DNA of 43,845 nucleotides from Candidatus Bathyarchaeota archaeon (GTDB lineage: Archaea; Thermoproteota; Bathyarchaeia; Bathyarchaeales; Bathycorpusculaceae), in contig CAWABA010000012.1 in the NCBI GenBank assembly GCA_963780185.1, forward strand, positions 1 to 43,845, read 5' to 3'. The notes beneath the pieces are model-generated. The model was not told where the DNA came from. It saw only the letters and a program-made list of their open reading frames with translations, and ran no database searches. Both the position numbers and the translations under genes were made by a program. This document shows positions 1 to 43,845 of the stretch, one piece after another; position 1 is the first letter of the stretch, and the number at the start of each line of letters is the position of its first letter.

Positions 1-16
1 CCTTTTTAACGGCTCC

Positions 17-2674
17 ATGATTTTTCCACTCTGCAACCAGGGAGCAGTCATCGGGCAAGTTCAGTATTCGCCTTCGATAATCGCGGTGACGGCTTACAAC
101 GCGGTTTTCGTCAAGCTCAGCCAAGCATCCCAAACCATCACGCAGGTCTACAACGAAACCACCGCAAACACCATTCTCGCAGCAATCTGCAGCGCCGCCG
201 ACGTACCCGCCGGCAACTGCCCAACCTTCACAGTCAGCATCACTTTTAACAACGCAAACTGCTTCAAAGCTGCGCAGAGCCTCGCAAAAGCCTGCGGCAT
301 GGACTATTGGGCTGACGCAGACGGCTTCAACATCGGCACCCGCGACGGGACGCTTCAGGCGTTGGACTGGATCGACGGCAACAGCAAAAGAAGCTTAGAC
401 TACAGCAAAACAGTCGACTATGTTATCGTCAACGGCGTTAACTCCGGAGGCTTAGCCATTCAAGGATCCGCGGGCACGCCTGGAGGAAGCATAGCGACTT
501 TTACCGAGAAGAAAGCCTGCGACGTTGCTACGCTGAACAATGTAGCCGCCTTTAAACTTCAGAAACTCAACAACCCCTCCAACGGCAACAGCTTAGAATG
601 CCTAATCACCCAAGTCGCCACGTGGCATCCTGGGCAATACGTTTCGGCGAACCGCGCAGACTTGGATTTGGTCGGTAGCTTCATCATTGAACGGATCACC
701 AAAAACGCGGTCGCCTGCACCGTTGAAGTTGACGTGGCTATGCCTCAGATGGATATTGATGCGCTTGAGCAAGATGACTATTCAGGTCCAGAGGGCGACT
801 TAGCGTCTTACGCGGCTCAGCCGACTACCCAAACCCCAGTTAACCTGGTTCTTCATGGGCTTCTTGGTCTCTATCATCTTTGGGAGGGACAGGGAACGTT
901 CGCTCAGGATTCCGCGCCGAACACAACCCCAAACAACGGCAAAATAACCAACGGCACATGGGTTCAAGGGCCTCTCAGCCAGGTTTTACAATTCAATGGG
1001 TCTGGGTATGTTGACTGTACAAACAGCGCAGACGTGACCTCGGCTGGCGCTAACAGCAAATTCGCAGTTGGCTGCTGGTTTAGCCCGTCAGCCTTAATTG
1101 ACCAGGCATCGTTGATCGGGAAAGCTGACCAGTTCTCTCTGGAGCTATCGGGCACCGCGGGAGCCATCCGCTTCGGTGTATACATCGGCGGCGCATGGAA
1201 ATACCTGACATCTCCCAACGGCGTTGTTCCTGTTAATGCCCGATGCTTCGCCATGGGCGTCTATGACGACGCCAACATGTACCTGTACGTCTCTGACCCT
1301 TCAGGAGTCAATCAACTGCTCACTTTTTACCAGGCTCAGACGGGAACCTTAGCCCAATCCAGCAGTGACCTCTACCTCGGGGGCTCTGGCTATAGGGGCG
1401 TCATCTCGGAATGCATGGTTTGGAGTCGGGCTCTTGCCGCTCAGGAGGTGCAGGAGCTCTTTTTTCGACCCCTTGTGCGAGTTGTCAACCTAGGTCAAGT
1501 CGGCCTTTACCTGATTTGCGGCTCCAGCATAAAACCGCAATATACGGTTGTGCCAAATTATCTGCTTGACAGCTTGATTTTAAACGGGAAAGTCGTCGTT
1601 TCATCAGCAACAGGTACCATGAACAGTTATGAGGCAGGCTACACTGTCCTGGGGCTTTTGCAGTTTGGAGGCTCAACTTACTACAGTTTAGCCCAAGCCA
1701 TTCTGGATCTGTGGGCATCTCTGCAGAACTCGGACGGCAGCTGGTATCAACAGTACAACCCTTACTCTCTGTACAGCGTTGTAACCCAAACGTCTGAGGG
1801 CACAGACGGCAACCTGAAAGTCGACTCTGGCGCAGCATTACTTGCCTGGGCAATGAGCTACTACGACCAATTAACCAGCGGCACCCGATACAAAACCAAC
1901 GTACAAACCGCCCTAAGCTTCCTACGGCAACTACAATACACGCACACGGTTGCTCACTCATCAAATCTTATTGCAAACATAATCTTAGACGGCACAACGG
2001 ACACGACCGCGTTGTTGGCTGACTGCGCCGAATGCCTGCTCGCGGCTAAGCATGCAATGGATACTTACGGGTCAAACCTTCAGACGTCGGCAAGTTACAG
2101 TGTGCAACAGTTCGCAAACGACCTTTACTACAGCATGTGCGTAGTTGGCTGGCGCGGCAACTCAGCGCTTTATTTTGACACTTCTTACCCCTACGAGCAG
2201 AATACAAACATCCCCTTCAACTTCCAAGAAAAAATCAGCTACACCCAAGCCCTCTGCAGCTGGGCAGTCTACGAATTCGCCAAAAGCCCTTATCAGAACA
2301 CAAGCGACTACAGCGACACCATCTGCGAACCCTGCATCGACTACATCATCACCGTAACCCGCGGCTCCTGGGGCGGAGAATACTACTGCCCCTACACTGG
2401 AGCATCAGGTCAATCGCAGAATGAATTTGCTGGGTACTCAGCCCTAATGTGCATAGCAACCCAAAAAATCAACAGCACAAAATACGCGTCCTTGATCTCA
2501 GGTTTAACAGGTTTCCTGAAGTGGCTTGCTTTGCCCGACGGGCGAGTCTGCGATGTAGCCGACGCTACAGGCAAACTGTGGAGAAGCAAAATTGCCACAG
2601 GCTCAATGGTAACGGAAGGCGGCTTTTTGGCGCTGCCTATCGCTTTGGCTTTACTTGCAGGCACCGGAAGTTAA
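17..2674 (+). CDS. Viral tail/baseplate-hub-like protein fused to a LamG (ConA-like) domain and a C-terminal alpha/alpha-toroid domain; probably 5'-truncated
   Basis: N-terminal ~240 aa resemble tail proteins (GMDYWAD..., WHPGQYV...FIIERIT). The LamG pattern runs from GLLGLYHLWEGQG to GVISECMVWSRAL..QEVQELF. The C-terminal part is helical with QNSDGSW. The frame is open back to base 2. Confidence 0.65.
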   Translation: MIFPLCNQGAVIGQVQYSPSIIAVTAYNAVFVKLSQASQTITQVYNETTANTILAAICSAADVPAGNCPTFTVSITFNNANCFKAAQSLAKACGMDYWADADGFNIGTRDGTLQALDWIDGNSKRSLDYSKTVDYVIVNGVNSGGLAIQGSAGTPGGSIATFTEKKACDVATLNNVAAFKLQKLNNPSNGNSLECLITQVATWHPGQYVSANRADLDLVGSFIIERITKNAVACTVEVDVAMPQMDIDALEQDDYSGPEGDLASYAAQPTTQTPVNLVLHGLLGLYHLWEGQGTFAQDSAPNTTPNNGKITNGTWVQGPLSQVLQFNGSGYVDCTNSADVTSAGANSKFAVGCWFSPSALIDQASLIGKADQFSLELSGTAGAIRFGVYIGGAWKYLTSPNGVVPVNARCFAMGVYDDANMYLYVSDPSGVNQLLTFYQAQTGTLAQSSSDLYLGGSGYRGVISECMVWSRALAAQEVQELFFRPLVRVVNLGQVGLYLICGSSIKPQYTVVPNYLLDSLILNGKVVVSSATGTMNSYEAGYTVLGLLQFGGSTYYSLAQAILDLWASLQNSDGSWYQQYNPYSLYSVVTQTSEGTDGNLKVDSGAALLAWAMSYYDQLTSGTRYKTNVQTALSFLRQLQYTHTVAHSSNLIANIILDGTTDTTALLADCAECLLAAKHAMDTYGSNLQTSASYSVQQFANDLYYSMCVVGWRGNSALYFDTSYPYEQNTNIPFNFQEKISYTQALCSWAVYEFAKSPYQNTSDYSDTICEPCIDYIITVTRGSWGGEYYCPYTGASGQSQNEFAGYSALMCIATQKINSTKYASLISGLTGFLKWLALPDGRVCDVADATGKLWRSKIATGSMVTEGGFLALPIALALLAGTGS

Positions 2675-2726
2675 CACGGTTTCTGCAGCCCCGTTTTTTC
2701 TTTCATTAGTTAGACTCTGGATGGCT

Positions 2727-2735
2727 CAGTCGCAC
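2727..2735 (+). promoter_or_regulatory. CAGTCGCAC motif, copy 1 (candidate viral regulatory element)
   Basis: The identical 9-mer occurs at 5567-5575; both copies lie ~40-50 nt upstream of a small membrane-protein gene. Confidence 0.3.
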
Positions 2736-2823
2736 GTTCTTTTTCAAAGTAATCTTGCGTTATAGGCTGTGAGAGTAGAGTATGTTATCCCTTCAAAAGT
2801 AAAACCATCTGAAAGTATTAAGC

Positions 2824-3072
2824 ATGATCCTGATTGGCTTAGTCGCTATTACAGTTCCTGCAGATTTTCTCTATGAAGCAATAAGTGCAATAATTTTTGT
2901 CCTCCTTGGTGTCACAGACTACGTAATAGCTCACTACCTCGCAGATCCAACAACAACAGCAGTCGACATCAACAGTGTCTTACAAGGCTTAACTAAATCG
3001 GTGCAAGACCTTAAAACGGCGCCAATTGTACAGCAACCAATTGATAAGAACCAACTTGCCGTGATGTCCTAA
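2824..3072 (+). CDS. Small two-TM membrane protein, holin-like candidate
   Basis: Two hydrophobic segments and a polar tail, located after the tail gene. An in-frame ATG at 2782 is separated from it by TAA at 2800-2802. Confidence 0.55.
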   Translation: MILIGLVAITVPADFLYEAISAIIFVLLGVTDYVIAHYLADPTTTAVDINSVLQGLTKSVQDLKTAPIVQQPIDKNQLAVMS

Positions 3073-3392
3073 ACATCATGACCCAACTAGCATATACTAA
3101 AGTGGCGGCGCCTTCGACTTCTGCAATTTTAGTTGCCCGCCCAGGACATAAGCATTCTTTCTTTTTCTTCTTTTCTTAATTCAGAATTTAGTTAGTGCTA
3201 TAGAAACAATATTTTTTATCAAAAAACCAAACTGAAGACAGCCGTATTTTACCCTACCAAAAAAATGAAATTACATTTTTTGATATTAGCAATCAATATT
3301 GTTAGCGCTTAAGGTTAAAGTCCTCGTTCTTGCTTATGAATTTGCGAAACAGAAATAAAGCAAACGACCCAATAAGAACAAGGGATAACGCT

Positions 3393-4256
3393 ATGAGTGA
3401 ATTGGAAAAAGTCATCGGAGAAGATCTGAAGGCTGCCATTGCTGCTTTTAAAGAGGACTCATACGATACTGCTAACGTATTAGCCAATCGTATTATGTCA
3501 AATGCAATTTTTGCCCAAAATAATAGGATCTTCTTGCCGGGCTTTTTCTTGAAGGACGTAGCCTTTCATTTTGGTCTACTGAAGGTTCGCAGCTCCAGTG
3601 TGGCATTCTCCACAGCTAAATCACATGGTTTTACCTTTGTTGAAAGCTTAGTTAAACAATTTCCCACGTTTGATGAAAAAGACTTATGGAGCCATTTTCT
3701 GGAATATAACGAAAAAATGCGCCATTTTGAATTAACAGATTGGGAAAATAAAAGTTATTCCGTTAATACAAAATTTGCAAGTGAATCATTCAAGTGGCTA
3801 CTAACTTACCTCCAACAGAATAAACAGGCGTTACTGGACCCAAGAAACTTTTTAATCAAAGGTATCATAAATGAGATGAATCGTATTTACAGGGTTCATT
3901 CAGCCGAACTTAGAGACTTCGCTAATTTGTACCTGATAATTGCGCTTGATAGAAATTACGACTATATTTGCCGAATTTGGAATAGGCCGGACATCCGATT
4001 AATAGACGAACAAGAGGTTCAAAAATTCGTTTACCCCGCAGTTGACAAAATAATTAGTTTAAGTCTTCAAGAATTTAATGTCTCAGACTTGGATGCCGAA
4101 TTGTGGATTTTAGTTAAAAAATGGAGAGAATCTTTTATTTTGTATGGTGAATTATTATCACCTGCAGTTGCCTTGCAAAAAGGCATAGAAATACCTGAAG
4201 AGTTAAAGAAAAAATTAAGCGATAGTTTAACAAAAACTTTGGAAAACCAAATGTAG
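3393..4256 (+). CDS. Hypothetical all-helical protein, gene 1 of an AT-rich three-gene operon
   Basis: Long ORF; ATG 3393 (MSELEKV) is a more plausible start than 3330; 8 nt gap to the next gene. Confidence 0.75.
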   Translation: MSELEKVIGEDLKAAIAAFKEDSYDTANVLANRIMSNAIFAQNNRIFLPGFFLKDVAFHFGLLKVRSSSVAFSTAKSHGFTFVESLVKQFPTFDEKDLWSHFLEYNEKMRHFELTDWENKSYSVNTKFASESFKWLLTYLQQNKQALLDPRNFLIKGIINEMNRIYRVHSAELRDFANLYLIIALDRNYDYICRIWNRPDIRLIDEQEVQKFVYPAVDKIISLSLQEFNVSDLDAELWILVKKWRESFILYGELLSPAVALQKGIEIPEELKKKLSDSLTKTLENQM

Positions 4257-4264
4257 GATCATTT

Positions 4265-5101
4265 ATGAGCGAATCTTCACTGCTTTATGAATTGGTTGCT
4301 CAAATAAGAATTAACAACCCTGGTGCAACAGAGGACGAAATCTCAGTGGGAATCATGTCAATTCTTAGCAAAGAAATTCTTCCAAGTGTATTAAAGAATT
4401 TATCATTGCCTAAATTTCCATCCGCTATGGATGAAAGCTTAGAAACGAAAAGACTGAAAGGCCTGCAGGGGTCACGAATAGAGAAAATTGCCAAAGTACA
4501 TCAACGGAGAAGCTTAATTCAGGAAATTGAACAGGTCAGAACTGCGATGGGTTGGGATGGCATAGACGATTTGACTCCCAGAGTTCAGGTCAGCGATTCA
4601 AACTCAATCTATCCTTTTGCAAGAACTCACTCAGCGTCTAAGAATGAAAAAATTAAGAAACAAATAGCTCCAATTGAAATTGAGTCTGAAACAGAAAAAG
4701 AAACTATTAACACAACCGCTCAAAAAATAAATGTTCGTCCAGAGATAAATATTATCGACTTATCAGAGTCAACACAAAGGAAAATAGTTTCAGAACCTTT
4801 GTTTGAGACTTTCTTCAAAGGTGCTGAAGTAAAAATAAGACAAGCAGTCGCAACAAGAGAGCCTGAAACTAGAATAGAAGTACTCTGCAACCCTGACGAA
4901 GAGTCACCAGATAGAACTAAATGCATTGTAAAAATTCATCCACGACAAGGCCTTGATTTTAAAGAAAGAATGAAGCTCTCAACGGTTTTTGATATTATTA
5001 TTAGAACTGAAATCAAATCTTTACTGGAAAAGTCAGACGTTGACGGCAAAAAATACTTACAAAGCATTAATAGAAACTTATTTGTACACGTAGATTTATA
5101 A
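4265..5101 (+). CDS. Hypothetical protein with a C-terminal degenerate nucleotidyltransferase-like (HEPN-partner) domain
   Basis: 278-aa ORF. The C-terminal IEVLCNPDEE...IVKIH...F.ERMKL...LFVHVDL has the beta/alpha pattern I associate with MNT-like partners upstream of HEPN genes (inference). Confidence 0.55.
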   Translation: MSESSLLYELVAQIRINNPGATEDEISVGIMSILSKEILPSVLKNLSLPKFPSAMDESLETKRLKGLQGSRIEKIAKVHQRRSLIQEIEQVRTAMGWDGIDDLTPRVQVSDSNSIYPFARTHSASKNEKIKKQIAPIEIESETEKETINTTAQKINVRPEINIIDLSESTQRKIVSEPLFETFFKGAEVKIRQAVATREPETRIEVLCNPDEESPDRTKCIVKIHPRQGLDFKERMKLSTVFDIIIRTEIKSLLEKSDVDGKKYLQSINRNLFVHVDL

Positions 5102-5110
5102 AGTTAAGAC

Positions 5111-5482
5111 ATGCCTGGTCCTTTCAAGCCGAAAAAATTTTTGGAGCTAGGGAAAACGCTGCTAGCGGACTCTCGTTATGATGAGGATGCTAGAATCAGG
5201 ACTTCTATAGGTCGTTGCTATTATGCGACGTTTTTAATCGCCTGGAGAAAAATGTCACGGGCGGGTGTCAAGTTTGTTGATAAAACGAAAATCCATCAAG
5301 AAGTGAAAGATGCATACATGGATAGCGGGCACTCTGACATTGGAAACAAGTTGGATCAACTACGAGAAATGAGAAGACGCGCAGATTATGAAATGGATAC
5401 GGAAATAGTGATGATTGAGTGCAAACAATGTGCCCAGCTTTCCGAATACACCATAGAATTAATAAGTGAAATTGCAGTTTGA
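5111..5482 (+). CDS. HEPN domain protein (UPF0332-like), putative RNase toxin
   Basis: RTSIGRCYYATF...H...LDQLREMRRRADY motif set; 123 aa, helical. Confidence 0.85.
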   Translation: MPGPFKPKKFLELGKTLLADSRYDEDARIRTSIGRCYYATFLIAWRKMSRAGVKFVDKTKIHQEVKDAYMDSGHSDIGNKLDQLREMRRRADYEMDTEIVMIECKQCAQLSEYTIELISEIAV

Positions 5483-5566
5483 TGACTCAAAAGCATACTT
5501 ACCCGTTCAGGTTCAAGCCTGATAAAACTTAACTTCTTTGCATTGACTATCCTTTAGCTTCGCTTG

Positions 5567-5575
5567 CAGTCGCAC
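5567..5575 (+). promoter_or_regulatory. CAGTCGCAC motif, copy 2
   Basis: Identical to 2727-2735; followed by the SD-like GGAGGTGA and the 78-aa membrane ORF. Confidence 0.3.
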
Positions 5576-5615
5576 CTAACCACTTCCAATTTAGGTATTC
5601 ACCACACGAGGGGAG

Positions 5616-5852
5616 GTGATTTTATTGAGTTATAAAGTTTCGTTTAGTCTAAACCATGGAGTAGCTTTAGCATTTGTCGTCGGTTTAATTGCAGGTTTAA
5701 CGTATCTGATCGACCAGAACGCGCCTATCACGGTCAGCATGGTTCTGATGGGAGTAGTCATCGGCTTAACCGCAGCTCTACATTACGAACAAGGCGACGC
5801 AACATCCACCAGCACCAAAACACAGAACCCTCAGCCTCAAACCCCAAAGTAA
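5616..5852 (+). CDS. Small two-TM membrane protein, holin-like candidate
   Basis: Two hydrophobic helices and a T/Q/P-rich tail; strong SD GGGGAGGTGA (true start may be TTG 5625). Confidence 0.65.
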   Translation: MILLSYKVSFSLNHGVALAFVVGLIAGLTYLIDQNAPITVSMVLMGVVIGLTAALHYEQGDATSTSTKTQNPQPQTPK

Positions 5853-5853
5853 C

Positions 5854-5894
5854 CCCGCGAAAGAAGGCGGGTCTGAATTTTTCCTATCTTTTTT
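5854..5894 (+). terminator. Hairpin plus T-rich tract, terminator-like
   Basis: CCCGC-gaaagaag-GCGGG directly after the stop, followed by T-runs. Confidence 0.45.
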
Positions 5895-5904
5895 GTAACT
5901 AAAT

Positions 5905-6336
5905 TTGATGGTGAATTTTTTGGAACAACTGAAAGAAATTAAGAAGCAGCTTGAATCGATCAGTGTCGGCGACCTAATCTGTGTTGAATGGTGCGACGCC
6001 AGCACGGGCAAAAGCAACGGAAGCCAAGACATCGACGTGCCCGTTAAAAGCTGGGGCATATTCATCGGCGTCTTAGGCCTTAGAACCAAGCATATCGTGC
6101 TTGCCCAAAACAGCTTCTGCTACTCCAAAGACCAATTCGACTTGGATTACACGGCTATCCCGCTTAACTCCGCAAACGACGTCGCAGTCGTAGTCACGGG
6201 GCTCATTCCAAAGGAGGCATCGGGCAAATTGGTTAACAGCTTCTTGGAGGGTCACTGCCACCCGCTTGCGAGTCCCCGAATGCTTCAACGCAGAATTTTC
6301 CAGCAGAGGCTGAGCCTAAATGGGAGACCCGATTAA
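5905..6336 (+). CDS. Virus-type hypothetical beta-barrel protein (GDLICVEWCDAS...SWGIFIG)
   Basis: V.W.DA...S.G pattern that I recognise from small phage proteins; overlaps the next ORF. Confidence 0.7.
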   Translation: MMVNFLEQLKEIKKQLESISVGDLICVEWCDASTGKSNGSQDIDVPVKSWGIFIGVLGLRTKHIVLAQNSFCYSKDQFDLDYTAIPLNSANDVAVVVTGLIPKEASGKLVNSFLEGHCHPLASPRMLQRRIFQQRLSLNGRPD

Positions 6337-6562
6337 ACGTGCTTTAACATGCAGGCGGCTGGAGCGGGGGCGGTTCATAGATGAGGAACCCGACGACACG
6401 CTGGTTTACGCTGTGAAGTTCGGCATCGCTATGACTGTGTGCCTCTCAGCGCTTGAAGTCGCGTACATGGGTTTTCTGCATAGTTGGAACAGCGAAGTAT
6501 TCAGCGCCATCACAGGCTTAGCAGGCATACTAATCGGCGTTTTCGTCGGAAGAAAAAAATAA
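6320..6562 (+). CDS. Small two-TM membrane protein
   Basis: Two hydrophobic helices and a basic C-terminus (GRKK); overlaps the upstream gene. Confidence 0.7.
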   Translation: MGDPIKRALTCRRLERGRFIDEEPDDTLVYAVKFGIAMTVCLSALEVAYMGFLHSWNSEVFSAITGLAGILIGVFVGRKK

Positions 6563-7032
6563 AACCAAAATCGAAGAATTATAGTCCTTCAAAAACGCTG
6601 ATTCCCATCATAAGAAGATTGCTGTCTTGCAACCGTGCCAGCAATCGCTTATGGTTTTGATCATCCACAGTTAATTTGCGCTGAGCAATTCTCCCCGAAA
6701 AGCTATTGCGATGAGAAAAAGTAAACCCCGCTTTCCTCTCAAATTCTTTTAGTTAATTTGTTATTATCTCCAACTGAATTTTGAGCAACATCGTAAACTA
6801 TTTGCAAAAATGTTATTAACCCTAACAATCCAATAAGACTATGGCGACCGAGACATTGGTGAGAAGGTTGGTATGCATAATTTTTGTTGGTAACAAAATG
6901 CAGTCACATAATTTTAATATTGATTTGCGTTTCATAATCTTTACAAGGTTAATTAGCAGATCTTTAGCGCGAACTCTTATATAGGGTTAATTGAAAATGA
7001 CAAGTCCAAAAACACAGGTAAAGGACTGTAAT

Positions 7033-7658
7033 ATGAGTGACGTGCGAGAAACAGAGTTTGGTGCAAACGCTGTTCTCATGCTTTCCTTAGTTTCTAACAG
7101 TCTCCAGAAAAGGTTGGCTGGGGATAACTAAGCTGCAAAAACTCTCTTTCCTAATAGAATATCTCCTAGGCTCAAAGAGGTATTAGAGCTTTCGGTTACG
7201 AGTTTTTCATGTATGATCATGGTCCTATTAGCAAAGGCGTTTACAACGACTATGAAGCCTTACTTGATGAGCAACTCTTGATAGAGGACGAAAACGGGAT
7301 CCAAGTTAGTAGTACTGGAAAAAACATAAGTCTGCAATTTGAGAGTATTATACCTGCGGAAATTAGAGATACTATGCAACAAGTTGTAAAAGATTATGGG
7401 CATTTAAGAACACATGAAATGAGAAAGCTTGTTCATGATATGCAAATTCAATTGCCTAATGGAGCCGTTGTAAAGGTGGATAATATTGGGAAAGGTTGTA
7501 CTGTATTGGCTCCATCGTCAAAACATTCCTTTACTCTTAGGTCAGATTACTCTGAAACTTTTGCAATAATGGCAAATAGTTCGTTAATGGATTCAATCCG
7601 TGCAACCAGGAAAAAAGGCTCGAAATGCAGTCCATATAAGCCTATTTCATCTACTTAG
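7033..7658 (+). pseudogene. Panacea/SocA (DUF4065) antitoxin, split by two frameshifts (~7120, ~7180), possibly sequencing artefacts
   Basis: Stitching frames gives MSDVRE...GITKLQKLSFLIE...FGYEFFMYDHGPISKGVY, the Panacea KLQKL...GP signature. Confidence 0.75.
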
Positions 7659-8047
7659 TACTTTTTAGAACGGTGTCTTTGTTTTACGAATTTCTTCCAG
7701 CCTTTGGCTCTTGCCATTTTTAAGTCAGCGTAAATGTCATGGTCATTGTATTCCCATAACAATATAGCATCGTTAGTCATCTGCGGGCAAATTGGGCAAT
7801 TGTTGATGATTGTTGCTTCCTTTTTTCGACAATCTTCACATATAGCATAAACTATTCTTCCGCCAGTTTTTAATTTGTTATAACTCCAGAGACCTTCGAG
7901 TTCGTAATGTAATTCTTCATTACCATAAGGATCTACAGCAATGGAATTTAGCACCTTATCGTCAATGATTTTCCTGACATATTCCGTTAATCCGACAATA
8001 GAAGGTCCCCACGAATCATCATTAGTAAATATTTGATAGCTCCGCAT
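7655..8047 (-). CDS. RelE/ParE-superfamily toxin with a Cys4 (CEDC...CPIC) insertion
   Basis: DPY..EELHYELEGLWSY...GRIVYAI...HDIY pattern; size fits. Confidence 0.75.
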   Translation of the reverse strand: MRSYQIFTNDDSWGPSIVGLTEYVRKIIDDKVLNSIAVDPYGNEELHYELEGLWSYNKLKTGGRIVYAICEDCRKKEATIINNCPICPQMTNDAILLWEYNDHDIYADLKMARAKGWKKFVKQRHRSKKY

Positions 8048-8433
8048 TTTTCAATCTCTCTCTTCCTTCTCAAGAATAAATTATTTCGCTTACCAGCATT
8101 GCTCGAGATTACTTCAAGGGACATAGTTGAATTATTTTTCTAAATAAGGTTTGTGTATTTGTCATATATTAACTACAAATGTGCATATAAGAAAACATCT
8201 AATTTTTATTTAGATCTTAGAGATTTTCTTCTCCGCTAAACTTTCAAGATTTCTCGTAATTCGAAGTGCTGCCGGGTGCTCAAAAAACACACGCGACACC
8301 CAGCAAGCCCATAATGGCACTCATCCTTATCTTTAAGTTATTTTACGATTTTTCCATCTTTTCACTCTTGGGATTAATCGGGGAAAAAACTTTGGTAAAT
8401 TCTTTTATACACCTAAGCAACAACAGATTGTAT

Positions 8434-10089
8434 ATGCCCGAAAATACAGACATGCAAAATCGTGGCTTGATTGGCCTCATGGCAGATATCAAGAACGGGA
8501 TTATACGTATACCTGATTTTCAGAGAGGCTATATCTGGACAAGAGATCAAATTACGGAATTGCTTGATAGTGTTTGGAACGGTTATCCATTAGGGTCGAT
8601 ATTGCTATGGAAAACTAGAGAAGATTTGAAGGAAAGAGACCCTTTAAACTTACGATTGCCAAAACCACCTGATAAATCTGAACGTAATTATTTGCTTGAC
8701 GGACAGCAAAGACTCATTACTTTGTATTCTGTTGTACATGGAAAAGTGCTTTTGACAAGAAAGCTAAAAGCGCAAGCTTTCTTTCATTTGGATAAAAAAA
8801 ATTTTGTGCTCAAATCTGACGAAGAACTCGTCGAAACTCCTCTAACTTTAGAACAAGGCTTTCTACCATTAACAAAAATGTTCTGTTTTGCAGATGATGC
8901 CTATTCCTCTGCAGGTCAAGATAGGGAGATAATGCGTGCACTTACCGGAAATCCTGATCGAAGTATGGCTTATACCGATTTGTATGGTCAATTTAGCAGT
9001 TTAAAGTTTCCAACCGTAACTAATGGCCAACCACTAGCAGTTGCTTGCAAAATTTTTGAGCGACTAAATAATACTGGGACCAGATTAACGGTCGCGGACT
9101 TGATGGTTGCCATAACGTACAGGCATAATTTCAATCTCAGAGACAAATTGGTAGAGGTTAATGATGATTTCGAGTCTAAATACTATGCGTTGAGTGAAAG
9201 AACAATTCTTCAATGTATATCTGCTTGCTTAGAGAAGGGAACCGAGAAAGATAACATAATCGATTCTTCAAACAAGATTCATGAAGAATGGGAAAAGAGT
9301 ATTGAGTCAACACAGCTAGCGGCTGATTTCCTTAGAGCACATTGTTACGTTCCTGTTTCAAAATTCTTACCTTATGAAATAATTTTGGCACCATTATCCT
9401 ATTTCTTTTATAAATATGGCAGCAAACCGTTAGACCCTGCGAGGGCTCAGAGGCTAAAAAAATATTTCTGGCTTAATATGCTCTCAGAAAGATACACATC
9501 GTCCCAATCAAGCCGCGCCGAAGAAGACATCAAGAACATGGACTTGCTTTTATCGAATCCCGACATAGATCTGTTTAATTATTATGAGAAACCGGTTACG
9601 AAGGAAACAATTAAGGCTCTTGACATGAGCTTCAATTCAGGTCTTGCCGTAACAGTTTTGTGCTTCTTGGCATCTAAGAACCCCCGAGAATTCCAAAATG
9701 ATTTGATTGTACGACTTGACCAGACTTTTGGAGAAGCAAATCAAAGTCAATTGCATCACATCTTCCCAGTAAATTATCTGAAGATCAAATTCGAAAAGGA
9801 TGAGAAATATTTTAAGACTTACATTAAGCCTTACATAAACAGCATAGCGAATATATCCCTAATTTCAAGAGCTTGTAATAGAGATATTTGGGACAAGGAA
9901 CCGAGTGTCTATTTTGGACAATTCGAAAAACGTAACAGTATGCTTCGGAGAGACTTGGAGACTCACTTAATTACTGACGTGGATAATTTTGGACTTAAGT
10001 CAAATGACTTTCCTAAGTTTATCGATGCACGTGCGGACCGAATAGCTAATGAAATCAACGGTTTCGCAACTTCCCTAAAAGAAAACTAA
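8434..10089 (+). CDS. GmrSD-family (DUF262 + DUF1524/HNH) modification-dependent restriction nuclease
   Basis: IPDFQRGYIW, GYPLGSILLW, LLDGQQRL, IFERLNNTG, LHHIFP...NSIANISLI...N; start moved to ATG 8434. Confidence 0.9.
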   Translation: MPENTDMQNRGLIGLMADIKNGIIRIPDFQRGYIWTRDQITELLDSVWNGYPLGSILLWKTREDLKERDPLNLRLPKPPDKSERNYLLDGQQRLITLYSVVHGKVLLTRKLKAQAFFHLDKKNFVLKSDEELVETPLTLEQGFLPLTKMFCFADDAYSSAGQDREIMRALTGNPDRSMAYTDLYGQFSSLKFPTVTNGQPLAVACKIFERLNNTGTRLTVADLMVAITYRHNFNLRDKLVEVNDDFESKYYALSERTILQCISACLEKGTEKDNIIDSSNKIHEEWEKSIESTQLAADFLRAHCYVPVSKFLPYEIILAPLSYFFYKYGSKPLDPARAQRLKKYFWLNMLSERYTSSQSSRAEEDIKNMDLLLSNPDIDLFNYYEKPVTKETIKALDMSFNSGLAVTVLCFLASKNPREFQNDLIVRLDQTFGEANQSQLHHIFPVNYLKIKFEKDEKYFKTYIKPYINSIANISLISRACNRDIWDKEPSVYFGQFEKRNSMLRRDLETHLITDVDNFGLKSNDFPKFIDARADRIANEINGFATSLKEN

Positions 10090-10188
10090 AACATTTCTTC
10101 GTTTTCTATATTTGTCAATTAGTTGAGCTTTCTCTAGAAATAAAGTGTTTTTTCCCATTTTTATTGTTGCCAGCGGAGGCTATGCAGT

Positions 10189-11661
10189 TTGCAAAACCAA
10201 GAATATTTCCGTATCAAAAAATTTCGAAGAACCTATGACCGAGAGGCAGGAAAATTTGCGTTTGACATCAGCTACGAAACCCACACCCAAATCACGCCAA
10301 GAAGCCTGGTTGTGGCTGAAGCGTTCGGGCTCGGCATCGATGAAGCCCAGAAATTCAAGGTTTTAGACGCTGAACTCAAGATAAGCCCAACCGACATCGT
10401 GTACGTCAGCGGGGACAGCGGCAGCGGAAAAAGCGTTTTGCTGCGTGCAATTCGGGCAGATTTGGGTGGCGAAGCGGTGGATTTATCCGAGGTCTCGGTT
10501 GACGCCAATAAGCCTTTGATCGAAACCGTCGGCGAAACGGTTGAGGAAGGCTTGGAGCTTCTGAGCAAAGTCGGTTTAAACGATGCTTTCCTGTTTCTGC
10601 GCACCTACAACCAACTCAGCGACGGCCAGAAATACCGTTACCGAATAGCCAAGCTAATTGAAAGCGGCAAACAATGGTGGCTCATGGACGAATTCGCCGC
10701 TTGCTTGGACAGGGACACCGCCAAAATCATTGCGTTTAACCTGCAGAAGATAGCTCGGCAGCAGGGCAAGGCAGTGATTGCGGCTACAACCCATGGCGAC
10801 TTGTTCGGCGACCTTGCGCCCAGCGTGCATGTGCATAAGCGGTTCGGCGAAGAAATCCAAATAAGCTATTATCCCAACAATTCAGCGGCAGAATGTAGCC
10901 TCTTCAAAGAGATGAAGGTCGAGTCGGGGGCGATGGAGGATTGGCGCAGACTTAGCCGTTTCCATTACCGATGACATCGAACGGCTGCTCCCCGAAGAAT
11001 CTTTAGAATTGTGCGAGGCGGAGAACTTTGCGGCGTCATCGTTTACAGTTACCCACCGCCCCGCTGCTACGGACGACGGCTTGTGCTACCCTGCCTGTCG
11101 ATAGCCGAAGCCAACAAGCAACTAAGCATCATTAGCCGAGTGGTTATTCACCCCAAGTACCGAACAATCGGTTTAGGCGCCAAATTGATCAGAGAAACGC
11201 TTCCCCTGGCGGGAACGCCTTACGTGGAGTTGATTGCAGTGATGGCGAAGTACTCTCCGTTTGCCGAAAAGGCTGGGATGCAGAAAATAATTCAGCAGGA
11301 ATTTACAGACAGCGTAGTAGAAGTAGCAAAAACTCTTTCTCAGCTCGGCTTCGACTTGCATCTGCTGGGAAGCGGCAGCTACGTCAAGGAGAAACTTGAC
11401 AGCTTAGGCCGCAAACAAATGTGTCAGCTAAAAGAAGCCTTCGCCAAAAAAGGGCATCTGCGGTTTAGACAGGAACTTGCCTGCCGACAACCCTTCGGAA
11501 AGACATCCGACTACCTTAAAAACCTGCAAAATGCTGACAGCGAAAAGATGGCTAAGCTCATAAAAATCGTCGGGGTTCTGATGCAAACTAAAGTCTACTT
11601 ATTTTGGAAAAACAGTACCTACCCGCAACCTGCGCATGAACTTGGAAGTCCCGTGCGATAA
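10189..11661 (+). CDS. ABC-type ATPase fused to a GNAT acetyltransferase (COG2401-like), interrupted by an in-frame TGA at 10972-10974
   Basis: Walker A GDSGSGKS, signature LSDGQKYR, Walker B WLMDEF, H-loop ATTH, GNAT motif ISRVVIHPKYRTIGLG. Both ORFs share one frame: FHYR*HRTAAPRRIFRIVRGGELCG. Confidence 0.85.
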
Positions 11662-11702
11662 GCAGATAAAGGATTCTGCAGATTCAAACAGGGGAAATCG
11701 CA

Positions 11703-12518
11703 ATGTCACTGATTTACGTGCAGCCTAGAATTTGGAAATGCCACGGCATAGCGGAGCATGCGGAGTATTGTTTTGACGATTTTCTGAAATTCGCAAACGA
11801 ACATGGCTGCAACCTTGAATTGGGAACCTTTGCCTACGCGAACGCGCTTGACGGTAATTGGCGTAGCCTCGTTAGGGGGCATCAACGTGGGCTTTCAGCA
11901 TTCAAAGGCGAAGTGTCGGTCCACGGCGTTTTTCAGGACATTTGCATACACAGCAACGACAACAAAATAGCGAAGGTCTCAAGACAGCGAATCCTCAGAA
12001 ACATGGACATCGCTAAAGCCCTCAGAGCCAAATACGTGGTTTTCCATGCAAACTTTAACCCCTTCGTTTACGGCGAACTCTACAGGAGCAACTGGATTGC
12101 GCGTAACGCCAGTTTCTGGAGAGAAGTCCTCGACAAATACGAAGCCACGGTGCTTCTGGAAAACTTTTGGGAACCCTCACCCGAAATTTTGAGCGCCCTC
12201 CTAAATGAGGTTGGCAGGTCGCGCCTAAAGGTCTGCTTGGACACGGGGCACGTGAACGCTTTCTCCAAAGTAAGCATCGAAGAATGGGTAGCTAAACTGA
12301 ACACGCTGGTTCCCTACATGCATTTCAGTGACAACATGGGCAAATCCGACCAGCACTTGGAAATAGGCAGAGGCAACATCAACTGGCAAGCCTTAACCAC
12401 CGCTCTCGAGAAGTACAAGGTTAAACCCGAAGTCGTCCTTGAAACTGAAACAATAAAGAAAACCGAAGACTCATTGACGTATTTAGCGAAGAACAAATTC
12501 TACCCCTTTAATCGTTGA
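11703..12518 (+). CDS. Sugar phosphate isomerase/epimerase (AP endonuclease family 2 TIM barrel)
   Basis: VVFH, LLEN, CLDTGH, HFSDN...DQHLEIGRG and VVLE metal-binding motifs. Confidence 0.85.
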   Translation: MSLIYVQPRIWKCHGIAEHAEYCFDDFLKFANEHGCNLELGTFAYANALDGNWRSLVRGHQRGLSAFKGEVSVHGVFQDICIHSNDNKIAKVSRQRILRNMDIAKALRAKYVVFHANFNPFVYGELYRSNWIARNASFWREVLDKYEATVLLENFWEPSPEILSALLNEVGRSRLKVCLDTGHVNAFSKVSIEEWVAKLNTLVPYMHFSDNMGKSDQHLEIGRGNINWQALTTALEKYKVKPEVVLETETIKKTEDSLTYLAKNKFYPFNR

Positions 12519-12741
12519 TTTCCCAAATTGAAATTGAATCAGTGTTTTCTTTTTTCACAAACAATTAAAATTACTTCCAAGTCCAGCATGAATAAAAATC
12601 AAACGTGGGTAAATTTGGGGAAGGGGCTTTCATTGGTGACTTGCAACGTTGGGAAGCAAAAACGGTTATTAATAAGGAAACAAGTTACGCATTACGCACA
12701 GACACGAAACGTGGTTGACCGCAAAATAGGAAGAAAGCTGT

Positions 12742-13701
12742 ATGAAACTCTTGAAGAAAATGTTTATTGTCCTGATACTTGCAATGGTCGCAGTTTCAGC
12801 AATAAGCCTGTTGACCGATTCGGTGTCAGCTGCCAGTGTCCTTAGCGGTCAAGCATCTGTATCCGCAAAGTCCTACGGCGTTGGACAAAATACCCAATAT
12901 ACAGTTACAATAACGAACACGGGTACTGGAATCATTGGCAGCGCAAACATAACGGTTCCTAACGGTTACATCAACATGGGTAATTTTGCGGTTACCCAGC
13001 CAACTTCGCAAAATTGGGTTGCGTCGCTGCAAACTGTTAAAGTTTCTTCCTCTAAAACTGATTATTATGTTCTTCTTTATGGGTCGACTCAAGGGTTAAG
13101 CACAAATCAGATTGTAACTTTAACTTTTGACGCAAAAAACCCCTTGGTATCGGCATCTTACAAGTGGGTAGTTGGCGTCAGCGGAAACACAACGTCAACG
13201 GGAACTAGCATTTCGCAATCTGTTACCGTGACCAAAAGTTCTTCGATAGTGGTAAATTCACTCACCGCGGCACTTTTGATCTTCGCAATTGCACTCGGCA
13301 TCGCAGTCTTAAACACCGCTCTAAACAGGGTTTTAATTAATTACTTCATAGGCTGGGAGCAGTATCGGGTTATGCAGAAGGAAATGAACGAGTACCGACA
13401 AGAAACCATGGCTGCCGCCAGAAGCAAAGACAAGAAGCAGATGGAGAAACTCAAGAAAAGACAATCTCAAATCAACAACATGCAGTCAAAAATGCTAAAG
13501 CCACAGATGGTTCAACTCGGCGTATCATTCCTATACATATTCATCTGGATTTTCGTCTTAACACCCACATACGGAGTTACCTCACTGGTTTACCTGCCTG
13601 GCCTCGGCAGCGTTTCAGTGGTCTACTGGTACCCTATATGCTCATTCTTCCTCGGCATCTTAGCCTCACGCATACTTGGAATAATGCCCATTGAACCCTA
13701 A
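12742..13701 (+). CDS. EMC3/TMCO1 (DUF106, Oxa1 superfamily) protein with an N-terminal signal peptide and extracellular beta domain
   Basis: TM, coiled coil (MQKEMNEYRQE...KKQMEKLKKRQ), TM, then WYPICSF; directly upstream of cmk as in the conserved archaeal order. Confidence 0.85.
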   Translation: MKLLKKMFIVLILAMVAVSAISLLTDSVSAASVLSGQASVSAKSYGVGQNTQYTVTITNTGTGIIGSANITVPNGYINMGNFAVTQPTSQNWVASLQTVKVSSSKTDYYVLLYGSTQGLSTNQIVTLTFDAKNPLVSASYKWVVGVSGNTTSTGTSISQSVTVTKSSSIVVNSLTAALLIFAIALGIAVLNTALNRVLINYFIGWEQYRVMQKEMNEYRQETMAAARSKDKKQMEKLKKRQSQINNMQSKMLKPQMVQLGVSFLYIFIWIFVLTPTYGVTSLVYLPGLGSVSVVYWYPICSFFLGILASRILGIMPIEP

Positions 13702-13713
13702 TGCAGAAAAACG

Positions 13714-14340
13714 ATGGTGACGCCGATGTCTAAAGAATCTCCCCCCTGTTCATCTGACAAAAAAATGGTAATCTGCATTTCAGGAATGGCAGGCACCGGA
13801 AAAAGCACCCTATCCAAGAAACTTGCAAAAAAATACAACCTTAAATGCTATTCAGGCGGCGACGCACTCAAAGAAATGGCAAAAGCAGAAGGCTACGATG
13901 CGACGCGTGAAGGCTGGTGGGAAACCCCCGAAGGCCTGAATTTTCTTAGGACAAGAGCAAGCGACCCTAAATTCGACAGCGCAGTGGACGCCAAGCTCTT
14001 GGAGTATGCTTGCAAAGGAAACGTCCTCTTGGACAGCTGGACTATGCCTTGGCTGCTCAAAGGCGGTTTTAAAATTTGGTTGATGGCTTCAATTGAGAAG
14101 AGAGCAGCTAGAGTTGCTGGGCGCGACGGAATTACCCCTGACGAAGCGATTAAGGTTTTGGAGGAAAAGGAAGCTAGAACCAAAGCGATTTACAAGGAGC
14201 TTTACGGTTTTGTTTTAGGTGAAGATTTGGCGCCTTTTGATTTGGTTTTAGATACGGATAAGTTGAGTGCGGATGAAGTTTTTGAGGTCTTGTGTAGAGT
14301 CATCGGCAACGTTGTTATCCCCGGTTCTTCGTCTAACTGA
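13714..14340 (+). CDS. cmk: Cytidylate kinase (archaeal type)
   Basis: ISGMAGTGKST P-loop, SGGD, RA.RVA.RDG, YKELYG, DLVLDTDKLS. Confidence 0.9.
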   Translation: MVTPMSKESPPCSSDKKMVICISGMAGTGKSTLSKKLAKKYNLKCYSGGDALKEMAKAEGYDATREGWWETPEGLNFLRTRASDPKFDSAVDAKLLEYACKGNVLLDSWTMPWLLKGGFKIWLMASIEKRAARVAGRDGITPDEAIKVLEEKEARTKAIYKELYGFVLGEDLAPFDLVLDTDKLSADEVFEVLCRVIGNVVIPGSSSN

Positions 14341-14408
14341 ATAGAACTATCTTCTAGAACAGAGTTACAGACGACTTAAACCCTCAACACACCAATACCC
14401 CTTAGCGA

Positions 14409-14819
14409 ATGCCATCGAAATAGGAGGAAAGGCAAGCGAAAACACGAAGTTACCTAGCCTCGATTCTATGTGTTGGAGCAGTAATCGTCTGCATTGTTGA
14501 GTCTATTCGCTTAGCTAACCTTCAGTCAACAATGGCTTTGGCTATTTTTAACACGCTTTTTGTTTCCCTGGCTTTTCAGTTAAGCGGCAGCCTAAACCGA
14601 AAACTTTTCCTCTTAGCGTTAGGCAACCTAACGGGGCTATGCTGGAACTATCTGTTTGCCGCTTTCGCCTTAGCTGCAACCAACGTCTTCGGCAAAATTT
14701 TTCTCGGTGTCTACTCTGTTTTCTTCCCTTTTGTGAGTTCCGTTTGGATAGTTTCGTTTTGGGCTCTAAGCCTAACCGTTCTTCGCCGCACCGCCCCTCA
14801 CCCTGAGGTTCACCATTGA
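14409..14819 (+). CDS. Membrane protein upstream of GT2 (ORF track start 14532; frame extends to ATG 14409 across a TAG at 14421)
   Basis: Three to four hydrophobic helices; 4-nt overlap with the GT2 start. Confidence 0.6.
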
Positions 14820-16114
14820 TTTCTCTGATTTTAGAGATTCTCTTCGTGTTTTTGACAGGGTTAATGCTGGCTTACCTTGTAAGGCATTACATTTTCACTA
14901 TCACTGTGCTTAGAGGAGCAGGCAAAAACAGAAACGGAGGCAACTCTGCGGCTTTGGGATTTGAGCCTTTCGTTTCCATACTTATTCCTGCGCATAATGA
15001 GGAGAAAGTAATTGGGCGGCTGCTTGAACGCGTCACTGAGTTGACGTACCCAAAAAATAAACTGCAAGTTATAGTCGTTGACGACGCATCAACTGACAGA
15101 ACGGGAGCCATAACGGACGATTACCAGAGCAAGTATCCCTTCATAGAAGTGCTGCATCGGGAACGGGGCAAAGGCGGCAAAGGAAAAGCCGCGGCTTGCA
15201 ACGAAGGCTTCAGCAAATCAACCGGGGAAATACTGCTTAGTTTTGACGCCGACTACTATCCAACAAGAGATATCGTGGAGAAGCTTGTCTCCAAATTCGT
15301 TGACCCTACCGTCGGCGCCGTTCAAGGCAGAGTCGTTGTTTTAAATGAACCTCAAAACATCGTCACGCGGCTAGTTGCTTTGGAGCGGATAGGCGGGTAC
15401 CGCGTTGATCAAGAAGCCAGAGACGCCTTGAAGTTGATTGCGCAGTACGGCGGAACAGTCGGCGGATTCAGAAGCAGCCTGCTCAAGATCCTTGGCGGCT
15501 GGGACGAATCCATATTGGCGGAAGACACGGATTTGACTCTGAAAGTTTACCTCGCAGGCTACAAAATCCGCTACGACGTCAACGCCGAATGCTATGAGGA
15601 AGCAGTTGATAACTGGAAGGATTATCGTCGGCAAAGGTCCAGATGGGCTAAAGGTCACATGCAGTGCTTTTTTAAGCATTCTTGGAGCGTTTTAAGAAGC
15701 AAAAAACTAAGTCTTAGAGAAAAAGTCGACGCCTTGCTTTTGTTGAATGTTTATTTTATGCCGATTTTGGCTTTTTTGTCGATGTTTACGGGATTGCTGC
15801 TGATTTTCTATGTTTCACCATTAACCAATGTAATATGGATTTTTGTCCCAATTTGCCTGTACAGTTTTGTCGGCAACTTTGCCCCTTTTTTTGAGATAGG
15901 TGTAGGTTTATATTTGGATGGCAGGGAACGGACTCAGTGGCTTATTCCGCTGTTGATATTCACCTTGTTCTATAATATTCCCATCTGCTTCAAGGCTCTG
16001 TTCGATGTCTTATCTTCAAAGATTCTTAGACGAAACACAATTCAGTGGGTTAAGACGCCTCATTTTGGTAATGGAAACTGTTATATTCAGAATTTAGACA
16101 TAACAACTGTTTAA
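14816..16114 (+). CDS. Processive glycosyltransferase family 2 (cellulose/PNAG synthase-like)
   Basis: IPAHNEE, DDASTD, GKAAA.N, FDAD, AEDTD, QRSRW (D,D,D,QxxRW); N- and C-terminal TMs. Confidence 0.92.
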   Translation: MISLILEILFVFLTGLMLAYLVRHYIFTITVLRGAGKNRNGGNSAALGFEPFVSILIPAHNEEKVIGRLLERVTELTYPKNKLQVIVVDDASTDRTGAITDDYQSKYPFIEVLHRERGKGGKGKAAACNEGFSKSTGEILLSFDADYYPTRDIVEKLVSKFVDPTVGAVQGRVVVLNEPQNIVTRLVALERIGGYRVDQEARDALKLIAQYGGTVGGFRSSLLKILGGWDESILAEDTDLTLKVYLAGYKIRYDVNAECYEEAVDNWKDYRRQRSRWAKGHMQCFFKHSWSVLRSKKLSLREKVDALLLLNVYFMPILAFLSMFTGLLLIFYVSPLTNVIWIFVPICLYSFVGNFAPFFEIGVGLYLDGRERTQWLIPLLIFTLFYNIPICFKALFDVLSSKILRRNTIQWVKTPHFGNGNCYIQNLDITTV

Positions 16115-16121
16115 GATAGTC

Positions 16122-16391
16122 ATGACTGCCGTTCAGACTTGGATCACGCTTGTAACTTATTTAGCGTCGGGCGCCACAATGATATTTATGCTCTTTTTTT
16201 TGCCTGCAATCATAGAGATAAAGATGCCGAAAGATGCGGGACCTAGAATTCTAAGCGAAAAACCTCTCAAGATGACGCTTGCAACGCTCAAACTCACTTT
16301 AACGGATATTGAGGAAATCCCACTGTTGCTTAATAAATTCCCAATCAAAAACCCAGCGTGTTTGAACGCTCTTTTCAATATCGAGTTTTAG
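16122..16391 (+). CDS. Small single-TM protein (LPAIIEIKMPKDAGP), probable GT2 accessory
   Basis: 7 nt after the GT2 stop, same strand; one hydrophobic helix. Confidence 0.6.
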   Translation: MTAVQTWITLVTYLASGATMIFMLFFLPAIIEIKMPKDAGPRILSEKPLKMTLATLKLTLTDIEEIPLLLNKFPIKNPACLNALFNIEF

Positions 16392-17431
16392 TGGCTTTTC
16401 TTGAAAACTAAGCCTGCGTTTCTCCACTGGTCAAACGCAACCGAAACATTCCCCCGCGGACCCCCCTGAACCGAATAGAAAATGTAACACAGGTAGTTGC
16501 ATTGTGAACATTCGTGGTAGCCGATGCGTAAGTTTTTGAATTCTTTGCTTTTCCACAGCTTCGGCAAATCGAAAACTGAACCAGCGAAGTCGTGGCTGTG
16601 GCATCCTGCAACTCTGCCCATCGGGTCAACAACAAAAAAGTTCTTAAACGCCTCACACTTCCATGGTCTTTCTCCTGTCGCATAAAAGTTTCTTAAGGTT
16701 TTGAGCAGTTTTTTCGTTACCAGGATTTTGCTGTTTTTCTTTTTCATCTCAATTAGGGAATCACAAAGTTTCACGACGGCTTGTTTGTCGGTGATTATGA
16801 ACTCGTCATTTTCTTTTCCTATGCGGAACAACTGGTTTTCTTTCGCTGAAGACTCATAGGAGTAGAGGCTGTACCAAACGGGGATTCCTTTTTGAGTAAA
16901 ATATTGGGTTAGCTCAGTTATTTCATAAACGTTTTTTTGTGAGATAGTGGGTGTAACGGCTACGTTTATTCCTTCTTTGTCTAGCGTTTCGACGGTTTCC
17001 ATAGCCCTTTTCCATGCGCCTGGTACGGTTTTGATTGAGTCGTTTTTTGCTTCATCTAGGCTGTCTATTGAAATAGCGACGAAATCCACTTTTCGTAGAA
17101 GGTCCATTTTTTTCGCTGCCATGCTTCCGTTGTCATAAACCGTCGTTATGAAGGATTTTGTGGCACGGTCAATTATCTCGCCGATGTCATCGCGGAGAAG
17201 CGGGTTTCCCCCTGAGATAACGACTTCCGCTATCCCCATTTTTTTCAGGATATCTAACCCTTTCACTATATCCTTGGCTGGGAGCTCTCTTTCATCTTTT
17301 TCTTTCCAGACGTTGCAGCCTGCGCAGCGGTAGTTGCATTTTCTTGTCACAAGCCACTGGGCATGATGAGGTCTACCTGGCGCAAGGGACCGCGTTGTAA
17401 CTGACACTGCTTTTTTGAGGTCTGGAGTCAA
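16388..17431 (-). CDS. Radical SAM protein with SPASM-like C-terminus
   Basis: CNYRCAGC, ISGGNPLLR, ISIDS; C-terminal C...G.V.GC...CSQCNYLC. Confidence 0.9.
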   Translation of the reverse strand: MTPDLKKAVSVTTRSLAPGRPHHAQWLVTRKCNYRCAGCNVWKEKDERELPAKDIVKGLDILKKMGIAEVVISGGNPLLRDDIGEIIDRATKSFITTVYDNGSMAAKKMDLLRKVDFVAISIDSLDEAKNDSIKTVPGAWKRAMETVETLDKEGINVAVTPTISQKNVYEITELTQYFTQKGIPVWYSLYSYESSAKENQLFRIGKENDEFIITDKQAVVKLCDSLIEMKKKNSKILVTKKLLKTLRNFYATGERPWKCEAFKNFFVVDPMGRVAGCHSHDFAGSVFDLPKLWKSKEFKNLRIGYHECSQCNYLCYIFYSVQGGPRGNVSVAFDQWRNAGLVFKKSH

Positions 17432-17726
17432 ACAGTTATCACTGGCTGGGATATTGAATGTTTAGTGTAATAAAATTAGGGTATAAAAACAATTATCCAT
17501 TGTCTAATTTTTGAAGTTTACTTTTTTCTTTAGAAGAAAAGTCTGTTTTACGCGTCGTTTTTTCTGTCTTGTTTTCCCACTGTTTTCTCAAAAAAGTAGC
17601 GTGGTGGCTTGCTTAAAGGAGGTGAGGCAACCTTCTTTCTTCTGGGTGAGTTTTCGTTTATTTTTGAGAGGGTTTTTATAAATGATATGTCTGGTTGTAT
17701 GCTAGAATCTTTCACTCTTTTTCGGA

Positions 17727-20700
17727 GTGAACTATGGCGGGGAGAACTTGGCAAATGGAGCGCAAAGCAACCCAGAAATATTCACTGTAAAAGAGAATGT
17801 TCCCTTAGCTCCGCCTCCAGTAACAACGGAAGAAGTTTTGACTCTGCCCGCGAATGACTTGTTGTCTAAGCTTGGGACTTCGACGCAAGGTCTCAGCTCC
17901 GAAGAAGCTGAACGAAGAATCAACGTTTACGGCACCAACGAATTAGCACGCAAGCTGAAACGTTCCGGCATAATCAGTTTTCTTCTGCATTTTAAAAGCC
18001 CATTGATTCTGATTCTTTTAGCCGCTGCCACTTTCGCCGGCGCAACAGGTGACATTCCTGACTTCACCATCATATTTGTCATTGTACTAATCAGCGTTAG
18101 CATAGACCACTATCAAGAATCTAAAGCTGAGAACGCCGCTGAACTTCTCAGAGAAAAAGTCAGCACAACCGCGACTGTTATTCGAGATAACACTAAGAAA
18201 GAGGTAAAACTTTCCCAGATTGTCCCCGGCGACATCATTTACCTTTCAGCCGGCGACATAGCTCCTGCGGATGCAAGAATAATCACCGCCAAAGACCTCT
18301 TCATCAACCAGAGCTCTTTAACTGGTGAATCGTTCCCTGTTGAAAAAACAGCTAACAGTTTGCAGCCTGTTAAATTGTCGTCTGGTTCGATCACAGAATG
18401 GGACAATTACCTTTTTATGGGAACTTCCGTTGTAAGCGGCAGTTCAATAGCTGTGGCTGCTAAAACAGGCGGATCCACTGAATACGGAAAAATCGCCAAA
18501 AAACTCGTTGCTAAGCCGCCTGAAACAGAGTTTGAAAGAGGCGTCAAAGGATTCAGCTACCTCATCATGCAAGTCACTTTTGTGCTGATTATCTTCGTTT
18601 TCATCGTGCTTGCCCTGTTCCATAGAAGTTTGATAGAGTCGCTGCTTTTTGCGGCTGCCCTGGCAGTGGGGTTGACCCCTGAGCTTTTGCCAATGATCAT
18701 CACTATGAACCTTTCAAAGGGCGCCGTGAACATGTCAAAGAAAGGCGTCGTCGTCAAGCATTTGCCTTCCATCGAGAACTTCGGCAGCATGAACGTTTTG
18801 TGCACGGACAAAACTGGAACTTTGACGGAGAACAGCATATCGCTTATCATGCATGTTGATTTTGAAGGTAAAGACGATGACAAAGTTCTTCTGTACTCCT
18901 ATCTAAACAGCTTTTACCAAACTGGGCTTAAAAGTCCACTTGACGAAGCCATACTTGTCCATAAAGAAATCGATCTTAGCTCCTACCAGAAAATCGATGA
19001 GGTTCCGTTTGATTTTGTTAGAAGACGCGTCTCAGTTGTGGTTGAGCGGCAGCGGGAAAGAGTTCTAATCGCTAAAGGTGCACCTGAAGAAGTGTTGAAG
19101 GTTTCTTCCTACTGCGAAATAGAAGGAGTCATCCAAGACATAAGCGAAGAACTTCGGAAAAGAATCGAACAAAAATACTTTGACTTAAGCTCTGAAGGCT
19201 TGCGGGTGCTGGGCGTTGCCTATAAGAAAATGAAGGAAGAAAAAGCCATCTACTCAGTCAACGACGAAACCGACATGGTTTTCCTCGGCTTCATCGCTTT
19301 CCTCGACCCGCCCAAGCAGACCGCCAAAGAGTCAATTCAACTTCTAGCCAAAGAAGGGATAGAACTAAAAATTGTCACAGGCGACAACGAACTGGTAACA
19401 AGGAAGGTTTGCGAGCAACTTGGCTTCGAAATTAAAGGGGTTGTTCTTGGGACCGAGATTTCCCAGATGCATGATGACGCCTTAGCCCGAGTCGTTGAGC
19501 AGGCTAACGTGTTTGCCCGTGTTACTCCGGTGCAGAAAGACAGGATAATCAACCTGTTGAAAAGCAACGGGCACGTCGTCGGCTACATGGGTGACGGCAT
19601 AAACGATGCTCCTTCCCTCAAGACGTCTGACGTCGGCGTCTCCGTTGCCAACGCGGTTGACGTCGCAAAAGAGGCGGCTGACATTATCCTTTTGGAAAAC
19701 GACTTGACGGTGCTGGCTGAAGGAGTAATTGAAGGCAGGAAAACCTTCGGCAACACAATGAAGTACGTTATGATGGGCATCAGCTCAAACTTTGGGAACA
19801 TGTTCAGCGTCGCCGGCGCAGCTTTGTTCTTGCCCTTCTTCCCTATGCTGCCAATCCAAATACTGCTCAACAACCTCATGTACACGGCTTCTCAAACCAC
19901 AATAGCTACTGACAACATTGACGAAGAGTACATTGAGCGCCCCAAAAGATGGGACATTTCTTTCATCAGAAACTTCATGGTGATGGAAGGTCCAATCAGC
20001 TCAATTTTTGATTACACGACGTTCTTCACGATGGTCTTTGGCTTCGGCATTCCTCTCGCCGCATCAGCAACAGGAGTTGCGATAGCCTCTTTGTTCCAGC
20101 AGTCACAGTTTCAAACTGCATGGTTCGTAGAGTCGCTTTGTACCCAAACGCTGGTAGTTTTCGTTATTAGAACGCGGCAGACGCCGTTCTGGAAGAGCAA
20201 ACCAGGGAAATACTTGACCATCAGCAGCCTCTCAGTTGTCGCAGCCGCCCTAATCATACCTTACACAGCGCTAGGAAAAGTGTTCAAGTTCGTGCCTCCC
20301 CCACCGCTGTTTTATCTTGCGCTGCTGCTCATGGTGATTACGTACCTGTTCTTAGCAGAATTTGTCAAACGAATATTCTACAAGAGGCACGCATTCAGAA
20401 TTGAGCAAGTTTTGGTTCCGAAACGAAAAACCCTGTACTTAAGCGCCAACACTAGGCTGGCAATGGATATGGGGGCGGTGGTGTGTCTGCGGCCTGAAAA
20501 CGAGATTTCAATTGATTCTCTGCTTGAAGATCTGAAGAGCTTAAACTTTCCTGCTGACCCAGACCGCATCTATCAGAACCTTCAGTATCTGCGCCGCGGC
20601 GGATTAATCGAGGTTGACTGGCACAGGCGCATGGTAAAGAGGACGGGACCAATCAAAGAATACGTCAACAAACGGATTGCCTCCAGCGACATCTGGCCCC

Positions 20701-20801
20701 TGCTATTTGACGATTGGGTAACCATCAACAGAGCAATTCAGCAGAAATACGGGCACGCTAACCCTGACTTCCAAGACCTCCTAACATACAGGAACCGTTA
20801 A
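17727..20801 (+). CDS. mgtA: Magnesium-translocating P-type ATPase with a C-terminal winged-helix-like extension
   Basis: LTGESFPVEK, GLTPELLPMI, CTDKTGTLT, DEVPFDFVRRR, GDGINDAP, SSNFGNMFS. Confidence 0.92.
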   Translation: MNYGGENLANGAQSNPEIFTVKENVPLAPPPVTTEEVLTLPANDLLSKLGTSTQGLSSEEAERRINVYGTNELARKLKRSGIISFLLHFKSPLILILLAAATFAGATGDIPDFTIIFVIVLISVSIDHYQESKAENAAELLREKVSTTATVIRDNTKKEVKLSQIVPGDIIYLSAGDIAPADARIITAKDLFINQSSLTGESFPVEKTANSLQPVKLSSGSITEWDNYLFMGTSVVSGSSIAVAAKTGGSTEYGKIAKKLVAKPPETEFERGVKGFSYLIMQVTFVLIIFVFIVLALFHRSLIESLLFAAALAVGLTPELLPMIITMNLSKGAVNMSKKGVVVKHLPSIENFGSMNVLCTDKTGTLTENSISLIMHVDFEGKDDDKVLLYSYLNSFYQTGLKSPLDEAILVHKEIDLSSYQKIDEVPFDFVRRRVSVVVERQRERVLIAKGAPEEVLKVSSYCEIEGVIQDISEELRKRIEQKYFDLSSEGLRVLGVAYKKMKEEKAIYSVNDETDMVFLGFIAFLDPPKQTAKESIQLLAKEGIELKIVTGDNELVTRKVCEQLGFEIKGVVLGTEISQMHDDALARVVEQANVFARVTPVQKDRIINLLKSNGHVVGYMGDGINDAPSLKTSDVGVSVANAVDVAKEAADIILLENDLTVLAEGVIEGRKTFGNTMKYVMMGISSNFGNMFSVAGAALFLPFFPMLPIQILLNNLMYTASQTTIATDNIDEEYIERPKRWDISFIRNFMVMEGPISSIFDYTTFFTMVFGFGIPLAASATGVAIASLFQQSQFQTAWFVESLCTQTLVVFVIRTRQTPFWKSKPGKYLTISSLSVVAAALIIPYTALGKVFKFVPPPPLFYLALLLMVITYLFLAEFVKRIFYKRHAFRIEQVLVPKRKTLYLSANTRLAMDMGAVVCLRPENEISIDSLLEDLKSLNFPADPDRIYQNLQYLRRGGLIEVDWHRRMVKRTGPIKEYVNKRIASSDIWPLLFDDWVTINRAIQQKYGHANPDFQDLLTYRNR

Positions 20802-20999
20802 ATCTGTCGGCTTTTCCTATTGCCTTCCATTGCAGCCTGTTTCAGCAACATGTTTAAATGAAGCCTCAACAGTTTTCGTTAAACAGACGCTGAAAATGAA
20901 CCTAGACAATCCCAACTGGACTAGTTCAACTATTCGTCCTGAAAAAAATGCGCCTGTCGAAAAACAAAACCTAAAACTGCCTTTACAGGAGACAATGCT

Positions 21000-21938
21000 T
21001 TGACTGTGCCCTTCCTCAGAACCATAAAGCTGGCTAAACGGAACGGCTTAGCTAAAACATCATCCATGATTTTGGCGATAGCGCTAAAACGGGTCAGCGA
21101 AAAAGTAAAATACCTTCCAGAAAAAACCATCACAAAAATAAATAACTCAAAAATGTTTCTGTTCCCGCGGCAGGGAGGCATCAACTACGACCTTTTCCTT
21201 TACAGGAAGAGGGAGCCGCTCTGCACGGACTTTTTGATTCATTCGCAAATTCTCAAAGAAGGCGACACCGTCCTAGATATTGGCGCTAACATCGGCTATT
21301 ACGTGCTGATTGAATCGCAACTCGTGGGGAAAACAGGAAAAGTTTTCGCTGTTGAACCTGTGACAAGCACTTTTCAATTGATGGAAAACAATGTGCAACT
21401 TAACAATTTAAAAAACGTTTCAGCCTTTAACTTTGCGTTCGGCGAAAAAGTTGAAACCTCCGAAATCTACGTCTGCAACGAATCTAACTTGTGCGCCATG
21501 AACAAAGCAGCTGTCGGCGGCAAAATTCAACGTGCACAGAAAGTGCAGGTAGAAACGGTTGATTCTTTCTTCAAAGGCAAACCTGGTCCCAAACTGATTC
21601 GAATGGACGTTGAAGGCTGGGAATACCAAATCATCAAAGGGATGCCTGAAACCCTCAAGGGGGACGTTAGAATTCTTGTCGAGCTGCATTATGGGCTTCC
21701 GTTTATTTCCCCCCAAAAGATGGATGAGTTGCTAGATATCCTTGGGAAAAACAATTTTCGGGTTAGATTCGTGGTTTTCGAGGATAAAGTTCAAGAAAAC
21801 ACGATTGTCCGTTCCCTGCTCAAAAGGGGCGGATACAAACTGCCGATTGTGCGCACAGACATATCGTTGCAGGAACTTAAAAAAGAGCTAAAGGCAAATC
21901 TGATGAGCCCAAACGTGCTATTCGAAAAAGCTTCATGA
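21000..21938 (+). CDS. FkbM family methyltransferase
   Basis: VLDIGANIGYY, VFAVEP, IRMDVEGWE. Confidence 0.9.
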   Translation: MTVPFLRTIKLAKRNGLAKTSSMILAIALKRVSEKVKYLPEKTITKINNSKMFLFPRQGGINYDLFLYRKREPLCTDFLIHSQILKEGDTVLDIGANIGYYVLIESQLVGKTGKVFAVEPVTSTFQLMENNVQLNNLKNVSAFNFAFGEKVETSEIYVCNESNLCAMNKAAVGGKIQRAQKVQVETVDSFFKGKPGPKLIRMDVEGWEYQIIKGMPETLKGDVRILVELHYGLPFISPQKMDELLDILGKNNFRVRFVVFEDKVQENTIVRSLLKRGGYKLPIVRTDISLQELKKELKANLMSPNVLFEKAS

Positions 21939-21943
21939 AACAG

Positions 21944-21997
21944 CTAACGTTGCGTTTCTATGTTTATCTTTGCAGTTATGTTGGAATCACATATCAT
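21944..21997 (-). pseudogene. 17-aa N-terminal remnant of a PIN (VapC) toxin
   Basis: MICDSNITAK... starts 2 nt after the antitoxin stop and resembles PIN strand 1 (hhDsn); then stops. Confidence 0.45.
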
Positions 21998-21999
21998 CT

Positions 22000-22215
22000 T
22001 TAACGTTCTCTGTCCTCTCTGATTAGCAACGTTGAATCGGCTTGTTTCCCGCCACTTTCCGCTTCTTTTTCGATTTGATCTATTATTTTTATCAATTCTA
22101 TTTGCTTGATTCTTTCTTCAAGGAAGCACCTAACTTCTTGGCCCCAATCAGCGGGGTTTTTTTCCATTTTTTCTTTAAGTTTTCTCGGTATGCGAACAGT
22201 GAAGTTTGTCGACAT
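22000..22215 (-). CDS. RHH (VapB/CopG-type) antitoxin
   Basis: MSTNFTVRIPRKLKEKM...W..EVR.F.EE...LIREDRER, typical of archaeal VapB. Confidence 0.8.
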   Translation of the reverse strand: MSTNFTVRIPRKLKEKMEKNPADWGQEVRCFLEERIKQIELIKIIDQIEKEAESGGKQADSTLLIREDRER

Positions 22216-22538
22216 GTTTTCTCATCTATTAACTGTAATACGAGAAGGTCTCAAAAAACTTGCTTGACAAAGTGCTTACTTTCTTAGCAGTTTTGGCGAA
22301 AGTATACATCAAATTGCTTGTCAGAGCAAAAATTGGGATTAAGGCAAGCTCGGGAGGCCCTAAAAGGATTAAGTTGGTAGCCGAGCGCCAACTTGGGGTT
22401 TTGGCAAGGGATTTTCTCGCTATTTTTTATACAAGTGTTTAGTTTTAATTGGTTGGGTAAGCAAGTTGTTTTTTAAGTTGTTTTGCATAGCACCTATGAG
22501 TTGACGGTTAGCTAGCGGTTAAGAAAGGAGATGGGTGG

Positions 22539-23276
22539 GTGGACTCGGTAGACGTTGTGCTGTTGACTAAGAACAGTGACAGAAAACTCAAAGCATGCTT
22601 AGAATCCGTTTACGGGAACGTGCCAGTGGCTAGACTTATAGCTGTCGACGGCTACTCAACAGACAAAACTTTGGAAATTCTTAACTGGTTCAACGAAAAA
22701 TACCACAACGTAAAAATTATTTTAGACAAGGGCAACCGTGCCACCGCACGGCAAAAAGGCATAGCTGACGTCAACACGGAATGGTTCCTGTTTGTAGACA
22801 GCGACGTTATACTTTGCAGAGACTGGTACAAGAAAGCCCAGCGATACATCAGTGCGGATGTCGGTGGGGTTTGGGGAACAGAGGTTTGGTCAACAATCGG
22901 CAGCGACGTAACCATGAAAATTTTCCTGCGGATTACAAGGAAAATTTTTGAAGTTCGCGGTGGAACCCATGACACCCTTATCAAAACAGAATTGGTTAAA
23001 GACATTAACATTCCTAAAAAACTTCATGTTTACGAAGATGCCTACATAAAAAATTGGATTGAACAGAAAGGTTACCGCGTCGTTCCATGCTACATCCCGT
23101 TTTGCATTCATTACCGACCGCCCAACGTTTGGACATGGAAGGGCAGTATAGGGTTGATGGCTGAAGCCGTCACGCTTGGCGATTCACGGACTATTTTCAA
23201 ACTGCTTGCTGCTTACGCGTTCTATTCAGGCTATGCTCTTTATGAGGTTGCCCTGCAAGAGGGGCAACGCGGTTAA
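22539..23276 (+). CDS. Glycosyltransferase family 2
   Basis: VVLLTKNS, VDGYSTDKT, FVDSD, YED. Confidence 0.9.
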   Translation: MDSVDVVLLTKNSDRKLKACLESVYGNVPVARLIAVDGYSTDKTLEILNWFNEKYHNVKIILDKGNRATARQKGIADVNTEWFLFVDSDVILCRDWYKKAQRYISADVGGVWGTEVWSTIGSDVTMKIFLRITRKIFEVRGGTHDTLIKTELVKDINIPKKLHVYEDAYIKNWIEQKGYRVVPCYIPFCIHYRPPNVWTWKGSIGLMAEAVTLGDSRTIFKLLAAYAFYSGYALYEVALQEGQRG

Positions 23277-23340
23277 ACTTTACCCTTTTTAAGTGCTAGA
23301 TGCATAGTGCTAACAAAAAACCTGGCGTTGAGGCACATCG

Positions 23341-24207
23341 ATGGATCAAGTTGACGTCGTTTTGCTGACGAAAAACAGCGAACACATGCTAAGTAAATGC
23401 CTAAGGTCAATTTATGAAAATGTTCCCCTCAAAAACTTGATTGTTATCGACGGCTTCTCAACAGACAGAACCCTGCAAATCCTCGACGGCTTCAATAGGG
23501 CACACGGCAACATAGTTCTTTTCCAAATGGGCGGATCAAGAGCTCAAGCCCGAACCGAAGGCATCCACCGCGTTAGTACAGAGTGGTTTTTGTTTGTTGA
23601 CAGCGACGTTGTGCTCTGCAAAGACTGGTACAGAAAAGCGCAGGCAGACCTGACAAGTGGGGTCGCCGCTGTCTGGGGCTTAAACGTTGACGTTATCCCT
23701 AACGTACAGGACAAGCGGGTCCTGCGGTTGCAGAGCATACTTGCACGGGAATGCTTCAAGCTGCGCGGCGGAACCCATGACACCTTGATTCTGACCAAAT
23801 CCGTGAAGGGCATACGCATCCCCGAGCACCTGCACACTTACGAAGACGCCTACATAATTGGCCATATCAAGAAACAAGGCTACAAAGTTTCAGTCGCCTC
23901 CGAAGCCTACTGCCTCCACTACAAACCGCCGACCAGCTGGAACGTAAAAACCGGGTTCTCACAAGCAATCGTCGAATTCAAATGCGGCCTAGTCTACTCA
24001 CACCTATACGCGTACACACTCTTCTACCCTGCATTCCTGCTGACCTGGATATTCCAAGTGCCCCTCAACTGGCTAAGAAACGACTCAATCCCGAAAACCA
24101 ACCTGAAACAAACCCCAACAACTACGCAAATAATCTTCCAACTTGACCCTGAAAAAATTATTTCTCTTACAAAAGAAGCCGCTAAGAAAACCCGGCTTGA
24201 ATCCTAA
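23341..24207 (+). CDS. Glycosyltransferase family 2 (tandem paralog)
   Basis: Same motifs; shares EWFLFVDSDV.LC.DWY and RGGTHDTLI with the upstream gene. Confidence 0.9.
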   Translation: MDQVDVVLLTKNSEHMLSKCLRSIYENVPLKNLIVIDGFSTDRTLQILDGFNRAHGNIVLFQMGGSRAQARTEGIHRVSTEWFLFVDSDVVLCKDWYRKAQADLTSGVAAVWGLNVDVIPNVQDKRVLRLQSILARECFKLRGGTHDTLILTKSVKGIRIPEHLHTYEDAYIIGHIKKQGYKVSVASEAYCLHYKPPTSWNVKTGFSQAIVEFKCGLVYSHLYAYTLFYPAFLLTWIFQVPLNWLRNDSIPKTNLKQTPTTTQIIFQLDPEKIISLTKEAAKKTRLES

Positions 24208-24262
24208 TTTCACCCTTTTTGACATTGAGTTTCTTGTAAATTTGTTTGGCTTTTCAAATGGC

Positions 24263-25270
24263 TTAGTGGCTTAATGCAATCCAAAGGTGGTCTGAGACTG
24301 GTCTTGGCAGCATCTTCGCCGACTCGTCCCTATGCACCAGTATGCGCTTGTCTGGGCTCGGGTTGAATTCCCCGATGACTTCCGCGAAAATGCGCTCATT
24401 AGCTAAGCTATCAACTATTTTTGGTGCGGCTTCTGGCTCGGCGGCGATGAGCAATGCGCCTGAACTGATGAGCTGCAACGGGTCTATTTCGTAGAAACGG
24501 CAGATTTTGGCTGTTTCAGGTTCAACCGCGATTTTTTCCTCAAAAACCTTCACACCTAAGCCTGAAGCATCCGCCAATTCATGGATGCCATTTAGGATTC
24601 CCCCTTCGGTTGGGTCATGCATCGCGTGGACTCCGCCTGCTCTATAAGCGGTTAAGGCGTCTTTTACCACGCTGATTTGGCTGTAGAAGTTTTTGGCGCA
24701 CTCAAGCATCACAGGATTGAAGACTTTTCTTAGTTGATCCCAGCGGTCAGAAGCCAAAATGGCTGTTCCTTCGATTCCGGCGCTTTTGGTTAAAATCAAT
24801 TTGTCGCCGCTCTTGGCGCCTGCAGCGGTGACGTATTTTCCTTTTTCCGTCAATCCCATGATGCAGCCGACCACAATGGGGTTCGTTAGCCCCGGCGTTG
24901 ACTCGCAGTGTCCGCCCACGATTGCGATGCCGAGCTGCTTTGCGGCGGCGTTCATTTGGGTAGCTAAGGTTTGGACGATTTGGCTGTCAGCGTTCTGCGG
25001 CAGCATAAGGCACGAGAAGAAGAATGCAGGTTCAACTCCGAAGGTTGCAACGTCGTTGGCGTTGATGTTAACGGCTTCCCACCCGATGCGTTCAACCGCG
25101 CCCGTTATGGGATCCATAGAGACGATGGCGTTTTTGGATCCAACATCTAAAACTGCGCCGTCTAAACCTGCGGCGGGACCCAAAACAACCTCATCGCGTT
25201 CAGCACCCAAATTCTTGAACACGATGTCCTTGAGGATTTCAATCGGGATTTTTCCAGGCGGAAGTTTCAT
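24263..25270 (-). CDS. AIR synthase/HypE-like family protein
   Basis: GKIP, DPITGA, INANDVA, IVGGHCE, AMHDPTEGG, LISSGALL. Confidence 0.88.
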   Translation of the reverse strand: MKLPPGKIPIEILKDIVFKNLGAERDEVVLGPAAGLDGAVLDVGSKNAIVSMDPITGAVERIGWEAVNINANDVATFGVEPAFFFSCLMLPQNADSQIVQTLATQMNAAAKQLGIAIVGGHCESTPGLTNPIVVGCIMGLTEKGKYVTAAGAKSGDKLILTKSAGIEGTAILASDRWDQLRKVFNPVMLECAKNFYSQISVVKDALTAYRAGGVHAMHDPTEGGILNGIHELADASGLGVKVFEEKIAVEPETAKICRFYEIDPLQLISSGALLIAAEPEAAPKIVDSLANERIFAEVIGEFNPSPDKRILVHRDESAKMLPRPVSDHLWIALSH

Positions 25271-25296
25271 AGCTTATCCTCTGTGAAATCTAGCTT

Positions 25297-25845
25297 TTAA
25301 GCTGTCTCAACGTCGCCTTCCGCTTTCGGATTTATCCAAGCGTCAGGAAGCCTCCTGAGCAAAAGGATTGCTATTGGGATGCCGATTGCGCCTCCCGCAA
25401 CTATCTGCACTATGTTAAAAGGCACCTCGGTTGCTGCTGCCCAACCTAAAGAAAGGCCGAAGAACTCCGCCAAGAAGTATCCTAACACCATTTCCACGCC
25501 TGCAACGGCGACCGCTAAAATATTTCTTTTTTTGCTTCCCCTTTTAGCTATCAAGCCAGCGATGACTCCTTCTGCACCCTTTATGATAAGCGTGAACGGC
25601 GCATAGGTTGAGGCATAGCCGCCTGCCACATCAGATAATGCCGATCCGACGCCGCCTGCGAATCCGCCGACAAATGGACCAAACGTTAAGGCGCTCACGA
25701 AGATCATTATGTCGCCAAAGTTCAGGTACCCCTTAGTTGCTGGGATCGGAATCTGCACTGCAAATGTTGCGACCGCAACCAGCGCCGCCATGATTCCTGC
25801 CTGCGCAACAAGGACAGTCGGTCTTTTTTGGTTTTTTGATCCCAT
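25297..25845 (-). CDS. ECF transporter S component
   Basis: IPIPATKGYLNFGD...GGVGSALSD...APFTLIIKG.EG; multi-TM. Confidence 0.88.
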   Translation of the reverse strand: MGSKNQKRPTVLVAQAGIMAALVAVATFAVQIPIPATKGYLNFGDIMIFVSALTFGPFVGGFAGGVGSALSDVAGGYASTYAPFTLIIKGAEGVIAGLIAKRGSKKRNILAVAVAGVEMVLGYFLAEFFGLSLGWAAATEVPFNIVQIVAGGAIGIPIAILLLRRLPDAWINPKAEGDVETA

Positions 25846-25993
25846 CGTTTCGCCTTGGATAGCCGATAATCTGTTTAGGAGCCCCCTTTTATCTTATACT
25901 GTTAATAATATTCCTCTGCACTTTGAAACGGGGATTTGCAGAAGGGGAAAATCTAAATGTTAGTTCCTCGCTGAATATTGCAAGTGATAAGTC

Positions 25994-26395
25994 ATGAGCG
26001 TAAGGGAAGATCCGATTAAACTTCACAAAGACGCTAACGCGTTGATGGAAAACGGCAGCTACACCGAAGCCCGCGACCTCTTCGTAAAAGTAGCAGAAAT
26101 GTACTACAAAGGACAAAACTACTTTGGCTCAGCCGAAATGAACTACAAAGCCGGCGAATGCAGCTTCCAACTCAAAGAATACCAGAAAGCTGCGGAGCTC
26201 TTCATGAAATCATCAGACGTAGCCTTCGCCAAGGGATTTGACCGATACGGCGTTAGCGCACTTGAACAGGCACGGGACAGCCAAAAAGCTTTAGGCAACA
26301 CTAAAGAAGTCGAGGAACTTAACAAGAAAATCAAAGAATTCAACGACAAACAAAAAGAGCCCGAAGGCGAATCATCGTTCTCCATCTTTTCCTGA
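25994..26395 (+). CDS. TPR/alpha-SNAP-like helical repeat protein
   Basis: Repeated Y.EA..LF.K.AE.Y / Y.KAAELF.K helical hairpins. Confidence 0.7.
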   Translation: MSVREDPIKLHKDANALMENGSYTEARDLFVKVAEMYYKGQNYFGSAEMNYKAGECSFQLKEYQKAAELFMKSSDVAFAKGFDRYGVSALEQARDSQKALGNTKEVEELNKKIKEFNDKQKEPEGESSFSIFS

Positions 26396-26446
26396 TTGCC
26401 TAGGTCCCAAACAGATTTTTTCTCTTTTGATTTCTTTTCCATAACT

Positions 26447-26704
26447 TCAGCTTGGTCTTTTTTCGTTGGGTTTATTTTGGAAGCTTTTTAGGACTTTTCT
26501 TTTATCCAAATAAGTGGCGAGAATCACAAGTAAGTACACAAGCAGAATTACGGTTCCGATAACCGCGAGAATGGCGAGAACTAAAAAATAAAACTTTCCT
26601 TTAGTTGCGTAATTGAAAAAATTAACGACCACATTGTAAATGAACCCGGCTTCCAGAGCTAAAAGTCCTATGACGACTAAACGGTCCTTTGTCTTTTGAT
26701 CCAG
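26447..26704 (-). CDS. Small two-TM membrane protein (start uncertain)
   Basis: The frame stays open upstream of the 26632 GTG through another hydrophobic helix (LVVIGLLALEAGFIY); CTG 26704 is a candidate start. Confidence 0.5.
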   Translation of the reverse strand: MDQKTKDRLVVIGLLALEAGFIYNVVVNFFNYATKGKFYFLVLAILAVIGTVILLVYLLVILATYLDKRKVLKSFQNKPNEKRPS

Positions 26705-26807
26705 CGGCTTTATCTTTCTTCTCTCCTCAAGAACCCTAAGTCCTTTCAGAGGAAGTGCATATTATATTTTGCCATGCAATAAACTGACCGAGCAACCAAC
26801 GCGCGAT

Positions 26808-27407
26808 TTACCATTCGTCCCGTTTGCCCGCAGCTTCTTCTTTTTGGTCTTTCTCAATTTCCCGGTAAATCTCCCTTAACGGTTCTGAAACAACGTCGAT
26901 TTCAGCGGCGGGGTTTTTTACGATGGGAATTTTTATGTACCGGTCCTGCCGCCGCACCGGAACGTAATCAATGGCTACTTCTTTTGATGCGCAGGTGAGT
27001 TTTTCCTCCGAACCCCACAGCTCATACATTTCAACCCGGATACTGTGCTGTCCAGCACCGATCCCCCTCATATCCAGACTAACTGGGTACTCCATTTCAT
27101 CCGCTGAAATGGGACCCTGAGGAATGCGCACGGCGCACCGGTGCAGTTTTTGCTCATCAAAATACAGTTCCGCGATTATCCTTGAAAAAGAAGCCTTTGA
27201 AGGTGACAATCTAAACCCGACTTTGAGTTCTAAGTCGTCTTCCTTCGTTTCGTTGACAATCTCAGTTATTATTATCCGCTTATTGTTGTGAGCTTGGGAC
27301 GAATTCTCTTTTGCAGCGGGCAAACTGTCAAATGTGGTCTGCTTGGATTGTTGCACTTCAGCAAGCGTTTTTTCTCTTAAGTGCCTAGTTTTTGTGGATT
27401 TAACCAT
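26808..27407 (-). CDS. Hypothetical protein with a beta-sandwich-like core
   Basis: 199-aa ORF with protein-like composition (GAGQHSIRVEMYE). Confidence 0.65.
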   Translation of the reverse strand: MVKSTKTRHLREKTLAEVQQSKQTTFDSLPAAKENSSQAHNNKRIIITEIVNETKEDDLELKVGFRLSPSKASFSRIIAELYFDEQKLHRCAVRIPQGPISADEMEYPVSLDMRGIGAGQHSIRVEMYELWGSEEKLTCASKEVAIDYVPVRRQDRYIKIPIVKNPAAEIDVVSEPLREIYREIEKDQKEEAAGKRDEW

Positions 27408-27689
27408 TCAGCCTGTACGCATTCGAATGCAGTTATTAGTTTTGCGGTTTAAACTTCCGCTGAGTTTTTTGTCATAGACCCCCAAATCCTGAAACCGCGG
27501 CAACTTGCTGAAACTAAATGGCCCAAAGCTTCGGTCAAACGCTCTCCTCGAGTGTAGATGCAAAGTGTAGATGCTTCACCCTCCCACCGGGTACCCCTGC
27601 GAGCAAAAACAAACATCTACCACAAAAAGCCAAAAATAAGCAAATAAATAAGGTGCGAGAGGGCTTCTTTTGATAATAACATTTTAGGT

Positions 27690-28085
27690 TCAAGTTATGC
27701 CCACGTAAGCCGCATCCGCGACAACAAAACGCCGCAAGAAGCCAACACAATCGACAGAGTCAAGGAAATTTACAAAAAGCAGTTCCTTCAAAAAGGCAAA
27801 TACGCCTAAATTTGACGTCGACAAACTTAGAAAAGGCTTTTCCTCAATTGTGCTGCCGCCGCCAGCATTTTTGACTCCTATTGGGCTAGGAGCTTCAACC
27901 TTCAAAGGAGAGAGAAGGTTGGTTAGGGATTGGGTATGGGTTTGCTGACGGCGGCTTTTGCGGGTGACTTCTTTGTTTGATGTTGTTTGGCTTGTGTTTT
28001 GTCGCTGTCTTTTTTTCCGTTCGCTACTACCTTGAGTAGTAACAATATTGCTTGACGCTAACTTTTCACTTAAACCTTTTTCCAA
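27690..28085 (-). CDS. Hypothetical low-complexity protein
   Basis: ORF with SD-like GGTGA upstream, but no recognisable domain. Confidence 0.3.
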   Translation of the reverse strand: MEKGLSEKLASSNIVTTQGSSERKKRQRQNTSQTTSNKEVTRKSRRQQTHTQSLTNLLSPLKVEAPSPIGVKNAGGGSTIEEKPFLSLSTSNLGVFAFLKELLFVNFLDSVDCVGFLRRFVVADAAYVGIT

Positions 28086-28238
28086 ATATCACCCGTTTTA
28101 ACACATAATTCCCAAAGCTTAGGTAAAACAACACGCGCAAGTCATCACCAAATGGAAAACATGAAGTAACTCCTTAGCCTAAACACTTAAAGGCAAATAT
28201 ACCACAGCCACCAAAATTCACTTGAGAACGACAAGAAT

Positions 28239-29273
28239 ATGTTGGACAAGGAAGCCTTCGCTAAGGAATTCTACAGCCGCCAAGTCACAATGAAGGAACT
28301 CGGCGAAAAAGGCCAGCAGCGCCTGCGCAAATCCAAAGTCGCCGTCGTCGGCGTAGGCGGGCTAGGCGCAGTTTCCTCACTGTACCTCGCACTGGCAGGC
28401 GTCGGCTACGTCCGCTTAATCGACCAAGACACCATTGAAATGCAGAATCTCCACCGCCAAATCCTCTACACCCCCGCCGACCTGCATTACCCCAAAGCCG
28501 AAGTCGCCGCAAGACGCCTCCAAGAACTCAACCCCCTCGTCAAAGCTGAAGCATTCACCGAAAACGTGAACGCCGGCAACGTGGAGCGGCTTTTGCAGGG
28601 CGTGGAGTGCGTGGTTGACGGCTTAGACAACATGGTAACCCGCTACCTGGTTAACCGTGCCTGCGTAAAGTTGAAAATTCCTTATGTTTTCGGGGCAGCA
28701 ATCGGTATCGAAGGCAACCTTTCTGTTTTCCAGCCGCCGCAAACAGGCTGCTTAGAATGCCTCATGCCGAACCTCTCCGACAACGACCTCTTAACATGCA
28801 GCACCCGAGGGGTAATCGGGGCAACGCCGGGAATCATCGGGGCGATGCAAGCCATGGAAACCATAAAGCTTCTCGCCGATATGGGACCGACTTTGAAGGG
28901 CAAACTGCTGGTCTGCGACTTCAGAGACATGGACTTCACCACCATAGACATATCCAAAAGCACACGCTGCCCCGTTTGCCACGGCGAATTGCCTGCAGTT
29001 GCTGGCGGCGAGCGACTGGTTTGGCTCTGCGGACGCGACACTGCCAACATCAACCCTGAAAAACCCTTAAAACTTAACCTTGAAGAAATCTACCCAGCCG
29101 TAAAGCTGCAGTTCAGTGTCCGTTTGAAATCAAGTTTAGCCCTTATGTTCAACTACAACAATTATGAAGTCAGCTTATTCAACGGCGGACGCATGTTAAT
29201 CAAAAAGGTCTCAAGTGAGCAAGAAGCGTTGAGAGTGTACAGAGAAATAATTAGCAGGCTGAAGGTTTCATAG
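28239..29273 (+). CDS. moeB: HesA/MoeB/ThiF family adenylyltransferase (E1-like)
   Basis: YSRQ, VGVGGLG, NLHRQ, DGLDN, CLEC...CPVC zinc site. Confidence 0.9.
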   Translation: MLDKEAFAKEFYSRQVTMKELGEKGQQRLRKSKVAVVGVGGLGAVSSLYLALAGVGYVRLIDQDTIEMQNLHRQILYTPADLHYPKAEVAARRLQELNPLVKAEAFTENVNAGNVERLLQGVECVVDGLDNMVTRYLVNRACVKLKIPYVFGAAIGIEGNLSVFQPPQTGCLECLMPNLSDNDLLTCSTRGVIGATPGIIGAMQAMETIKLLADMGPTLKGKLLVCDFRDMDFTTIDISKSTRCPVCHGELPAVAGGERLVWLCGRDTANINPEKPLKLNLEEIYPAVKLQFSVRLKSSLALMFNYNNYEVSLFNGGRMLIKKVSSEQEALRVYREIISRLKVS

Positions 29274-29501
29274 CACGGCTTTTGTTGAATCCTCTTGGAT
29301 AGTTGAGTCGTAATCTATTTTGCCATTTGAGTAGGCTTAAGCCAACGTTTTTTAATTTTTGCATAGTCAGTCGTAATGTTTAAGGGATGGTTTAATTAAG
29401 CATGTCAAATTGAGCTATGGAAATCTTCATAAAAAGCCTTTTTTGTCCATATTTGTCTTCTGCTTGTAGTAGGCTGAGTGTAGTCACATTTCCATTTATA
29501 G

Positions 29502-32500
29502 TTGGAAAGCGATTGGAGAGTAAACAATCAAGTGGTAACCATAAAAGAAAGGAGAGTAAAGGAGAAAATTCGATTGAGAATTAAACAATTAGCAAATTTA
29601 AATAAACCAAACCATAACAAAGCGGCAGGAATATCAGCTAAAAGAGCAATAACGATCTCAGTTCTATTGCTAGTTCTGACATTGTCACTGGTAACACCAT
29701 TGGCACACGCAGCGTACACTGTAGGTACAGTTTCTGCAGGCGCACAAAGTCCAAGCTCGGTTGCTCCAGGTTCATCTTGCACCTATGCAATTTCATCAAC
29801 TTGGAGTGGAAGCAGCGGCTCTGGAACAGCGACTTTATCGACCACTAGCTGGTCAACTGGTGCTAGTCCACCGACGGGTGTAACTCCAGCATTTAGTCCA
29901 ACTTCTCTAACACACACTACAACAACTTCCACATTGACTATAACCACGACTTCGTCAACCCCTGCTGGAACCTACACTTTCGTCGTTCGAGCCACTGAGG
30001 GCTCTACAACCCGAAATAGTGCAACAACCAGTTTCGTCGTTGCTTTTCCTATCACAGCCATCTCAACAACCGATTCAAGTGGTAATGCGAGAGGCGGATA
30101 CTTGCCAACCGACGGCATATACACCGAATTCACTGACAGCGCCGGAGTTTCTGAGGCAGTAAACGTCTACGTTGTTAGCACCGTCCCAACCGCAGGTCAA
30201 ACCTTGACAGATGTTAGAGGCAGCCCAACCGCAATATCAGTAACCACTAACGGGCAGGTCTCCTCAGTTGGAACCATCTCTACCCTTGGCACCTACTATC
30301 TTGTCATGGATGGTAACAAAGACGGAAAATACGACACAACAAACGACCTGGTATCCTCTGCATTCTCTATATCTACACTACCCTACATAACACAGTGGGG
30401 AAGCTACGGACAAGGCTCAGTCGGAATCAGCGGACCCATGGGCGTCGCGCAAAGTCCAACAAACTCAGTTGTCTTCGCAGCAGATTCAGGACACAACACA
30501 CTAGACCAACTTTCAGGCACTTCATTGTCATTCGTAAAAGCCTACAGCGGATCATACAACGATCCTACGGGACTCGCATTTGACGGCGCTGGCATTCTAT
30601 ACATCGCAGATACAGGCAACAACAGAATTCTGACGCTTTCTTACGACAGCGGATCAGGCTACTACACCGGCCCATCAGTGTTCTTAACGAGCGCAAACAG
30701 CGTGTCGCTGAGCGGCCCAACAGCAGTAGCATCAAACCACTATTACAACGGTTTGGCAACGATCTACATCGCAGACGCAGGCAACAACCGCATTATAAAA
30801 TGCACGAGCGCTGGCGTAGTCTCGGCAGTTTTCGGCGGCAGCACCCTCTATAACGGCGTTGCACTCAACGATCCTATGGGCGTCACCGTGGATCTTGCAG
30901 CCAACGGCAGTCCAGGTAACGTCTACATTGCGGATACAGGAAACAACCGCATTGTAGAACTAAGCAGCACGGGCACCTACATAACTTCATGGACCACATA
31001 TTCAAGCGGCCACAACCTCAATCAACCAACCAGCATTTCAACCACATACGCAACAACCGAATACCTTTGGGTAGCCGATTCTGGTAATCATCAAGTAGAC
31101 GTATTCCCAATGGGCGGTGGCAGCGGAGTAGCGACTTCAACTTGGGCTCTACCAACTGGCTCCAACCCCTACGCCATATGGGCGGGTTACTACAATGGAA
31201 TCGACGGAATCTTCTTAGCAGAAGCAGGAGCCAACCAAATCCAATCCTTTAGCACATCAGGCAGCAACATCGCAACATGGGGCGCCCCATCTGGAATTGG
31301 ACAATTCTACCAAGACACAGACGTCGCAATTGACCCAAGCGGAAACGTTTTCGTATTAGACGCGCTTAACAGCCGCATTCAGGAATTCACTTCCTCAGGT
31401 ACGTTCATTAGACAATTTGGCGCTTATGGCAGCAGGCGGCAACGGAAAACTATACAATCCATCAGGGCATCACAGTTGACAGTAGCGGAAACGTTTGGGT
31501 AGCCGACACAGTAAACAATCTAGTCCAAGAATTCAGCAACACTGGCGTATTCATACGGCAATTCGGCGGATCAGGCACAGGCAATGGCCTATTCAGCTAT
31601 CCAAGAGACGTTGCAGTTAACAGCAACACAGGAAACGTTTACGTCGCAGACGGAAGCAACGGTCTGGTACAAGAATTCACGGGCACAGGGACATTCATAG
31701 GACAATGGGACGGTTCTGTCGGAGGCACCAAATTCCTTTCACCATGGTCCTTAGCTATCGACGCCAACGGGAACGTATTCGTACTTGACGCAAGCAAAAA
31801 CCTTGTTGAAAAGTTCACAAGCACAGGAACCTTCCTTACACAATGGGACGGAACAAGCTCAGGAACCAAATTCAGCAGTCCATACGGATTAGCATGCGAC
31901 GGAAACGGAAACATCTATGTAGCTGACCAGTTCAACGAACGCATCGCAGTTTTCGACAATAACGGCAACTATCTAGTCCAATTCGGTACCTCTGGAATAA
32001 CTGGCACATCACCAACCCACCTGACCTTCCCTAATGGTGTTGCAGCTGACCCCGGCAACAGCATCAGCGTTTACGTTGCAGATACGGGAGATGACCGCGT
32101 CGTCGAATTCAGCCTACTAGAATACCAAGTATCCTTTGCAGTGGCACCCTCAGGCAGCGGCACAACAACACCCTCAGGCACAAACGTTCCTCAAATTGCA
32201 GGCAGCACAATTCCAATATCAGCAACCGCTAACACCGGATACGTTTTTGACCATTGGAGCAGCAGCACTGGCTCAATAACTTTCGGCAGCTCAACCACAG
32301 CTTCAACAACCGCATCAATAGGTGCAGCAGGAACAATCACAGCGAACTTCGTAGCCATACAGGCGACATCGCTTACAGTGAGTTGCAGTCCTGAAAAAGT
32401 CGACAAACCAGGCAGCATGCAGACAACGATTCAAGGCTTCTTAACCTCCGGAGGTTCAGGCGTCGCAGGCAAACAAATAACTTTGACATTCTTCGACGGA

Positions 32501-32782
32501 TCAACATGGCAAACCATCGGCACAGCAACAACGCAAAGCGACGGATCCTACTCGTTTATCTGGAATGTACCAACGACCTTGCCAAACGGATTCTACCTGG
32601 TCAAAGCTGACTTCGCAGGCGACACCTACTACTACCCAAGCAACGCAGTCACCAGCAACACGCCAGGAGGCGGCGGTTTGCTCGTAGCCCCCGAATACGT
32701 TTTGGGAGCACTTGCAAGCATAGGAGCATGCTTCGCAGCCTTAGCAGTAGTAAAGAAGGGCAGAAAAACCAAGCAACAATAA
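29502..32782 (+). CDS. Large secreted NHL-repeat beta-propeller surface protein with Ig-like domains and a PEF-CTERM-like anchor; two 1-nt insertions near 31435-31465
   Basis: Signal peptide; YIADTGNNRI repeats continue in a shifted frame (GITVDSSGNVWVAD...) into ORF 32141-32782; ends VAPEY-TM-KKGRK. Confidence 0.8.
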
Positions 32783-32904
32783 CCCTTCCCCAATTTTTCC
32801 TTTTTTTAGATCTTAAGAAATCTTTTTTGTAAATGTTATTTACGCCCAGTTTGATCATTTTTGCGGGTTTTTTCTTTTTTAGCGTCAGCTGTCTACGCTT
32901 TACC

Positions 32905-34250
32905 CTAAAAAAGCTTGAAGCCAGCTGCTAATTCAGCCCAGAGCACCGCCGAAGCGATGGCGACCTGCGCGATTGATAGTATGGCGCCGACTTTGAGGTA
33001 TTCTTTGAGGCTGATGGTGACGCCTTTGCGCCGCATCGTTTCGAGCCATATCACAATCGCCAGTGACCCCAACGGGAAAAAGTGGGGACCTAAGTTGTTT
33101 CCGATTATGTTGCTGAAAATCAGCCCCGTCAAGGCGGAGCCAGATGCGCCGATGTGCTGGATGCTGAGCAACCCGAGGATTGTCATGGGCCAATTGTTCA
33201 TGAAGCTTGCTCCGACGGTTACAACCATGCTTGGCGCAAAAATCCCCAGAACCGACGGCAACTTGCTTGTCGCCAGAAGAGCCGACGCCAACAAGTTTGT
33301 GATGCCTGCACTTTGCAGTCCCTGAACGACTAGAAAAATGCTGAACATGAACAGCACGATGTCCCAGTTGATGTCCTTCGCCAACCCAACTGAGCCCCTT
33401 TTTCTCGCCGTTCACTGAACCCTTCCACTTCAACGTAAACCAGTAAACGGCAACCAGAAAAACAGCGCCGCTGCAAATGACAATGGAAACGGGAAACCGA
33501 TTCAGAGAGGTCAGCACGTAGCCGATGTCGATTGCAACCAGCGTAGCCAAGCTTATCCTCAGGAGAAGTGGGGAAATGACTGGTTTTCCATGGTTTAAAG
33601 TGTCTGCCGCTTCCATGTCATAGGCTTTAGGAATCTGTTTTCGGAAAAACAGATAAAACAGAAGCAAACTGCTGAGAATCGTCGCCACGGCTACAGGTCC
33701 CATGAAAATCAGGTGGTCGACGAAGCTGTACTTGAAAAAGTCAGCGCTTAAAATGTTGATGGGGTTGCTGGTGATAAGCGGCATCGCGGCCGTGTCCGCC
33801 ATTAAACCCGCGCTGAAAAGGTACGCAAGCTTACCCTTAGTGCCGATACCCAAGCAGGTTACAACTTCCAAAACGATCGGGGTCAAAATCAAAACGGCGC
33901 TGTCATTGGCAAAAAGGATGCTTACCGCCGCCGTGAGCAGGCAAATGTAGATGAAAAGTCGTCAGCCCGTTGCCGCCAGCCATCTTAACGACGCGGAGGG
34001 CCGCCCACTTGAAAAATCCCATCGCATCCAACGTCACCGACAACGCCACGATGCCGAGGAACGCCAAAGCGGCATCCCAAATGTTTAGGAAGGACTGTGC
34101 CGCCTGCCCCAGACTGACCGTGCCCAAAAGGAGCGAGGCAACGGCGCCGATTCCAGCCGCGTAACCCAGCCGCAAGCCGAAGGGGCGCTTAATCATCAGG
34201 AAAAGCGTCACTGCGAAGACGGCTACTGCGGCAACTGTGACGTAATCCAA
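32905..34250 (-). CDS. arsB: ArsB/NhaD-family arsenite transporter, split by frameshifts (~33960, ~33385)
   Basis: Three consecutive ORFs give NDSAVLILTPIV, ADTAAMPLITSNPINI, MNNWP, NLGP...GSLA..W. Confidence 0.85.
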
Positions 34251-34346
34251 GACTGCCCACTGTTTAGGAAGCGTTGTCTTCAGGTATAAAAAATTAGCTT
34301 ACCCACAAACAAAACCGAAGAAAAAAACGTAAACTTGATTCTGGAG

Positions 34347-35469
34347 TTATGTTTTTGTTTGGGTAGTTGGGTCTTTTTCCGCCGCGCCTGTACGTGCGAG
34401 AACTGCAAGCGTACCACCACAATGACGATCTCAATCAGTATGGTCCAGTCAAATGCATTGAGAAGCTCCTTCGTTGCGGGCGCCGTCGCGTGTCAATGAC
34501 TGAAATTGTGCCGCTGATTCCGATTGTAACATAGAGGTATGAGCCGTTTGGGGCTACACTTATAGCGTCAGGGTTTCCTCCAAGGGTACCGTTGCCGTGA
34601 TTTTGTTCGTAGCTGTGTTTATGACTGAGAGGGAACGGCTGAATTCATTTGTGACATACACGTATTTGCCATTGGCGTTACAGCCACATTGCCAGGTCCC
34701 CTTCCCACAGACTACGGTTAGCCTTGACGGTGTTAGTCGCTGTGTTTATGACTGAAACCGAATCGTTGATGTTGTTAACCACGTAGACGTTTTTGTCGTT
34801 AGGCGTTATGGCTACTCCGAAAGGCTCGGTTCCGACTGTTATTGTCGCTTCACCGTATTGGTGGATGTGTTTATGACGGAGACCGAACCGCTGCCTGCAT
34901 CAGTAACATAGGCATATGCGCCGTTATCATTATAGCCACACCCCAAGGATCGTTTAAACCATTATGGTCGTCGTCACCAAGTTCTTGGCTATGTTTATGA
35001 CTGAAACTGAATTGCTAACTTCATTCGCCACGTAGGCGTATTTGCCGTCGGGTGTAATCGCCACGCCAACTGGATAGCTTCCAACAGGTATAGTCCAGTA
35101 ACGGTATCCGTAGCAGTACTTATCACCGAAACCGAATTACTCCCGCTCTTTGTGACATAAACGTACTTCTCATTTGGCGTCACCGCTGCATCGCCAGGGT
35201 GGCTTTCGAGATTTCCAACGCTATAGCCGCCATAACCGTGTTGGTTGCTGTGTTACAACTGAGACTGAACCATTAGTGTAATGTGTAATGTATGCATGAC
35301 CCCGTTGGAGGCAAAAGCCACACCATCTGGCTCATTTCCCACAGTTATAGTCGCTGTAACCGTGTTCGCGTCCCTTGAACTGTCTGAGGCAACAATGCGA
35401 AAGCGTAGAACAGAAAGAGGATTCAGAAGGTGCATCAACTTTCAAAGTCTTTGCAGTTCCATTCTTCAT
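34347..35469 (-). pseudogene. YVTN/YncE beta-propeller surface protein, multiply frameshifted
   Basis: Fragments in alternating frames: TVTATITVGNEPDGVA, TPNEKYVYVT..GSNSVSVISTATDTV, further YVTN repeats, C-terminal TM plus basic tail. Confidence 0.8.
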
Positions 35470-36040
35470 TCTCTCACCTTTCCCTAACGCTTCAGTGCAA
35501 ATGCTTAGAAAGACTTGCGATTCCCAGTGTTTGCTCGCCCCCGCTTAATTCGTTCTGCATAACCGCAAACGAGTTTTACGTTGAAAAAGGCATGGTTGTT
35601 GGGAAACAGATATATCTCAGCCAAGCAAGTTATCCTAGTAATCGACAGCGTAAACAAGATACCCAAAAAGACGGTTTTGTGTCCTTACTGTTAACGCAAT
35701 AAGCCACGCTGAACTTCAAATTTTTGGTTCATGTCAAACCTGCCTAAAGTACATCGGAGATGAATATATGATACATAACGAAGTTTGCCCAAATTGCAAG
35801 TCAACGGCAGAGACCGAACTGCTCATAAGAAACGAGCAAGAGATTTACACAATTTGCAGCACCTGCAAAAAAGTTCTTTCTAAATCATGGCTCTAAAACT
35901 ACCGTGAACCCAATAAAGAGTTTTTGGCCCTAAAATTTTAGGGCTAAATCTTGTTCTTTTATTTTATTTTTTTAGAATCCAGATAACAGTCTAAACTTCT
36001 GCTGAAAATCAAAAGAAAAAATTAAAGAAATAGGAGAAGC

Positions 36041-37105
36041 TTATTCTGGCTTCTTCTTTCCTGGTCGCAGCGAGCGGACGGTTTCGCCTGCACGCCACAT
36101 TTCGCTGTTGCCCATCTCCTTGAGTTCGTCAGCGAGTTTTTGGCGGTAGTCTGGTGCTTTGCTTTTCTCCAGTACGATGCGTGTTTCTTCGCCTGCCTCG
36201 ACAAGCTCGTAGAGTGAGTCGAACACTGGTTGTGTGGCTTCGCGGAATCGGGGTCTCCATCGTAGGGCGCCGATGCGGGCTGTTTCGCTGCAGTTGCAGT
36301 ACATCCAGTCCATGCCGTTCTCGTCTACTAAGCGGATAAGGCTCTGGGTGAGTTCTTCGACGCTTTCGTTGAATGCTTCGCTTGGGCTGTGACCGTGTGC
36401 GCGAAGGGTGTTGTATTGTGCTTCAAGTATTCCTGCGAGTGCGCCCATTAGTGTGCCTCGTTCGCCTGTTAGGTCGCTGTAAACTTCTTTTTCAAATGTA
36501 GTTGGAAACAGATATCCTGCGCCGATGGCTATGCCCATGGCTTTGGCTCGGTCCATTGCTTTGCCAGTTGCGTCTTGGTGAACGGCGAAGCTGCAGTTTA
36601 TGCCGCTGCCGTCAACAAAGTTTCTGCGCACAGATGTGCCTGAGCCTTTTGGAGCAACAAGAATCACGTCGATGTCGGCAGGTGGGATAACGCCTGTTTG
36701 TTCCTTGTAAACGATGCTGAAGCCGTGGCTAAAGTAGAGTGCGTCTCCTTTTTTGAGCGTCGCTTTGACTTTTGGCCAAACCAATTTTTGCGCTGCATCG
36801 GTTAGCAGGTACATTTTGATGGTGCCTTTTTTGGCTGCTTCTTCCATCGGGAAGAGGTTTTCGCCTGGTTTCCAGCCGTCTGCAACTGCCTTGTCCCATT
36901 CTTTTTTGAATATGCCTTCTTTTTCTTGTCCGATTATTACTTTTACGCCGTTGTCTCTCATGTTCAGTGATTGGGCTTGGCCTTGAATGCCGTAGCCAAG
37001 TGAGACGACGACTTCGTCTTTAAGGACTTTTTGGGCTTGCGCCACTGTAAATTCTTTCCGGGTGATGACATCTTCCTTGACGCCACCGAAATCTATCTTA
37101 ACCAT
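36041..37105 (-). CDS. ilvC: Ketol-acid reductoisomerase
   Basis: LGYGIQG.AQSLNMRDNG, FSHGF, VAPKGSG, SDLTGERG.LMG, EAFNE. Confidence 0.95.
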   Translation of the reverse strand: MVKIDFGGVKEDVITRKEFTVAQAQKVLKDEVVVSLGYGIQGQAQSLNMRDNGVKVIIGQEKEGIFKKEWDKAVADGWKPGENLFPMEEAAKKGTIKMYLLTDAAQKLVWPKVKATLKKGDALYFSHGFSIVYKEQTGVIPPADIDVILVAPKGSGTSVRRNFVDGSGINCSFAVHQDATGKAMDRAKAMGIAIGAGYLFPTTFEKEVYSDLTGERGTLMGALAGILEAQYNTLRAHGHSPSEAFNESVEELTQSLIRLVDENGMDWMYCNCSETARIGALRWRPRFREATQPVFDSLYELVEAGEETRIVLEKSKAPDYRQKLADELKEMGNSEMWRAGETVRSLRPGKKKPE

Positions 37106-37144
37106 TTGTTTTTTCCCTCAAACCAGAGTCCTAAGATGACCGAG

Positions 37145-37182
37145 TAATTAAGAATTATGTTAGTAAATGGAGCGATAATTAT
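37145..37182. repeat. Direct repeat A, copy 1 (TAATTAAGAATTATGTTAG-N10-GATAATTAT), overlapping the likely ilvC promoter
   Basis: 19-bp and 9-bp blocks identical, with the same spacing, at 38139-38176. Confidence 0.85.
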
Positions 37183-37240
37183 TCTAGCCAAACTGTAAGC
37201 ATCTTGTTGCGTTGCAGTTACTGACCTTTAATCTCCATTC

Positions 37241-37266
37241 GGTTAGTCAAGAAAGTTTGACTCAGC
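37241..37266. repeat. Imperfect palindrome GGTTAGTCAA-GAAAGT-TTGACTCAGC (recombinase-site-like)
   Basis: 8/10 inverted arms around a 6-bp spacer; a partial direct copy AGTCAAGAAACTTTATACTCAG lies at 38078-38099. Confidence 0.55.
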
Positions 37267-37342
37267 TTAAGTCAAGAGAAAATGAACGAACAGACTTTTA
37301 TCAGTGGTAATATCAACATTTATCTGCAATTGGTGGCAGACG

Positions 37343-38100
37343 ATGGGCAACATGGGCAAAGGTCTTGCTTTGGCTTTGGTTCTTGTAATGGCAACGAAGC
37401 CTAAGCCTAATGATAATTAAACCAGCTTTTGCTCAGTCAGAACCTACACCGTATGTTCCAGAATTCACGGTGAGGTTTGTTGACCGCTCTTATGATGTGC
37501 CAGAAAACCACTACTATTACGACTGACCCTTTGACTGGAAAACAAGTAACAACTAGCAGTGGTGGATACCATGTTACTAAACAAAACGATTGATATAACG
37601 ATTAATAATCGGCATATTCTTCCATTGATTTAGCGCAAACCGTGAACATGAACGATCGGGTCAACTATATACCTTCTAGCGCACTGAAAGGACATTTTGT
37701 CTGGACTTCGTAAATCTGAGCTACCGGCAATGGCTACATACCACAATAGTCAAAGCTCCCGATTCCGTCTACACAGTCATAACCCTTGTAAGTTGGCTCG
37801 GATAAACTTTTATGTTCCGGATGGCGTGTCAAGTAAGACTTTCAGGTGGAAAGCACAAGTAGGTTATGAATACCAATACTACAGTGGTCAATATTTCTGC
37901 TTTACACAGCATTCTGAGAACTTAACAGAAAGCGAATGGAGCAACAATCAAACAATAAGAATGCCTGCAGTTCAACCTCATTCCACACTTGCGTTCCAGA
38001 GCTATCTCTGGTTGGCGACTCTGCCTCTGCTTTTTTCTATTTTCGCGGTTGACTGTGACAGTTAGGCATCGAAAACAAGTCAAGAAACTTTATACTCAGT
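37343..38100 (+). pseudogene. Secreted/membrane-anchored protein (PEFTV...SYDVP type), multiply frameshifted
   Basis: Signal peptide MGKGLALALVLVM, then PAFAQSEPTPYVPEFTVRFVDRSYDVP, later ESEWSNNQTI, a TM and RHRK, spread over several frames. Confidence 0.65.
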
Positions 38101-38141
38101 CCCATTGCAATAATAATTATCCCTAAATTTTCGATGCCTAA
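38062..38141. repeat. Perfect 14-bp inverted repeat TTAGGCATCGAAAA ... TTTTCGATGCCTAA
   Basis: Arms at 38062-38075 and 38128-38141 are exact reverse complements. Confidence 0.85.
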
Positions 38142-38176
38142 TTAAGAATTATGTTAGGAATTGCTATGATAATTAT
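38139..38176. repeat. Direct repeat A, copy 2
   Basis: Matches 37145-37182. Confidence 0.85.
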
Positions 38177-38603
38177 AGTTAATGCATGCGCTTAACCTAG
38201 TTCTTAGCGCCTGCCTCACGGAATTTCTGTTTTGTTATCGCGTAGAGCTACAGCGTTTCAACTCTAGTCTGTGCATTTGCCTTTTCCTAGCCCAGTTGTC
38301 GCCGTACTTCTTTTGCAACTTTTCATTGTAGGACTCAAAAGTTTCTGCTTCATTCACTTCTACGCTGGTTTTTTTCTCAATAATTATGCTCCAGTTGCAT
38401 TCTTACGAATACCCGCTTAAAGTTAAGCAAAACATCAACCCTGCCCTCTTTGCTTATGAAGACTTTTTCCGTTTTCTTGCTCAAGTTCATTTGAACGTGA
38501 GTGCTTTGATGGTGGGTGTTATCTTTTTTATTAGGCGGTTGATCCTCCTGTTATTAGTTGTAGTTCATTTCGCTGTGGCTAAGAAAACGTGTGAGGTAAT
38601 AAA

Positions 38604-38750
38604 ATGATAAAAGCAGAGGACGAAGTGAAAAGGAAAGAATTAGAGGAGCTGAAAGACCAAATTAACAAGCTGAAGCTTGTGCTTGACAAGATAAGCATGG
38701 ACGAAGTAGTTAAGGGCATCAGAGAGGACAGGGACGGGAACATTCGATGA
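38604..38750 (+). pseudogene. Truncated VapB-type antitoxin (48 aa) coupled by ATGA to a VapC-like stub (MKYAFD)
   Basis: Ends EVVKGIREDRD, similar to the 22000-22215 antitoxin tail; lacks the RHH N-terminus. Confidence 0.55.
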
Positions 38751-38816
38751 AATACGCATTTGATTATGCAAAAACAGTTACTCGCAGCGGCCTAGTGCAG
38801 CGGAACTTGTCGCGCC

Positions 38817-39212
38817 ATGTGCGGTATGAACTGCGGAATATGCAAAGGCTACTTGGCTTACACGCATGGGGTGCCGCGGGTACGTGGCAAAGTCAGCTAC
38901 TGCGCGGGTTGCGAGCCCCGAGCCAAGAACTGCTACATCAAACGGGGCTGCAAAAAACTGACCCACCACGAAATTCAATCCTGCAGCGAATGCGACACGA
39001 TGCCATGCGAAAAACTCGCCCATCTCGACAAACGCTACCGTGAACGCTACGGCATGAGTATGGTGGAAAACCTCGAACTGCTCAAAGCAAAAGGCATGGA
39101 TGAGTTTCTGAAGGTTCAGGCTGAGAGGTTTCGGTGCCCGAGTTGCGGCGGAGTGGTTTGTGTTCATGACGGGAAATGCTACGACTGCGGCTACGTGCGG
39201 AAAAAGCCTTAG
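38817..39212 (+). CDS. DUF3795 Cys-rich protein with a C-terminal zinc ribbon; 5' end frameshifted
   Basis: ELVAPC (other frame) joins CGMNCGIC...CAGC...C...C...CSEC..PC; CPSCGG..CVHDGKCYDC. Confidence 0.8.
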   Translation: MCGMNCGICKGYLAYTHGVPRVRGKVSYCAGCEPRAKNCYIKRGCKKLTHHEIQSCSECDTMPCEKLAHLDKRYRERYGMSMVENLELLKAKGMDEFLKVQAERFRCPSCGGVVCVHDGKCYDCGYVRKKP

Positions 39213-39581
39213 CTTGGGATAGTTGCTTGTTTTTCTATGGGTAACTGCCGTTTTGTATGTTGAAAAGTGCCATTTTACATGCAAAAATGCCCAACTCATT
39301 TCTATGTTGAAGCATGTTGTTTCATAGTTGGTGCCTATTAGGTGCATCTAGTTGACCGGGAGGGTGAAGGTTGCATTCAAACACAAACGGCGTACCTGCG
39401 ACGCTGTTTTCATGTCTATTTGGCTTATCTAGATGGGCCTATTTGGTTCATCTAGAAAACCGTAGGGGGGCTGGGTACGAAAAAAGAAAACCCGACGAGG
39501 AAGGGGGTCTAGTATTTGTGACCAAAAACCATCACAAAAATGGAAAGCCCAAAATTGTTCGCAAAAACACGGGGCTCTGCG

Positions 39582-40133
39582 TCATTTTTGGCTATCTGTC
39601 TCGCCGTATTTTTCCATGATCTCTCTAATCACGTTCATGTTGCGGGTGGTTGCTTTCACCTTCAGCTTCGACTCCAAAAACGGGTTAGGCAGGGCGCCTT
39701 CTCCGCCGCCGTGGGTTACGCTGAAAGCCTCCGAGCCCCTGGCCGAAATGACTTCAGCAGTTGACTTGGGTATCGTTACAGGTAACGGCAACGGAAACTT
39801 GGATGGGGAATTCGGCAGCAAAGTCACCAAAAAACTTGTACCCTCAGTCGGTTGCCCCTTGAACGGGTCTGCCTCAATTATTTTCTTAAGCTGCGGAAAT
39901 GTCCGTACAAAAACAGCCACGTCATACCCGAGTGTCTCTCGAAGTTTCTTTGCAATCTTCATCTCAAGTTCTTGCGTGTCTTCGGCTTGCGTTTCGAAAA
40001 CAACGTTTCCGCTTTGCCTAAAAGTAACAACCTTCCGCAAACCCAACGACTCGAAAGCTTCCTGCAGCTTTTCCTTCTTGACAATGTGTCCGCCGACGTT
40101 GATTCCTCTAAGAAAAGCTACAAAGCGAGTCAT
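39582..40133 (-). CDS. DUF1697 domain protein
   Basis: FVAFLRGINVGG, V.TF.QSGNVVF, ATTRNMN. Confidence 0.9.
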   Translation of the reverse strand: MTRFVAFLRGINVGGHIVKKEKLQEAFESLGLRKVVTFRQSGNVVFETQAEDTQELEMKIAKKLRETLGYDVAVFVRTFPQLKKIIEADPFKGQPTEGTSFLVTLLPNSPSKFPLPLPVTIPKSTAEVISARGSEAFSVTHGGGEGALPNPFLESKLKVKATTRNMNVIREIMEKYGETDSQK

Positions 40134-40250
40134 TGAGGGTAATTCGGGTTTTACTGTTATAAATTTTGTCCAACGAAAATTTGTACATTGTAACTTGTAT
40201 ACAGATATATTTATTTGCTTGTTTCGCCAACTAACAGTTAGGATAGAGCC

Positions 40251-40459
40251 ATGACAGAAACAACCACCATAAGAGTTTCAAAACAGACAGCAGAAACCCT
40301 TGAAAATCTGCGAGAAAAATATGGCGCCCAAAGCATAGATGAAGCAATCCAAATACTCGTAAAACAGCAGCGGAAAGCCATTTTGGACAGATCTTTCGGC
40401 GCAGTCGCGGTCGAATAACACCTTTTACGGAGGCCGACCGCGGTGAAGATCGTGATTGA
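40251..40459 (+). pseudogene. vapB: VapB-type antitoxin, frameshift near 40405
   Basis: MTETTTIRVSKQTAETLE...SIDEAI; the tail ITPFTEADRGEDRD is in another frame and overlaps the vapC start. Confidence 0.7.
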
Positions 40460-40847
40460 CTCCTACGCTTGGATTGAGCATTTCCTCGGTACAGAAAAAG
40501 GGCGCAAAATAGATAATATAATGAAAAACGCTATGTGGTTTATACACCTGACACGGTTTTAGCAGAGGTTGCGCGGAAGTTTGTTCGAGAAGGCATTGAT
40601 GTTAATACTGTCAATGAATGGCTATCCGAAATAGTTGGGGCTTCCAGCATAATCTGTTTAGACATTAAACTTGCGATTGATGCAGCGCAATGCTCTATAG
40701 ATGGAAGCAAATGCCAGAAAATCAAAGTTAAATCATCCAAGTTTATTTGACGCTATACTGTTAGCAGTAAGCAAGTCCTTGGATTCAAAAGTTTTAACAG
40801 GCGACCAACATTTCAAGGATTTGCCGGAAACGCTTTGGGTAGGATAA
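40443..40847 (+). pseudogene. vapC: VapC PIN-domain toxin with two frameshifts
   Basis: VKIVIDSYAWIEHF...LAEVARK...SLFDAILLA...VLTGDQHFKDL when frames are stitched. Confidence 0.8.
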
Positions 40848-41016
40848 ACTAAGGTTTTGTACAGCTTATCTTGTTTTCGTAAGCTTTCGCCTGTTGTTTC
40901 CAGCCTCGGTTGCCAATCACTAGGCTTCTTGCCCCATTCAAAACGATTATTTTCATTGCAAACTACCGAGGTCAAGGCAAACTTTGACGTATTTCAGCAT
41001 TTAAGTTTTGGCATTT

Positions 41017-41924
41017 CTACTTTAGCAGCTTTAGCATTATTGCTTTTGCCGAGTACAGGCGGCTTTCTGACTGCTCAAAAATCACTGATTTGGGGCTGTC
41101 GATGGCTTCGGGGCTTATTTCGTAGCCGCGGTGGATCGGCATGTCATGCATGATGCAGGCGTTGCTGCCTTTGAGCAGTTCTGCGTTTATTTGGTAGGGC
41201 ATCATAAGTTTGATGCGTTTCTCTTTTTCAGCTGCGTACTTGGGGTCGGTGAAGAACTCCATGTCGATCCATGTGTCGGTGTAAACGAAATCCGCGTCCT
41301 TAACTGCCTTCTTCGCGTCCAGAGTTGATTGCCAAAGCCCTGTCTTTTTGGCTTCAGCCAGCACTCGTCGTCCCGTGCGGCTTCGTTGAAAAACGGCGTT
41401 ACCGTTGTAAGTTTGACTCCTGTTTTGGTGCAGCCTTCGATGAGTGAGTTGCATACGTTGTTATGTACGCCGATGTAGACCAACTTGACGCCTTTAAGCT
41501 TGCCCATCTTCTCTTTTACGGTGATTAAGTCCCCTACTATTTCGCTTGGATGATACTTGTCGTCGCAGCCGTTTATGACGGGAACCCGGCTGGCAGCAGC
41601 CATCTTCAACAGGTCCGAGTCGTAGAGAAGCCGAGCCATAATCATGTCGACGTTTCGCGACAAATAACGGATTTCGTCGCCGATGTCTGCCAACATGAAG
41701 TTAGTGGTTCGCCAATCAATAAACAATGCATGTCCGCCCAGCTGGGTAGCGGCAACTTCAAAGGAAACCCTTGTCCGCGTGGAAGTTTTCTGGAAAATCA
41801 GGGCGGAAGACTTACCGTCAAAAGCCTTACGGAATTTCTTGGGGTTATGCTTGGTTTCTATGCCTAAGTCAACAAGCGCGTTTAGGTCTTGGCTTGAAAG
41901 CTCTTTGAAATTGATCAGATGCAT
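41017..41924 (-). CDS. argF: Ornithine carbamoyltransferase, frameshift near 41365
   Basis: FQKTSTRTRVSFE, VPVING...HP, DFVYTDTW, MHDMP.HRGYE. Confidence 0.85.
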
Positions 41925-42116
41925 TTTGAGGTTACCCAGTACGCTGAATCAAGCCAGCAATTATAAGCTTTATGGAAAACGGCAACGACGAAAAACAAAT
42001 CTTTCCCACAAAACCACCTTCATCTGCGCCTTGCTCGCCTCGTGCCCCCTGGCTTCAGTCAGGTTCTAACAACGTTTTTAGAGAGAATCAACTTAGAATA
42101 TGCGGAAGCGCTCCTG

Positions 42117-42941
42117 ATGATCTTGCTTGTTCACTCAAGTCGCGATGTCGCAGGCGTCAACATAGCCCAAGGCATACTTGAGCATTATCCATTCACGAAG
42201 ACAAGCGATTCCTATCAAGAAAACCCGATCTACACGGCTGAGTTGGCGGCAAACAAATCAGTTTCCTAACGCTCAAAGAAGAAGCAGTCAACTCGCAGTG
42301 CCTCGGAGAAGACTTTCCAGACGCTCAGCTGGTTGTCTTCATTTCACGCCACAGCAGCCAAAGCGGCAAACCCACCCTTTCAGTGCACACCACGGGAAAC
42401 TTCGGTGAAGCCCAACTTGGCGGTTTACCCCGCAGCTTGTCGATTGCGCCTGCCGTCGCCATGCAAACGGCTCTTAGGGCGTTGTGCAGTTTGAAGCAGG
42501 AGTTGGGGCTTGATTATGAGGTTTCTTATGAAGGCACGCATCATGGTCCAACCTTGAATTTGCCTGTTATGTTTGTTGAGTTAGGCAGCTCCGAGACCCA
42601 ATGGAGCGATTTGGCGGCTGCACGAGTTGTCGGCGACGCAGCGATGACTGCCATAACCAATTTCTCCGACAAATCCGACGCGGCGGTGCTTGGCATAGGT
42701 GGACCGCACTACAACCAAAAATTCAGCCGCATGGCGCTATCGGGCGAAGCGGCGTTTGGACACATGATACCTAAATACGCGGTTTCCACAGTCGACGCGG
42801 AAATGATAATTCAGTGCGCCCAGAAAACTTTGGAGAAGGTTTCGTCGGCGGTTCTTGACTGGAAAGGAATCCAAAGTCAAGATAAACCAAAACTGATGTC
42901 GGCGTTGCAAGACGACTGGGTTGCCCTTCAAGAAAGTGTGA
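42117..42941 (+). CDS. dtdA: Archaeal D-aminoacyl-tRNA deacylase (DTD2), frameshifts near 42250 and 42915
   Basis: FISRHSS.SGKPTLSVHTTGNF, EGTHHGPT, FVELGSSE..W, GIGGPHY, GHMIPKY, DWKG. Confidence 0.9.
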
Positions 42942-43055
42942 CCTCGTTGGCGAAAAGGCTGATTTTTTCTGTAAATAATATTTTTTATCTGCGGGCTGAA
43001 TGAGTATTTTCTAGAAAATTTTTAATTCACTTGTGAATACATACCATTAAGCTAT

Positions 43056-43845
43056 TTGGAGTCGAAAAAACTGCCCGTTGAAATTATATTAGAAATGTAC
43101 GGTGAAAAGCCTGTGGTGATGCCGTTTTTCACGGGTCATGTTGCTAGGGGTTTGTTGTTGCATTTTATTCGGCTGGTTGATCCTGCCGCGTCCGGGTTGC
43201 CGCACGAGCTCAATATTTCCAAACCTTATAGTGTGACGCCTCTGCGGTTTAGAAGTAGCCAACGGACAAGCGAAGGTTATGTTTTGGATCCGCTGTTTCC
43301 TTGCAAGGTAGGTTTTAGGTTTTTGAAAGACGAGTACTCAACATATCTGCTTAATTTCTTTCAGAAACAGAATACTGCGTTGATTTTTGACACTACTTTC
43401 CAGATTGCCTCAATGAGTATAAACTGCAAAACCTATGCCGACTTGGAGAGGGAAGCCCAAGCGGTTGATGGGTTCACGTTGGATTTTAGGACGCCTACGT
43501 ATCTGGCGAACCTAAACAGCAGTTTTCACTGGATGTTTCCTGACCCCGTGAAAGTGTTCTGCAGCTTGATGCGGTGCTGGAACCAGTTCAGCGACGAGCG
43601 GCGCTTCACCAAAGAGGAATACGTAGCCTACAAGGACTGGCTGGGTAAAAACGTAGGCGTAAGCAGATACGAGCTGCAAACGCGCCTCGCAGTCATGCGC
43701 AACAAGAAAGCCACAGGCTTCACAGGCACCGTCACCTACGAACTCGGCGACAAAGAAAACCCCTACAACAAAACCACCCACATGCTCGCACACTACGCAG
43801 AATACGCCAACATAGGCGGAAACAAAACAGCAGCATACGGACAAA
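43056..43845 (+). CDS. cas6: CRISPR-associated endoribonuclease Cas6 (3'-partial; absent from the ORF track)
   Basis: Manual translation without stops: LPVEIILE...FTGHVARGLLLHFI...H...KPYSVTPL...LDFRTPT...FPDP.KVF.SLMR.WN.F...GFTGTVTY...AEYANIGGNKTAAYGQ (G-loop). Confidence 0.88.
   Translation, partial: MESKKLPVEIILEMYGEKPVVMPFFTGHVARGLLLHFIRLVDPAASGLPHELNISKPYSVTPLRFRSSQRTSEGYVLDPLFPCKVGFRFLKDEYSTYLLNFFQKQNTALIFDTTFQIASMSINCKTYADLEREAQAVDGFTLDFRTPTYLANLNSSFHWMFPDPVKVFCSLMRCWNQFSDERRFTKEEYVAYKDWLGKNVGVSRYELQTRLAVMRNKKATGFTGTVTYELGDKENPYNKTTHMLAHYAEYANIGGNKTAAYGQ

What the first reader, a model, noticed from the sequence alone, without database searches (positions are those of the whole stretch)
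3393..5482. Unassigned three-gene operon ending in HEPN: candidate new antiviral or tripartite TA system
Seen: three tightly spaced genes (8 and 9 nt gaps), AT-rich, inserted among viral genes. Gene 3 is a UPF0332-like HEPN. Gene 2 ends in an MNT-like domain behind a long N-terminal extension with a charged linker. Gene 1 is a 287-aa helical protein I cannot assign. Established: HEPN-MNT pairs are two-gene TA modules and HEPN RNases are common abortive-infection effectors. Inference: gene 1 or the gene 2 extension is a sensor that releases the HEPN RNase upon superinfection. I know no named system with this layout.
Basis: partly seen in the sequence, partly recalled or inferred. Interest (0 to 1): 0.75.

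Follow-up and report, generated by a model that had tools for sequence, protein, structure and literature searches.

The report
Mobile three-gene HEPN toxin cassette
A small, horizontally moving three-gene cassette of Bathyarchaeia and their viruses pairs two proteins of unknown families with a predicted RNA-cutting HEPN toxin, and probably represents an undescribed toxin-antitoxin-like or antiviral module.

Summary
The three ORFs are real: g1 3393-4256, g2 4265-5101, g3 5111-5482, with 8 and 9 nt gaps and GC 0.37 against 0.46 for the window. The order g1-g2-g3 is kept in 34 of 39 related loci that have room for all three. g3 is an AF0298/UPF0332-type HEPN. g1 (all-helical) and g2 match no Pfam, NCBIfam, PADLOC or PDB family. 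The C-domain of g2 is not shown to be MNT.

Relative to a same-genus genome, the cassette is a 3-kb insertion between conserved chromosomal genes. It was found in 4 of 401 genomes of the class, and it also lies in two viral contigs. It often sits next to integrases or restriction-modification genes.

In four loci (two distinct lineages) the HEPN gene is replaced by a SIR2-like gene, and the g2 C-domain changes with it. One further locus has a PIN-like gene instead. A complex prediction places the g2 C-domain on the HEPN alternative active-site face (0.88 against 0.38 for the best control).

Best reading: g3 is the toxin and g2 an adaptor or antitoxin. g1 plus the g2 N-domain form a conserved regulator or sensor. 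Function is inferred and untested.

The parts
3393..4256 (+). g1: 287-aa all-helical protein of an unnamed family (conserved core component)
   Evidence: ORF. The start is supported by the alignment of 28 homologues. The model has pLDDT 86.8 and pTM 0.82 with 14 helices. There is no Pfam, NCBIfam, PADLOC or PHROG hit. No PDB fold match stands above generic helical bundles. 289 representative clusters match at E<=1e-3. N32, R33, G50, W99, E118, Y122, E161, R164 and R245 are at least 90% conserved in 120 diverse members.
4265..5101 (+). g2: 278-aa two-domain protein. N-domain about residues 1-100 (4265-4564), low-confidence charged linker residues 103-157 (4571-4735), C-domain residues 158-278 (4736-5098)
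   Evidence: ORF and model. The N-domain is alignable in the SIR2-type loci, while the C-domain is not. The C-domain is predicted to bind the g3 dimer. Nine of the 19 invariant C-domain residues lie in the predicted interface. There are no family or PDB hits.
5111..5482 (+). g3: 123-aa AF0298/UPF0332-type HEPN, the predicted RNase toxin/effector
   Evidence: 21 of 27 family members hit PF05168. The profile matches PDB 9xbd and 2hsb. phrog_5176 E 5e-13. PADLOC HEPN_IX E 7.5e-4. R88, A91, D92, Y93 and H62 are invariant. This fits the alternative active site described for AF0298-like HEPN (PMC3710099, passages).
2623..2665 (.). left copy of an imperfect direct repeat of about 44 nt, inside the 3' end of the 885-aa gene
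   Evidence: Local alignment score 32; 0 of 500 shuffles reach it (maximum 30). Also visible.
5533..5576 (.). right copy of the direct repeat, just downstream of g3
2591..5607 (.). AT-rich insertion relative to same-genus genome G420. It holds an 82-aa membrane-like ORF (2824-3072) and the trio
   Evidence: In G420:C1 the window stretches 1-2590 and 5608-6569 are separated by about 100 bp. GC between the repeats is 0.375. DNA similarity to the relative L002 covers only 3339-5484.

Best explanation
This is a mobile, self-contained three-gene conflict module of Thermoproteota archaea and their head-tailed viruses.

g3 is the effector. It is an AF0298-type HEPN that would cut RNA using R88 together with the N-terminal H62, in place of the canonical Rx4-6H histidine.

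g2 is a two-domain adaptor or antitoxin. Its C-domain sits on the HEPN face that carries H62 and borders R88, and keeps the effector silent. Its N-domain, joined by a long flexible charged linker, belongs with g1.

g1 plus the g2 N-domain form the conserved core, which is kept even when the effector and the g2 C-domain are exchanged for a SIR2-like pair. This core most likely senses the trigger or controls the stability of g2.

On a trigger, the grip of g2 is lost and the effector arrests the cell. The trigger could be virus infection, or loss of the element that carries the cassette. The outcome would be abortive infection or post-segregational killing.

Shown here: the gene order, the co-occurrence, the insertion, the patchy spread, the HEPN membership and the effector swap. 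Predicted here: g2 C-domain binding to g3. Inferred: toxicity, RNase activity, neutralisation, the role of g1 and the trigger.
For: Co-occurrence:
- Of 39 related loci with at least 1350 bp downstream of g1, 38 have g2 next and 34 have g3 next.
- These 39 loci are 32 distinct lineages at 90% g1 identity: 29 HEPN, 2 SIR2 and 1 PIN-like.
- Five further loci from genomes and viral contigs, and two from another class, also carry the full trio.

Accessory and mobile nature:
- The g1 profile was found in 4 of 401 genomes of the class, and in 0 of 40 other genomes of the genus.
- It was found in 4 of 401 genomes of the phylum sample.
- The trio is a 3-kb insertion relative to G420, with GC 0.37 and flanking imperfect repeats.
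- DNA similarity to L002 is limited to 3339-5484.
- The trio lies in two IMG/VR contigs. One of them has an HK97-type capsid gene.

Context:
- 12 of 22 loci have a restriction-modification, TA, defence-helicase, integrase or transposase gene within three genes at E<=1e-4. The count is 10 if two integrase hits under the Pfam cut-off are dropped.
- In the window, a GmrSD gene lies in a second insertion 1 kb downstream.

Effector swap:
- SIR2_2 takes the place of HEPN in L034/35/36 and L038.
- In those loci g2 matches only profile positions 4-78.
- In L048 the third gene is PIN-like (E 2.3e-4).

Binding prediction, g2 residues 158-278 against two copies of g3:
- Score 0.88; best of 3 controls 0.38.
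- The mark was reached by 116 of 157 solved complexes and by 2 of 215 mismatched pairs.
- The runs agree in at least 94% of contacts, and the partner pLDDT is at least 89.
- No like complex is solved as judged by sequence.
- 9 of the 19 invariant g2 C-domain residues lie among the 20 interface residues of 121 (Fisher p 5e-4).
- The interface includes the invariant g3 residue H62.

HEPN chemistry: R88, D92 and H62 fit the alternative site proposed for AF0298-like HEPN (PMC3710099, passages).
Against: - No experiment exists and no RNA data are available.
- g3 lacks the canonical His of Rx4-6H. RNase activity of the AF0298-type is itself only a published prediction.
- The window's own g3 does not reach any Pfam hit by itself.
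- Only H62 of the 15 invariant g3 residues lies in the predicted interface. The R-x2-ADY motif is only bordered (residues 85, 86, 89).
- The complex job used my own alignments and a 2+1 chain design unlike the calibration.
- A g1 to g2 contact was not tested.
- 10 of 22 loci have only housekeeping or unannotated neighbours, such as ribosomal proteins and Cbf5.
- The SIR2 swap rests on two lineages, and the PIN case on one sub-threshold hit.
- Nothing links g1 to sensing.
- Defence and plain addiction cannot be told apart from sequence.
Confidence: 0.55

Rival explanations
1. It is a plain tripartite addiction (toxin-antitoxin) module that stabilises integrated elements and viruses. g1 would be an accessory factor, such as a chaperone or transcriptional partner of the antitoxin, and there would be no antiviral role.
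For: The cassette sits directly next to integrases in L003 and L005. Weaker integrase hits lie next to it in L062 and L063. It lies inside viral contigs. It is compact and tightly spaced. g2 C-domain binding to g3 is predicted. The flexible linker in g2 is typical of labile antitoxins (that link is from general knowledge).
Against: Exchange of the effector for a SIR2-like protein, with the g1 and g2 N-domain core kept, is the pattern of modular defence systems rather than classical TA pairs. g1 shows no DNA-binding or SecB-like family. Several loci lie in chromosomal restriction-modification neighbourhoods without mobile genes (L002, L046). This reading overlaps largely with the best explanation.
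Confidence: 0.2
2. It is a virus-side weapon. The cassette would be carried by head-tailed archaeal viruses for host takeover or counter-defence, for example degrading host RNA, rather than protecting the cell.
For: L057 carries the trio on a 25.5-kb viral contig with capsid and cement genes. L002/L056 lies in a predicted viral region next to a Laminin_G_3 protein and a weak tape-measure hit. g3 matches phrog_5176.
Against: In the window the cassette stands alone between conserved chromosomal genes, without viral structural genes. Many loci have cellular neighbours. An effector kept with its own predicted inhibitor fits self-restraint in a lysogen better than a lytic weapon. Prophage-borne defence genes are common (PMC9122126, search listing and abstract only).
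Confidence: 0.08
3. It is a type VII HEPN-MNT (HepT-MntA) pair with an extra gene. g2 would be a divergent nucleotidyltransferase that AMPylates Y93 of g3.
For: g3 belongs to the HEPN group usually paired with MNT genes (PMC3710099, passages). It has an invariant Tyr right after the R-x2-AD motif. Two PDB entries of the closest solved relative differ at exactly this Tyr/Phe position in the aligned stretch. One MNT chain appears at rank 43, Z 5.1, in the fold list of g2.
Against: g2 has no Pfam nucleotidyltransferase hit and no PDB sequence hit. No G[GS]-x(9-13)-DxD signature appears among its invariant residues (the signature is recalled). Its strand-strand-helix order lacks the helix between the strands. 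Z 5.1 is at noise level for that search. The best Foldseek hits are OsmC/MamM-like at E 0.017 or worse.
Confidence: 0.04
4. It is a housekeeping RNA-processing or regulatory complex of the cell, with no conflict role.
For: Some loci sit beside ribosomal protein, Cbf5/TruB or kinase genes (L011, L017). HEPN domains also act in RNA processing (PMC3710099, passages).
Against: It was found in 4 of 401 genomes of the class and in none of 40 other genomes of the genus, many of them over 95% complete. It is absent from the empty site in G420. Its GC is foreign to the flanks. Its neighbourhoods vary.
Confidence: 0.03

Closest known systems
AF0298-like HEPN-T / UPF0332 proteins (PDB 2hsb; Pfam PF05168 HEPN)
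   Same: g3 shares the length (about 120 aa). It has a family-level match to PF05168 (21 of 27 members), and its profile matches 2hsb and 9xbd. It shows the same motif pattern: the Arg is kept, Asp stands where the canonical His would be, and a second conserved His lies N-terminal (PMC3710099, passages).
   Different: Those proteins are described as partners of MNT genes. Here the partner is an unrelated two-domain protein, and a third gene is added. The window's own sequence is too diverged to hit the Pfam model alone.
Type VII HepT-MntA (HEPN-MNT) toxin-antitoxin systems
   Same: Both have a HEPN toxin encoded directly after its presumed neutraliser in a small mobile operon. A Tyr follows the Arg motif (abstracts of PMC7641770 and PMC11586414 in search listing).
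   Different: There is no nucleotidyltransferase signature or family in g2. There are three genes, not two. Neutralisation is predicted to be by binding, not by AMPylation. The canonical RX4HXY motif is absent.
Tripartite toxin-antitoxin-chaperone (TAC) and other three-gene TA systems such as HipBST
   Same: Both have three genes, an antitoxin with an extra region beyond the toxin-binding part, and a third protein that may control the antitoxin (recalled; HipBST abstract in listing).
   Different: g1 is an all-helical protein with no SecB, HTH or kinase family. The gene order is different, and the effector is exchangeable.
Modular defence systems with exchangeable effectors (Thoeris ThsA SIR2, SIR2-HerA, Avs and the like) and prophage-borne HEPN defence such as Tha
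   Same: Both keep a conserved core while swapping effectors (HEPN, SIR2-like with weak ThsA hits, PIN-like). Both occur in defence or mobile neighbourhoods and in proviruses (Tha abstract PMC11087260 in listing).
   Different: No component of those systems matches g1 or g2. There is no NTPase, TIR, cyclase or other known sensor domain. So far the module is known only in archaea.

Membership tests
HEPN superfamily, AF0298-like/UPF0332 type (g3) | Sequence match to the HEPN family model | tested here: met
   21 of 27 aligned family members hit PF05168, best E 2.6e-8. The profile hits HEPN chains 9xbd (E 4.6e-7) and 2hsb (E 0.026). The window copy alone gives no Pfam hit.
HEPN superfamily, AF0298-like/UPF0332 type (g3) | Arg of the Rx4-6H motif kept, His replaced, second conserved His N-terminal (alternative site) | tested here: met
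   R88, D92 and H62 are invariant in 27 sequences. The definition is from PMC3710099 passages.
HEPN superfamily, AF0298-like/UPF0332 type (g3) | Endoribonuclease activity | not testable with these tools
   This needs an enzyme assay.
Type VII HepT-MntA (HEPN-MNT) TA | Adjacent minimal nucleotidyltransferase with G[GS]...DxD signature | tested here: not met
   g2 has no Pfam, NCBIfam or PADLOC hit. No PDB sequence hit at E<=1. The signature is absent from the invariant columns of A2 (the signature is recalled).
Type VII HepT-MntA (HEPN-MNT) TA | Nucleotidyltransferase fold of the partner | tested here: inconclusive
   Best Foldseek E is 0.017, to OsmC/MamM-like chains. In the VIA search the best Z is 6.7, and an MNT chain (1ylq_B) appears only at rank 43 with Z 5.1.
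Type VII HepT-MntA (HEPN-MNT) TA | Two-gene module | tested here: not met
   Three genes are kept together in 34 of 39 loci.
Toxin-antitoxin-chaperone (TAC) | SecB-like chaperone as third gene | tested here: not met
   g1 is all-helical and has no family hit in 28 members. SecB as the defining feature is recalled.
Any system in PADLOC-DB v2.0.0 | Model match to the signature proteins g1 and g2 | tested here: not met
   g1 and g2 give 0 hits. The g2 variants and the g1 of L036 and L048 give 0 hits. Among 120 g1 members, 12 different models are each hit by one member at E 5e-4 to 9e-3, which is noise. DefenseFinder and later PADLOC releases were not available.
Accessory defence/conflict module (working class, not a curated family) | Patchy distribution, variable neighbourhood, association with defence or mobile genes | tested here: met
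   Found in 4 of 401 genomes of the class and 0 of 40 of the genus. 12 of 22 loci have such neighbours. The empty site is present in G420.
Accessory defence/conflict module (working class, not a curated family) | Protection against viruses, or toxicity with rescue | not testable with these tools
   This needs experiments.

The most novel reading that the evidence does not exclude
g1 together with the N-domain of g2 is a previously unrecognised sensor and adaptor platform of archaeal immunity. It can be wired through different g2 C-domains to unrelated suicide effectors: a HEPN RNase, a SIR2-like NADase, perhaps PIN. It is traded between Bathyarchaeia, another class of Thermoproteota and their head-tailed viruses. 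The conserved polar cluster of g1 (N32, R33, E118, Y122, E161, R164, R245) would be the site that recognises a viral product or a small molecule.
Probability: 0.4. Interest if true: 0.78.

Novelty: new variant of a known kind. Interest (0 to 1): 0.62.

Why it matters
Most known defence and toxin-antitoxin systems were found and tested in bacteria. Archaea, and Bathyarchaea in particular, are poorly covered.

This cassette offers two protein families with no known relatives, one of them with 289 clusters at 50% identity. Both are tied to a HEPN effector by strict gene order, and to effector exchange.

It gives a compact three-gene system of about 2.1 kb that can be tested directly for toxicity, rescue and virus protection. 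It also gives a concrete predicted way of silencing an AF0298-type HEPN whose alternative active site has never been tested.

If g1 is a sensor, it would be a new kind.

Tried and rejected
- g1 as a second HEPN. The R164-x4-H169 pair looked like Rx4-6H in 28 close members, but H169 falls under 90% conservation in 120 diverse members. hhalign of g1 against g3 gives probability 0.3%. A Csm6 row in the fold list (Z 8.1) covers only the generic N-terminal bundle. Rejected as unsupported and kept only as a faint lead.
- Fold of g1. Foldseek against the PDB gives a best E of 0.52. VIA-align wide gives a best Z of 11.1 on residues 1-93 only, which is under the level usual for helical bundles. Residues 95-287 are barely tested.
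- Atlas look-ups gave nothing usable: the best g1 score was 0.81 with unnamed clusters, and the g2 C-domain had no hit.
- Fused forms. No g2 relative of 488-2000 aa was found, which is weak evidence. The g1 relatives are all about 290 aa. The one 447-aa protein has a low-complexity N-part that looks like an over-called start.
- Expression.
- Earlier findings of this scan: nothing for this place or for the g1 and g2 sequences.
- Direct repeats at the second insertion (6570/10147): the score was not above shuffles, with 68 of 500 reaching it.
- Literature. Six searches found no description of this trio. 'HEPN' does not occur in the main text of PMC10848311 or PMC11705971. Supplementary tables of those papers were not read.
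- L063, where g1 is followed by a 376-aa protein. Its N-terminus looks g2-like by eye, but the g2 profile does not hit it at E<=1 and Pfam finds nothing. Left open.
Full report
**The observation**

The window is a whole 43,845-bp contig (C12) of a 2.75-Mb, 13-contig genome. Named relatives of its proteins come from Candidatus Bathyarchaeia MAGs.

Three same-strand ORFs lie at 3393-4256 (g1, 287 aa), 4265-5101 (g2, 278 aa) and 5111-5482 (g3, 123 aa). The gaps are 8 and 9 nt. A longer TTG start for g1 at 3330 is not supported, because homologues begin at the ATG.

The trio has GC 0.369. The window as a whole has 0.456, the gene before the trio 0.526, and the block after it 0.49.

**What the three proteins are**

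*g3.* On its own, g3 gives no Pfam or NCBIfam hit. It gives a weak PADLOC HEPN_IX hit (E 7.5e-4) and phrog_5176 (E 5e-13).
- At family level the assignment is clear: 21 of 27 aligned relatives hit PF05168 HEPN, best E 2.6e-8.
- The profile finds the HEPN chains 9xbd (E 4.6e-7) and the UPF0332 protein AF0298, 2hsb (E 0.026).
- Invariant residues are R30, T31, R35, Y37, Y38, H62, R88, A91, D92 and Y93.
- The canonical His of Rx4-6H is missing.
- The HEPN survey (PMC3710099, passages read) describes this pattern for the AF0298-like group. The Arg is kept, an Asp stands in place of the His, and a second conserved His lies N-terminal to the motif and could form an alternative active site.
The RNase activity remains a published prediction, not a measurement.

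*g1.* g1 folds with confidence (pLDDT 86.8, pTM 0.82) into 14 helices.
- It has no family hit in any library, nor do 28 relatives.
- It has no PDB sequence match of note.
- Foldseek finds nothing (best E 0.52).
- The alignment-free structure search gives only generic four-helix-bundle matches on residues 1-93, best Z 11.1.
- The family is large: 289 representative clusters at E<=1e-3 and 131 at E<=1e-30, nearly all about 290 aa and standalone.
- In 120 diverse members, N32, R33, G50, W99, E118, Y122, E161, R164 and R245 are at least 90% conserved. This polar cluster suggests a binding or catalytic site.
- The R164-x4-H169 pair that looked HEPN-like in close relatives is not kept. Profile comparison with g3 is negative.

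*g2.* The model has a helical N-part, low-confidence stretches at 56-75 and 103-157, and a well-modelled C-domain at 160-278 with helix, two strands, two helices and a strand.
- It has no family or PDB sequence hit.
- The C-domain is not shown to be MNT. The best Foldseek matches are OsmC/Ohr and MamM C-domains at E 0.017 or worse.
- The wide search peaks at Z 6.7, with an MNT chain only at rank 43 (Z 5.1), which is noise level.
- The recalled G[GS]...DxD signature is not among the invariant columns.

**Is the trio a unit?**

Yes. Searching with the g1 alignment gave the following loci:

| Source | Loci found | Pattern-matching stretches |
|---|---|---|
| Species-representative genomes | 4 | 23 |
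| Viral contigs | 2 | 251 |
| Whole-genome search, class | 3 (besides the window's own genome) | n/a |
| Whole-genome search, phylum | 3 (besides the window's own genome) | n/a |

- One viral locus (L056) is the same DNA as L002.
- Of 54 loci counted, 39 have at least 1350 bp downstream of g1. The count leaves out the window's own locus and the duplicate.
- In 38 of those 39, a g2 relative follows g1. In 34, a g3 relative comes third, always in the same order and on the same strand.
- The 15 loci with less room are cut by contig ends. Nine of them still show g2 or the start of g2 (one, L022, also g3), and six show nothing.
- The 39 loci collapse to 32 lineages at 90% g1 identity: 29 with HEPN, 2 with SIR2 and 1 with a PIN-like gene.
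- Two loci from another class of the phylum carry the full trio. A third carries g1 followed by an unassigned 376-aa protein.

**Effector exchange**

In L034, L035 and L036 (one lineage) and in L038, the third gene is a 314-320-aa protein with a SIR2_2 domain (E 1.4e-9 and 6e-7). It also gives weak ThsA/SIR2 hits in PADLOC.

In these loci the second gene matches the g2 profile only over positions 4-78. Its C-terminal half is unrelated to the window's g2 C-domain.

In L048, which has the most distant g1 (27% identity), g1 is followed by a 205-aa ORF and a 146-aa ORF. The 146-aa ORF has a PIN hit just under the Pfam cut-off (E 2.3e-4, 22.2 against 23.6 bits).

So g1 and the g2 N-domain travel together, while the g2 C-domain travels with the effector.

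**Does g2 hold the HEPN?**

One complex prediction was run, with g2 residues 158-278 as partner against two copies of g3. It passed.
- The score is 0.88, and the best of 3 controls is 0.38.
- The mark was reached by 116 of 157 solved complexes and by 2 of 215 mismatched pairs.
- The runs agree in at least 94% of contacts, and the partner's pLDDT is at least 89.
- The tool warns that my own alignments and the chain design differ from its calibration. The model supports binding but does not show it.
- No like complex is solved as judged by sequence, so recall from a known structure is unlikely.
- Of the 19 invariant residues of the g2 C-domain, 9 lie among the 20 interface residues of 121: K219, F232, M236, T240, D243, R247, F273, V274 and H275 (Fisher p 5e-4).
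- On g3 the interface covers residues 60-89 and 103-113. It includes the invariant H62 and borders R88. H62 is the only one of the 15 invariant g3 residues in the interface.

**Where it sits**

In the same-genus genome G420, window stretches 1-2590, 5608-6569 and 10148-12509 are contiguous, with gaps of only about 100 bp between them. Parts of the same arrangement are seen in G421, G283 and G403.

Two stretches of the window are therefore separate AT-rich insertions between conserved chromosomal genes (GC of the second 0.37):
- 2591-5607, holding an 82-aa membrane-like ORF and the trio.
- 6570-10147, holding a weak Panacea-like ORF, a 130-aa ORF and a GmrSD-type enzyme.

An imperfect repeat of about 44 nt (2623-2665 and 5533-5576) brackets the first insertion. 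Its left copy lies in the 3' end of the 885-aa gene, as after site-specific integration. 0 of 500 shuffles reach its score. No integrase lies inside the insertion.

DNA similarity between the window and the closest relative locus L002 (78.6%) covers only 3339-5484, so the cassette moves as a unit.

The flanks have no structural PHROG hits, and the 78-aa ORF has only a weak holin-like hit.

Elsewhere the link to viruses is real:
- L057 is a 25.5-kb IMG/VR contig with an HK97-type capsid (Phage_capsid_4, E 4.8e-7) and a cement/scaffold gene.
- L002/L056 lies in a predicted viral region beside a Laminin_G_3 protein and upstream of type I restriction-modification genes.

**Distribution and neighbours**

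The g1 profile was found in 4 of 401 genomes sampled from the class, counting the window's genome. It was found in none of the 40 other genomes of the genus, many of them over 95% complete.

It was found in 4 of 401 genomes of the phylum sample. The three others all lie in one family of another class.

Pfam was run on 122 ORFs flanking the cassette in 22 loci. In 12 loci there is a restriction-modification, DNA methylase, TA toxin, PLD-SNF2, HerA, integrase or transposase gene within three genes at E<=1e-4. The count is 10 if two integrase hits below the Pfam cut-off are dropped. The other 10 loci have housekeeping or unannotated neighbours.

**Reading**

The data fit a mobile conflict module. 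g3 is the toxin or effector. The g2 C-domain is its keeper. g1 plus the g2 N-domain are a conserved regulator or sensor, joined to the keeper by a flexible linker.

Whether the module serves virus defence (abortive infection or superinfection exclusion) or plain addiction of the carrier element cannot be decided from sequence.

The HEPN-MNT reading and the housekeeping reading are unlikely, for the reasons given above.

**Known or new?**

No PADLOC v2.0.0 model matches g1 or g2. This includes 120 diverse g1 members.

Six literature searches and passages of three papers gave no description of the trio. Supplements were not read, and DefenseFinder was not available.

I file it as a new variant of a known kind: a HEPN-based toxin or abortive-infection module with two new partner families and exchangeable effectors.

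Noticed in passing
window 6570-10147: A second AT-rich insertion (GC 0.37) relative to same-genus genome G420. It holds a 149-aa ORF with a weak SocA/Panacea hit (7209-7658, E 9.6e-4), a convergent 130-aa Cys-rich ORF (7655-8047, minus strand) and a GmrSD-type enzyme (8266-10089; GmrSD_N E 4.8e-30; PADLOC PDC-M55C E 4.8e-49). Together with the trio, this makes a small defence-island hot spot.
   Followed up: partly
window 17-2674, 5608-6569 and 10189-11661: An 885-aa protein with a Laminin_G_3 domain, a block of small ORFs (78, 143 and 80 aa; two look membrane-bound) and an ABC transporter are conserved and contiguous in several same-genus genomes. The 143-aa ORF plus ABC transporter pair occurs in several copies per genome. 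This looks like a cellular paralogous cassette, not a provirus.
   Followed up: partly
window 17727-20801: A 1024-aa ORF has a very strong match to phrog_12316 'ATPase' (E 3.4e-202). It lies among glycosyltransferase, methyltransferase and radical-SAM genes.
   Followed up: no
window 2824-3072: An 82-aa hydrophobic ORF lies inside the first insertion, upstream of the trio. It is not part of the DNA shared with the relative locus L002 and has no family hit.
   Followed up: partly
L063:1471-3493: In a genome of another class, g1 is followed by a 376-aa protein with no HEPN and no Pfam hit. Fragments of a tyrosine recombinase lie upstream. This may be a further effector type or a fused form.
   Followed up: partly
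L057 (IMG/VR contig, 25.5 kb): A head-tailed archaeal virus contig carries the full trio about 2 kb from its capsid, cement and portal-size genes.
   Followed up: partly
PDB 9xbd / 9xbc: In the aligned stretch, the two closest solved HEPN chains differ at the Tyr/Phe that aligns with g3 Y93. This hints that this Tyr was a target of study. No paper was found for them.
   Followed up: no
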